Origin: Bugula neritina | Lineage: Eukaryota > Animalia > Bryozoa | Length of the DNA stretch: 64,000 nucleotides | Direction of reading: 5' to 3' | Assembly: GCA_964035545.1 (NCBI GenBank) | Contig: OZ037768.1 | Span: forward strand, 24,089,319-24,153,318 | Shown here: in pieces, positions 1 to 64,000 of the stretch | Numbering within the stretch: position 1 is the stretch's first letter | How the letters are laid out: the number at the start of each line of letters is the position of its first letter | Notes under the pieces: generated by a model | The model's input: only the letters and a program-made list of their open reading frames with translations | What the model was told of the DNA's origin: nothing | Databases searched by the model: none | Position numbers and translations under genes: made by a program

Positions 1-1156
1 ACAAAGAAAGTCTCTAATGTAAATGATATGAAACCTCTTAGTGTAGATAACATCTCTTGCTTTTCAGAATGTTTTTAAGGAAAACACAATTAGCTTAATG
101 TGCTGTGGTAATTGTCTACACAACAATGACTTCAATGTGCTGCGTGTGTTGGAAATATGTTTAAAGTCTTCTCCACTTTGATGTGTTGTGATGTAATTTT
201 ATTATGTATTATATATTATATTATATATATTATATATTATGTATCAACATTCACAATTTGTTAGTATCTTCTTTTTGTAGACAGTTTAGTATTTCTAGTG
301 TAATGAATAGAATAAAATATAGAAATAATTGAAGTGGGCTGAAAATTTTTTCTTGTAATAATGGAATTTATTAACAATAGAGAGGATAACTACTAAATCT
401 TTCAAAGAACGGTTATAATTAATCATTTTCATGATTTCAAATTTTTCAAGACTTTCTGGTCATATACTGTTTTGGCAATCAAATGGTTTTAGCCTACGGT
501 CATCATATGTCAAAGTGTTTCGGCCCCTCCCCCCTCCCTTATGAGCGCTATAGAGGGGTAGCTACTATAATTAACGTTGTCAAAGTTGCCCGCTTATACA
601 GCTGTCTGTAGTAACCATTGCCAGCTACATCAGTTTAAATATATTCTGGCTGTGAATTAATATGTTGATCTCATGTATATATTCAATGTGATATCACGTC
701 TACTATAATCAGTAGTATGTCCAAAATGCATAATGTGTTTTCTCTTATATGCAATGGTATATTTTGGGAGGTATTTCAGAAATTTTCATTAATTATTATA
801 AAATCTAATTTTGGAAGCAATGCTTCAGTGAAGAATGATTCAGGTTGCAGTTCACTGATTTAATGAATTCATTACATAATGTTATTTATTATCTGGTCAC
901 CCTTGACTTTAATCTATTAGTACCTTCAGAGTTCAGTTAGACTAGAGAGAGAGTAGTATGTCACAGGCACTTCCTCCTTTATCACGTGACAAACTCTTGT
1001 CAATTCATAAATAAAGAAATAGCATGTGATATGCTATTATGATACAAGATACTGCCAACTGTGTTGTAATGTTTTTCTTAGTTGCTCAACTCACTGGTCT
1101 TGTCACTTGGAAAGATCCATAACTCTTATTAAAACGCATCAGGTTGCGAGAAAGTA

Positions 1157-1274
1157 GCTAGAAGCAGCACAGAGTTAGTGGTTACTCGGTGTATTGGTTG
1201 GGCGTGCTGAGTTTACACAACGAGGGCTATACAAATTTTGCACTCAGTCACCCCAACTCGGTGCTGCTTCTAGC
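1157..1274. mobile_element. Small MITE-like fold-back element
   Basis: gctagaagcagcacagagttagtggttact (from 1157) is an imperfect reverse complement of agtcaccccaactcggtgctgcttctagc (ending 1274); the outer 14 bp match perfectly. No clear TSD. Confidence 0.5.
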
Positions 1275-1393
1275 AATATTCAAGCTGCAACTGTGCGCAG
1301 ATTTGAGAGTTCTTCACATCGCTTTAGTTGTAGCATAAACTCTTCTGCAGATCTCTAACTCTGTATGTACAGAATGTGGTCTATTTGTTGTAG

Positions 1394-1883
1394 AAACAGA
1401 ACAGACAAGAGAACGGATATATACCACTTCACGGTGCTGGGTACTAGGGGGTCTTACTACGCCAAGAAGGGGGTCAACTTCAAGAGAGTGGTGGACCTCC
1501 TCCAGTACTACAAGAACAACGACTACGAGAATCACCTTGACATTCCCAACATCAGACTCGTGCACTCGTTAGACAAACCCGACTACGTCACGCCATATTC
1601 CTACGCCTCAGTCGAAGGTCGATTCGAGAATCTCATGGCTCATTTACGTCAATTAGATGAGGTGACCGGAGAGGAGATATGCGAGTGTGGCATAGGGGTG
1701 CGAGACGCCACCCTCCCTAATGGCTGGATGATGCATCTCACACCGGAGGAACCTAAACTAATTTTCTTTCAAAATGATGAACTCAACCTGACGCAGTGGG
1801 ATGTCCCTGAAGGCCTCTGGGAAAAGATAACTCCCAATCAAAGGCGACTCATTCATGAAAATAAGTTAGACAGTGCGGGCTAG
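1394..1883 (+). CDS. Terminal coding exon of an SH2-domain protein with a C-terminal WW-like domain (5' part not seen)
   Basis: Acceptor ttgtag|A at 1393/1394. IYHFTV...YY...F..VVDLLQYYK resembles the SH2 C-terminal half. LPNGWMMH...IFFQN...TQWDVP fits the WW pattern LPxGW...FF.N...T.W..P. Stop at 1881-1883. Confidence 0.7.
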
Positions 1884-2645
1884 TCCCCCCTCTGGACGTG
1901 TTCATTTGTAGATAATAAAACTAGTCTATTTTTATCACTCATAGTATTTATTATAATATTTTTATGTGTTCGTATTTTGCTTTACTATTCCTGTGCAGTA
2001 GTAATGTGCAATAATATCGTGGCGTTATATTTGAAGTAGTTAGCATAGTTAGTTCTCCTGGCAATACATTATTTCAAGCTTTTTACTTCCACAGGCATCT
2101 GATGGGAGTTGCTTTCCCATACACCATCTGGTGGGAGTTGCCTTCCCATACACCAAAATACATTTAACATTTCAAAGTCAGCATAATACTCCGTCAGCAA
2201 TTTTTATTTTTCCAAAATTTTTATTGTAGTTAATGTTTCACGCTATGATTAGTTTTTACAGTTTATCCAACTCCTACTTAATAAAATATTCTGAAGTTTG
2301 TGTAGAACCATCACACCTTTTGGAGTTACTTGTTAAAATCTTGTGTTGCACAACTTTGACTTTACTGTTATTATGGTTATGAAACTGTTGGTGTATAATA
2401 GTGTGTTGCGTCAACTGATGTGACCACATGTAGCAAGATGTCACCTGTACCGAGTAATCTTTGTACTTACAATGTTGGCTGTATATCAGAAATCACAGGC
2501 TAGACTCGAGGATATTAGAATTTAGTATATTCTCAATGAGTTGAGTTAAAATACATATACAAGTACATGTACAATGTGGAGACATAATATAACCTAGTGA
2601 CAAGGTATTTAACAGATAGAGAGGAAGTTCCAAGGAGTTATCACA

Positions 2646-5600
2646 TCACGTAGTAGGAGTTATCTCATCTGCTGGTATGTCATGACTATATTTACATTCG
2701 TCTCCATAATTACAACTTCCTGTTTTGTGGAAGTTTGCACAATAATGCTGTTTGTATCTGCCCTAAAACCAAATACATACTTGAAGAGCAAAACATAAAA
2801 TTATTAACAACTTAAATTCCCTCCAATGTTGGAACATGTAAAACACAATACCTTCTACTAGTCATACAGGCACATTCTATACCTAATCTATATTTTCCTC
2901 AATCTCTTATTGGCTACATTCTATACCTCGTCTATATCTTTCTTCAATCTCTTATTGGCTCTTTTGTTTTGGTTTTGCTTTCTCTTCTCCGTTTGATCAT
3001 GAAAGTCGTTCGTAGCTTTAGCCTTGGGTCCCCAGTCTTTCTTCCCATTCTGGTATCTAAACAGAGGCAGTAGAATACTGACTATATTATCATATTACAC
3101 AGTAGAATACTGACTATACTATCATATTACACAGTAGAATACTGACTATACTATCATATTACACAGTAGAATACTGACTATATTATCATATTACACAGTA
3201 GAATACTGACTATATTATCATATTACACAGTAGAATACTGACTATATTATCATATTACACAGTAGAATACTGACTATATTATCATATTACACAGTAGAAT
3301 ACTGACTATATTATCATATTACACAGTAGAATACTGACTATATTATCATATTACACAGTAGAATACTGACTATATTATCATATTACACAGTAGAATACTG
3401 ACTATATTATCATATTACACAGTAGAATACTGACTATACTATCATATTACACAGTAGAATACTGACTATATTATCATATTACACAGTAGAATACTGACTA
3501 TATTATCATATTACACAGTAGAATACTGACTATATTATCATATTACACAGTAGAATACTGACTATACTATCATATTACACAGTAGAATACTGACTATATT
3601 ATCATATTACACAGTAGAATACTGACTATATTATCATATTACACAGTAAAAAACTTACCGCAAAAGTCCCAACTTTTTAGACTCTGGTTCCGCATTTTCA
3701 TGAAGCTCAAAATTTGCTGTTAGCTCAGGTTCTTTCCCCAAAATAAAAGCGCAAGGTGTGCCCTCTATTATCCTCTTCTCGTTTATAGTGTGGATCTTAG
3801 CCCAACATCTCATTATATCCTTTGAGAAAAACCATTTACTGGGGTTAAACTGGCCATTTACAAATAAACAACTTATCTGATAAGAAAATATGATAGTTGA
3901 AAATATATTTTCAACAGATTGTTACGATCATTAACAAAGGGCCATCGTATTAACTAAAGATTACAAAACAATGCAGTCAAGTTATATAATAATGTAGGAG
4001 AATCTTACCCATAGGACAGAGGGTGGAGCATCTGTCTTTATAGAGTTGATAGCTGCATGAGATAGTGATACTCTGTACCCAGCATGGAGAATGGCAGACC
4101 TACACAGCAACATAGATAAGTAGACTAGATATTGTAATACATAGTAGACATTGTGATACACAGTAGACATTGTGATACACAGTAGACTAGACATTGTGAT
4201 ACACAGTAGACTAGTTATTGTGATACACAGTAGACTAGTTATTGTGATACACAGTAGACTAGTTATTGTGATACACAGTAGACTAGACATTGTGATACAC
4301 AGTAGACTAGACATTGTGATACACAGTAGACTGGACATTGTGATACACAGTAGACTAGTCATGATGATGTGTACAGGAAACCCACCTGATGGGCAGAAAG
4401 CCGGGTGACATGGAGTGTATAACGGAGCTCAGCTTGTCTGGCAGATAGTAGAGAGCAACGTCAGGAAGCTCTTCGGATATTAGAGTCATCATCCCAATAA
4501 CACGCTTTGACGTACCAAACTTTTCCTCATTTATTCTCACCCGAGATATCAGTCTGTTGACAAAGCTCATGTCGTGTATTGGGGCTGACCATAGCGGGCC
4601 GCCTGCATTTACAAAACATCACCTGCATTGACAGCATTAACAGCTTTCTAGTCTGGGTGATGCATTTCATTGGTCACATATGAAACCCGAAGAGAATAAA
4701 GGTGGTGAAAAGTTACAATTATATGACATAGATATTAGAAACTACGAGTGGATAGCCACAGATTCCTAGAATAAAATACCTATGTGATAAGGGTGGTTAC
4801 AGTGACAACACAACTTGTTCACAGAAGGCGCAGTAGCGAAAGTAAACTTCTTGTGAACTTGTCCATTGGGCAGCACTGATTCAACAATACGACCTGCAAT
4901 AAAAGTGAGAGATAAAAAGCCGAACCCAGGCAGAAAGAAAAGCCATGTTAATGCATCGAGTTTCTGATTCAATAGCGTAGCGGACTAACCGAGAGGCTGT
5001 AAATAGTGAGCTGAACATCCTGAGCACTCGTACAACATGGCCGACTTGCTAGCCGACTCTTTCACCTTCTGAGGCCCGGAATAAACTCGCACAAACACTC
5101 TGCAGTAGAAGTCCACGCTCACCGACAACAGCGGCACGATGTACTTGGCGTACCGGTTGGCATACGAGTCTATCGTCCTGAGAACTATTCTCAGAGCTAT
5201 TTCATGGCAACTCTTACTCTTCAGTGACATTGCGCCGTACGCAGCGAAACACTTCTCACTAGCATTACCGCACAGTATGGCCATGTCGGTGCACGTCACA
5301 CACAGCAGACCACCATCTTTGACAGCCTGTACGGCGGAGTCTAGAAACAGTGTAGGTCCACCGTAAGGATCAAGGTCTATGACATCAAACAACTTCTTCT
5401 TATCTCTACTCGCTTTATACATAAGCATTGCCGCATCGTCACACGAAGCTGTCATTAAATTTTGCACATCGTTGAGTTCAATATTTTTCTTCATTGTTTC
5501 TACTGCATCGTAACTGTAGTCATTTGCTACGACTTCTTTTATGCCGCTCATCTCTTTGCAGAACCTAACAGAGCGTAGACCAGAAGCTGCTAGAGCCTCC

Positions 5601-6036
5601 AGTATTCTTAAACCACCAGCGTGTACCACACCAGGAGCCATGTCGTCTGTATCCAAACTCACACTGACATTCACATCGTCTTCTGCATCTTCTTCTAGCT
5701 CCAACTGTGAGCTCAAACCAATTCCTAAATGAAAAACAAGCACAATTTAAACATTCTTTCAAATTATTTGTGTTTGTTACAAGTATTCGTAAAGCTCGGC
5801 CTTAGATGAATTGCCGGTTAACCTTGACCTTTTTTACCTGAACTCTCAGGAGTTGCCTTCTTCAACTGCTTGCGTTTTTTATTTGCATGTTCCTCTCTGG
5901 TGAGTCGGCCGTACTCACTGATCACATTGATAGTGAGGTCTCTATTAAACTCTTGTACCGGGTTATAGAAAACTCCTTTAGGGAGATACGTCTTCGCCAA
6001 GCCTTCAGTTACAAGGTTTGGCACATCAGCCGCCAT
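2646..6036 (-). CDS. TRMT1: tRNA (guanine26-N2)-dimethyltransferase, 8 coding exons
   Basis: Exons 6036-5823, 5724-4990, 4893-4780, 4602-4386, 4099-4009, 3819-3659, 3056-2927 and 2762-2646 join in frame with GT-AG introns. Motifs [49 protein letters not shown] and KTDAP are present, plus a C-terminal CCCH finger ([20 protein letters not shown]). Confidence 0.96.
3068..3647. repeat. Intronic minisatellite, 32-bp unit, about 18 copies
   Basis: Unit cagtagaatactgactatattatcatattaca fills nearly all of the TRMT1 intron at 3057-3658. Confidence 0.95.
4143..4358. repeat. Intronic minisatellite, 24-bp unit
   Basis: Unit acattgtgatacacagtagactag in a TRMT1 intron. Confidence 0.9.
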
Positions 6037-8305
6037 TTTGGTGCACAAACTAACACTTTGCAAACAAATAACACTGTATTTGTACGACAACTTCAACTTT
6101 CTAAAATATAAAAGGAAATATATTTCATCATACTTATATGATAATTTATGTTACATTTATAATTTATACTAACTTCTTAGCAAAATAATGAAAGACTGAG
6201 ATTTGAGATTGGGGTCATAAATAATACCAGTCACAATAACTATAAGTTCATTTTATTTTACATTATTTATTTAGTAAAAGTTTTATTTATTTATTCATGA
6301 ATTCACAATTCTCTGACTTCTTACTATCTTGGATTTTAAAAAGTTTTTTGGAAATAAAAGCTGCAACAACTCAAAATTAAATATAAAAGATTGATATAAT
6401 GATAATCTCAACTAGTAGTACTCCTATTGCTATTAGTATTAGCTACTAGCATTACTAGTAGTAGTATTACTACATCTACTAGTACTAGAACTAGAAGCAA
6501 AACTAGAACTAGAAGCAAAACTTAAACTACAAATATTATTATATTAAATTTATAATCATAATCATCATAATGATAATCTAAATCATGGTGATAATCTACA
6601 TCATTCATTCAATTTCATTGATCATTATGATTATGATTATTATTATATTCAATTTTATGTATTACTATTACATCATGCATTGAAATTTTAAATGCCAGCA
6701 GCAAATATGAATAGAGTGTAGGTTGGAAATTAAATCAAAAGTTTGAACTCAACTTGAAATTAAAATGAGTTCCAACTTGATCATTACAGTGACTATCAGC
6801 TCACAGCATGAGTGTGATCATTCAGGGTTATTGTGATCATGCAACTGAAAAGTAGCGGATACGGTTTTGTTACCTTTTTGATAAAAGTTTGTCATAAATT
6901 AGTTGTCCTTGAAACGTCGTAAGATATTTAAACATTTTCTGTAGTTTAACGTATTTTATACATTTATGGGAATGCCCCAAATTATCAGTAGCGATTACGT
7001 TTTACGCTTTAATAAGTCTAAAAATGAGTGGGACCAATGAACTCAATAATTATTCCAGCTCAGTGAGTGGGACATTAAACTTCTACAGTATGAGTAAGTA
7101 TTACCCTAAGCTCAGTGTAAGTATGGCTGCATGTAAGTCTCAGTGGCGTTACAGTACATTATCATTATGTGATAACCAATTATTTTGATTAAATAATGAT
7201 AGAAATATAGAACATATAGAATGGTTGTTCATATCTTCATATTTTTTTCATTAGAAATAGAACTAGATGGATTAATTTTAAAAGCCGTCACCATGCCTCA
7301 TTTTGATTTTGTAGATCATTTACAAACTGCTGACACTTTTTTGTTGCTATTCTACATTTTGTAACATTTATGCTCGTTGTTAGAAAAAAGCTTTACAGTG
7401 AAACAAAATATGATTTTATACATTTAATGAGGAGGAACTTGGCATGAGTCAGACTCTACTACTATAAATATAAGTACGACTCAATAACTGAATAAGTATA
7501 TTATACTGCACCATAAAGTCGGCCCCAACTTTTTATTTGCGTATTGATGTTTCTACTAAAACTGTTAAAAAAAGTGTAAGTAAGTGAGAATTTAATAAAA
7601 TAGAATCTTTTTGACTTTTTCTAATAGTAATAGGTGTTCCTCGTCTTATTTTCAGATTTTTTAGAATTGTCTCATAATATCAAAATACAAGTATGATTAT
7701 CTCATTTGTAGTGAACTAACAAAAATTTTTCTTTTGATCATTACTGGTGAAGCTGGCTTGATCATGTAGTAAATGACTAGTGAATGCCTGTATTTAACCT
7801 CTACTAGAGTTGTCAGGAATCCAGATTAGTCAATTCGCAATTGTGACTTAAAATCAGGTGAAATTAGTGTTAAATTTAAATCATTATTTAATCAATTTAT
7901 AACAATTCACAAAAGCTAAGAAATATAGTACCGAAAGCATTTATTTTTCATTACATGTGTCACTATGACAACTAATATTTATATCTGCTAACTTTTTACA
8001 GTTCCAATAGCAGTTTACTTCCACCTCATTTTGATTGCATTGATTGCAAAGCAAGTAAAAATTTATGTCTACTAGTTTACCATCAGCTACTCACAGTATT
8101 TTATTTATGTTTAATAGCAAGTGTCTATTTTGACAATTGATTTTCTGGCCAAACTGTCTTTTTACTTGATACTTTTTAAACTTGATGTAATTTAAAGTAT
8201 TGAATTCAAAATAATTTGTTTTAAGATTTATTATAAAATTAAAACTTCACAGTAAATATGCTGTAATATATTATCAATAAGTAAATGTCATTTTTGCTGT
8301 CCATT

Positions 8306-11300
8306 TTATGACGGAAGAATATTTTTGATAATATGAGCTGCTTCCAACGTAACCGTAGCTCCCCTTTTTACTCTCGGGTCACTTACTGGAACACTCATTC
8401 TACAAATAATATGCAATAACATGTTATTATAAAGTATGAATATGATATTTTGACATAACTTATTGCAAAAATTTTCAAAGAGACTGATTACTGATACAAT
8501 AGTTAATTGCTTTGAAAGAATTGTGAATAGGTTCAATTTGTCAACATTTCAAAAGAAAATTTAAAAAACATACAAATGTTATCCACTGTATACTTTACTT
8601 GAGCAATAATTATACAGTAGTACATGCATCAATAAATTGAAAGCTCATTTTATTTACAAGCAATGATTTTGATGAGACACCAAACTTACTTGACGTTAGT
8701 CTGTTGATTGACAACAAAGAGTGGGTTGACGTGACTCAGCACTTCGTCGTTCACAGAAATACCATCCAAATACTGCTTTAGGAGAGATCGCAGCTGGGCA
8801 TTCTCCTGCGCCATGTTAGCTTTCTCTTTGTCTAGCGCACACTTGTCCAGTAAAACTTTATTATATCTTTTCCAAAAGTTTTCTAAGGCCACGTAATCTG
8901 TCATCACCTAAATAATCAACTCTATTTTATTATCCTAATATTTTTATATTGCATTTAATACATTCGAAAACCTACCAATAACTTCTTTCTAATCTCATTC
9001 AATTTAGCAAAATCAAATATATACTTGACTTAAAAAATCATAGACTAGACATATTTGTTCCTATTGTAATAGTCTAAGCCTAAGGCCACACGGTGCGTAT
9101 TTTCGCATGCGAAAAATAAAATCGCGAGTAGCAAAGGTGTCCACTGTGCGCGTTGAGAAAACGTTCGCACTTGCGTTGAAAATGCTGAGCGACAAGTGCG
9201 AATCGTCTCTGTCATCGTCACCTAATTGGCTGGTAGCTATTCAGCGAGCGCAATTTCTTTAATTTAGTGCTACATTCCAGCAAATTGCGTTCTATTGAAA
9301 GCGAGTGCGATTTAAAAATGAAAGCTTTATTTATCACGCATCACTGACGCTACAGTGGACACCTTTGCTACTTGTGATTTCAATTTTCGCATGCGAAAAT
9401 ACGCACCGTGTGGCCCTAGGCTAACTGAATTTAATATATCCTAATTTTTACTTAAAATCAAAAACACTTGACAAAAGAAAATCGAAAACAGGACATATGT
9501 TATTCATTTATTGTAATGTTTATATGAAATGCTCTTAGAGTTATCCTGCACGTATACAAATCAGACAACACAATACCTCAGCAAGAGGCTGAGCAGGTGG
9601 CTCTTGGACCACGGCTGCCAGATCTGCTTGTTCATTCTCTGTGAGTGATGTGGCGTAGAAGGGCAGTACCTTCTCTTCTTCAGTCTCTAGTTTTCTGCAC
9701 ATCTCTGCTAGTTTCAGAATTCTTTCTCCCTATGAAGTATTTAATACTTGATATTATATTCTCCATACTGAATGTGTTGACATTGTTTCACAATGATTTA
9801 TTTAAACAGTCAGCTTGATTTTACAGGGAGAATTGTTTGGCGCAATTTAGCCCAAGTGGTGAAATATCTTTGGTTTTATGAAAGACTGAGACATTTTTGT
9901 TGTAATGATTCTATAAATAAAATAATTACTTCAACGAAATGCATGCAGTGTTTGTACCTTGGCTGTGACTCTCTTTAGCTCCTTAATGGCAGCATTGCTC
10001 TGTAAAGTCAGCACCAACAACTCTGCCCGAGCAGCTTCACGGAGTTTATTCATTTGTCCCTTCAGTTCTTGGAAATGTGCCAACATGATCTCTCTTTCCT
10101 CTTTCAAGACTTTGTTTCTGTCTTCACATTCCTTGGCATTGGCGGCCATTTTGGCTTTTAGTTTTGCAATTTCATCCTGAATAAAGTTAATATACAATGT
10201 GCCAATTACAAGTTCAATTTTCAGAAGTCATTAAAAAGTTTATCGTTAGTAACTTACAGAGAGGTATTGTAACTTTCGCATCTGTACTTCTATTTCATGA
10301 GCGCTTTTCTCATCCTTTGCTTTTAAGTCTTCAAAAGCTTTTCTTCTTTCTTCTGTAGTTTCTGTATAATTCTTGAGTGCTAGTTGGAACTGATTCCACA
10401 GCTCCTCCACCGTCATTTCCAGGTTTACCCGAAGTGCGTGTTTTTCTTCCATATTCTAAAAATAGTGTTTAGTTCAAAACTGTAAAACATCTGTACAACT
10501 GCTGGCATCAATTCAACATGTTTATAAAGTAGCTTATTACTAATACCAGAATACCAAACTCGGGTTTCTATCATAACAAAAGTTTTTAATTCAATTTATT
10601 TTATATAGTTTGTTTTTACCTTGTTCTTTATTTCATCTCTCATACTTTGAAACTCTGACTTAGCTTCATTTTCTCTGTCTTGAAAGTTTTGATCCATTGC
10701 AAACAGGATGTCAGCAAGATCATTCATTTCTTCTAGATGTTTCTCAATCATCATCTGTCTCTCTGTAATCAGTAAGTTAGTATATTGAAACTGTAACAAC
10801 TTCCTAGTCTTGATAAGTATATAAAGTTCAAATTATAAAACTTGCGATGCTTCATTCTCAGCTTGAATTTTAGTTCAGAATCAAAAGAAGCTACCTGTGT
10901 CAAACTCGTGTTTTAAAATCTCTAATTCTTCTTCATATTCTCTGAGTAGAGTATCAAGTCGCTCTTCTTGTAGGTCTAAAAGACAAGTTTATACTAAAAG
11001 ATGTTCATATAGCATTAGTGATTGGCGAATGAAAACAACAGGTTATTAGATCTTTATGAATGCAATAGAGTTTAGTAGATTAGTAATACTATTTTGGAAG
11101 GCTGATCACTCTTAAGCATAGTGTTCTTGCTCACCTACAAGTTTGTCAACATTGGTAAGGTGACTCCGCAAAGCCATCGCATACTGCTCTTCTGCTTCTG
11201 AAACATCTTTTGCCAATGACTTAATGACACTCTCTTTTCTGTCCACAATTCTTTCGAATGTTTGACTCAAAATTTCAATGTCTTTCTTCAACTCTCTTGA

Positions 11301-11612
11301 CTTGGCTTCCCTCATAATGTTACGCCATTGATGATTTAGCTTGTGTAGATTGAACCGAGTTGCCTTTTCCTCTTTGGCTAACTTTTCCTATATTTTAGGT
11401 AATTAATATTTCTGATGATTTAGTACAATGATTAATTACACCAAACTAAATTTTAGCAAAAGTTGCATACCAACCTTCAAGTATACAACAAGCATGTCTT
11501 CTTTCTTTTTTCTCAATTCTTCTTCTGCCAGTCGCTGTTGCTCCAGATACAGCATCCTCTCCTCTTCTGTCATCTTTGCCAATTTTCCAGATCCTTTCTT
11601 TTTGCCTGCCAT
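8306..11612 (-). CDS. CCDC65: Dynein regulatory complex subunit 2 (CCDC65/DRC2), 9 coding exons
   Basis: Exons 11612-11475, 11387-11135, 10975-10895, 10762-10620, 10455-10258, 10176-9958, 9729-9577, 8907-8690 and 8399-8306 join in frame. Motifs [60 protein letters not shown] and [10 protein letters not shown]. Confidence 0.95.
9078..9421. mobile_element. MITE with long TIRs and TAA TSD (PIF/Harbinger-like), in a CCDC65 intron
   Basis: Left end gcctaaggccacacggtgcgtattttcgcatgcgaaaa...gtagcaaaggtgtccactg mirrors right end cagtggacacctttgctac...ttttcgcatgcgaaaatacgcaccgtgtggccctaggc. TAA lies at 9075-9077 and 9422-9424. Confidence 0.85.
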
Positions 11613-12140
11613 ACTTATGCTGCCTTTGTCAGTAGTAAATTACGTTTATATTGAGTACAAACAATTATTAGGAAAGTTCGATTGCCATCTCAGTCTTGAG
11701 ATAAGAAAGGTCATTTACTACTTTAGCATTTTTAGAAATTATGTCATTTTTCTCACTTCACAAAAGCTTTATGAATTGCAACGAGCATATTTATGAATTT
11801 AGTGAATACATATACTAACAATAATGAAAATATAATGATATAATCATAATATGTAAATAAATTACTCATTTAATGAATATCAGGTATAACAGAATATAGC
11901 CTTCTTTTTCATCTAGGATTATCATCGACATTTACCAATATTCATTTGTTATGGTTTGATACAAAGTATCATAATTATTTAATTAAAATAACGCTGGAAT
12001 TTTAATAATAATAAATTACGTTTCATAGAAAAAAGTCTCACCTCAGGAAGGAATTTTTAAGCAATTATAACTTATTTCTAATTATTTGACGTGAACTTTT
12101 CTGTCAGTTACTAGTTGACCTTGGAATATGATGTTTAGAC

Positions 12141-12154
12141 GCCGCTATAGCAAC
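12141..12154. promoter_or_regulatory. Candidate RFX X-box between the divergent CCDC65 and CEP89 genes
   Basis: gccgctatagcaac has a good TAGCAAC half-site with a central AT and a degenerate other half. Both flanking genes are cilium or centriole genes. Confidence 0.45.
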
Positions 12155-13348
12155 CTTTGAAAATAGTGCGGGTTCTCAACGGGTAGGAGATAATAATTCA
12201 ACAGCCACAAATAGCCAATTAGTTTTGTTTAAAACGCAGGCTTTTTGTGAAACGGAAAAGTCTGGTTGTTCGCTCTTTTATACAATTAGCAAGAAAAATA
12301 AAATACTGTTTAATATATTGTACGAGTTTTAATAGTCTAGAAATTAGGAACAACCGTTAATAATTTGCGTTGCTTTGTAGAATTTATGCTAAAATATGAT
12401 TGCAAGAGTGAAATGTCACTCTCAAGCTTAAATTCAAGTTTGGTTTTAATAAATTATCAAAATGATAATAATTATTATAACATCATGATAATAAAATCAA
12501 GCACGTTGAGTATTATTCAAATTATGATTATTGCAAAATAATCATCGTAATCGCTGACTGTAACTAGCAATATTGACTATCATTGACTATGCCTATAGTG
12601 ATGGTCAGCTAACTACAATGATTGTAGTTAGCTGATTGTAACCATCATAATCACTTCATAATCATAATGATATTGTAATTAATAATAATTCCATTGAGTG
12701 AATCGTTGATGTTCACAGTTTGAGTTTCTCAATTAATAATTTTGCTTTTAAGGTTGAAATATAAAGATAAATCTGATTAATTTATGGTAATATAATTTGA
12801 CATTTAAAATTTTCTAAGCTTTGCACTGCTGTCTGTTTGTCTAATGACAAATATGAATATGAACATCACAATCATGATGCTTATAGTTATAGTTATTGAT
12901 ATTATTTTTCTCTTGTTTTGCAAATTAAAATATAAATTGCCATGTAAGTTTAAAAACCGAAGCTGGCATATATCATCATTATCTTTATTCATGTCGATTA
13001 TGAAGTTGAATGATGAAAAATAGAATACTTTTAATTGTCAATGTCTAAGTTGTTGGCATGAGTATTATAATAAACTATTGATAAAATTATAGCCAGTTTA
13101 TTTAGGTGTGGAGGTGTGTATTTATTGCTTTTATAATTAATTATTTTATGTATATCTATTGGTATTATTATTATTATTACATTGATTTTTCCATGGCAGA
13201 TGCAGTGATAATGATTAGTGTGGCACTCTATTATTACATAGACATTATTTTATCAACTATTTTTAGAATGACTATTATGTCTATGCATTGTATTAATGTA
13301 GCTCTATTGCTTATATTAGTCAGATTTAAGAATTTGAAGTGAATCAAG

Positions 13349-16300
13349 ATGCCATCTTTAAAAAGCTTAAAAAGTAAATTCTCTCCAAAATCTAAGAAGA
13401 GCAAAACTGTTGAACTTCCAAAGAAGATGGTGAGTCAAAAGGCAGAAAGAATTCTATCTTCATCTTTAATATTTTATCAAAAAAAGATACAGTTTTATAT
13501 TTTCTATACATGCTCTTGCTTTTTTGAACTTGATAACTTAATTTAATATTAATTATGTTCTAGTGATTACTCGATCCAAGTTTGTAGCTCAATGAAACGA
13601 CATGGTCTGTCATTTAGTCACCTAATTAATGAAATAGGGCTATGCTTGTTGTTTAGCCCCCGAATCCCGTCATGTCACAAACACCTCCAGTCACTAAGAA
13701 GATGATGAAGACTGCTCCACCAAATCTGGAAGTGCGTACGTCTGCACCTGCTGCTATGGGTATGAAGTATTCATTCACTTATGTGTTAGTAGTAGATTAG
13801 TAGTAAGTCTGAAAGTATATGGAACTGCTTTTAGATTCAATTTCAATGTATAAAAATTGTAAAGTGACACTTAAGTACTCTGCAGTATAAAAGTTATTTA
13901 TAAAACATTGCTAGATGCTAATAGGCTTTGTTTGTTGCATGAAGAACTGTGGAAATTTTGAAGTTTGAAACTGTAGAAATGTTGAACTGTGGAAATGTTG
14001 AAGTTTGAAACTGTAGAAATGTTGAACTGGGGAAATGTTGAAGTTTGAAACTGTAGAAATGTTGAACTGTAGAAATGTTGAACTGTAGAAATGTATGATG
14101 AGTCAATTGACGGTAAATCCATCACAAGTTGCTCTGTATTGGTATTATTAACAATTTATTGTTATGATTTGTTTGTCTATTCATTTGCACCTAATTTGGG
14201 GATATTTAGTTACATGTTGAGAGTTCACCTGCTCAAATATATGTTTATGTACTCAGCCTATGCACTGCCTGAAAGCTCAACATTTTTATTTTGCATTAAA
14301 AAACTTTTGACTTATATTACATAAAATAATATTTTCATGCTGTAGTGTTGTTTGATGTCTTGTTTGTAAGTTGCTGTCTCGTCTCACATGAAACCTGTCA
14401 AGTGTTTTATCTTATTATATGACGTTGTGTAGGGGGCGGTACCGCGATGTCCGCAAGTATGAAGAGTGTGAGATCTTCTAAGAGTCCTCACTCTAGCCGT
14501 CTGCAAATAGATGACCATAAGCAGCTGAAGGAGGTGGGCAGGCCTGAGGAGCCCCCCAACTCTAGTGATCCGGACACCAGTCTATATGAATATGAAGATG
14601 ATAGGTGGGGGCAACTCTAGCACTTATATACTGCAAGTCTGTTGGTATATGAGAGAGACAATATTTAATATGAAAAAAAGCCTTGCATTACGTTTTTCTA
14701 AATTTGAGTCGCATCAGCCGGTATTGCCAGCAGAAAGTGCCTGTCCAAAGAGTATAACATGTTATTAATTTGAGTGTTGGACTTTGTCTGAATAGTTTTA
14801 GTCTTGTGACATGATCACATGACCATTTCACATGACTGTGTCACATGACTGAGTCATGTGACACAGTCATGCAACCAATGGTGTTCTGTAGAGAACTGGT
14901 AACTACTCTCAGGAAAACAATCTCCTTCCATGAAGTCAGAGATTCTGATAGAGAGGATGAAGAGGGAGGGGGTAAGGAAACCCGTTTCCTACACTTTTAC
15001 AGCTCTCCAGCACTAAGCTGTTGACGGGCAGCTTTATCTTTTAAGACAGAATATATAATAAGTTTTACACACCCATAGTTTTATGCTGATGCTCTTCTGG
15101 TTTGTATTATTAAAGTTCCTAAATTTAACCAACATGGTGTCTTGTATATAAATCAACAAATAGTGTGTTGTATATGATGAAAATGTATTCTGTAATGTTT
15201 GAAGATAATCAAGTTCATAAATAGCATCACTAGAGCTTCTATTAGAGTAAATTCATGAGAAGCCAGTTGTTTTGTATTACTTATGACGTTTTATGTTGAC
15301 ACGACTTTTGGCAAACTCTTATGTCATTTTTTAGGCAAAGAAATTAATTTTTTGAATTTCAAAAAAGTTTATAAATATATTTTTTAAATTGAAATATTTA
15401 AAAAAATTATTAGGTTGTGTTTCTACATTGTCCTTAAATTCATATTGTCTATATATTTTGTTGACGACTACTGAGCTTGCTTTCTGCAGGCCGTGAGTTC
15501 AGTGCGAGACTCCCTGGTGACAGCACAGCCAATAGCGTGAGAGACAGTCTAAATACTAGTCTGAGAATGAGGGCAGACCGTGACTCAGAGCTGAGAGACA
15601 GCACGGACAAGGTAGAGACTGAACTCCATAAGACGGTGTGTGGGTTGGAAGAGCTGACCGCAACTAAACCACCAGACGGCGATGAGAAACAGCAACTACA
15701 GTACTACCATAAGTTAGAGAGTAGGTTTCTAGCCAGTGTGTCTATTATTAAATGGTGTGTTCTATTATTAGATAATATTTTCTATTATTTATTACGAAAC
15801 TTGAAGTTTTCGTTAAAAGATACCTTGTTCATTTTTTAAAGTTTAGTATTACGAGTCTCATCAGATAAAAGAATGCTTTGAGTCATATTCAGTGTCATTC
15901 AGTGACTCAGTGACTCACTAGTCACTCACTCACTACTCACTCGCTACTCAGTCACTCACTACTCACTCACTACTCACTCACTACTCACTCACTACTCACT
16001 CACTACTCACTCACTACTCACTCACTACTCACTCACTACTCAGTCACTACTCACTCACTACTCACTCACTACTCAGTCACTATTAGTAAGCTAGTTAGTT
16101 ATTCTCTACTTGATCTCTTTGTAGATACGACTGAAAAGACACTGAGAGGTCAGGAAGAGCTCATTGTAGCACTGAGGGAGGAAATTAGAAACCTTGAAGG
16201 CACAGTTACCGAGTTGAAGAAGTACAAGGACCTGACAGAGCAAGGTGATGCACCTGTCTAGCATTAGTCTGACAGTTTTACAAAGGATAGCTTAGTAAGA

Positions 16301-19300
16301 TGAATGTGAACTTAGTGTTTTGTGTTTTTACTCCTTATTTCAAAACAGTTTTACTTTCAAAGGAAAGTTTTATGACTTTCTAACCCATCTGATAATCTGT
16401 GAGTGGTTAGTATTCAGCAAATAGCTAATAATTCTTATGACGTGCACAGAGATGAGGGAAGTCAGTGGAACCCTTGAGGCGGACAATAAGAATCTTAAGA
16501 ACTTAGTCTACAAAGTCAAACAGGAAATGAGTCATTGTCAGGCACACCATCAACTCGTGAAAGACCCGAATGGCAACAGAGTTACGGGTTTACCATCCGA
16601 CGCCCCGACACCAGCATGGATGGTACTCAGTCTACACTCAGTATTTACTCAGTACTCTACACTCAGTATTTACTCTACACAAATATAAACTAGATTGCTG
16701 TAAGACAATTATTACATTACTGTTAACCTGTTGTCAAGGATTTGTCTTGTAGTTTATAACTGCTTTCTTTTGTCTCAGATAAACTTCAAGTATTTGTCTC
16801 CCCTCATCAAATCTCTGGAAGATCAGGTGGCTATGAAATCCCAGGAGCTTGCCAGTCTGAAGGTACGTCGTACGCTGAAACTGTTTATATCATATAGTAT
16901 ATTATAGTGTTATATTATATTAGATTATATATGTAATATTCATTCATGTAAATATTACTGCTTACTTATAGACTTTGCATGTGTCAAAAACTTCACCATG
17001 CCAATGTGTCTGTCTGTTTCAATGATGTTGCATATAAACATACCAATGTGGGCAGATAACTCCATAAAACTTGTTAGGCTAAAATGAGAAATCTTACAAA
17101 GTTTCATAATCCATTAATTTCATTCCTTTCTACTTACCCTCCTGCATGTATATAGAACTAACATTGCATTGCACCAGAAATTTCAGATTTGATTTATTTT
17201 AGCGAAAGTTTGCGAAGTACGAGGCTGACATCCGCAGTCTGACAGCAGAGAATGAGAACCTGAGACAAGCTATGAAGGCGGGGGGCTCAGACCCTGAGGC
17301 TATTGGCAAGAAGGCATGGTACGTCTGTTTGTGTGTCTAAACTTGTCGTCATGACTCATATGTTTACTCAGTTGGCTAGAAGTTGGAGTAGTTTATTTAT
17401 GAATAGTAACTGAAGGTTAAAGGTTGATGAAAACAAAATTGTGATTTTCAAACTTAATTAATAATATAGCTGTTGCGTGTAGATAAATAAGACTTATTCA
17501 CAGTTATTTCAGAGTTGTGTTCTCTTTTTGTTTGCAGGAATCAACTACAGAAACAGGCTTTACTTGTAGTGGAAGAAAATGAGGTTTTGTTGCAAAAGTT
17601 GGACATTCAAAAAGAAAAACTTTCTCAGCTGCACGAGAAGCAGTACTATGAGTGTAAGTACTATGGTACTAATAGTGTGAGTACTGTGAGTGTGAATACT
17701 ATTAGTACTTTGAGTGTGAGTACTATTAGTACTATGAGTGTGAGTACTATTAGTACTATGAGTGTGAGTACTTTCTGAAGTAGTCAGTATAATGATCTCT
17801 TATAGTTAGTCAACTGGAAGACAAGGCAAAGAAAGTAGAAGTTGAAAGACAAATAGTTTCCGAGAAGCTGACCGATACCAAATGCCAACTCGAACTGTAC
17901 AAGTCAAAGTGTGAACAACTCTCTGCCTCTTTGGCGCTGAAGGTAGACAGGGAGGAACACAACCGAGCTCTCATGGAGTACAAAGCTAAACTGGAGCGGG
18001 TGAAGGAAGACCAGGAGCGTGACAAGGAGTCGTTCCTCTTGAAACTCTCACAAGTTGAGTTTGAGAGAGAAGAGTGCGAGGAGAGGCAGAGTGGACTAAA
18101 GGAAGAGCTTCGGGAGGCTAAACATGAGATAAAGTGAGCTAACTGACTCACTCTCTAGTCATTAGTCACTGATAGTTCCACTCTGTAGTCACTAGTCACT
18201 AACTGGTAGCTTCATTTACTCTTAAGTCATTAACATACAGTCTCACTAATAATTTTACTACTTAATATCACTCACAGTTCTCTCATTTATACTCATCACT
18301 GAAATTTATATATACTGTTACAGAAACAAAGTGAAATGTATTGTCTCACTGGAAGAAGATTGTGCAGCTCTAACTAGAGAAGTTAAACAAGGGAAAGACG
18401 TCGTAGCAAAACTACTGCTAGTAGTGAGTTGATTATTATGTAACATGTAGTTAAATTTATTTATAGCGTTTTATGTTGCTTTTTGAATAAAATATACTAC
18501 ATTTGCGTTTGCTTCTCAAAAGTGATTTTAAACACACCACAACTAGTTTATACTAAACTTGACTTTTGATAAATTTCCAACCGCCGAATGCTGCCGGCAA
18601 CAATCACAATCACTAGCAGCACAAGTTATAATAAATATCATTGAATAGTTTATGAGTGTTGCTACGGCGACGGTTCTAAATGTTGTTTGCAGACAGATGA
18701 AGCAGTTCATGAGAGACAATCTATGAAGCATTTCCTGAAGTCTGAAAAGACAAACAAGAAGAAATCGGTCGGAGCGATTGTAGAGAGTGAACTGATGAAG
18801 GAGAAAGTTGTTGAGTCATTCAAAAAGTATAAAGTGAAAACCGAGAAGGAAATGGACAAATTATTGGCCAAGTGAGTTTATTTCCTTACCAAGTGCTGGA
18901 GTTTTAAAACCAAATATCATAGCTTACAAATTCTGAATTTTTAATAAGAAAATCGTTCTGAATAATGAGCTGTGATATACTAGTAACATGATGCTGTATA
19001 AGCTTCGTAAAATATTCAATGAATATTATTAGCTGTTGGATTATTTCATGACTCTTGTTTTATTTTGTGGTGAAAAATGTGTTTTTCTTCCAGTTTTAAT
19101 ATCAGAACATAAACTGTTCTCTGCTGCTGCCTATATAGTAAGTTTATAAAGGAAGTTACTTGAATAGGTTAGAAAAACAAGCCGAAGAGTTTGACGTGGA
19201 GAGGAGAGAATACGAGAGACAACTGAAACACCTGAGACTTCTGGTTCACGAGAAAGACGTACAGAAACAGGAAGCTATCCGAGATAAGCAGTGAGTGCTC

Positions 19301-20643
19301 ATAGCATAGTTTCGTATGATTGATGTAGCTTATAGCATAGTTTCGTATGATTGATGTAGCTCATAGCATAGTTTTGTATGATTGATGTAGCTCATAGCAT
19401 AGTTTCGTATGATTTATGTAGCTTATAGCATAGTTTCGTATGGTTGATGTAGCTCATAGCATAGTTTCGTATGATTGATGTAGCTCATAGCATAGTTTTG
19501 TATGATTGATGTAGCTTATAGTATAGTTTCGTATGGTTGATGTAGCTTATAGCATAGTTTCGTATGGTTGATGTAGCTCATAGCATAGTTTCGTATGGTT
19601 GATGTAGCTCATAGCATAGTTTCGTATGGTTGATGTAGCTTATAGCATAGTTTCGTATGATTGATGTAGCTTATAGCATAGTTTCGTATGGTTGATGTAG
19701 CTCATAGCATAGTTTTGTATGGTTGATGTAGCTTATAGCATAGTTTCGTATGATTGATGTAGCTTATAGCATAGTTTCGTATGGTTTATGTGAGTCATTT
19801 ACATTGTTAGTAGAAGAAAACAGATTGTGTGATTTTATATGATTTGAAAACGTCATTTAAAGATATCTAGTTGGTGCAGTAGCATTTGTAGCTTATTCTC
19901 TCTAGCCGCGTGAAGCACAGCATTAAGTGAACTGTTTCAAAATCACTTTCAAAATGGTAGTCCAGTGTCTAGGATTAGCTGAATGTCACAGTGTTACATG
20001 CAGTTATTTTCAAAGTTGTTATACATGTAGTACGGTGTGGTTGTGTAACAGATATTGTAAGTCAGGAGTGTGCAGCCTTTTTAGACTGAGGGCCACTGAA
20101 AGGGAATATTCCGTGGCGAAGGCCACATTGTAAACTTTAACTTCAGCTGGTGGCCACAGCATCGGCGTTTTTCATATTACTTTATTCTAAATTCCCATGA
20201 ATCATTACGCAATTAAGTCCCAATTGTTATTGCAGGCTGCATGTTTAGTATCACGGTAGAAATAAAACATTTAAAATGTGGTTTTTCACTCTAATTCATG
20301 TATGTGCGAAAACTAATTTTAGCTTTATGCCTTTGAGGGCCACATAAATGTAGGCTGGGGGCCACATCCAGCCCTGGGGTTGCCTGTTAAACAGCCCTGG
20401 GACCGCCTGTTGGACTGCCCTGGTCTAAGTTCTACTACTAATAGAATAGTTTCCTATATCGTGCTGTTCTACAGGGACATTGACGAGTGTTTGGAACTCG
20501 TGTGGAAAGCCACTCAGGCGGATAACAATGACCTCAACAACTCGCTGAGAAAGTGTATGAGAGAATCTCGACTGCAACATCTCGGAAACTTTTGGATGAA
20601 CAGCTCTAAAACTGACGTTGTGAGACAAGCTGGTGACGAGTAG
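13349..20643 (+). CDS. CEP89: Centrosomal protein of 89 kDa (CEP89/CCDC123), multi-exon
   Basis: In-frame exons run from MPSLKSLK (13349) through exons near 13657, 14433, 14892, 15490, 16125, 16449, 16779, 17203, 17538, 17805, 18324, 18693 and 19168 to the last exon ending at 20643. Diagnostic GLPSDAPTPAWM|INFKYLSPLI, QLQKQALLVVEENEVLLQKL and terminal LELVWKAT. The start codon is less certain. Confidence 0.85.
13945..14092. repeat. Intronic minisatellite (16/24-bp gaactgtagaaatgtt variants)
   Basis: Visible tandem units in a CEP89 intron. Confidence 0.8.
15920..16082. repeat. Intronic simple repeat, about 11-bp actcactcact unit
   Basis: Tandem array just upstream of the CEP89 acceptor near 16124. 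Confidence 0.85.
19298..19790. repeat. Intronic minisatellite, 31-bp unit, about 16 copies
   Basis: Unit atagcatagtttcgtatgattgatgtagct(c/t) begins a few bases after the GTGAG donor at 19291. Confidence 0.95.
20063..20422. mobile_element. Non-autonomous hAT-type element (MITE) in the last CEP89 intron
   Basis: Starts caggagtgt and ends ...gccctg, with internal gggccaca subterminal motifs. The 8-bp flanks ttgtaagt and gtctaagt match at 6 of 8. The right end is locally duplicated. Confidence 0.65.
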
Positions 20644-21375
20644 CCTTTACCCTTGGTGACCTTGACAGGCCGTAAATATTAAAAAATAAAATTAGTGTAA
20701 TGTAGAAATGAAACTTATTTAAGAAAGAAAGTAGAAACTCATCTCTTCTGGAGCTCTTAGCTGAGGAAAATCCGTGAAACCAACTGTATTTCTATCAAGT
20801 GTTAGTAGAATGTTTAGTAGTTTGTAGATCTGGAATTGTCATCAACTCACAAGTTTTACCCCTCATGTGCTAATAGCTGAAATCAACCAACTGTTTTTTA
20901 TTGTGCAACTATAATTACTCCATTTACTACTTTTTTTCTGAGTTACATGCAATTTTTTTTTACTTGATGTATTGTAGCATAGCAAAATAGTTATAGCAGT
21001 GCTCTTTTCTAGACTCTAAAGAAAGCCTGTGCATGCTAAGGTCAACCTGTCTCTTTAGAACTTGGTCTAACCAGTCTGTTGACAGTCCTTTTCTTATGCA
21101 AATAGCTGGGCAAATTAGTTAGAATTGATTTTATTTAAACAATATCCGTCCATATTCACTCACCTTTGTCTTTTTAAGCTAATATATTGTTTGATTTAAA
21201 ACTAAACTAATTGGTGTTTGTATTCATAGTCATTCATTTATTATATACAGAAAATTATGATACAATAATATACAATCAGATACCGTGACTAATAGAATAA
21301 AATCAGCACTACACACAGTGTACAAAGTTAAAAGGTGTAATAAGGTGGATATATAGAGAGCAGACAATCCCCCAA

Positions 21376-24300
21376 CTACTTCTTAGTCTTAGCAGGAGAC
21401 TCAGAAGTGGACGATGAGCGAGAAGATGACCCCTCTGAAGCTGATGATCCACTCCTTGACCTGCCCTTGTTGCTGCCCTTTGAACTTGCGCTGCTACTAG
21501 AGGAGCTACTTGACGAACGAGCTTTTGACGTTTTTGATGCTGGTCGTTTGGTAGGGCCGTCCTTGTCGGACTTCGAGGGAGACGGACTTCTTTTAGGAGG
21601 TGAGGCTCTGATTGGTCGTTTGGGACTAGGGCTACCCCTTGCCATTCTCTTGGGACTAGGGCTACCTCTTGCTATTCTCTTGGGACTAGGGCTACGCCTA
21701 GCCATTCTCTTGGGACTAGGGCTACGCCTAGCCATTCTCTTGGGACTAGGGCTACCCCTAGCCATTCTCTTGGGACTAGGGCTACCCCTTGGTTTACGAC
21801 TCCGGCTTCTAGAGGCACTAGACGAGCTGGCTTTTCTTCGCCTACGAACTGGTGATCTAGAGGTCTTTGTTCTACGTCGGGGTGAAGGAGATCTCAGTCT
21901 ACGTCGAGGAGATGGCGACTTCCTTCCTTCTCTCTCCTAACAGAAAGATAAGAACACATTTCAAAAGCGGTTTCATTGAGTAAACTTTCTCTGCTCATCG
22001 GCCAACAACAATAACCCAGCGACTACAAACCTTCCTCCGTCTTTCTTCAATCTCTTTCTTTCTTTCCTCAGCTTTTGCTTCTTTCTCCTTGATTTCCATT
22101 TCCTTTCTTTCACGGTACGCCTTACTTCTCTCTTCTCTCTCTTTGGCCTTTTGCTCTATCTGTACAACACATGGAAGAAGACATAAATGAGATTAAACGG
22201 CTCAGTCTGTGTGTGAATCACACGAGTAATCAATCAGTTGATGAATTTACATTAAAATAGTACAACAGCAGCTCTACGTCTGCACCCAGCAGACGTGCAT
22301 TCTTTGAAAAAAGGGAGCAATTTTTCTAAATGCGCGTGGAGCAGCCAGTGCGATACCTTTTCATCTGTAAGAGGGAGCCAGTAAATTGCCGGCTCTGTGG
22401 TTGTCTTTCTAAACAGATCGTCCAATGAAACGACAGGAGCTTTCTCTTCAGCTACTTCTTTGGCTGAAAACAGAGTAAATCTGACATAAGAAAAGTACCA
22501 AGTCAATGTCTATATATTCTACACACCAACATGATAACATGGCACCTCTTCCTTCCCCCAACTCTCTTGCTATTCCCCTTACACAGGAAATGACATCGCA
22601 GTACCTGATTCTCTGCGACTCCTTCTATCATCTCTGTGTCGACTTCTACTCCGCTCCTTCCTGGCTCTGTCTCTGCTGCCTTCCCTCCTGGATCTTCCCC
22701 TGCCAGTCTCCCCCTCTTTACGCTCCTCCACAGGGGACTGACTCTGTCTCAACTTGTGCTTGTCCCACTCCCTCTGCTATTAACAAAGTATAAACAGTTA
22801 GAACTTGCACGCTACAAAGAGAATCCTGTCACCAAAAACATAATGAAATAAAACAACTACAGGAGAACATTTGGTTGGATCCAGTGTAGATGTAGAGTGT
22901 AGATGTAGAGTGTAGATGTAGAGTGTAGATATATAGAGTAGATATATAGAGTAGATATATAGTGTAAATATATAGAATAGATATAGAGTATAGATATATA
23001 GAATAGATATAGAGAATAATATTTACCGGCTGTTCTCTTTCCTTCCGTCTCTCCTCTATCCGTTTCCTCGCCTCTTCTCGCTCTTTCTCCCTCTCAGCAA
23101 GACGCCGAGCCGCCTCTTCCTGTTGCGCCTTGGCAGCCTCCATTGCCATCTGCTTAGCCTTGGCGGCAGCGTCTTGCTGTTGGGAAGCTTCTCTCTCCTG
23201 CTGGGCACCGATCTACGAAGACATTAACAATACAGAGAGAGGCAGTGAGGTGGAGATGGGGTGTGGTGGCCCCAACTGTCGGGATAAGGAATTATGGTTA
23301 CTGAGCCATCAGATGATGTGAATACTCAGTACTAGTCAGTGTACTTAGCAGAGACTGATCTATCCATTCTGCTGCGGTGGGTGGACAGGTGAACTAACAG
23401 ATAAACAGACAGGTAAGCAGACAGGTAAACTAATAGCCTCACCTCTTCCACACCTTTACTGAACTCAACACGTAAAATCTTAGGATTAGATGGCGGCCAT
23501 CTTGAGCCATGAAGCTCCTTTCTGGCTGCCTCAGCGCTGCTGGCATCTTCAAACTACAACCAGATTGATCTATTAGACCAGCACTAGAAAACACACAATA
23601 CATACACACTCAGTATATACAGCATGCCACCTTTATCTGTACTTCAAATTATTCAAAATCATATTTATATTGCATGATATAATATTTATATTGCATGATA
23701 TAATATTTATATTATATGATATAATATTTATATTATATGACATAAGAGCAGGAATGAATCAGCCAATATGTCTGCACTAGAGTACGTCTGCACTAGAGTA
23801 CGTCTGCACTAGAGTACGTCTGCAGACTCACGGTGGCGTAGCAGTGGCTCTTGATTTTGTTGATCCAGAAGGACCCCTCAGCCTCACACAGCGCCCCGTA
23901 CTTGGAGAGCAGCTCTTTCAGCTGACCAATGGTGAACGGCCGAGTGAGGAACTGAATGTGTATCGTCTTGTTGACGGGATTTCTCGGAGGAGAGACTTTC
24001 CTCACGTGAACCGGTTCGGCGACAGGGAGGGAGATGGTCTGAAAGGGCTTCACAACTACAGCAATATCACGTATGAATATATTACTAACATGTCCTGTAT
24101 ATGTATATCACATGATATTACAATAACATCAACAAGTGCCAGAACAGACAGGGGGACAGACTTACCCTTCTTAACCACCTTGATCTCCCCATCTGAGAGA
24201 TCTCCTTCCGAACTCAGCATCACTTCTTCTTGTACTTCCTCCTTCTTAGTCTTTCTCACTTCCATCGACTTCCTCTCATCTCGTTTAGCCTTGACCTCAG

Positions 24301-27300
24301 AAGGGACGGGTTCCGGGCTGGACTGACGTCGCCGCTTTGTCTCTTTCTCTCCCGGACTGGGGGCGGAGTCCACCTCAACCACTTCGGGCACAGCTGCACC
24401 GTTCACCACCTCCGAGTCTATGGACGTCTTGAGGTCCGGCATTATTTCCTGGAGACAGACACACAGTATCGTAGACAGAGTTCTACTAACTAGACTGAGT
24501 AATATTAGGACGTGTCTTCACACACCCCTACCTTCAGCGACTCTGTGGATATGGAGATGTTCTTCTTATCAGACGGTTTCTTGCCTCGACTCCCTCCCCA
24601 CTTCCTCTTCTTCCTGTCTTCTGCAGCCTCAGAGTCTTTGCTTGATCTCTCACCTTTACTCGACCTCTCCTCTACACAGGTCAAAGTTAATGAATATGTA
24701 GCACGAGGCAATATATACAGTGTGTACAAAATACAAACTGAAACTTTACCAACACACTAACAGCATTTCTTTTCTCAACAAAAAACCTAGAGATTTAGAT
24801 TTGCAAATATCCACCGTAAATAATCAAAGGAGACCAAATTATTCCTCTAAAAAATTTAAAAAAAGCTTCACAACTAACTTGCTAGAGAGATCTTGCGTGG
24901 CTTGATGGTGGGCTCTTTCCTAACTGGGCTCACGGGAGTCTACAAATACAGCGGAGTTGGTTTACATGAGGGAAAACTCCCTGAGAGATATAGCAGTGGA
25001 GGGAGGGGCGTACAGCGAGCCCACATTTCCATCTCCTGTCTGATAGAAACAGAACCAGCACTAAGTAAGGTATAAGTCATGGACTGAGTTTCTATCAAAC
25101 AGGAGACAGAACGGAGAGGGAGGGAGACGACTTCTTATAGTAAGTTTAAACTGTTACCGCTGCCTTTACTCATGCTGCTGCTGCCGCTGGTCCAGAAAGA
25201 AGGAAGGATTTGTATGAAGAAAACACTAGCCAGGTCTTTGATAAATCAGGAACACTCGTGATCTTCACAACTGGCTACTATAACCGGGGGCATGAGCTGC
25301 GGGCAGCTACACGCCATGACCCCTTGGCAAGAGGGCAAGGGGTCAGAGCCCTCTGTCCTACAGGTCAAGGACAGAGGGCGTTCCTCTAAGTTGGTGTGAC
25401 ACAGTTACCAGCGTGTGTTCTACTAAGTCAGTTCATCATATCAGACAGGTGAAAGAGTGTCAGTGTTGGTAAACACACCAAGTATATAATATCTTCACAT
25501 GGCATTGTCACAATCAGATGGGGGGGATATCCTTCTACTAGTTAGAGTCTCCTTAAACAGATCCTTCTACTCAAACCAGTCTTTGATAACTAGACGCTTA
25601 GAGTTCAATGTTCATTCTGTCCATAATAACTTAGTCTCAGGTCCTAAACTGGTGTCAGTGTTAGTCTGGGGGAAACACCACCCAACAGTACATCGTATCT
25701 TTGAGTACGACTCGACTGAACAGCCCAGAGAACACTTCCTGTCCGGAAGAGCTTGCCTAGCTAGATCATATAACTGGCATTGCAGGGTAACACTACATTT
25801 ACTCTACAGTGAGTATACTTACTATACACTACTCTACAGTGAGTATACTTACTATATACTACTCTACAGTGAATATACTTACTATACACTACTCTACAGT
25901 GAGTATACTTACTACATACTACTCTACAGTGAGTATACTTACTATACACTACTCTACAGTGAGTATACTTACTATACACTACTCTACAGTGAGTATACTT
26001 ACTATATACTACTCTACAGTGAGTATACTTACTATATACTACTCTACAGTGAGTATACTTACTATACACTACTCTACAGTGAGTATACTTACTATATACT
26101 ACTCTACAGTGAGTATACTTACTATACACTACTCTACAGTGAGTATACTTACTATATACTACTCTACAGTGAGTATACTTACTACATACTACTCTACAGT
26201 GAGTATACTTACTATACACTACTCTACAGTGAGTATACTTACTATACACTACTCTACAGTGAGTATACTTACTATATACTACTCTACAGTGAGTATACTT
26301 ACTATATACTACTCTACAGTGAGTATACTTACTATACACTACTCTACAGTGAGTATACTTACTATATACTACTCTACAGTGAGTATACTTACTATATACT
26401 ACTCTACAGTGAGTATACTTACTATATACTACTCTACAGTGAGTATACTTACTATATACTACTCTACAGTGAGTATACTTACTATATACTACTCTACAGT
26501 GAGTATACTTACTACATACTACTCTACAGTGAGTATACTTACTATATACTACTCTAGAGTGAGTATACTTACTATACACTACTCTAGAGTGAGTATACTT
26601 ACTATACACTACTCTACAGTGAGTATACTTACTATACACTACTCTACAGTGAGTATACTTACTATATACTACTCTACAGTGAGTATACTTACTACATTTT
26701 ACTCTACAGTGAGTATACTTACTATACACTACTCTACAGTGAGTATACTTACAGGAAGGGGTTCCTCAGCTACTTTTGCTGTCTCATCTCTGTAAAACAC
26801 AGAATCACATCAACTGCCACTTTAAATTCAGTACTTTACCCATGTTGTCAAAAAAGTAGACTGTTGGGTGTTAGTCATTCATATATGTAGACATATGTAA
26901 ACACACAGACAAACACATAGACACACAGACAGACACGTAGACACACAGACAGACGTGTAGAGAACTCACTCTCCGGGCATCTCCTCGTCATAGTCAAGCT
27001 GCTCGTCCTGCTCTGTAGTTGCGATGTCCAGAGCTGACCCGTCTGCTACGGACAACTTCGTCTGCGATACCGAGTCCTCAGAAATCTCAGACACACCTAC
27101 CTCAGTCTCCTGCAATACAATACCATTGTTCAGTGCCAAGTTTGACCCGAATGGAATGGCAAGAGCATAACGCGAGAAATCTAGAGGAAGATCTAAGCTA
27201 CCTTAGCTTCACTCTGATCCTCCCTTTCTTCTACAGTAGCTTCAGTGCTGACTGGCTTAACCACCTTTTTCGACTCGAAGCGTTTGGATTTGTCTCTACT

Positions 27301-30137
27301 CGATCGCCAAGAACGCGACGACTTTTTATCACTTTTTGTAGTTTTTAGCTCCTCTTTACTTGGAGACTCACTCACAGAGTCGGGAGTTGTATTCTCCATC
27401 TTTTCTTGCGCTTCAGCTTTCGATTTGTTTCCTTTATCTATAACCTCCTTTTCACTATCGGCTTCCTGTTCATCAGCCTCAGTCTGCTTCTCTCCCTTAT
27501 CCTTCTGCTTCTCTACCTTATCCTTCTGCTTCTCTACCTTATCCTTCTGCTTCTCTACCTCATCCTTCTGCTTCTCTACCTCATCCTTCTGCTTCTTTAC
27601 CTTATCCTTCTGCTTCTCTACCTTATCCTTCTGCTTCTCTACCTCATCCTTCTGCTTCTCTACCTTATCCTTCTGCTTCTCTACCTTATCCTTCTGCTTC
27701 TCTACCTTATCCTTCTGTTTCTCTACCTCATCCTTCTGCTTCTCTACCTCATCCTTCTGCTTCTCTACCTCATCCTTCTGCTTCTCTCCCTCATCCGTCT
27801 GCTTCTCTACTTCGTCCGTCTGCTTCTTTTCCTGTACCACTGAACTGCTTTCCTTATCCTCCTGTTTTTCTTCGTCAGGCTTCTCGTCTCTCTCATCAGA
27901 TTTAAATGCCAGGTCTTCTGCAGGTTTGGGAGAGGGCTCTGGCGTCTGCTGATTGTACGTGTCTTCATCAGCAGCTGAGATACTCGCCTGCTAAATACAC
28001 ATAATACTAGTACCTTGCTAACTATTAACTAGTACCTTGCTAGTTATTAACTAGTGCCTTGTTAACTATTAACTAGTACCTTGCCAACTATTAACTAGTA
28101 CCTTGCTAACTATTAACTAGACGTTTAACCACTTCACGCTACTGTTCCTGGAAAGAAGACAATTCCTAATAGCTGTAGAAATAACTGATTTACAAGAGTT
28201 CTAATTAATACAAAATTGAATACTAGGAGTAGCTTACCTGTTCGGTCTTCTGTGTGCGAACGTGTTGAGCTGACGGGGCATGCTTGCGGGGTGATCGGGA
28301 CAGAGAGCGTGAGTCTTTCACTGGACTCTCGGGTTCCGTCTGCGAAATAAAGAGATCAAAGGTCACAGAGGGGCAGCAAACATCGACACATGGCAGCAGG
28401 ACGTCAACAGGGACAGTAGTACTACCCCTAGTAGAGGTACTATGAGTAGTACTACTGACACTGCAACTGAGTACTACTCTAAGAGTTGGTTAAACATGGA
28501 TTACCTGGGAATCATCTTCTTGACTTTCACTTTCACTCGGAAGGGTCACGTCCCCTTGACCTTGTGACTGTCCCAGTCTTTCCTCCTCTACAAGAAAGCA
28601 CAATTAACAGTCACTTTAGAACACAACAAATGGCTGTAGACAAAGTATCGCACTGAGAGGTCTACACTTCCAAACCCATCGGCCTCGACTTCGTCACAAT
28701 CTGATATTGCTGCCACTTTGACCGGCACAGTGCACTCAACTGTGTCAGCTTCTCAAATGGCAGCATGGATAGCAAACTTAGTAGAACTACACGCTCACCT
28801 TCTAACTTCCTACGAGCCTCCTTTTGAGCTTTGAACAGCAGCTGTCTCTGCTCTAGGTACTGCTTGACAAACTCATTATCTGTGTCAGCGCCTTCGTTCA
28901 GGTCCGGCAGCTGATCTGGTGCTGGCTGGGCCTGCAGTTTCTCCAACTGCAGTTGCTGTAAAGTGAAGACACCTTTCATATCACGTGCTGATTTAACTAC
29001 AGTGTCGGCCAAATATCTGTTGGAACTGCTGGCTAAATGCCTGCTCTACTAGTGAAGTAAAACCCTAAAGAACTTTTTAGAAAACCAGACAGCAAGTTTC
29101 TCAATATCTTAGCTGTTAATTTTTACACAGACATCAACCAAAAGATTCTCTAACAGCTGTTTACTCTTAGCAGTATATTTTCATGTTTCAATCTTATATG
29201 AATATTTTAGCATGACCAAGACTGGGCTCTATCACAGTAAACAAACTTGGCATAGGTGAGTAAACCATTGAGTAGCTATGTCAACTGATTAGCTGTTGTA
29301 GTTTCAACACTGATTTTTCGTTGTCATTTTGATTATGGTGCATGCCTTGCAACACATACTGATATTATCATAGTTTTTATACTCATAATAACGAGAATAA
29401 TTATAAATTTATAATATGAATATCTACCACTACCAGTGTCTGACAATCACAATGAAAATGTAACCCGTTTAGATTTATTGATTCAACCTATATTATTTTT
29501 AATTGAAAGTGCGAGTTTTTAGGTAACAATAAATATAATACTAAATAGTAAATACTAAATAGGCAATGACAATAGCAGATGCAAAGTATATTTTTTAATA
29601 AACTTAGTTTCAAGTAGTACTCTAAAACTACTCACAACTTACAAGGGTTAATAGTAATATACTAGACCAGTAGCCGTAGACATGTCACATATGACATACT
29701 ACTTAGTCTTACTAGTACTAGTACTAGTTATACAGACACTCGTAAGTACTAACTCTAAGCTGCAGTAGTACTAGTAATACACGTAGTGCTAGCAGTACCA
29801 GTTTGAGTTTTACTTTTTCAGTTTTTGTTAAAACTCAAATCTCGATCACAATGACAATGGACATGGTTAATCAATATCAATATGAATATCATCGAATGAT
29901 CAATCACCAATGACATGAGATTGAGTATAATATTAATAACCGTAACCGTAACGTCTGGCATAACCTGTATATTTTATAGGAGCTAAAAAAGCTTACAGAT
30001 CTAAGACGAGTTACTAATTGCGTTTTTGAGCCCGTCTTCGGCAAACCTCGACGCTCTAATTCTTCCTTTAAATCTTTAACACGCAAGTCTTTGATCAGTT
30101 TTCCTCCAACTTTTAAATCGGCCTTGTCGTCAGCCAT
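21376..30137 (-). CDS. ACIN1: Apoptotic chromatin condensation inducer (Acinus), multi-exon
   Basis: N-terminal SAP domain ([28 protein letters not shown]), RKRKWG and ISISTESLK motifs, RRM ([19 protein letters not shown]...[29 protein letters not shown]), RSB motif ([20 protein letters not shown]) and an RS-rich tail. Confidence 0.95.
21615..21790 (-). repeat. Coding 30-bp tandem repeat ([10 protein letters not shown]) in the ACIN1 RS tail
   Basis: gccattctcttgggactagggctac... repeated about 6 times in frame. Confidence 0.9.
25790..26752. repeat. Intronic minisatellite, 30-bp unit, about 32 copies, starting at an ACIN1 splice donor
   Basis: Unit actctacagtgagtatacttactata(c/t)act. The last copy contains the real minus-strand donor at 26752. 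Confidence 0.97.
27485..27825 (-). repeat. Coding 21-bp tandem repeat (KQKD[EK]VE heptad) in ACIN1
   Basis: About 16 in-frame copies within the large exon covered by ORF 27193..27840. Confidence 0.9.
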
Positions 30138-31327
30138 TTTTTTATTAGCATTTAGCCGCAGTTATAGCGGATGGATGAAAGCTGCAGGTATTTTCAAAAC
30201 TTAAGCGGGTCAACTTTCCAATGCTTTAATGTGCGACGTTGTGGTCAGGTTTGCGTGCCGTCTTTGCTATTCAGTTAACGCTAAATAAATACTATCTTGT
30301 AAATTTGATTGGCTTTTGCGATACATGCACGTGATTAATATTATTGCTATTTCTGCAATATAATCAAAGTTGGATGGTCATGGTCAGTTCAGTTTTATAG
30401 GAGCAAGCCTAAAAACAAGTAGGTAGCTTCATGTTAAAAAACTTATTATCACTCTAAAAAATACAAGAAAAAATAAAAACATGCTAGAATTTTTATTGGC
30501 TTATTTTATTTGTTTTTTTAAAATTAAGTTATAATGATAAACTAAAACATGAAGTGATGATCATGATCATGATCATGATGCAATCTAAATCTCAATCTGA
30601 ATCATGCAATTAATATTATTATTAGAATTAGTATCACATACTCATACTGATACTCATACTGATACTGATACTTATAGCTACTTATACCATCAGTATGACT
30701 GTATGAGTATCACTATCAGTATGGCACAATTTGAATTACATTGGGTTTTACATTCACATTGATTTTAAATAATTGAAACTCGCATTGACTCAATCATTGA
30801 TTGGCATTGTGATTGTCATTGTGAATAGTATTGACTCAGTATTAAATTTAATACTATAATATTAATAGTGAGACTAAAAATTAAAAATGCAGCCTACCGC
30901 AGACAATATTAATATGGATAGGAATTTTCTTATTTTATAAACAAAATCATATTGAATATGAATAAACGTAAGAATCATATTATTGTATTGCTATTAACTT
31001 TAAATATGTACTAGGTTAGTTTTTACTCAATTATTTTCATTCTGTTGACTTTCATTTTGCATAAACGATTATCATATTCGTTATGCTATAAAATTTTATA
31101 CCATTTTTATCAGGTAAATATTTCTCAACTGGGGTTGACCTTCATCTTTTGAAATCCTGCTGATTTTATCAAATTTTTTCATTTTATCTTTTTTCACATT
31201 GAAATTTTACTTTATTGCATTGCACAAATTCTACTCTTATTATAATAATAATTTGCTTTGTGAAAACTACATAGTGGTGAACTTGGCACTTTCCTTGATT
31301 TGAATCGAATTTTATTTTCTCTGTGAT

Positions 31328-33180
31328 ATGGGTACAGATATGGAAAATAGCAATGTTGAAACACCCAAGGCCAATCCCGCACCAGAGTTTGAACCATTAG
31401 CTTCCCAGATATCAGAATTGGTGACGGTTGATTCCACAGCTGAGGTGAGAATACTTCAAACTCAAATACTCTCGGCTTTTAGAAACAAGTATAAGAATGT
31501 TCCTTAATTAACTTGTTATGGTATTCATATAATTATTTCAAAACATGCTTGTAAATTGTTTTTTGCAGAAATAAATTTCTGTGGAAGATTTTACTGTTAC
31601 AGCAGTTTCATTTGTAGGAAAAGAAATTGAATGATGAGATTGACTTGATGCTACACAAGATCTCTGAGTTTATGGAGATATTAGAAATGGTATCCAACTT
31701 TATAGTTTATTCCTATACCTACAATTGTAAATTGTCTGCTCCCCGCATCATTAAAAGCCGGATATTTATTGTCTTGTGTAAGAATATGAGCAGCTTTATG
31801 GTACCAGAGGGCAGAGGTGTGCCAAGTTTAATAATGCCTAATTTACATGTTTTTGTGTTCCTACTTCATGGAATATACTTTCACGGTGTGTTGATGTTGA
31901 AATTGGTTAGTTTCAGACTTGCGAATAATACATAATGTGTTGAATGGCTTTGATATAGTTTTTCATGTAGGAACCATAACTTACTATTATTTCAATATTT
32001 GCATTATTCAATCTGACTAGAGAGGCAGCATGTTGCATTGCTGCCGGGGTATTCAGAAGTGATGTTGTACTTTTCAGATTAGAAGCGACACGAACATGTG
32101 TGTTAACAGTACGTTACCTCTCATTACAGAGAAGTCTAGAGCTCTTGAGCAGACATTTGATAGAATTGACAAGCTAGAGGTCAGTGGTTGCTGGTGTGTT
32201 GCTATGATACCATCTAATAGAACTATTACTGTGTTATGTGGTCCTATTTTACTCTCTCTAGTATTAGTAGCACTACTCATTGCTAGTAATAGTACTGCTA
32301 GTAGTAGTACTATCACACTACTAGTAATACTAATACTATTAATACTATTACTAGTATAACAGATTGTAGCTGTAATATCTTATAGGTGATGGTGTCACAC
32401 ATAGACCAAACTCTTACCAAACTGGAGCAGCAGGTTAAAGGAGCAGAAGCTAACTTTAGCACTTTCTCCACTTTCAAGAAAAAGATGCTGGGAGCTCTGA
32501 GCAGCATCGGGGTGAGTAGATGTGCACAAGTGGTGACAGGTATGTACATGTAGTGACAAGTGGATACATTTGGTAACAGGTGGTGACAGTGATGACAGGT
32601 GTGTACATGTAGTGACAAGTGGATACATTTGGTAACAGGTGGTGACAGGGATGACAGGTGTGTACATGTGATGACAAGTGAATACATGTGGTAACAGGTG
32701 GTGACAGTGATGACAGGTGTGTATGTGTAGTGACAGGTGTTTACATGTGGCGACAGGTGTGTATATGTAGTGACAGGTGTGTACATGTAGGGACAGGTGA
32801 GTATATGTGGTGACAGGTGTGTACATGTAGTGACAGGTGTGTACATGTAGTGACAGGTGTGTACATGTAGTGACAGGTGTGTACATGTAGTGACAGGTGT
32901 GTACATGTAGTGACAGGTGTTTACATGTGGCGACAGGTGTGTATATGTAGTGACAGGTGAGTACATGTAGTGACAGGTGAGTACATGTAGTGACAGGTGA
33001 GTACATGTAGTAACAGGTGTGTACATGTAGTGACAGGTGTGTACATGTAGTATTGGATGTTTCCTACAGAGAAGTCACCAAGACACGAGTCCTGTCTATC
33101 AAAGACCTGTAGAAGGAAACGCCAGCAACTATGAAAAAGTAGAGATATTCAGCACTTCTGATTTCTTTCCTGACAGCTAG
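31328..33180 (+). CDS. BLOC1S4: BLOC-1 subunit 4 (cappuccino), 5 coding exons
   Basis: Exons 31328 (or 31340)-31444, 31618-31689, 32079-32179, about 32386-32511 and 33070-33180. Motifs EIDLMLHKISEFMEILEMIRSD, LEQTFDRIDKLE and terminal IFSTSDFF. Confidence 0.85.
32530..33050. repeat. Intronic minisatellite, 20-bp unit
   Basis: Unit gtgacaggtgtgtacatgta fills the last BLOC1S4 intron. Confidence 0.9.
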
Positions 33181-34023
33181 TCTTAATATCCAGATAATAA
33201 TTTTGATATTATGTAATTTATCCCAGCAAATATAGTTAGTATGACATTGGAGTTATCTAACCATTTTATTTGTTAATTTTCTGTGATTTTTTCCATTCCT
33301 CACTAATTTAGCCAAACTAGTATTTATTGTTAACTGAGATGTATAATTACTGGTGCATTTTGCATTAGTTTCATAATTAAAGTATAATGACACAATAAAC
33401 AACTTTTTTGTTTTAATTCCTCAGCTTGAATAACATTCATTGATATAAAATAGGTATCAAAAAGTGACGTTTGTAAAACACAAATGCATTTTCATATTCC
33501 CTATATGATCAATGTTGAATTAATTTCTTTTATAATGGTTTATAAGTAATAAAGTTGTTTTTATTCATTTAGCTATGGACTATATTACATGGCTTGTTTT
33601 GCTAAAGTTGCTATTACAGTGTAGCACGGCTTTACTTCAGAGCAATATCAAACACTCCAGTCTCATGAGTAAATATATTAAATAGAGACATGAAGATTGG
33701 TTTTCAGCAGTTAGAATAGGTTTAAGGTCATGTAGCTTTCTCACTGATGTATTTACATGATATATTTCATCGTACAACAAATATTTACAATGCATAGCCT
33801 ATTGGAAACTAAAATACGTAAATAAATTATTATTAAAGTTGAAGGTATTAGACAAGTAAGCTAACGCAACGCTCTTGCAGTCAGTCAACTTGTAATGCAT
33901 AGGGGAGAACAACTTCAACACAACTCAAAGGCATAGTTTGTGACTAAGTACACTGGTACACCTTCAACTACACTAATATACATACAATATATACAGTAAT
34001 TTGCATATTTAAATGTTGACTCA

Positions 34024-37000
34024 TTACTCCAGAAAAGGAATGACGTATCTTTGAGCTACTTTAAGAGGTGGAGAATATCCATCAGGATAGCTTGTGTCCT
34101 CAAACAGTATCTGGTAGTGGTCCTCAGACTAAAGGCACACAGGAATATATGTTATATAAACAGTATCTGGCTGTAACACTGAGTTACAACTAAGTGTTGC
34201 TTAGAGATAGAATGGAACATATATAATACAGAATAGAATATTGTTTAGAATTTGTAATTATATACTGCACTTATAATAAATACAGTATGGTATTTGTACC
34301 CGTATACTATATACATATAGTATGTTACATAATGTATCATAACTGAATAGTGTGCTCCACTCATACTTACATCTTTGGGTAGAGAGTGGATAACTCCCTT
34401 GTAGAAGCATGTAGTCTGAGGGTACAATGCCATGATGGTCTAGTAAAATAGACAGCACAAAATATATTATTCATTCACAGGTTTTTTAATATACACAGTG
34501 TATGCACACTCTATACGACACAACAGTATATAATACACAGTGCATGTACATACTATACGACACAACAGTATATAATATACACAGTGCATGTACACTCTAT
34601 ACGACACAACAGTACATAATATACAGTGTATGCACACTCTATACAACACAACAGTATATAATATACACAGTGTAGGTACACTATATACGACACAACAGTA
34701 CATAATATACACAGTGTATGTACACTCTATACGACACAACAGTATATAATATACACAGCGCATGCACATACTATACGACACAACTATATATAATATACAC
34801 AGTGTAGGCACACTCTATACAACACAACTGTATATAATATACACAGTGTAGGTACATACTATACAACACAACTGTATATAATATACACAGTGTAGGTACA
34901 CTCTATACGACACAACAGTATATAATATACACAGTGCATGTACATACTATACGACACAACAGTATATAATATACACAGTGCATGTACATACTATACGACA
35001 CAACTGTATATAATATACTTACCGTCATGACTGGGTAGAGACACTCTTTCTGTAAGATGGGGTCAGCTTTGTAGAGAGGCAAGGCTATCACTCTCTTCTT
35101 ACTCAGTATGTGTCTTCTGCAATCCATGAGTTATATGATATATTACATAAGATATATTACATACGATATATTAAATACGATATATTACATATGATATATT
35201 ACATAAGATATATTACATACGATATATTAAATACGATATATTACATATGATATATTACATACGATATATTACATAGGATATATTACATAGGATATATTAC
35301 ATATGATATATTACATACGATATATTACATACGATATACTACATATGATATATTACATACGATATATTAAATACGATATATTACATATGATATATTACAT
35401 ACGATATATTACATACGATATATTACATAGGATATATTACATATGATATATTACATACGATATATTACATACGATATACTACATATGATATATTACATAC
35501 GATATATTAAATACGATATAGTACATATGATATATTACATATGATATATTACATATGATATATTACATACGATATATTACAGAACTCACTCCCTGCCTTC
35601 CTCAGAGTCAATATCGTCCACGTCGTATTTCCCCGTCGTACTGTTGAATGAGACGACCTCTGCCAAGATCCAGTTGTCCTCCCCCTCTGACCCTTTCACC
35701 AAGGCTGCCACGTACTTACCTTTCGGTACAATGTAGCCCGAGTCCGCCTGCAGGCAGCCGCAGAGTGGGGGAGGTCTACAACAGCCCCGCATTGCTTATA
35801 TAATCACTGCTGACACAAAAAATCACGATGTGCTAAGTTTTATGGTAATAAATTAAAAAAAATGGCCCAACTTTATCAAAGGGTGTAAAACGCAAAGAAA
35901 TTCATTTCAACATTAGAGAAAATATTTCAGTGCCCACTTTTCATAGCGCGTTGATGCCTTCCAGAGGGGGAGATTGGCAGCATCTTTGTGCACCATAGAC
36001 ATGAGTACGCCCCTCCTCATCACCGGCACCTTTGGCTCCGTCACTGCAATACAAAGCTCTGAGGCTATAACTGTATGTATTACATGTTATTTGTTCTTAC
36101 AGCATAAACTATGGAGATGAGACAACTCCTAACTTATCACATGGTGAATAAGCATCACACTAATACCCTACACTAGGACTAGTACCCTGCACTAGGACTA
36201 GTACCCTACACTAGGACTAGTACCCTACACTAGGACTAATACCCTACACTAGGACTAGTACCCTACACTAGGACTAATACCCTACACTAGGACTAGTACC
36301 CTGCTACTCACCTGTTTTGTTCCGATATGACTTGATCTCAGCTATCTTGTCTATTGCTTGCTGGAGCAGCTGTGCCTCGGCCTGAGCATCTGCTATGGCT
36401 GTGGAATACATTCCTTTGAGACGGGACTTGTAGTACGGCGACACTACACATTACACCAGGGACACAGGCTATATATGCGTGTCATAGTGTGTAAGTATAT
36501 CAACGTGTCACAGTGTGTAAGTATATCAACATGTCATAGTGTGTAAGTATATCAACGTGTCACAGTGTGTAAGTATATCAACATGTCACAGTGTGTAAGT
36601 ATATCAACATGTCATAGTGTGTAAGTATATCAACATGTCATAGTGTGTAAGTATATCAACATGTCATAGTGTGTAAGTATATCAACATGTCATAGTGTGT
36701 AAGTACATCAACATGTCACAGTGTGTAAGTACATTAACATGTCATAGTGTGTAAGGATATTAACATGTCATAGTGTGTAAGTATATCAACATGTCATAGT
36801 GTGTAAGTATATCAGCATGTCATAGTGTGTAAGTATATCAACATGTCATAGTGTGTAAGGATTAAAAATGAGACTGAATGGCAGTTTGAAGTAAATATTT
36901 CCTCTGCACACTCCCAGCTGGTAGAAAATCATTAGATTTTTACTCTCTTTTGCAACATTAAAGCCTGATTATAATACAGTATAATATACATTCTCCAACC

Positions 37001-37384
37001 TTTAGTCTTTCTATGTTACAAATAATTGCCTTACCTTTACCCTCCTGTTGGATTTTGTCGTGTACTTTCTGTAGATTTAGTAGTGATGGTTCACCTCTGT
37101 TCCGCTCTTCCTACATTTTCAAAACAAAATAAAACCTAAACACAATAAATGAAAGCCTATTTCAGTCCGAAAAGAATACAAACACAGACTTATATAAGAC
37201 CAACAGTATCCTAGCCAGTTGTCATGGTCAATGCTTTTTCTATTTCCAGTCAATGGGATTTTCATACTAAAAAATGTACTTATATTTGCAGATTAACAAA
37301 TACGTGTCTTACCTGTATTTGGTGGGCCAACTCATGCAGCTCCTTTAGCATCTCTTTTAACTTTGGATTCACATCTGTTCCCAT
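34024..37384 (-). CDS. SGF29: SAGA-associated factor 29 (tandem Tudor protein; SGF29/CCDC101)
   Basis: Starts MGTDVNPKLKEMLKELHEL. Motifs MRRGVLM, LPLW, PPPLCG, NWILAEVVSF, YDVDDID, ALYPQTTCFYKG and LFEDTSYPDGYSPPLKVAQRYV. Stop at 34024-34026. Confidence 0.95.
34490..35020. repeat. Intronic minisatellite, 42-44-bp unit
   Basis: tacacagtg...ctatacgacacaacagtatataata units run up to the SGF29 donor near 35022. Confidence 0.9.
35130..35580. repeat. Intronic minisatellite, 14-bp unit
   Basis: atacgatatattac units fill the SGF29 intron. Confidence 0.9.
36158..36305. repeat. Intronic minisatellite, 19-bp unit
   Basis: actaggactagtaccctac units adjacent to an SGF29 donor. Confidence 0.9.
36478..36858. 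repeat. Intronic minisatellite, 26-bp unit
   Basis: gtcatagtgtgtaagtatatcaacat units near an SGF29 acceptor. Confidence 0.9.
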
Positions 37385-38921
37385 TTTAATCTGTAGCAAT
37401 AATATACTATCAATATGAGTATGCTGATTATAACTTTAACATTACTATTAAGTTTAGTTTAGCTCTGAATATTACAATAAAAAATAGCTACAAATGAGAA
37501 CATAAGCTTAAAAACTAAATATAAGTTTTACTATTAGTATTACTAATACTATTAGTAAAGGTGAATCTGAATGCAACAACTTTTTACATCATACTCATAC
37601 TGATTAATATGAAAGTGAAACTGGATCTGAATGTTTATCGATTAGTATTAGTATTAGTACCATTACGACTAGTTGATTATAACTAATCGAAAAATTATGA
37701 AATATCGATATGTAAATACCATGTTACTTTTATGCAATTATTATTAGTATTACTATTAGTATCACTAATAATACTACTACTACTAGTGAATTTGAATTTA
37801 AAATTTTAAGGCCAAATTGAAATTTATGCAAGACAAACTGAAACGCAAACAGTAAGTAATAACTACAAGTTCAGCTTCATGCACTCAGTCTGAGTCTCAC
37901 GCTCAAAGTCAGTCTCTCTATTTCAAGTCACTAGTAGTACTAGACCTACTCCTAGTAGTAGACGTAGTAAAGCTGTGAACGTCAACGTCAAACGCCCAAA
38001 CGGTAAAGAAAGCAAATGCCAAGCCCAATGGTTTAAATGTTAATTTGAATTGAGAATATTCTTTGAAAAATTTATAAATACTTTAATTTTAAAATATTGA
38101 CAATTGATTATTAGAGCACTTTAAATTTAAAACAATTGAGGTGATGGTAACATAATTAATATTAACATTTATGATAATCATTATTTACAATCATTCTGAT
38201 TCTAACTTCTTGAATTTGGCATCGTAGTCCGAGTGTTGCGTAACACATAATGAATGTTTCCAATATATTATCGAATAAATTTAACGTGCAACCATGATAT
38301 TGAATGTTGAGCAAGACTCTGCCCGATGACATTGTTGAGGAGTAGAGAGAACAACTCTAGAAATAATGCAAATTTTCAATTTGTCTTTATTACAAGGTTT
38401 TATTGAATTATTGCAAATAAAATTTCAGATTATCTTCCAAGCGTTAGAGTATGATTGTATTGATAGATGCAGTAAACTCTTGGGACTCTAACATACAACT
38501 TCTACCGCAGATCATTAGCTGAAATTGACTTAACAGCAGTTGCATATAACAAGTGTTGCAGACAGTGACTTGCAGAGTAATTCCAGCACCTCATACACTG
38601 AAAGCATCCACAAGCTAGTCACACATTATATTTAGCACAGCACATATATTATAATGGACATATAACTTAACATATTCAACAGTTGAATTAGTTTTATTTA
38701 TAAACCAAAATAGGGTTCCCAAATGTTTAAATATATTTTGTTAATTTAAAATAAAACGAAACGTTACACAAAGTTGATTTAATACAACAATAAAACAATG
38801 GAATAACATACTACATTATGTCTTTATATAAAACTTGTATTAAAATACATCAGATAAAAAATCACTGAAATTATTCACAGTTACAAGAAACATTAGTATC
38901 AAAACTCAAGGAATTGCCAGG

Positions 38922-41053
38922 TTAACTATTTTTACTCCATTTCAGCAGATTGAGAATTTCTTTGGAAGATCTTTTGACTAGCAGTAGAATTTTAACAAAC
39001 CAAATTGAGTTGAGGATGAAAAAGCCGATGGTGCAGCAGGAGCAAATAGTGGGTAGAGCAAAAAAACCATCTATAAAAGGGAGACCTCTGTACACAGCGT
39101 AGGTGTGAACCAGGTGGAACCAGATGTATATCCTGGCTATACTGAAACTGACCGCTAGTAGTAAACCATTCACTATGTATAGAGTGGTGTGTCTCATTTC
39201 AACCTGAATCATATGACTAGACAGTTATATCATATTACCACATTGATATATTATATTACTACATTGATATATTATATTACCACATAGATATATTATATTA
39301 CCTTATTGATATATTATATTACCACATAGATATATTATATTACCACATAGATATATTATATTATCACATAGATATATTATATTACCAGTAGCTGTAATAT
39401 ATTACTAAAAAGACGTTTACCTGCAGCAAAATATGCCGAAGAGAAATAAATGGAATCGTTGCTTGCATGGTTATAGCACAGCCAATAATGTAATCTCCCT
39501 TCCCATGACGAAAATGCTGTAATTGAAGAAAATGTGTACATATTATCTCTCACAAATGGCCAATTGTAAGCAAAACATGAGGGGAAAGTAGAGCAGTTAC
39601 TGACTGTGTGACTAACATAAACAGGTGAAACAGAGAAGATGATTCCTTCAGAGTACGTAGCAACTAGCAAGTCACCAGTACATTCTAGAAACAACTTGAG
39701 AACTTATAGAAAAAATTCCATCAGTAAACCACATATTGTAAGTTAAGAGTAAGTAATATACTGTACGTCAATAGTAAGTCATATATTGTCAGGTTCCTTA
39801 GTGTTGAATATCAACAGATTCATTGAGAGTTTCCTATCCAAACAGACCTACTCCACGAGTGGATAGAACGCTGACAGAGACGTGATGGTAAGACACTCTG
39901 GTACGAGTCTGTAAGACACTCTGGTACGAGTCTGTAAGACACTCTGGTACGAGTCTGTATACTTACCAACAGAGCTGGTCCATACAACATCGGGAGAAAG
40001 AAATGGTGTAACACCATCAGCGGCTGATATTTAACAAAAGATTTGACTCGAGACAGGAAGTCCTTATCTGCCATTTCATTGGCCCGTTTAGAAACGTAGA
40101 CCTTGTAGTCGGCCCACGAGTCATAGTAAAAGTATGGAATCCAAAAGCACACGTAATAGTCTAGCGGGATAAACCTGGGAAATCACAAAGTAGTGAATCA
40201 AATTAAACTGAATGAACATTTACTCGACTTCTCAGTAATAGCAAATACAGAATATTTCATAGAGGCAGAAAAAGTGTTACTACAATTATTTAATTTCAAT
40301 TTTTTTTTCAATTTTTATCAAACATAGATACATATGTTCAGCAAATAAATAACTGTGAATACTAGACTTTGGAGTTTCTGTCTGGACAACTACTTTAAGA
40401 CATTACTAGTGGCTTGGAATCAGCCCTAGGATAGTATAAATTATATTCTGCAGTGCAGTAAGCATAAGATAATGTGGTAATTACACATTCAACAGCGAGA
40501 AGATAAAATGTTATCAACATATTATATAACGTCACATAATGTGCTTTTGATTTTGTGCATCAGAATATATTTCTCTAAAGTTATATCAAGAAATCTCCAG
40601 CTATCTCGCGAGTTTTGAGTAGCGAGTTACCTGCTATACACAATGTCATCCCCAGTGTTCATCATTGTCATGACTCCAACTAACACAGCGGTCAGAGCTT
40701 GGATAGCAGAAACAGATCTAGAAAAGAAAGGACAACTCACAAAACTTTGAGAATTTATTATGCAGACAAAAGTTAGTTAATTAGGAACTGTCATTTAAAC
40801 AATTCAAATCTCTTTCATGTTTGAAATTTAAAAGGAACTAGCTACTAATTACAATAATCTTTCACAAGCACTGAATAGTATTCGTTAGTCTGAGTAAAAC
40901 TCATGCAGCTGTACATTGAATATCTTACCTCCCAGATATTTCATTCCTGCTGTAGTCACTGACTACGGATGCAGGGAGACTATATCTGATAGTTTTGTAG
41001 AGTGTTGGGTAGGTGACAAATCCCAAAGTAGCAAATAACAGCTTCTCAATCAT
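38922..41053 (-). CDS. TLC-domain membrane protein, TLCD3/FAM57-like, paralog A, 5 coding exons
   Basis: Starts MIEKLLFATLGF. Motifs SVSAIQA, FWIPYFYYD, MVLHHFFLP, RHGKGDYIIGC..MQATIPF and LYIVNGLLLAVSFSIARI. Confidence 0.85.
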
Positions 41054-43529
41054 ATTAGCAGTTGAAGTGGCAATTAAAGAAGAATTTCGTATCACTAAGC
41101 GCCATTCAGTTATTCACAGTGACTGCAAAGAACAAACTTGCTATCACTGCTATAACTACGACCACTACAACCAACCATGACTACATTATTCAAACTATTA
41201 CTGCATCTTTTGGAATGAAAATACATTGAAACTAGTTTTATTAGCAAGTTGGGTAGTTGTTACTGGAAAATTTAATCCATTTCAATACAGTTTTAGAAAA
41301 GCAAACATTAAAGCATATAAAAATACAATGTTCATTCGGAACTGTAATACGCAGTGATACTATGCTCATTAACAATATACTTATTACGAAAATCATGAGC
41401 TTTTCTAACTGCAACAATTCAATTAAAACTAATATAAAAATGAAGTCAAAGCAAAACAGTACTATATTTAATATCTATATTGAATTAAAATATTCATAAC
41501 AAAAAAGAAGTTTTTAATTTTTAAATTCAAATTTTAGTATATGTATATTATAATAATAAAATAATCATATTGTCCATAGCAAGTGAAAAACTGGATGAGC
41601 ATATATTTGTATTTCAAAGATACAAACAAATACAGCAGTGTTAATATCAAAATGAGGTCAAAGGGCAAGTTAGAACTGAACTTCAACTGCCCTAGAAATG
41701 AATGCCCATAAGTTCACAAAAATGTGCATGATTAGCTAGTCATGAAGTAGAATTAAATGTATTTAGAATGACAAACACAATGACACTCAACATAACCATC
41801 ACCATGTGAAACCAAATGGCTACAGTTAGAATTAGCTTCACTAAAACACACTAAATCTAATACTCAAAATCAAAAGTGAAATTGATACTCAATCTCATAG
41901 CCATACTAATACTTATACTCATTTACTAACTTTAAATAAAACTTCTGCTAAATTTTAAGCCTTTACTTTTAGTGACTTTAAAATTAATGATTTAATCTTT
42001 TAACACTTGCTTAAAGTTAAACTTGAACAATAACTTATACACTCATACTGATATTCATACAATAACAATGATACATGGTGATGATGATGATGATAATGAT
42101 GATGATAGCAATACTTACAGTTTGAGTTAATGTTATAACTTATACTTATAAGTAAAAGTTATGGTTACCTAATCATAATCATAATCATAATGATAATGAT
42201 AATCATAATGATAATGATAATGTATATCAATATGTTATACTTATAGTTATAGTCCGATTATTAATATTATCAATTCTTAGGAAATACTACATTTGCAGAA
42301 CTTTAAATTAATAATAATGGCTTATAGCTGTACCTGTAAAATTATGCCGCGGGAGTAATCGACCAGTTCTGGTAACATAATACCAATATGAATATGAAAA
42401 TAGAAAACATCAACATGAGCTTGTTCAACGTGAATAAAGCGACCTTTAACCTCTAATATGTGATTGCATGAGTGCGGTGAATAGCGATGGTGACGTAATA
42501 TGCAGACAGGTCCAATGACCTTTTGCAGTAAAGTAAAAGATACACCAAAAGGTTGACCAAAGTAAAAATTTGATATTATTAATGTGACCATAATGTATAA
42601 ATTATGAATTTGATACTATCTATTTGTGTATATTGTATTATATATCTATTGAAATATTATGTACATTGGCTAGTTTTAAACCACTAAAATAACAACTTGT
42701 TTTCAACCAATCACCTAAATTATCAAACCTATCACAATAGCTCATTCTTCACCTATTGGTTGTTACCAGAGTAATCATAATATGAAGTATTAATTCATTA
42801 TTACAAAAATATTATGAAATAAAAATTTGGTTACTGTATATTTCAACATCAAACACCTGCACATTAAATTAAAGAAAATGCAGCAAGTATAACTATCTTT
42901 ACAGTTCATAATAATTTGCTTTTATTTAAAAAGATTTCAACACCAAAAGAATCAGTGAAACAGCAAAGTTTAATAAAATTAGCCAAATGTATGCCGAAGA
43001 ACAAAGCCAAGAAATTAAAAAAATGTGTATAGATCAGAACACCTCCATCTATGATAATAGAAGATATTTAAAAATATGTGAAGAAAAGTGAATCTCTCCA
43101 TACGACATGTATCTCATAGTTCAAAAGTGCTAGTGGAAAATAAATTATAATCCTACAAAGCAGTCTGTGTTCTGAAGCTTACATTGAAGCTCTGAGAAAC
43201 TAAAATACTTGGCTACTTCCATTATATTTATATCACAGTAAAAATAAGGAATTATCTCCTCAACATGCTTGCATTCTACATACAAGGTAAGTAATTATAA
43301 TTATTATAACTTAAAATCAAGAAGAATCAGAAAATCAAAGAATCTAATAACAGTAATAAGATGTATTTTATTCTCATATTACTAGAACACAAATCTGACA
43401 GGGTTTTGGTATACCTTTGGTTGCACACAGGGTGATAGTCCATAAAATTATGTTAATAAAAAATATGCAACAATAATTCTATTATAAATAATATTTGGCA
43501 AATGATGTTAAGCCTGTGAGCTTGAAGCT

Positions 43530-43690
43530 ATATATCTACCAGTATATCTACTAGTATATCTACTAGTATATCTACTAGTATATCTACTAGTATATCTACT
43601 AGTAGATATACTAGTATATCTACTAGTATATCTACTAGTAGATATACTAGTAGATATACTAGTATATCTACTAGTATATCTACTAGTATG
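43530..43690. repeat. 12-bp tandem repeat tactagtatatc
   Basis: Visible array downstream of TLC paralog B. Confidence 0.85.
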
Positions 43691-43969
43691 TCTGAAAGAC
43701 TTTGGTATAGAATATAAAGAATTAGAGGTACAAACAAGAAGGAAGATTACGTGATCAAAAAATAAGCTAAAATGTCTGAGAGAGATGATTTCAGGAAACC
43801 TGCAGACTTGCAGACTACAAAATAGTACAATGTTTGGAGTGACAGACACCTGAATATCACACTGAAACTGTTAGCAATGTTGTAACTAGAGGGTCACAAA
43901 TGAGGGAAATCTATCTACCCATTTTAGGAATAACAGTTCGAAAAAAAATCTTGAATAGCCTGGAATGCT

Positions 43970-46405
43970 CTAAGTATTCAGTGAATTAGTCGGGTGGGGG
44001 GAGTAACTGAGGCTGTGTGGTGAGGAACTAAGGCGTTTAACTGACTTCACAATAGTCATTAGGATTCCTATAAACCAGTAGACATTCATTACAAAGAATA
44101 GAGAGGAGAAAACTCTGCAGACTCTCGGAAGAAGGAGGAAAGATTGCAGAAGAGTAACTTGTTTATACACAGAGTAGCAGTATACTAAGTATAGCCAAAT
44201 CAGAACTCGTGCCCCACCAAAAGATATTCCGAGTAGTATTCCATTTACTATGTACAGGATGGTGTGCTGCAGGTCTAACTACAATACATTACAGTGTGAT
44301 TCATATCAGTACCGTGTGATTCATTACAGTATAGTGTGACACATTACAGTACCGTGTGATTCATTACAGTATAGTGTGATACATTACAGTACAGTGTGAC
44401 ACATTACAGTATAGTGTGATACATTACAGTACAGTGTGACACATTACAGTATAGTGTGATACATTACAGTATAGTGTGATACATTACAGTATAGTGTGAT
44501 ACATTACAGTACAGTGTGACACATTACAGTATAGTGTGACACATTACAGTATAGTGTGATACATTACAGTATAGTGTGATACATTACAGTATAGTGTGAT
44601 ACATATCAGTATAGTGTGATACATTACAGTATAGTGTGATACATTACAGTATAGTGTGATACATTACAGTACAGTGTGACACATTACAGTATAGTGTGAC
44701 ACATTACAGTATAGTGTGATACATTACAGTATAGTGTGATACATTACAGTATAGTGTGATACATATCAGTATAGTGTGACACATTACAGTATAGTGTGAC
44801 ACATTACAGTACAGTGTGACACACTACAGTACAGTGTGACACATTACAATATAGTGTGACACATTACAGTGTGATATATTACAGCACAGTGTGACACATT
44901 ACAGTACAGCGTGACACATTACAGTACAGCGTGACACATTGCAGAACAAGGTAATATAACAGAATATAGCCCTACCCGGAGTAAGATGTTTCGAACAGAT
45001 ATAAATGGAATAGTAGCCTCCATCAGAAAAGCACATCCAATAAGATAATCTCCTTTGCCTTGCCGGAACAGCTATAGAGAACACAAATCCACTAAATAGA
45101 TGCAAACTTGATTCGGTAAAACCAGAAGAATAAACAGAATAATCAAAGATCAGTAATAAAAATGCTACAAAAAAGACTTTCAGTGCAAGCAGACTTCAGC
45201 ATTGTTTACATAAAAAGAGGCAATACAAGGTATATATGAAAGTAATGTCTCACTAGGATAGATGGTCCATATATAAGAGGCAAAAGAAGGTGATGGATCA
45301 TCATTAACCATTTCTTCTGGAAAAACCTCTCCACCCTTTCTTTAGTTGTACTCTCCCTAAATTTCTCGCCCTTTGAAACGAGGAAAGCTTGATATAGCGC
45401 CCAGGCATCGTAATAGAAATAGGGAATCCAGAAGTAGATGTAACAGTCCAACAGATAAAACCTGTCAGACACAGAAAGAGAGAGATCAGCTACTGGAGAC
45501 GCTAACTTGATGCAAGTTCTGGCAGCAGACGTAGATATTTAGATTATGTGAAATCAGTTTCTCGTCAACATGGAGGTATAAAACAGAATGGTATCAGAAC
45601 CAATAAGAATTGAGTACACATAGAGTCTAGAATCTGACCCATGAGTAGTGGGCCAACTACATTGTAGCTAGAAACATTCTTAGAAAGAAAGAGGACTCAC
45701 CTGGTGAACACAATGTCATCCTTCGTATAGTGCATTGTAATCATTCCAAAAATCACACAGACGATTGCTTGTATTGCAGAAACTACTCTAAAATTGGGAA
45801 GGAAATTTTATTTCTCTAATTTTGATTTTGAAAGTGTGACTTTTGTTAAGTTATATTTAAAAATTAATTGATTCAAAATTTAATGTAATTGTTTTCATGG
45901 CCATACAAAAGTTTTCTAAAAATGAAAAAGTTTTTTCAATGTCATTATAAATTATCTCTAAACTTGTAAGTTCGATCAGGGCATACAATTTAGCCTATCT
46001 ATTTTTTGTACAATAGACTTGATTTTATAAAACTCATGTAGCTAGATGAAACTTGGATATTGGAATTTATACTCTTCATCTGCTATATTGAATGAACCAA
46101 CTAACTGACACAACAAATATATACGATTATTGTTCAATATTCTTAATGTTTTCAGCTAAATAAGCAGTCACAGTTTTGCAGAATACAGTGTTCAATGCAT
46201 CACTCAATCAGCTTAGTTTATGTAGTTACAAGTTCAGAATTACATGCAGCTATAGTTTGACTGAAAGAACTAGAATAACTAACTTGACTGATATATCATA
46301 TCGGCAGTAGTCGTCGCGGACCATGTGCAGACTACTAGATACAAGTCTAAACACTGTCGGAAATGTGATAGCACCTAGAGTGAATAACGAAAGCTCTAAC
46401 AGCAT
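43970..46405 (-). CDS. TLC-domain membrane protein, TLCD3/FAM57-like, paralog B, 5 coding exons
   Basis: Starts MLLELSLFTLGAITFP. Motifs VVSAIQA, FWIPYFYYD, MMIHHLLLP, RQGKGDYLIGCAFLMEATIPF and LYIVNGILL. Intron positions are the same as in paralog A. Confidence 0.85.
44285..44945. repeat. Intronic minisatellite, 20-bp unit, about 33 copies
   Basis: acattacagtatagtgtga(t/c) fills the last intron of paralog B. Confidence 0.95.
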
Positions 46406-47970
46406 TCTTTTTCTATGAAGAACTCTTACAATGACATATCTACAAAAAGATACAAATCTAGTTATTGGATTGAGAAAATAAAATAAATTAGGCATTTTCA
46501 ATGAACTTTTTCAAAATCTAGAACAAAAGAGAGTGCAACTCCTAATCTTAAATGCTAATAGCACAACTCATTAGGCAACATTATACTATGTCAATTTCAA
46601 AACTATTATGGCAATTTTGATGAATTAACTAAAAGGTGATTAGCTTGTTTTAATAAAAAAACTTATAATGCCTTTACCAAACCTTGAGCGTTTATATATT
46701 CATTGCCATTACATTCGCCTCATAGACTGCCAACTAAAATAGATTAAATCATCAATCAATAAAATTAGATGAATACTTACTTGAAATAAAAAAAGAGTGA
46801 CAAATTGAAATTCCGTATGAGTAAGCATGTTGATGTAAATTTTCATGCTTTACCTCAAGTTTATCTTCTTTCAAATTCTAAAAATATTAATACTAGTAAG
46901 TACTAGTACTAATGCTAGTAATAGTTCTACTACTAGTACTACTACTACGACTACGAGTAGTACTACTTACTACTACAGCACTACTAGTACTACTAGTCTA
47001 CTACTACTACTAGTACTAGTACTAGTACTACTACTAGTAGGCCTACTAGTAGTAGTAGTAGTAGTAGTAGTAGTAAGTTTTATTAAATATTTAGCAACAA
47101 CATCATGGAAACAAAATACTACTGATATCAATTGCTCATAACATATTACAGCTAAAACATTTACTATTACCTACAAAAAGTTACAAAAAACTTTTTTACT
47201 TCATAACAGCTGAGTTGATTTTGCAGTTGGCTTTGCGAATATTACAAAAGTAGGAAACTGTAAAAGTGAGAAAGAACTTTGTTCGCTACTTGGTTTAAAG
47301 CTATGAATACTTTTTCAACCAATAAACTGGAAAAAAAACTTACTTCTAGTTCAGAGGTGTTACCGAGCTTGTAATATACAATATTATTGTGTAACAAAGG
47401 CTACAATCACACATGCAAGAAAAGACAATACTTAAATGCAGGACGATCTGTACGGTATTATATAAAAATAAAAGCCAACATTTTTACCTCTTTTCTACAA
47501 TAAATGCAAGTGTCCAGTGATATCACCCATGCAGCTGTTTTGAACACATTAGTATTATTTGTTGTTTATTGTGCACCATTGTGTTATTAGTGTCGTTATC
47601 TAGACCATGGTCATAGCATGCACGTATGAGCAGTTGCAATGCTTGTGACTGTATCACAGTCTTCATCTGTCTCCCCCAACTCTATTCAGCAATGATTTTC
47701 ATTTACCAGGCCAACAACTTGAAAATGATTAACTTTCATTACTCCAACAACTACTTAATGGTTAACATATTCACAGTAACTACAGAGTAATATATGATAG
47801 CTATTTAAAATAAATATAACATGTACAGCCAGTATAGATAGTTCCTTCTCTAAATTACATAGTTGAATCATCAGGTTGATATAATATTTGGTAGCAACAT
47901 ATAGGTACATGCTAGAGTAAGGAAACTTTTAAAACCTATAATAATTAGACAATTGTCTTTAAAAAAGATA

Positions 47971-48070
<100 letters not shown>

Positions 48071-48266
48071 AACTGTGACTGCACCAATAGTGCCTTTGAT
48101 ATTGGATATGTGCCCCTCAAATATCAATACATGCCACTGATAAACAAAAGCAATTTCAATTCAGGATATCGATACTATGAATCTAGCTTACAGTCCTCTT
48201 TACACTATAGATTATTGTACACGGCTGAATAGGTCTTTATTATGATTGTGTAACCAGCTACAATGA

Positions 48267-48291
48267 GTGCTTAACAACCGGCCTTAGCAAC
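48267..48291. promoter_or_regulatory. Two adjacent X-box-like (RFX) sites upstream of C17orf98
   Basis: gtgcttaacaac and ggccttagcaac lie about 110-130 bp before the ATG of an axonemal gene. Confidence 0.4.
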
Positions 48292-48397
48292 CTCTCGCGC
48301 TCCATGTGCACTGGTGCTCAGACGGCACGCCATCAAAGTGATAGACCTTGCTGTAGAAATAGGATTTGATACTAACAGACCTCTTTCTAACTTCACT

Positions 48398-50282
48398 ATG
48401 AGTGCGAGTTCTTCTAAACCATCTACTGGTAGACACAACAAACTTTATAGGACACCCCCAACACCCACTCCTGATGACTTGATGCGAACTGAAAAGGGTT
48501 TTGTCTTGGATTGTCAAGCTACTTCTAGTATATCTACTGACTATTCCAAAGCTAACCCAAAGTTAGGACCCGTAATACCGCCATATAACGGCCAGAAAGA
48601 TAGTCACACTGACGGATATTTCAAGTTCCACAGTGTCCCACAATCTCTTAAGTTCTACAACCAGGTTTGTGCAATCAATACTCACTACATTAATTTGTTA
48701 TAAATACTGTTACCTGTCTGCATGTGTAAAAAACCATAAGCATATTGTCGAATAGTATTTTAAGAAAAGACAAAAATAATTAAAATTAACTTAAATATAT
48801 CAAATGTTTGCGGCATATATACAGATATTGCTACAATACTATGACACAAATAATTAACAGTTTATATCTTTTTATATTCAACATGTTTATAGCATTAGCT
48901 GGTTTTCAAACATAGACATTAGTTTGATACCCATGTGCAGTTTATTTCTTATTCTTTAACTTCTTTGCTTACATTTTATTGTGATTATAAAGCTCATGTG
49001 AGCATATTTAATTAGTTCTTGAAAAGGGGTGGTTAACATGAATTTATGTACAACAAACTATAACTGTGTGTGTTCATATATTAGCACATATAGCACCATG
49101 GAATCATATAGCACCATGGAATCACTCTATATAAACTGACTATAATACAAGCTGTGTACATATTTTAAGCAATTATATAATATAATTAAACTATACTGTA
49201 TTTAAACACAGGACAAGGCAAAAGGTACGTCAATTGATGGGCCAGTGTTGGATAGATTTAATGAGTCGGGTGCTGGATTTCAGTACCTCAGTCTAAGAAA
49301 TCAGCATGGAGCAGGTACGTACAACCATATTGTTAGATATTATTATTTTCATCATACAAAAATATATATAATTATTGAACTACAGAAAACGCTTTTATTA
49401 TGGAGTTGGATGCAAATATTGAACAGAAAATAAATAAAGTGAGAAAACTTTTCATTTGACTGCCATTCATGCTGGAAATGTTGTTACAAGGAGTTCATGC
49501 TATTTCTCTGGGGTATTTATTGTATAGTAAATGTTAGACTACTTTGCTATGCGCACTTTGATGAGAATATTATGTAAAATTACAATTTTAAAGTATACAA
49601 GTATATTATGTAGCAGTAGCATTGAGAAAATATTTTCATCTGTTTTCACAATAATAAAACATTTATGTTTTACTTATAAGGTAAAATAATAATTAATAAT
49701 TAGTATTTGTTAGATTGATTTTGCAACATTTTAAATTGCCATGTGTAGTAAAGCTCGATATTGTTTTATATTTTATAAGAGTATAGATGACGAATTGTGG
49801 AGTTAGTTTATGTATTTTAGTAGTATATAATATCATATTATTTGTGCTATGTGTGCTGTTGCATGTATCATCAACTTATTGCATAGTTTTGTTATTATCT
49901 GTTACACTATTTACATTTCACATGCTCATGATATATAGACTGTTAGACATCAATGCAGACTGTTCTGAATAATATATGAAAGAGACTAATGTGTGTCTGA
50001 AAAGATGGCTGATAAAATGAATATATTATTATTATTTGTATTATTTGTATAAGGTTTGCATAACCAATTATATTGTAACTAAAAGCATTGAGGGTAAACA
50101 TTTAGAAATAATGTTGTTATATAGGTCATTCCAGACAGGAAGTGGATGGACACGCCCAGTTTATGAAAGGAATTAAACCAGTGATGGGGTACAATGGCGA
50201 CTTCGGGTTCCGGAGAAATACACCATGGCTGCGGGCCGAACCCTCGCCATTTGGCACTGCCAGTCGATCTCCCAGTCATTAG
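48398..50282 (+). CDS. SPMAP1: Sperm microtubule-associated protein 1 (C17orf98/SPMAP1), 3 exons
   Basis: Exons 48398-48664, 49212-49314 and 50124-50282. Motifs EKGFVLD, PKLGPVIPPYN, YLSLRN..GAGHS...VDGH and GYNGDFGFRRNTPWLR match the C17orf98 family as I recall it. Confidence 0.88.
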
Positions 50283-51214
50283 ATAATAGAAAGTGACCCA
50301 GTAGTACTACTATTAATAATGTAATAGCTAATAGTAATACTAATAGTAATACTATAATAGTAATACTAATAGTAACAATGTAATACCTAGTAATATACTA
50401 ATAGTAACAAAGTAATACCTAGTAATATACTAATAGTAATAATATAATATAGCTAGTAATACTAATGGCAACTGGATGTCATTGAACTTAGCTGCATGTA
50501 GTCTCAACATCACATTCGCATTATATACATGCATGACCTACTATAGATGAATAGTCTGAGCTCCATATATCCTCTACACCCTTCTCATCACCCACACCAC
50601 ATTCATCTGCATTTGAACTAAAACTAAAGACAGTTTAATTAATGCAACATGTTGTAAATTTCAATCAATTTTTAGTTAAACTTGATTTGTTCAGAATCTA
50701 CAAGTTTTTAATGAGCCAATTATATATGTATGCATATTCACTGCTGCATGACTCATACTGTATGACTCATACATGTGTCGCCTTAATTTATTGGTAGATG
50801 TATGAGACACTAGCCAATTAGAAAGAGCTGTATTACTTGAGTTTATCGCAATATACTATTTTAATTTCAACAGTTCATCAAATGTTTTATTTTTTGACTA
50901 CATACGAACAATAGTTGTGCATGTAAAACATTAATTTATTTTATATAACACTACATTTCATTTCTGCTCAGAATATATGTATTTATTATATTATAGTATA
51001 TTACACAAACTACATGTGTTTGTATTTTTAGAAACATTTATTTGATCGATGAAGGATTTTGTGCTTTTTATGGCTTCTATTTTTCATAAATTTGCTGTTT
51101 TTAGTGTTGAATAAACAATATTGTGAAATATATACAAAACTGTAGTAGTGTTTAGCAGGTGAAAGCTAAGACCCATATTATATATGCCATTTAATGCTTC
51201 AACTTTGAACCCAA

Positions 51215-51285
<71 letters not shown>

Positions 51286-52369
51286 GCCACTACTAACTAT
51301 GCGAACAGCTAATTGGCTATAAATACATCATTATATAAAAATTAATGGCCACTTTCAATTATTTGCAAAAAATAATTGCATTTTCACTTCCATGTAGTGT
51401 AGTATATATTGTATAAAATAATGCATAAGATAAACACTTCATGATTACTTGTAAAGTTGACTTCGTTTCAATTTATTCTGTCTCGATTGTGAAGCCATAG
51501 CCATAACCATAGCCATAAAAACGCGCAGTCTAAAAGAATAATATTATAATTGTAATACGGAATAGCCGACTGTGGAAGCTGCAGCAATAACATTGTCCTA
51601 TCGGAATTTCCAGCTATTATTGTGCTATCAGAATGTTCCAGCAGGTTGTGGAACCTGACAATATTATTATAACAATTCCAACAGTGCAGTATAGAGAACG
51701 CGGGCTGTTTTCGTTAGAACACGCTTTATTTAGGATTGCACAAAGCAAAACCAGTGTGGCGGGAGGTTCAAGCTCTCTAACCGTTGAATATTCAAAGGAG
51801 GGAAGGGGTAAACCGTAATCATAAGGATGATGAGTTCATCAATATCATTCAAAATCACATTTCTAGTCAATAGTTTTTAATATATAATTGTTTTTAAGAA
51901 AATATTGCTAGTTTCTTGGTTGTGATTATCGATTTACAAGAAAGTATAATAACTATAAGAATGGTGTAAATTAAAATTGTAATGCCTAATAGTAATACTA
52001 ATAGTAATGGCCGTGGCATACACCATCACCATGCTCTTTCTCCCTGACACTGAGTAATCACAATGAGAAGATCGTGATGTTGATAATTGTAATCATAATG
52101 CAGACTATTGCAAATACTAATAGGTTTTTTTTGATGGAGTTGTGCTTTTACTCTTAATATATTATCAAGTCAGTTTAGCCTTAGGCCTTAGACAACTAAT
52201 AGTAATAGTAATATTTGTATATGCCAGGAAAATTGAGCTATTTCATGGAGGCTTTTACTTTTAGTTTTGATCTGTGGATTGCAGTGTGCCTTCCTGGTTA
52301 CATTGGGATATGGCTATAAGTATAACTTGTAAGTTGCCAGTAATGCTTGTGTTTTTAGAATTCATCAAC

Positions 52370-55074
52370 ATGGCTACACACAGAGTTGTAGAGGCAACAT
52401 ATAGTATTCACAGTGATGATACAGGAGATGAGCCAATCCGCTGTACTGAGTCAGTTACTGCTGAGTCAGTCACTGCTGAGTCAATTCCCGCTGAGTCAGT
52501 CACTGCTGAGTCAGTCACACCTCAGTCAGTCACTGCTGAGCCAGTCACTGCTGAGTCAGGCACACCTGCGCTAAATGACAGAGAATCATTACAAGACATT
52601 GAGGTGAGGCTACAGACTGCAATCTATCATACACTGCAGGGAGGCATGACTACATGTATGAGTTTATTTGAATAACCAGAAAACCATACGAGTGGATATT
52701 TATTGAAATGCCACACAGTGTCTAGTCTTACATTTTTCAGCATATTAACTGGAACGTTAAATTAAAGATATTTTAGCTACAAATGAAGAATTTCAGCCAT
52801 TAAAAATATTTATTATAATTTTTTTTCGCATAATTGATTAATTTTAAAGAAACTCCTCTGATATTTTAGCTGCAAGATTTAGACAGCAACTTCGGCGCGC
52901 TGGGATCTCAATTCAGAATCACAGCTCCAGATGCAAAAGCTCGCTTGCGGGGGCTGAGGTATGAGCCCAGGACGTTGTCGCTGTATGATCATGCAATTAC
53001 AGTAGAGCAGTTGGCCCAGATTGCCTACGACGATCTGGCCGAGGCCGACAAGAGAATGCTGACTCTGAAGGCGTTCTTGCAGTCTCTCAACGACAGGGAG
53101 CTACATCGACATTTATTGGCAGCTAGGGTTGAGACTATGGAGGACGCCGTCAAGCATGTTAGGTGGTACTTCCAGGTCGCCAATCCACAGTGGCAGGTAA
53201 TAAGAAGATTAAAAACAGTGAAATATCATAAGGAAGCTGTTAAACTCGAAATCGCAAGTTTAGTTCAAACTGACAAATTTCTTTTTGCTGACGCTTTCTC
53301 GACAGCATCACCTTCATCTCACTGCAGTACTTGGGTAGCTGCTGGGCTATATGTATGAGTTGATTTGGATAACCAGAAAACCATACGAGTAGATATTTAT
53401 TGAAATGCCACCCACTGTGTCTAGTCTTACATTTCAACTAGTTAAATTGAATTTTTGTGGATACAACTTCCCTGATATTCGACTACAAATGAATGATTTC
53501 AGCTATTAAAAATAATTATCAATTTTTCTATTGCATACTCTGAATGATTGTAGAGAGCAGCCGTAATCTAGGGGTTAGACCGTTTGCCTAGTAAGCACGA
53601 AGTCATGGGTTCGAGCCCCGACAAAGGCCATTGGTGATGTTAGGAAGAGCATCCAGTCATAATTGCTCCTGTGTCTCATCTAAATAAGCCCTTAGCTTGA
53701 TTTAACGAAAATTTTCTAAAAAAAAATTCTCTCATTTTAGTTGCAAGATTTGGACAAAAACTTTAGCGCGCTGGGATCCCGGTTTGGGATCGCAGCCCAA
53801 GATGCAAGAGATTGCCTGCGGGCGCTGAGGTACGATTCCAGGATCTCTCTTTATGACCATGCGACGAAGGTAGCGCGGTTGGCCCAAATTGCATATGGTG
53901 ATCTGAACAAGGCTGACAAGCAGAGCCGGGCTGTGGATGCGTTCTCACAGTCTCTCAATGACAGGGAGCTCCAGCTAAATTTATGGACAGCTAAGGTTGA
54001 GACTCTGGAGGACGCCGTCAAGCATGTTAGGTGGTACTTCCAGGTCGCAAATCCTCAATGGCAGGTAATAAGAAGATTAAAAACAGTGAAATATCATAAG
54101 GTAGCTGTTAAACTCGAAATAACAAATGTAGTTAAAACTGATAAATTTGTCATTGCTAAAATTCCAGCTGACGGTTTCTAGGCAGCTTCACCTTCATCTC
54201 ACTGAAGTACTTGGGTAACCAGCTGCTGGACTATATGTAGGAGTTAGTTTAAATAACCAGAAAACCATACAAGTGGATATTTATTGAAATGCCACACACT
54301 TTAATTACTATCTAGTCTTACCTTTTTCAGCATATTAACTGGAACATTAAATTAAAGATATTTTCGCCGCAAATGAAGAATTTCAGCTACTAAAAAAATT
54401 AATAATTTACCTACCCGGAATGATTGTAAATGAAAAATTTCTAATAAAATCCTATCATATTTTAGTTGCAAGATTTGGAAAAAAACTTCAAGGCTCTCGG
54501 GTCCCGATTTGGGTTCACAGCCCGAGATGCAAGAGATTGCCTGTGGGCACTGAGGTACGAGCCCAAGACGTCCCTGCAGGAGCATGGAAACAAGGTGGAG
54601 CGGTTGGCTCAGGTTGCCTACAGTGATCTGGACGAGACCGAGGCCGACAAAAGAATGTTCGCTCTGGAGGCGTTCACACGCTCTCTCAATGACAGGGAGC
54701 TACACCTACATTTATTGGCAGCTAGGGTTAAGACTGTGAAGGATGCTGTCAAACAGGCGAAGGCGTACTACCAGGTCGCCAATCCTCAATGGGATAACAT
54801 GGGTGCCCGGCAGGAGGACGAAGAAAAAGAGAGAGCAACTTCTGACGCTACTCAGGAGATGAAAGTAGCAGCCATGATACGGAAGTTGGTGAGAGACCTG
54901 CAGGTCGAGGTTAAACTCCTTCAGACGAGAGCAAGCGGTCGGCCAGCCATGCCGCGGAAAAGCTCTGCCCAGGCTTCCCCCACTGCCTGTTGGGGGTGTG
55001 GCATTGAGGGACATCTCCGACGGAATTGTCCCCACAGACGGAGGCAGCAGTCAAACCCAAAAATCTCACGGTAA
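52370..55074 (+). CDS. Spliced gag-derived gene: S/T/E repeat exon, three Ty3/gypsy capsid C-terminal-domain repeats, CCHC knuckle (about 497 aa)
   Basis: Exons 52370-52603, 52870-53196, 53741-54064 and 54466-55074 are joined by phase-0 GT-AG introns and contain no stops. Gag-like ALGSRFG...LRYEP.TSL.EH...VERLAQVAY...AF..SLNDREL..HLLAA...T..DAV occurs three times, then CWGCGIEGHLRRNC. Confidence 0.8.
53553..53703 (+). mobile_element. tRNA-derived SINE in intron 2 of the gag-derived gene
   Basis: A-box-like taatctagggg near 53564, B-box ggttcgagccc at 53608-53618, and a non-tRNA body (aggaagagcatccagtc). It is absent from the homologous intron at about 54428. Confidence 0.75.
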
Positions 55075-55621
55075 CTTTGCCACTCATGGGCCTGGGTAAA
55101 GGCCTCCCTCAGAGGGTGTACTCCGCGCCAAGAAAGGCATAAGAGGAGCCCCTACTTCCTAAGTAGCAAGCACCTCGTAACGTAGACTTCGGAAGCCTCA
55201 AGGCTTACCCAAACCTCTGGCTCAGGAATTGGTTTGAGGTACTGCCAGAGTTGTGTATGTAGAACATTATTCCATACTACATTTCATTTCTGCTCAAAAT
55301 AAATTAATATTATAATATATTACATAAACTCTGTGTTTAAATTTTTAGAAACATTTATTTGCTGGATAAAAGATTTTGTGCTTTATATGGCTTCTATTTT
55401 TCATAAATTTGCTGTTTTTAGTGTTGAATAAACAATATTGTGAAACATACAGAATTGTAGAAGTGTTAAGCAGGTGAAAGCTAAAACCCATATTTATATT
55501 TTATGTCATTTAGTGCTTCAACTTTGAACCCAAAACAATATAGTTTGTATGCTGGATGTCCTAACACTGGTTGCACTGTATAAAATTATTAAATTTATCT
55601 TATAAGATAGATCAATACATG

Positions 55622-55654
<33 letters not shown>

Positions 55655-57428
55655 CATGCAAAAGGCTACCAGGCTAATAAATTATTATACACATTATGTA
55701 ATGTGAATAATTGCCACTCAATTATTTTCAAAGTGTCAATTGCATCAACACTCAAATAAAAATTATTTTTCTCTTTAATCCATATACTATATGTTTAATG
55801 TAGTATATGCATAAAATAATGTAAATGCTCAAAAAATGTTCATTATCATATTTTAGTAGTTATGATAAATATTTCATGGTTTATAAAGCTTGTGTCACTT
55901 TACTTTATTTTGCCTTGCGTACAAGATTTTTGCAACCATAAAAATATGCGGACCATAAAAACTGCTGCCAAAACATTATACTGTTGGTTAAATGAATTTC
56001 CCAGCAGGTTGCCGAGCAATATTATTCAATAATGCCAACAATGCAGACTATAGAAAACACGAACTGTTTTTGTTGGTTATAAATCGAGCAAGCTTTACTA
56101 GGATTGGACAATGCAAAAATAGTGTGGCGGGAGATGCAAGCGCTGTTGGTGTTGATGAATCAATCAATATTTCTATCAGCAGCTCCGAGTTGGTGGTGAG
56201 TGAAGGCAGTAGTTTGGGGCTCTCGATTTTTGAGTTGGGGACGCAATTTCAAACGTCAGACCCCCCAACTACTGCACTCATTCACCGCCAACTTAAAGCT
56301 GCTTCTAAGATCATTCTTAGTCGAATGAGTTCATCAATGTCATTCAAAATCAAACTTCTACTTCTAGTTCTAGTCAATATTTTTAATATGAGCTGTTTAT
56401 AACAAACTATTGCCAACTTCTGAGTTATTATTATTGTTTTACCAAAGTGGCTCTTCAGCATAAACATTTAAAAATGAATTTTAATTTCAGAATAAGTCCG
56501 ATTCTCATTATGATAATAATCATCATCATGATTATGATTATCATTATGATTAAGACTTAGATTAACACTCTAATTCTGTGATTGACTCAGACTGATCTAT
56601 TTTCAGTTTCACTGTTTGAGTTTCAATTTCAGTAAATAAGGTTGAACTTTAAATTTTAATGTTATTTTCAAGTTCAAGTTGTTACACTTAGACTTACTAT
56701 CAATATAAACTATAAAGCTAAAGACTAATCGTTATACTTAAATATTGTAACAATCTTTATCATTATGATTATGTGAAAATTGAAACTTAAACTATTAGTA
56801 TTAGTAAAAGTATTGACAAATATAAATTTTTTCGAAAAAGTTGAACAAATATTTTTCTGTTATCAAATTGAAATAAGTTAAAATTAAGTCCAAAATACAA
56901 ATGTAAAGTAAAATTCAACTAGGATATAATTTATGTTATTAGTTACAATTAATATTATAGGAATACTAATAGTAATAGTTTCAGTTTCTAATAAATACTT
57001 GTAGTCAAAGTAGTAATCACTACTAATAACAGTAACACTAAGGGTAATACTAATTCACCCAATTACTATTTCAGTATTTGTTAGTAATGTGCTATAACTA
57101 TAAGTTGAGGTAAATGAATTTCTAATCCCAAGTTGAAATTGGCTATCATTGTGATTTTCAGATAGTCATTTCATTGTGATAGTTAGACTGACTCTGAGTA
57201 ATGACAATGAGAAGATCACGATGTCGATAATTATAGTAATACAGACTTTGGCAAATAATGTAGTTTAGTGAAGTTGTGCTTTTAGCAAGTCAAGTGAAAT
57301 TGAACATTAGACAGATTCTGACTAACACATGGGGCCTTTTGATCTGTGGATTGCAGTACGCCGTCCTAGTTACATTGGGATATGACTGTAAGTTGCCAGT
57401 AATGCTTGTGTTTTTAGAATTCATCAAC

Positions 57429-59579
57429 ATGGCTACACACAGAGTTGTAGAGGCAACATATAGTATTCACAGTGATGATACAGGAGATGAGCCAATCCGC
57501 TATGCCCAGTCCGTCACTGCTGAGTCAAATCTCGCTGAGTCAGTCACACCCCAGTCAGTCACTGCTGAGTCAGTCACTGTGGAGTCAGTCACACCTCAGT
57601 CAGCCACTGCTGAGTCAATTCCCGCTGAGTCAGTCACACCCCAGTCAGTCACTGCTGAGTCAGTCACTGTGGAGTCAGTCACACCTCAGTCAGCCACTGC
57701 TGAGTCAATTCCCGCTGAGTCAGTCACACCCCAGTCAGTCACTGCTGAGTCAGTCACTGTGGAGTCAGTCACACCTCAGTCAGCCACTGCTGAGTCAATT
57801 CTCGCTGAGTCAGTCACACCCCAATCAGTCACTGCTGAGTCAGTCACACCTCAGTCAGCCACTGCTGAGTCAATTCCCGCTGAGTCAGTCACTGCTGAGT
57901 CAGTCACACCTGCGCTAACTGACAGGGAATCACTACAAGACATGGAAGTAAGGCTACAGACTGTAGATACATGCTGTAATCTATCATACACTGCAGGGAT
58001 GTACGATGGCATTTGGACTGGTTGATGCTTTCTATGATGTCCAATAATGTTTGAATAAATTGCAATATGGCTATCAAGATTGACTATATCTGTCATGGCA
58101 AGACATTCTTTTTATAATTACATGAAGTTTATAGTTATATTATATTATTTATAGTTACATTTGGAATGTATTAAAGAAGAACATGCCAGGTTCACTTTAG
58201 AAAGGAGGGCCTGGAACAAGCTACTAGCTGACCGAAAGGCACAGGTAAAGATTAAAAACAGTGAAATTTCATAAGGTAGCTGTTAAACTCGAAATGGCAA
58301 ATTTAATTGAAGCTGATAAATTTGTCCTTGCTGAAATTTTAGCTGACGATTTCTCGACAGCATTTCCTTCATCTTCCTGCGTTACTTGGGTAGCGAGCTG
58401 CTGGGCTATATGTATGAGTTAATTTGAATAACCAGAAAACCATACAAGTGGATATTTATTGAAATGCCACCCACCGTGTCTAGTCTTACATTTCAACCAG
58501 TTGAATTGAATTTTATGGATACAACTTCGCTGATATTCAACTACAAATAAATGATTTCAGCTATTAAAAATAATTATTAATTTATCTGTCGAATATTCTG
58601 GAATCGTCTAATCATGCTGTTTGAAGCCTGTGACCTTCCTGTAGACTAAGAGGTCAGAGGACATGCTGAAAGAGGTGGAGCAAGGTGGGGACCCGTGGAA
58701 GTGTAGGCGGAGAAGCGGCTACCTCCCTCCACCCAAATGGAAGTTCTCATGTAAAGAGATCCTAGATGAAGTGGACACTTACATCACCAGGGCATCGCTA
58801 GCGGTGGGTCTAGTTTGTCTATATACAAGGGGAGGGGGGAGAGCCGGGGGTTCCAATCTCATTGAACTGGGCTGCTGAATCCAAGCTAATGTGTCAGAAA
58901 GTTATCTCCGACAAATCATGTTTTTAACTGCCATCTTTGAAAGAGTATAAATCAAATTCTACCATCTCAACAGAAGCTCAAGCTTCATGGTATCATATTA
59001 CTTGGGCCTATTTTTGGCCGTATTAAATTAAATTAGGTGATTTTTGAAAAAATATTTTTAAAGTCATATGAATTTCCTCTCAATTTTATTCCCCTCACAC
59101 TTGGCACACAAAATACTTATGTCATATTTTGTTGATACAGTTTTGGCTATTTAGTGACTAAAATAAGAAAATGCATAACATAATGCGCTGAAAAGTCAGC
59201 GTTAGTGCACGCGATTATTGTAGGCATCAAGATTTGTGAAGAGATCTATAATTAGTATTCCATACCCAGTTGGTTCTCTTTCTGCTATTCTTAGATTCTG
59301 ACCTGATAATGTCTTGTGTATACAATCAAATTGTAGGCTAAGTTCATAATGGAACACAAGGAAAGTACGGCCACAACAGGCATCCACCCCGTAACAACTG
59401 AAGCAGATGCCCAAATGGAGTTATCTCCTAGTACAGCCATTAACCAATCAAATGTATTGTATCAGACGCTGCGGACCAGTGAGCCAGATATTAGTATGTT
59501 TGACGTATCAACCAGAGAAGTCATACAAAACACCCTGAAGAATTTGGAGGCTTCAAGAAAAAGACGATCCATGCATTAA
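57429..59579 (+). CDS. Host gene, 3 exons, about 283 aa: repeat N-terminus plus coiled-coil region tentatively resembling the DSN1 C-terminus
   Basis: Exons 57429-57947, 58155-58244 and 59337-59579 are joined by phase-0 GT-AG introns. KEEHARFTLERRAWNKLL...QAKFI resembles vertebrate DSN1 as I recall it. Further upstream exons are possible. Confidence 0.6.
57510..57912 (+). repeat. Coding 15-bp repeat (ESVTA/QSVTP) with 90-bp higher-order periodicity
   Basis: Blocks recur at 57541, 57631 and 57721. A shorter version lies at about 52446-52568. Confidence 0.9.
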
Positions 59580-60306
59580 ATTATATTTTTATAGAACTTT
59601 ATTTTGTAATATGATATTTTTAAATTATCGGTTTCTGTGAGATAATAATGGCAGTTCATTTGTCTTCATGTACGCATGAGTTTGCTGTTCGAACCATGGT
59701 AAGCATGAATATACAAACACACTGAAGTGAATGCTTGTGACTACAGATAGAGGTGGGCTGCATGCCAAGACATGTGAGTTTATTAAGTAGTATCTTATGA
59801 CTATTTCTTCCAACAATGAAGGTTTTGGCGAAAGGGTTAAAGGTCATGTCACTCTGAGTCCTAGCAGGTCATTAATCAACTGGTAACAGATTTCATTAGA
59901 TTATTCATAGTGACCTTAAAATTCTAATAATAGCCTAAGCCTCGGTTCCTAACAAGTATCTTATAGCTGAAGGCAGAGTGAGTGCCTAATGGTGTAAATG
60001 AGCTCATCTTCAAGCACAATGATTTTCAAGCACAATTATTTTAAACACTTATAAACACACTTGGACTCGTTACATATGCAACTAGAAGTTGCTTTCTGCC
60101 ACCAGCATGAACTACAGGCAATGTGAACCAATCCACAACATAAATAATTTGTGAAATAATAGTTTTATTAATGCAAGTTGATATAATGATACGATACAGT
60201 ATAAGAAAATTACATTGACATATTATACATTAGTGGACAAGTCTTCCACTTTTACACTGCCAAAGATGTCATAGCTATAGAAGTTATCCTCTCGATATTC
60301 CGTTGC

Positions 60307-61071
60307 TCATCTTTTCATGTTCATCATGCTCCTTGAAGGCATCTTGAAATTCGATGCAGCTTGAATTTGCAGCTGGTAAGCAACAGGGTGAATCTTAAAT
60401 CCATACAACCTACAAGAAACGTATTGGAAGCTCATTGTTCAACCACTGTTCACGCTTACAGCTAATAAACATGCATGAAAGTGGTTGTCTGTTGAATATG
60501 AAAGTCTATCGAAAGCTGGTTTTAAATCAATTTAACAGAGTTATTTTTATTAATATAAAGTGTGAAGCTAAATGATACAAGAGACAAATAATATATCGGC
60601 ATTGTTTTGTTAGAGTGATATTTTATATATCATGATACGCCCTTGAAAGAAAAATAAGTAGCATATCGTTTAATGAAAAGAAAGGTTGCGCTCACCTGGG
60701 GGTAAACTGAGTGCCGGGTCGTTTGGGACGATACTCCTGATGGACCATGAACAGCATGTGAGGGAATCCCGTACCGAAGTAAGCTCCATCCGTATGGTGG
60801 TGCCGGCTAGACTTGGGAGTGTAGACGTCACAGCATTTGGGACAGTACAGCTTCACCTGAGAGCACAACCAGGCGGGTGTCAACTGAGCTACGGGGCAGA
60901 CATTACCTTACAGCAGTTAACAGGAGACTAGCTCAGGTTGGCAGCGACTTACCATAGTTTCTCCTGGAACATCACTCAGTCCAATTGGTAGCATCTGCTG
61001 ATTCTCACAGTAGACTCGAGGACAGTAGCCGAAATCTCCTGCCTGCCACTTCTCCACCATCTGCCCGATAC
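60307..61071 (-). CDS. CSNK2B: Casein kinase II beta subunit, last 3 coding exons (5' part beyond the window)
   Basis: Exons 61071-60953, 60856-60696 and 60409-60307 give [50 protein letters not shown] and [10 protein letters not shown]. Confidence 0.97.
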
Positions 61072-61127
61072 CTGAAGAATATTCCAGAAGTAAAGAGAGT
61101 GAAGGAGACCAACCAAAAGTTAATTAT

Positions 61128-64000
61128 TAGTGGGGGTGCCAACATGCAAAAATGGGCGGGTGGAGCACATCAATACTAACCTTTGTTGCTATATATCACT
61201 GCAAAGCCAACATTCTACTGATCTCAGATCTGCGAGTACCTTTTTTGTATCTGGGGGGGTTCTCTCGTGAGAGGGGTGGATATACAGGGGTTCAGCATTT
61301 TTCAAGGGGGGACTATGGAACTCTAAATATTTAATTTTCTGAGTAGTTTAAGTTTGACATTAAAAATATTTTCAAGGAATGTTATACACATATGAAACTT
61401 TCTCTAACAAAAGTTTGGACCAAAAATAAAAAAGTGGGCGGAGCCTATAATATGACAAACTACATTTTTGCATATACCGGATATTCTCTAAACTGCTACT
61501 TTTCTGTTCTAGCATTTAGAATGTTGATTTTTGGTATGAAAATACTCTATTGTGTTCTAATAATGCTCTCCGATTTTCATTACGTTCTGAACTATATAAC
61601 ATCTTTCCCAACCATGACAAATAAAAAACATAAAACGGGAGTTATCTCCTCCGTTAAAAATTATTGCATTTCTACCCAATAATATTGCTCTTTGTTGATA
61701 GGAACAACATCAGCATGATAAAAATGTATTCTTAGCGTATTTATATTAGCTTATTGACTTATTTTGAATCATTAATTACGATCAATACTATTGAGTATTA
61801 ATATTCAATATTTACTGTATAAATTGAGTGTCAGCAATAATTAACAGACCACTAATATTCGATTTTTTTATCCATAAGTATAGTAACATAAAATATGGTT
61901 CATAAAAAAGTAATATTATGATTTCAGCATCACAAGCAATTACTATGCTCTTTTATATCAGATATTGGTAGACATTTGTAATTGTATTTATTTATAAATA
62001 AGATAGTATTTAAAATTTTAATTTACAATAGATCAAGCTTTATTACAAAGTTTTGTTATCTCTAGCGTTTATATACCAAATTAAATATGTTATAACTCTT
62101 CATCAGAACTGTGTTTGTTGCCATCATCATCATAATCAGGCTCTTTGTTTGAAAAAGAAGACTGGCCACTTTCGTTGTTGCAATCGAAACATTCACATAA
62201 ACCACAGCATTTCATCATCAGGCGCTTGCATTTGCATGCTTTACTCTTACAGCCTGCTTTTTTGCATTTACATGCTGTTAAAATCACATCTGCGTTGCTC
62301 TCAAAATCATATTTTATTGGAGTCAAGTTGGTATCCCAACCATGGTCAAAAATTGGCTGATGAAGTAAATTAGGTGTAAAAGAAAGTTGCCAAAGTGTAA
62401 CTTGATAATTGGCTCGTTTCACGTGATATTCTAGGGAATTCCTACTAGGTGGTAGCTGTGCTTCACTGGAGACATTTTTTAAAGCCAATATTTTATATCT
62501 TGCTTCAGTAATATCATCATAGGCACCATATAGGTTGGAGACAAATCATTCACACTCTAAGTATGTTTCTTCTGATACTGGGGACCAATCATTAGAACCT
62601 AAAGACAGATTATAGCTTTCCTTTTCAAGTACCTCCAAAGCACGCTTTTTAGATATTCGGAAGATAGAACTTACTGAGTCACAACCTGTAAGTGCATGGA
62701 GTGATAATAGATTCTTGAGAACTTTTTGTAGATTTTTTTGGCTGATTCAAAAAGAGACATATATCTTCTGTGACTCCCCATTCCAACGAAGATTACTACA
62801 TCTTTATTAGCGTGCTCAGTTAAAACATTACTAAGATGATGTTAAGCGCAATAATAGCAACATTGGTATCTACTGATCTTATTACTACCAAATCGTAATC
62901 ACTCAGTGCATCAGCTGCATGAAGGATTAATCTCAAGTCTGCTTCATCATGATTGGATTTCAATTTGTTACAATTTTAACGATAATGGTTTTGCAGAACA
63001 CAGACTTCTTTGGCGCTACACACTAAAAATGTACCAGCTGGAATTTTCTCAATATGTCTTCTCCATGCACCTTCACTATGTAATCTACCAACTCATTTTT
63101 GTTGTGAATATTGCTCAGAAAAGCACTCCAGTTTTTAGGAACAGGCAGGTTGTTATGAATAATGGAAATAGAGCACATCTATTGGGCACCCCGTCTAATA
63201 CGCTCTTGTGCTTTAATTAATGTTTCAGAATACACGTCAAACACTACATCAACCCTTGTATATCCTTTGCCACATTCAAGAAATATTTCCAACATCTTCA
63301 GAGCATAGCTATAAAAAGTGCCTGATGTTTTTGTCGAGTGAAGTATGCACATACCATCAATAATGATCGATTTGTTGGTGGACAGTTGACTATCATCATT
63401 GGAGACCCTGTTTCCAAGATATTTCTGTTCCAAAATATGCATTAGTTGCAATTTGCATGTTTTTCTCATCTGTCCGTTTTCAGTAAATAGAGCAAGAGGA
63501 ATGGGACCAATTTTTTTCTCTAGAACTGTATGCAAATCTTTGGCACTTTTGGCACTTATGAGAAGTTTAGCAAATGATATTTTAGGAACATTTGGTTTAA
63601 TGGCCGGTTGAAGTGATTTAGCCACAAAGTCAAAGGAAGGGATTTTAAGCCGGTGAATAGCAGTGTAAAATGGTTTTATTGTATTCAAAAGTCTATCTTG
63701 AAAAAACTTTTGAGCCATAGCAGTCACTATTGACAAGAAGGTCTCCGCATCGGGACTTACTCCAGTAGCAATATTAATAAGTTCAGTTGAAGTATTGCTA
63801 AACAACTTAACATCAAACTGCTGCAATGTAAAAAGAATTGCTTGTGTATCAATCTCATCCGTCATAGTTGTAATGATTGTGTCTTCCTTGTGTAGTGTTG
63901 ATGACTGTGAGGCTATTTGGCAAAAATCCTTTTGCAAAGAAAGCAGTTGGGCTCTGATATGACTAGTTAAGAACCATTTTGTCCGAGCTTCTTCATGGTT
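61128..64000 (-). mobile_element. Decayed Academ (AcademX-type) DNA transposon in a CSNK2B intron, truncated by the window end
   Basis: XPG/PIN-like motifs IIDGM, VDVVFDVY, HDEADLRLILHA, SVDTNV, LHALTGCD and LPPS...HVKRANYQ, followed by a Cys-rich CKCKKAGC...CKC...CCGLCEC tail. Frameshifts and a premature TGA (62546-62548) are present. Candidate terminus TAGTGGGGG at 61128. Confidence 0.75.

Follow-up and report, generated by a model that had tools for sequence, protein, structure and literature searches.

Gag domestication is known from Arc, PNMA, PEG10/RTL, SCAN, Fv1 and Drt2, and nearly all of the animal cases come from vertebrates or insects and carry only one gag-derived unit. The domesticated animal gag genes listed in PMC8321522 include none from Bryozoa, and a domesticated animal gag with tandem C-terminal domains was not found in the literature we searched. 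Shells of Ty3, Arc and PNMA2 require both lobes of the capsid (PDB 6r24, 6tap, 8rb3). In yeast, Drt2 is an endogenised fragment of gag that has become fixed and evolves under purifying selection (PMC13709905), and yeast Gags that are 79% identical already escape cross-restriction (PMC13709905).

Here we describe a gene at 52370-55074 of a 64-kb stretch of Bugula neritina DNA (the window). It is a non-mobile chimeric host gene, a domesticated gag and not a retrotransposon, and it adds what is most likely a new phylum, Bryozoa, to those with gag domestication. Its architecture is also new for a tamed gag: three capsid C-terminal domains in tandem with almost no N-terminal domain. An initial annotation, made from the sequence alone, had proposed a lineage-specific gag domestication, and this is supported by homology, fold, immobility, orthology, selection and restricted distribution. 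We lean, by a modest margin, toward an overall explanation that joins a chimeric domesticated gene to a mechanism based on C-terminal-domain pairing.

Gene model and capsid modules

Four exons with canonical phase-0 introns and an open reading frame of about 497 aa had been proposed for this locus, and the model held at the coordinates listed below. In the window, 497 codons are open over the four exons (78+109+108+202 aa). All introns are phase 0 and GT..AG, with acceptors ending in ...tttag/ and module donors reading CAG/GTAATA (the slash marks the splice site).

50793-52369, + strand: block X, putative promoter and 5'UTR, common to the upstream region of the downstream paralog (55249-57428)
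52370-52603, + strand: exon 1 (E1), 78 aa, ATG at 52370, donor GAG/GTGAGG, host-derived
Within exon 1, + strand: conserved N-terminus, then a pentapeptide repeat that is acidic and rich in Ser/Thr; paralog, exon 1 of the downstream gene; ortholog L009:1118-1366
52446-52563, + strand: coding 15-nt tandem repeat, 7.9 copies (Tandem Repeats Finder)
52604-52869, + strand: intron 1, a composite of the first ~40 nt of parent intron 1 and the 3' part of parent intron 2
52870-53196, + strand: exon 2, module G1, 109 aa; last capsid N-lobe helix and five-helix C-terminal domain
53197-53740, + strand: intron 2, copied from parent intron 2 starting at its GT; carries a SINE-like insertion (53551-53715)
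53741-54064, + strand: exon 3, module G2, 108 aa
54065-54465, + strand: intron 3, second copy of parent intron 2; orthologs in L001 and L005
54466-55074, + strand: exon 4 (E4), 202 aa and TAA
54466-54792, + strand: module G3, codons 1-109 of exon 4; the module most similar to transposon gag
54793-54987, + strand: linker, one long predicted helix (E4 residues 127-157), matching the spacer helix of full-length relatives
54988-55029, + strand: CCHC zinc knuckle, CX2CX4HX4C (E4 residues 175-188); motif kept in L001
55030-55074, + strand: C-terminal tail and TAA; stop position the same as the gag stop of related elements
55075-55248, + strand: 3'UTR, decayed gag-pol junction and start of the pol ORF, ending where block X begins
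55298-55303, + strand: AATAAA, candidate polyadenylation signal read from the sequence; a second lies at about 55427-55432
57429-59579, + strand: downstream paralog (the parent gene), E1 57429-57947, E2 58155-58244, E3 58645-58803, E4 59337-59579, all phase 0

This layout lies far beyond chance, as the modules gave tblastn E-values of 1e-40 to 1e-45 and the exon/intron pattern is repeated in a second taxon. A HMMER search of 1.84 billion representative proteins found no spliced product of the gene, which is a weak negative. The coding sequence is 53% GC against a background of 36% GC.

The three modules are mutually 62-68% identical in protein. Pairwise comparison within the window gave dS of 0.48-0.59, dN of 0.18-0.21 and dN/dS of 0.33-0.45; many of the substitutions were synonymous, and the indels among G1, G2 and G3 were of 3 or 6 nt only. 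The initial annotation had described three diverged gag-like modules of about 108 aa, with some synonymous changes and 3- or 6-nt indels, the last copy reaching CX2CX4HX4C (54988-55029), and all of this held. It had overlooked that the introns are repeated too: in a blastn self-comparison the repeat unit was exon plus intron, 871 and 725 nt long, at 76% nucleotide identity.

Pfam searches of each exon returned no capsid family, C2H2 or KRAB domain and only a zf-CCHC match on the knuckle, which fell short of the family threshold (E 0.006). In a sequence-profile search of the PDB, the family profile matched retroviral nucleocapsids at the knuckle (E 5e-8) and nothing over the capsid part, so that a comparison of folds was needed. 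The AlphaFold2 model of E4 had a pLDDT of 83.5 overall and >94 over module residues 20-100, with five C-lobe helices at residues 19-28, 37-51, 59-74, 77-86 and 91-105. Its top Foldseek matches in the PDB were all retroelement capsid C-terminal domains (target-normalised TM 0.6-0.67), and the list included Ty1 p22, PNMA2, Ty3, the Arc C-lobe, PEG10, MOAP1 and Drt2. The fold comparison suggested with the initial annotation thus returned capsid C-terminal domains, at weak E-values of only 0.14-2; the case for the fold depends on how consistent the hits are, on their TM-scores and on the gag homology.

Ahead of the C-lobe there is one helix only (E4 residues 4-15), which corresponds to helix 105-116 of the full-length relative P0013, the last of its four N-lobe helices. 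N-lobe helices 1-3 are missing from every module in the structure models, in line with the earlier claim that the capsid N-terminal domain is largely missing, and the modules thus lack the four-helix N-terminal domain of a Ty3/gypsy Gag. The model of the full-length relative itself matched the PNMA2, dArc and Ty3 capsids at E 1e-4 to 3e-3. By these structure predictions each module consists of N-lobe helix 4 and the whole capsid C-lobe. The complete product, modelled as single exons only, is predicted to comprise a disordered acidic N-terminal repeat, three capsid C-terminal domains, a helical spacer and one CCHC knuckle.

An Arc- or PNMA-like role, in which the product would form closed RNA-carrying particles, is highly improbable. 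The gag superfamily common to Arc, dArc and PNMA2 and the retained knuckle speak for it. However, each module keeps only the last helix of a four-helix N-lobe, so that the criterion of both lobes is not met, and three C-lobes per chain are unfit for an icosahedral lattice. Since the N-lobe is lacking, the ring contacts that close a shell are impossible and the product cannot build a normal one, and the earlier opinion that a normal capsid was less likely is supported by the absence of N-lobe helices 1-3. Without ring contacts, the product most likely acts through C-terminal-domain pairing and nucleic-acid binding by the knuckle. The pairing would be three-fold multivalent; both activities are inferred, in the absence of expression, pairing or binding data.

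Retroelement ancestry and chimeric origin

HMMER returned 610 hits among the representative proteins, 169 of them at E<=1e-10, and these were mostly proteins of ~300 aa matched over their C-terminal ~190 aa. On contigs L002, L003, L004, L006 and L007, Asp_protease_2, RVT_1, RT_RNaseH_2 and rve lie downstream of gag. Because the relatives are ~300-aa gag ORFs upstream of protease-RT-RNaseH(-integrase), the module is of Ty3/gypsy type. Identity to the related transposon gags is 30-50% (E down to 1e-25), with C-lobe, spacer helix, knuckle, stop and pol start in the same order. The closest of them (L007, P0056) reach 47-50% identity and are decayed, in a sample of the host genome limited to short contigs. 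Identity above 57% was confined to this locus and its ortholog among the 1.84 billion representative proteins.

The reported absence of LTRs, protease, RT and integrase also held. No pol-like sequence was found anywhere in the 64 kb by tblastn with PR/RT/RNaseH/IN of related elements, and self-comparison found no LTR-like direct repeats flanking the gene. The 3'UTR is similar, in broken frames, to L008 and L002 just past their gag stops (tblastx); it is the decayed start of pol, ~170 nt long and the sole pol remnant.

The initial annotation had also overlooked the source of exon 1 and the introns, namely the neighbouring gene downstream. This parent gene lies ~5 kb downstream; its model was made by eye, without transcript support, and Pfam on its exons gave no family match, with no gag-like part present. 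In the blastn self-comparison, 50913-52642 was collinear with 55249-57999 in blocks 72-89% identical (the left edge of block X was set by alignment with L001), and the 115 nt around the ATG (52328-52442) were 100% identical to 57387-57501. The 15-nt tandem repeat is present in the parent in 26.7 copies at 57505-57910. Within intron 1, 52604-52642 matches 57948-57999 and 52650-52815 matches 58406-58579; in intron 2, 53205-53542 matches 58248-58600 at 85.6%; and in intron 3, 54073-54412 matches 58248-58587 at 78.5%. Parent intron 2 (58245-58644) is the source of the gag-module introns, and the homology begins at the GT itself.

The upstream region, exon 1 and the introns of the gene are thus copies of the neighbouring gene, and the coding body is a Ty3/gypsy-type fragment made up of the 3' two-thirds of gag and ~170 nt of pol start. 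The gag fragment sits exactly at the junction of two tandem copies of the host segment. As upstream region, exon 1 and introns were all copied from the neighbour, the gene is a chimera that arose from a tandem-duplication junction. From the junctions we infer that a segment comprising host intron 2, the 3 nt of host exon 2 just before it and the gag module would have been duplicated in tandem twice, and that host exon 2 may have been lost by a later deletion. The exon-per-domain layout results from duplication of the host intron and the gag module as one unit, and because that unit carries the host intron, each new module acquired a ready donor and acceptor in phase 0. Three independent gag insertions were rejected as an origin of the modules, because the flanking introns were duplicated along with them.

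The introns cluster by genome and not by position, which reflects concerted evolution within each genome. Divergence values therefore cannot date the steps, and the order of events is uncertain; dating the birth of the gene in this way was rejected. The SINE-like insert of intron 2 (53551-53715) is present in the ortholog as well (L005:351-508) and as a dispersed copy at L007:361-505, and it was not recognised as a tRNA by ARAGORN and Rfam.

Orthologous locus and selection

Contigs L009, L005 and L001, whose source metagenomes bear the accession of the Bugula neritina mitogenome (AY690838) as a label, tile one E1-G1-G2-G3 locus with matching introns, SINE and flanks and with block X downstream. 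The composite intron 1 is also found in L009, at 85% identity. The G1 ortholog (L009:1670-1990) is 84% identical in protein with a dN/dS of 0.32, the G2 ortholog (L005:622-945) is 77% identical with a dN/dS of 0.47, and G3 compared with L001 gave a dN/dS of 0.29. The whole layout is therefore present in a second taxon as a fixed locus with orthologous flanks, on the evidence of one other taxon only and of short metagenome contigs. The overlap of L001 and L005 is only 94-97.5% identical and L005 carries a 1-nt insertion in the last exon, which points to a second haplotype or broken-frame copy, or to an assembly error. A metagenome contig collection scanned with G1 and the module alignment gave no match; the samples behind the ortholog contigs are evidently absent from it.

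These observations bear on the possibility that the locus is a multi-copy mobile element or a recent insertion. The GC content of the gag-derived coding sequence (53% against 36%) would favour such an origin, but the gene is without LTR or pol, its introns and exon 1 are host-derived, the second taxon has one orthologous locus, which shares the flanks, the SINE and the composite intron, and nothing else among the 1.84 billion proteins exceeds 57% identity. We consider this explanation practically ruled out, and the initial annotation's proviso that the structure might prove to be a multi-copy mobile element was not borne out by the orthologous locus. An active or recently inserted retrotransposon was rejected for lack of pol and LTRs and for its host-derived introns.

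Between the window and the ortholog, dN/dS was 0.36 over the three modules (p 5e-7) and 0.43 over all gag exons (p 3e-6). The exon-4 tail past G3 (54793-55071, linker and knuckle) gave 0.87, which is not different from 1. Apart from this tail, the ratio near 1 that the initial annotation had named as evidence against a gene was not seen, either among the modules or against the ortholog. Coding indels amounted to 1, in frame, in 933 nt (G2 and exon 4), to which the G1 ortholog adds a 6-nt in-frame deletion, whereas 975 nt of non-coding sequence contained 14, mostly out of frame (Poisson p about 1e-7 for the contrast). The 3'UTR compared with L001 showed K of 0.187 and indels of 2 and 5 nt. Exon 4 would have stayed open under neutral substitutions alone with a probability of 0.02-0.08, and 16 module-specific residues are kept between both taxa. 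The modules are under purifying selection, and the introns and 3'UTR decay freely.

The locus might instead be a non-functional relic, with a fortuitous frame and splice sites or as a decaying pseudogene. This reading draws on the lack of transcript evidence, the 1-nt insertion in the last exon of L005 and the dN/dS of the tail. Against it, the frame of 497 codons is uninterrupted in the window, and L009, L005 (module exon) and L001 keep the corresponding exons open; the modules are constrained; coding indels are in frame against 14 free non-coding ones; and exon 4 was improbably open under neutrality next to a pol remnant that did decay. A relic is very unlikely.

Possible roles of the product and comparison with known systems

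Interference with the assembly of related gypsy-type Gag is the single role that we rate highest, and even so we regard it as rather doubtful, since it is inferred by analogy. The product would pair with related gypsy-type Gag, and assembly would stop at these pairs, as it does with Ty1 p22 and Drt2. Several points weigh against such an assembly poison: the closest transposon gags are only 47-50% identical and decayed, restriction by Ty1 p22 and Drt2 depends on dimer surfaces that are nearly identical (PMC13709905), and no sign of positive selection was seen.

Possible as well, and nearly as likely, is a host scaffold or regulator unrelated to transposons, in which the C-terminal domains would serve only as dimerisation modules, in the manner of SCAN in vertebrate zinc-finger proteins, and would form an RNA-binding network jointly with the knuckle and the acidic N-terminal repeat. 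SCAN and the PEG10 and MOAP1 C-terminal domains were among the Foldseek matches, no transposon relative on record is closer than 50% identity, the module-specific residues conserved between taxa suggest distinct partners, and the host-derived exon 1 is kept in both taxa. However, no partner has direct evidence behind it, the linker and knuckle tail shows almost no constraint (dN/dS 0.87), and the gene occurs in the window and one close relative only, a distribution more in keeping with a young defence gene than with a core cellular factor. A restriction factor and an RNA-binding scaffold had both been proposed in the initial annotation, and both remain hypotheses; for restriction, the difficulty is that known gags are at most 50% identical and decayed.

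A bolder form of the interference reading, which we raise tentatively, is that this gene represents the first counterpart in animals to the lattice poisons p22 and Drt2 of yeast. Contact between the knuckle and RNA would draw the protein into gypsy-type particles, where it would cap several Gag dimer sites, and its three surfaces, each conserved, may be aimed at different element families. If interference with Gag assembly is true, poisoning of the C-terminal-domain lattice, so far worked out in yeast, has arisen independently in animals, and the multivalent design could inform thinking on assembly inhibitors. If the bolder reading is true, the locus is also a rare documented multi-domain gene built in few traceable steps, in which the host 5' end was duplicated in tandem, a retroelement fragment was captured at the junction and an exon-plus-intron unit was duplicated. 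The birth of the gene is readable with every junction visible, from the host promoter and exon 1 through the retroelement fragment to the host intron that served as a splice cassette, and it shows cleanly how exon shuffling and domain amplification can make a new protein.

Among known systems, Ty1 p22/p18 and Drt2 (PDB 7nlg, 7nlh, 9rxy) are the best structural matches of the module (probability 0.99, TM 0.67). Like the Bugula gene, they have a capsid C-terminal domain and no functional N-terminal domain, and Drt2 is likewise an endogenised gag fragment under purifying selection. They differ in their Ty1/copia origin and in being single domains without introns, knuckle or host exon. They also share 91-100% identity with their target, against at most 50% between the Bugula gene and its closest transposon gag, and their inhibition has been demonstrated, whereas that of the Bugula gene is only inferred. 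The SCAN domain resembles the modules as a lone capsid C-terminal domain that acts as an oligomerisation unit fused to host protein parts. SCAN structures 2fi2, 4e6s and 3lhr appeared in the Foldseek list with RMSD to the model of 10-11 Å, a poor superposition, and SCAN differs in occurring once per protein, as a domain-swapped dimer, in C2H2 or KRAB fusions, and in vertebrates specifically.

Arc/dArc, PNMA, PEG10/RTL(SIRH) and MOAP1 share with the Bugula gene a Ty3/gypsy-type gag origin, the loss of LTRs and pol, and fixed loci under purifying selection, and some keep a CCHC knuckle. They have both capsid lobes in single copy, several form capsids, and their gag-derived coding region is usually one exon; the Bugula gene, in contrast, combines three C-lobes and hardly any N-lobe with a first exon taken from the host. 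Ty3/gypsy Gag, represented by the decayed L006 and L007 and the intact-looking L004, is related to the gene by clear sequence homology. Compared with it, the Bugula gene has lost the N-terminal ~100 aa (N-lobe helices 1-3) and carries its C-lobe in triplicate, with host introns, a host promoter region and a host first exon.

Gene model and predicted capsid fold

The candidate, in a window of 64% AT, has three introns, all GT..AG and all in phase 0. Read in the sequence, the four-exon model of the initial annotation (coordinates, canonical phase-0 introns and 78+109+108+202 aa) held exactly.

52370-52603 (+): E1, first exon, 78 aa
52870-53196 (+): exon of gag-like module G1, 109 aa
53741-54064 (+): exon of gag-like module G2, 108 aa
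54466-55074 (+): E4, last exon, beginning with module G3, 202 aa plus TAA
54988-55029 (+): zinc knuckle CX2CX4HX4C, in E4 after a linker

Protein identity among the modules is 62-68%. As had been claimed, they differ by substitutions and by indels of 3 or 6 nt only, and the last copy runs on, via the linker in E4, to the knuckle. Searches were run exon by exon, and the 497-aa joined product was in none of the searches or folds. A Pfam search of the exons did not recognise the modules. Exhaustive HMMER searching of 1.84 billion representative proteins returned 610 relatives of E4 (169 at E<=1e-10), nearly all of ~300 aa, matched across their C-terminal ~190 residues and ending with the same knuckle. 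On the relatives' contigs, aspartic protease, RVT_1 and RT_RNaseH_2 lie directly 3' of gag, with rve where the contig is long enough, which is the order of Ty3/gypsy-type LTR elements. The claim that no LTR or pol is visible at the candidate held, and the rival reading of the candidate as a mobile element is all but excluded.

The AlphaFold2 model of E4 (122 aligned sequences) has a mean pLDDT of 83.5, exceeding 94 across residues 20-100. All of its best PDB matches were capsid C-terminal domains of retroelements: Ty1 p22 (probability 0.99, target TM 0.67), the Arc C-lobe (TM 0.66) and those of PNMA2, Ty3, PEG10, MOAP1, Drt2, copia, SCAN, HERV-K and RSV. Ty3, Arc and PNMA had been proposed as points of comparison, and they are matched, at weak E-values. 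Because the E-values of these fold matches are weak (0.14-2), the fold argument leans on the coherent list of matches together with sequence homology. Modelling of P0013, a full-length gag relative (301 aa, pLDDT 84.7), gave an N-lobe of four helices, a C-lobe of five, a spacer helix and a knuckle; the model matched the capsids of PNMA2, dArc1/2 and Ty3 (E 1e-4 to 6e-3). Comparison of the two models and the alignment predicts that each module comprises the last N-lobe helix and a complete C-lobe; N-lobe helices 1-3 are absent from the candidate's modules. On this basis, the reading of three capsid C-terminal domains with the N-terminal domain mostly missing held.

Selection at the orthologous locus

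Three short contigs of JGI samples 3300002729 and 3300003318 together span the orthologous locus. On L009 are the upstream region and E1, followed by the same composite intron 1, by G1 and by the beginning of intron 2. L005 continues through the remainder of intron 2, where the SINE is again present, and on through G2 and intron 3 into the last exon. L001 covers the 3' end of G2, intron 3, the last exon in full, the 3'UTR and block X, an upstream region duplicated between the candidate and a neighbour gene. The end of L009 and the start of L005 share 69 identical nt, and the candidate's splice sites and phases are conserved. Where L005:1366-1565 and L001:431-630 overlap, identity is 97.5% in exon and 94% in intron, and L005 has 1 extra nt in a G run of the last exon, which breaks the frame; the sample may contain another haplotype or another copy of the locus, unless the mismatch is an assembly error. 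A 60-nt in-frame tandem duplication at L009:1055-1174, including the start codon and an acceptor-like site, gives two possible ATGs. The contigs are labelled AY690838, the accession under which GenBank lists the mitochondrial genome of Bugula neritina (PMC2678162), and most likely represent host DNA in Bugula neritina symbiont metagenomes. From a dS of about 0.2-0.26 between window and contigs, we infer that the two sources are probably close relatives or sibling lineages. The same samples contain two decayed gypsy-type copies (L006 and L007), whose gag comes nearest to the modules among transposons (47-50% identity).

Table. Nei-Gojobori dN/dS, window vs L009/L005/L001.
Region, dN/dS, p
G1, 0.32, 0.003
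G2, 0.47, 0.02
G3, 0.29, 8e-4
Three modules pooled, 0.36, 5e-7
All gag exons, 0.43, 3e-6
Linker + knuckle tail, 0.87, not significant

Among the window's own modules, which diverged in place, dN/dS is also below 1 (0.33-0.45, p 5e-5 to 4e-3), a comparison among repeats that the initial annotation had left to be made. Between window and contigs, about 975 nt of non-coding DNA contain 14 indels, most with lengths not divisible by three, and the 933 coding nt of G2 and exon 4 contain one, of 9 nt; the G1 ortholog has an additional in-frame indel, a 6-nt deletion. The probability of E4 staying open under substitutions alone is 0.02-0.08. The module tree follows orthology, with G3 grouping with L001 (support 0.999) and G2 with L005, and 16 module-specific residues are conserved between taxa, so the three copies have been kept distinct. 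These data show that selection on the modules is purifying, not diversifying; that the candidate is instead a dead relic is unlikely.

Chimeric origin and intron history

The repeat unit of the candidate is an exon plus its intron, not the exon alone (76% nucleotide identity, 570-741 nt). The introns come from a neighbour 5 kb downstream, the parent paralog (57429-59579, +), a gene of four predicted phase-0 exons with no family match. The candidate's introns derive from parent intron 2 (58245-58644): the homology of introns 2 and 3 to it begins at the GT itself (79-86% identity), and the composite intron 1 joins roughly 40 nt from the start of parent intron 1 to the 3' part of parent intron 2. 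This accounts for the exon-per-domain layout that the initial annotation had noted as unusual for gag genes. That annotation had missed the exon-intron unit and its source, and the origin of the candidate is now clearer than it could make out.

The upstream region and first exon are common to both paralogs (50913-52642 vs 55249-57999) as collinear blocks of 72-89% identity; the parent's three further exons are unrelated to gag and found no family match. A 15-nt coding repeat is present in 26.7 copies in the parent (57505-57910) vs 7.9 in the candidate, so repeat number is very unstable between them. The parent's array shows a 90-nt higher-order period. The candidate's 3'UTR (55075-55248) resembles, across broken reading frames, the region after the gag stop in L008 and L002, two contigs with related elements. 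The captured piece is thus collinear element DNA, the 3' two-thirds of gag plus about 170 nt of pol, and the candidate's gag stop is ancestral. The captured DNA stops where block X, the leftmost part of the duplicated host segment, begins, which places it at the junction of a tandem duplication. A separate gene (48314-50283, +), which has three or more apparent exons and was assigned to no family, stops about 500 nt short of block X and marks the segment's left limit.

The simplest account of the candidate's birth, which is inferred, has four steps. The 5' part of the host gene, reaching intron 2, would have been tandemly duplicated; a gag fragment at the duplication junction would have become the terminal exon; a unit running from the last 3 nt of exon 2 through intron 2 and the module would have been tandemly duplicated twice; and host exon 2 would have been lost by deletion. 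Duplication of such a unit would explain why modules end in ...TGGCAG, with GTAA.. following at the splice site, while the last copy reads on.

Intron copies from one genome cluster together irrespective of position, with K of 0.098 between the two introns of L005 (L005:1-621, 946-1365), 0.16 between window intron 2 (53197-53740) and parent intron 2, and 0.19-0.23 between positional orthologs (the window's second intron copy is at 54065-54465). Such clustering points to concerted evolution of the introns while the modules are held apart, the exons keeping their orthology. Across the start codon, 115 nt are 100% identical between paralogs (52328-52442 vs 57387-57501) with flanks of about 80% and indels, which may point to recent gene conversion or to very strong constraint. 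Because the introns group by genome and these 115 nt are identical, the order of the steps cannot be dated.

An acceptor-like ...tttttag lies 11 nt upstream of the candidate's ATG and may indicate an untranslated upstream exon. Intron 2 contains a ~165-nt SINE-like insert with a tRNA-like B-box motif (53551-53715), present in the orthologous intron (L005:351-508) and dispersed in an unrelated contig (L007:361-505); neither ARAGORN nor Rfam recognised it. Other features of the window are as follows.

4985-6096 (-): exon of a TRM1-type tRNA (guanine-26-N2)-dimethyltransferase gene (Pfam TRM, E 1e-82), an ordinary housekeeping neighbour
21376-21940, 25499-26795, 27193-27952, 32313-33026: long minisatellite-like arrays, open in several frames
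62090-63937 (-): two long ORFs, 132 and 252 aa

On the minus strand, the 27.2-27.9 kb and 21.4-21.8 kb arrays read as Lys/Glu-rich and Arg/Ser-rich protein repeats. The 132-aa ORF has a Cys-rich CXC-like stretch with a weak Tesmin/TSO1 match (E 0.01); both ORFs are possibly transposon-derived, and neither shows similarity to the candidate.

Proposed function and comparison with known systems

The candidate's exons specify an acidic, low-complexity N-terminus derived from the host gene, followed by three C-lobes, a spacer helix and one knuckle. In Ty3, Arc and PNMA2 shells, N-lobes form five- and six-fold rings and C-lobes two-fold contacts, so a chain of C-lobes would be unable to close a shell but able to pair with other C-lobes. 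Capsid formation by the protein is very unlikely, as N-lobe helices 1-3 are absent, and the earlier doubt that it forms a normal capsid held. We infer, with no transcript evidence, that the protein would act by multivalent C-lobe pairing and RNA binding.

The single most likely role would be that of a Gag-assembly poison, an activity inferred by analogy with p22/Drt2 that is nonetheless less likely than not. A kept pairing domain and RNA-following knuckle with a lost ring-forming lobe is exactly what p22/Drt2 lattice poisoning requires (PMC13709905). Such poisoning also demands near-identical dimer surfaces (PMC13709905); that no transposon gag more than 50% identical to the modules is on record counts against this role, as does purifying rather than diversifying selection. 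A role as a host scaffold or in RNA binding, comparable to that of SCAN, is possible and nearly as likely. Of the two functions initially suggested, restriction thus ranks first and a scaffold a close second, with neither demonstrated. Overall, the domestication reading is supported, on genomic sequence and structure models rather than on transcripts, and any function is inferred.

A survey of co-opted gag genes (PMC8321522) includes no bryozoan case, and tandem C-lobes were not found among the genes it covers. The candidate does not qualify as an element-borne Gag, lacking an N-lobe, pol and LTR, nor as a capsid-forming Arc/PNMA protein, for which the N-lobe is missing, nor as a SCAN protein, as it has three copies and neither C2H2 nor KRAB. 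We class it as a gag domestication that is chimeric, carries introns and has three C-lobes. Its origin places it among the domesticated Metaviridae gag genes (Arc, PNMA, PEG10/RTL, SCAN); it folds like the capsid C-terminal-domain proteins p22 and Drt2 and, as far as function can be inferred, would work like them.
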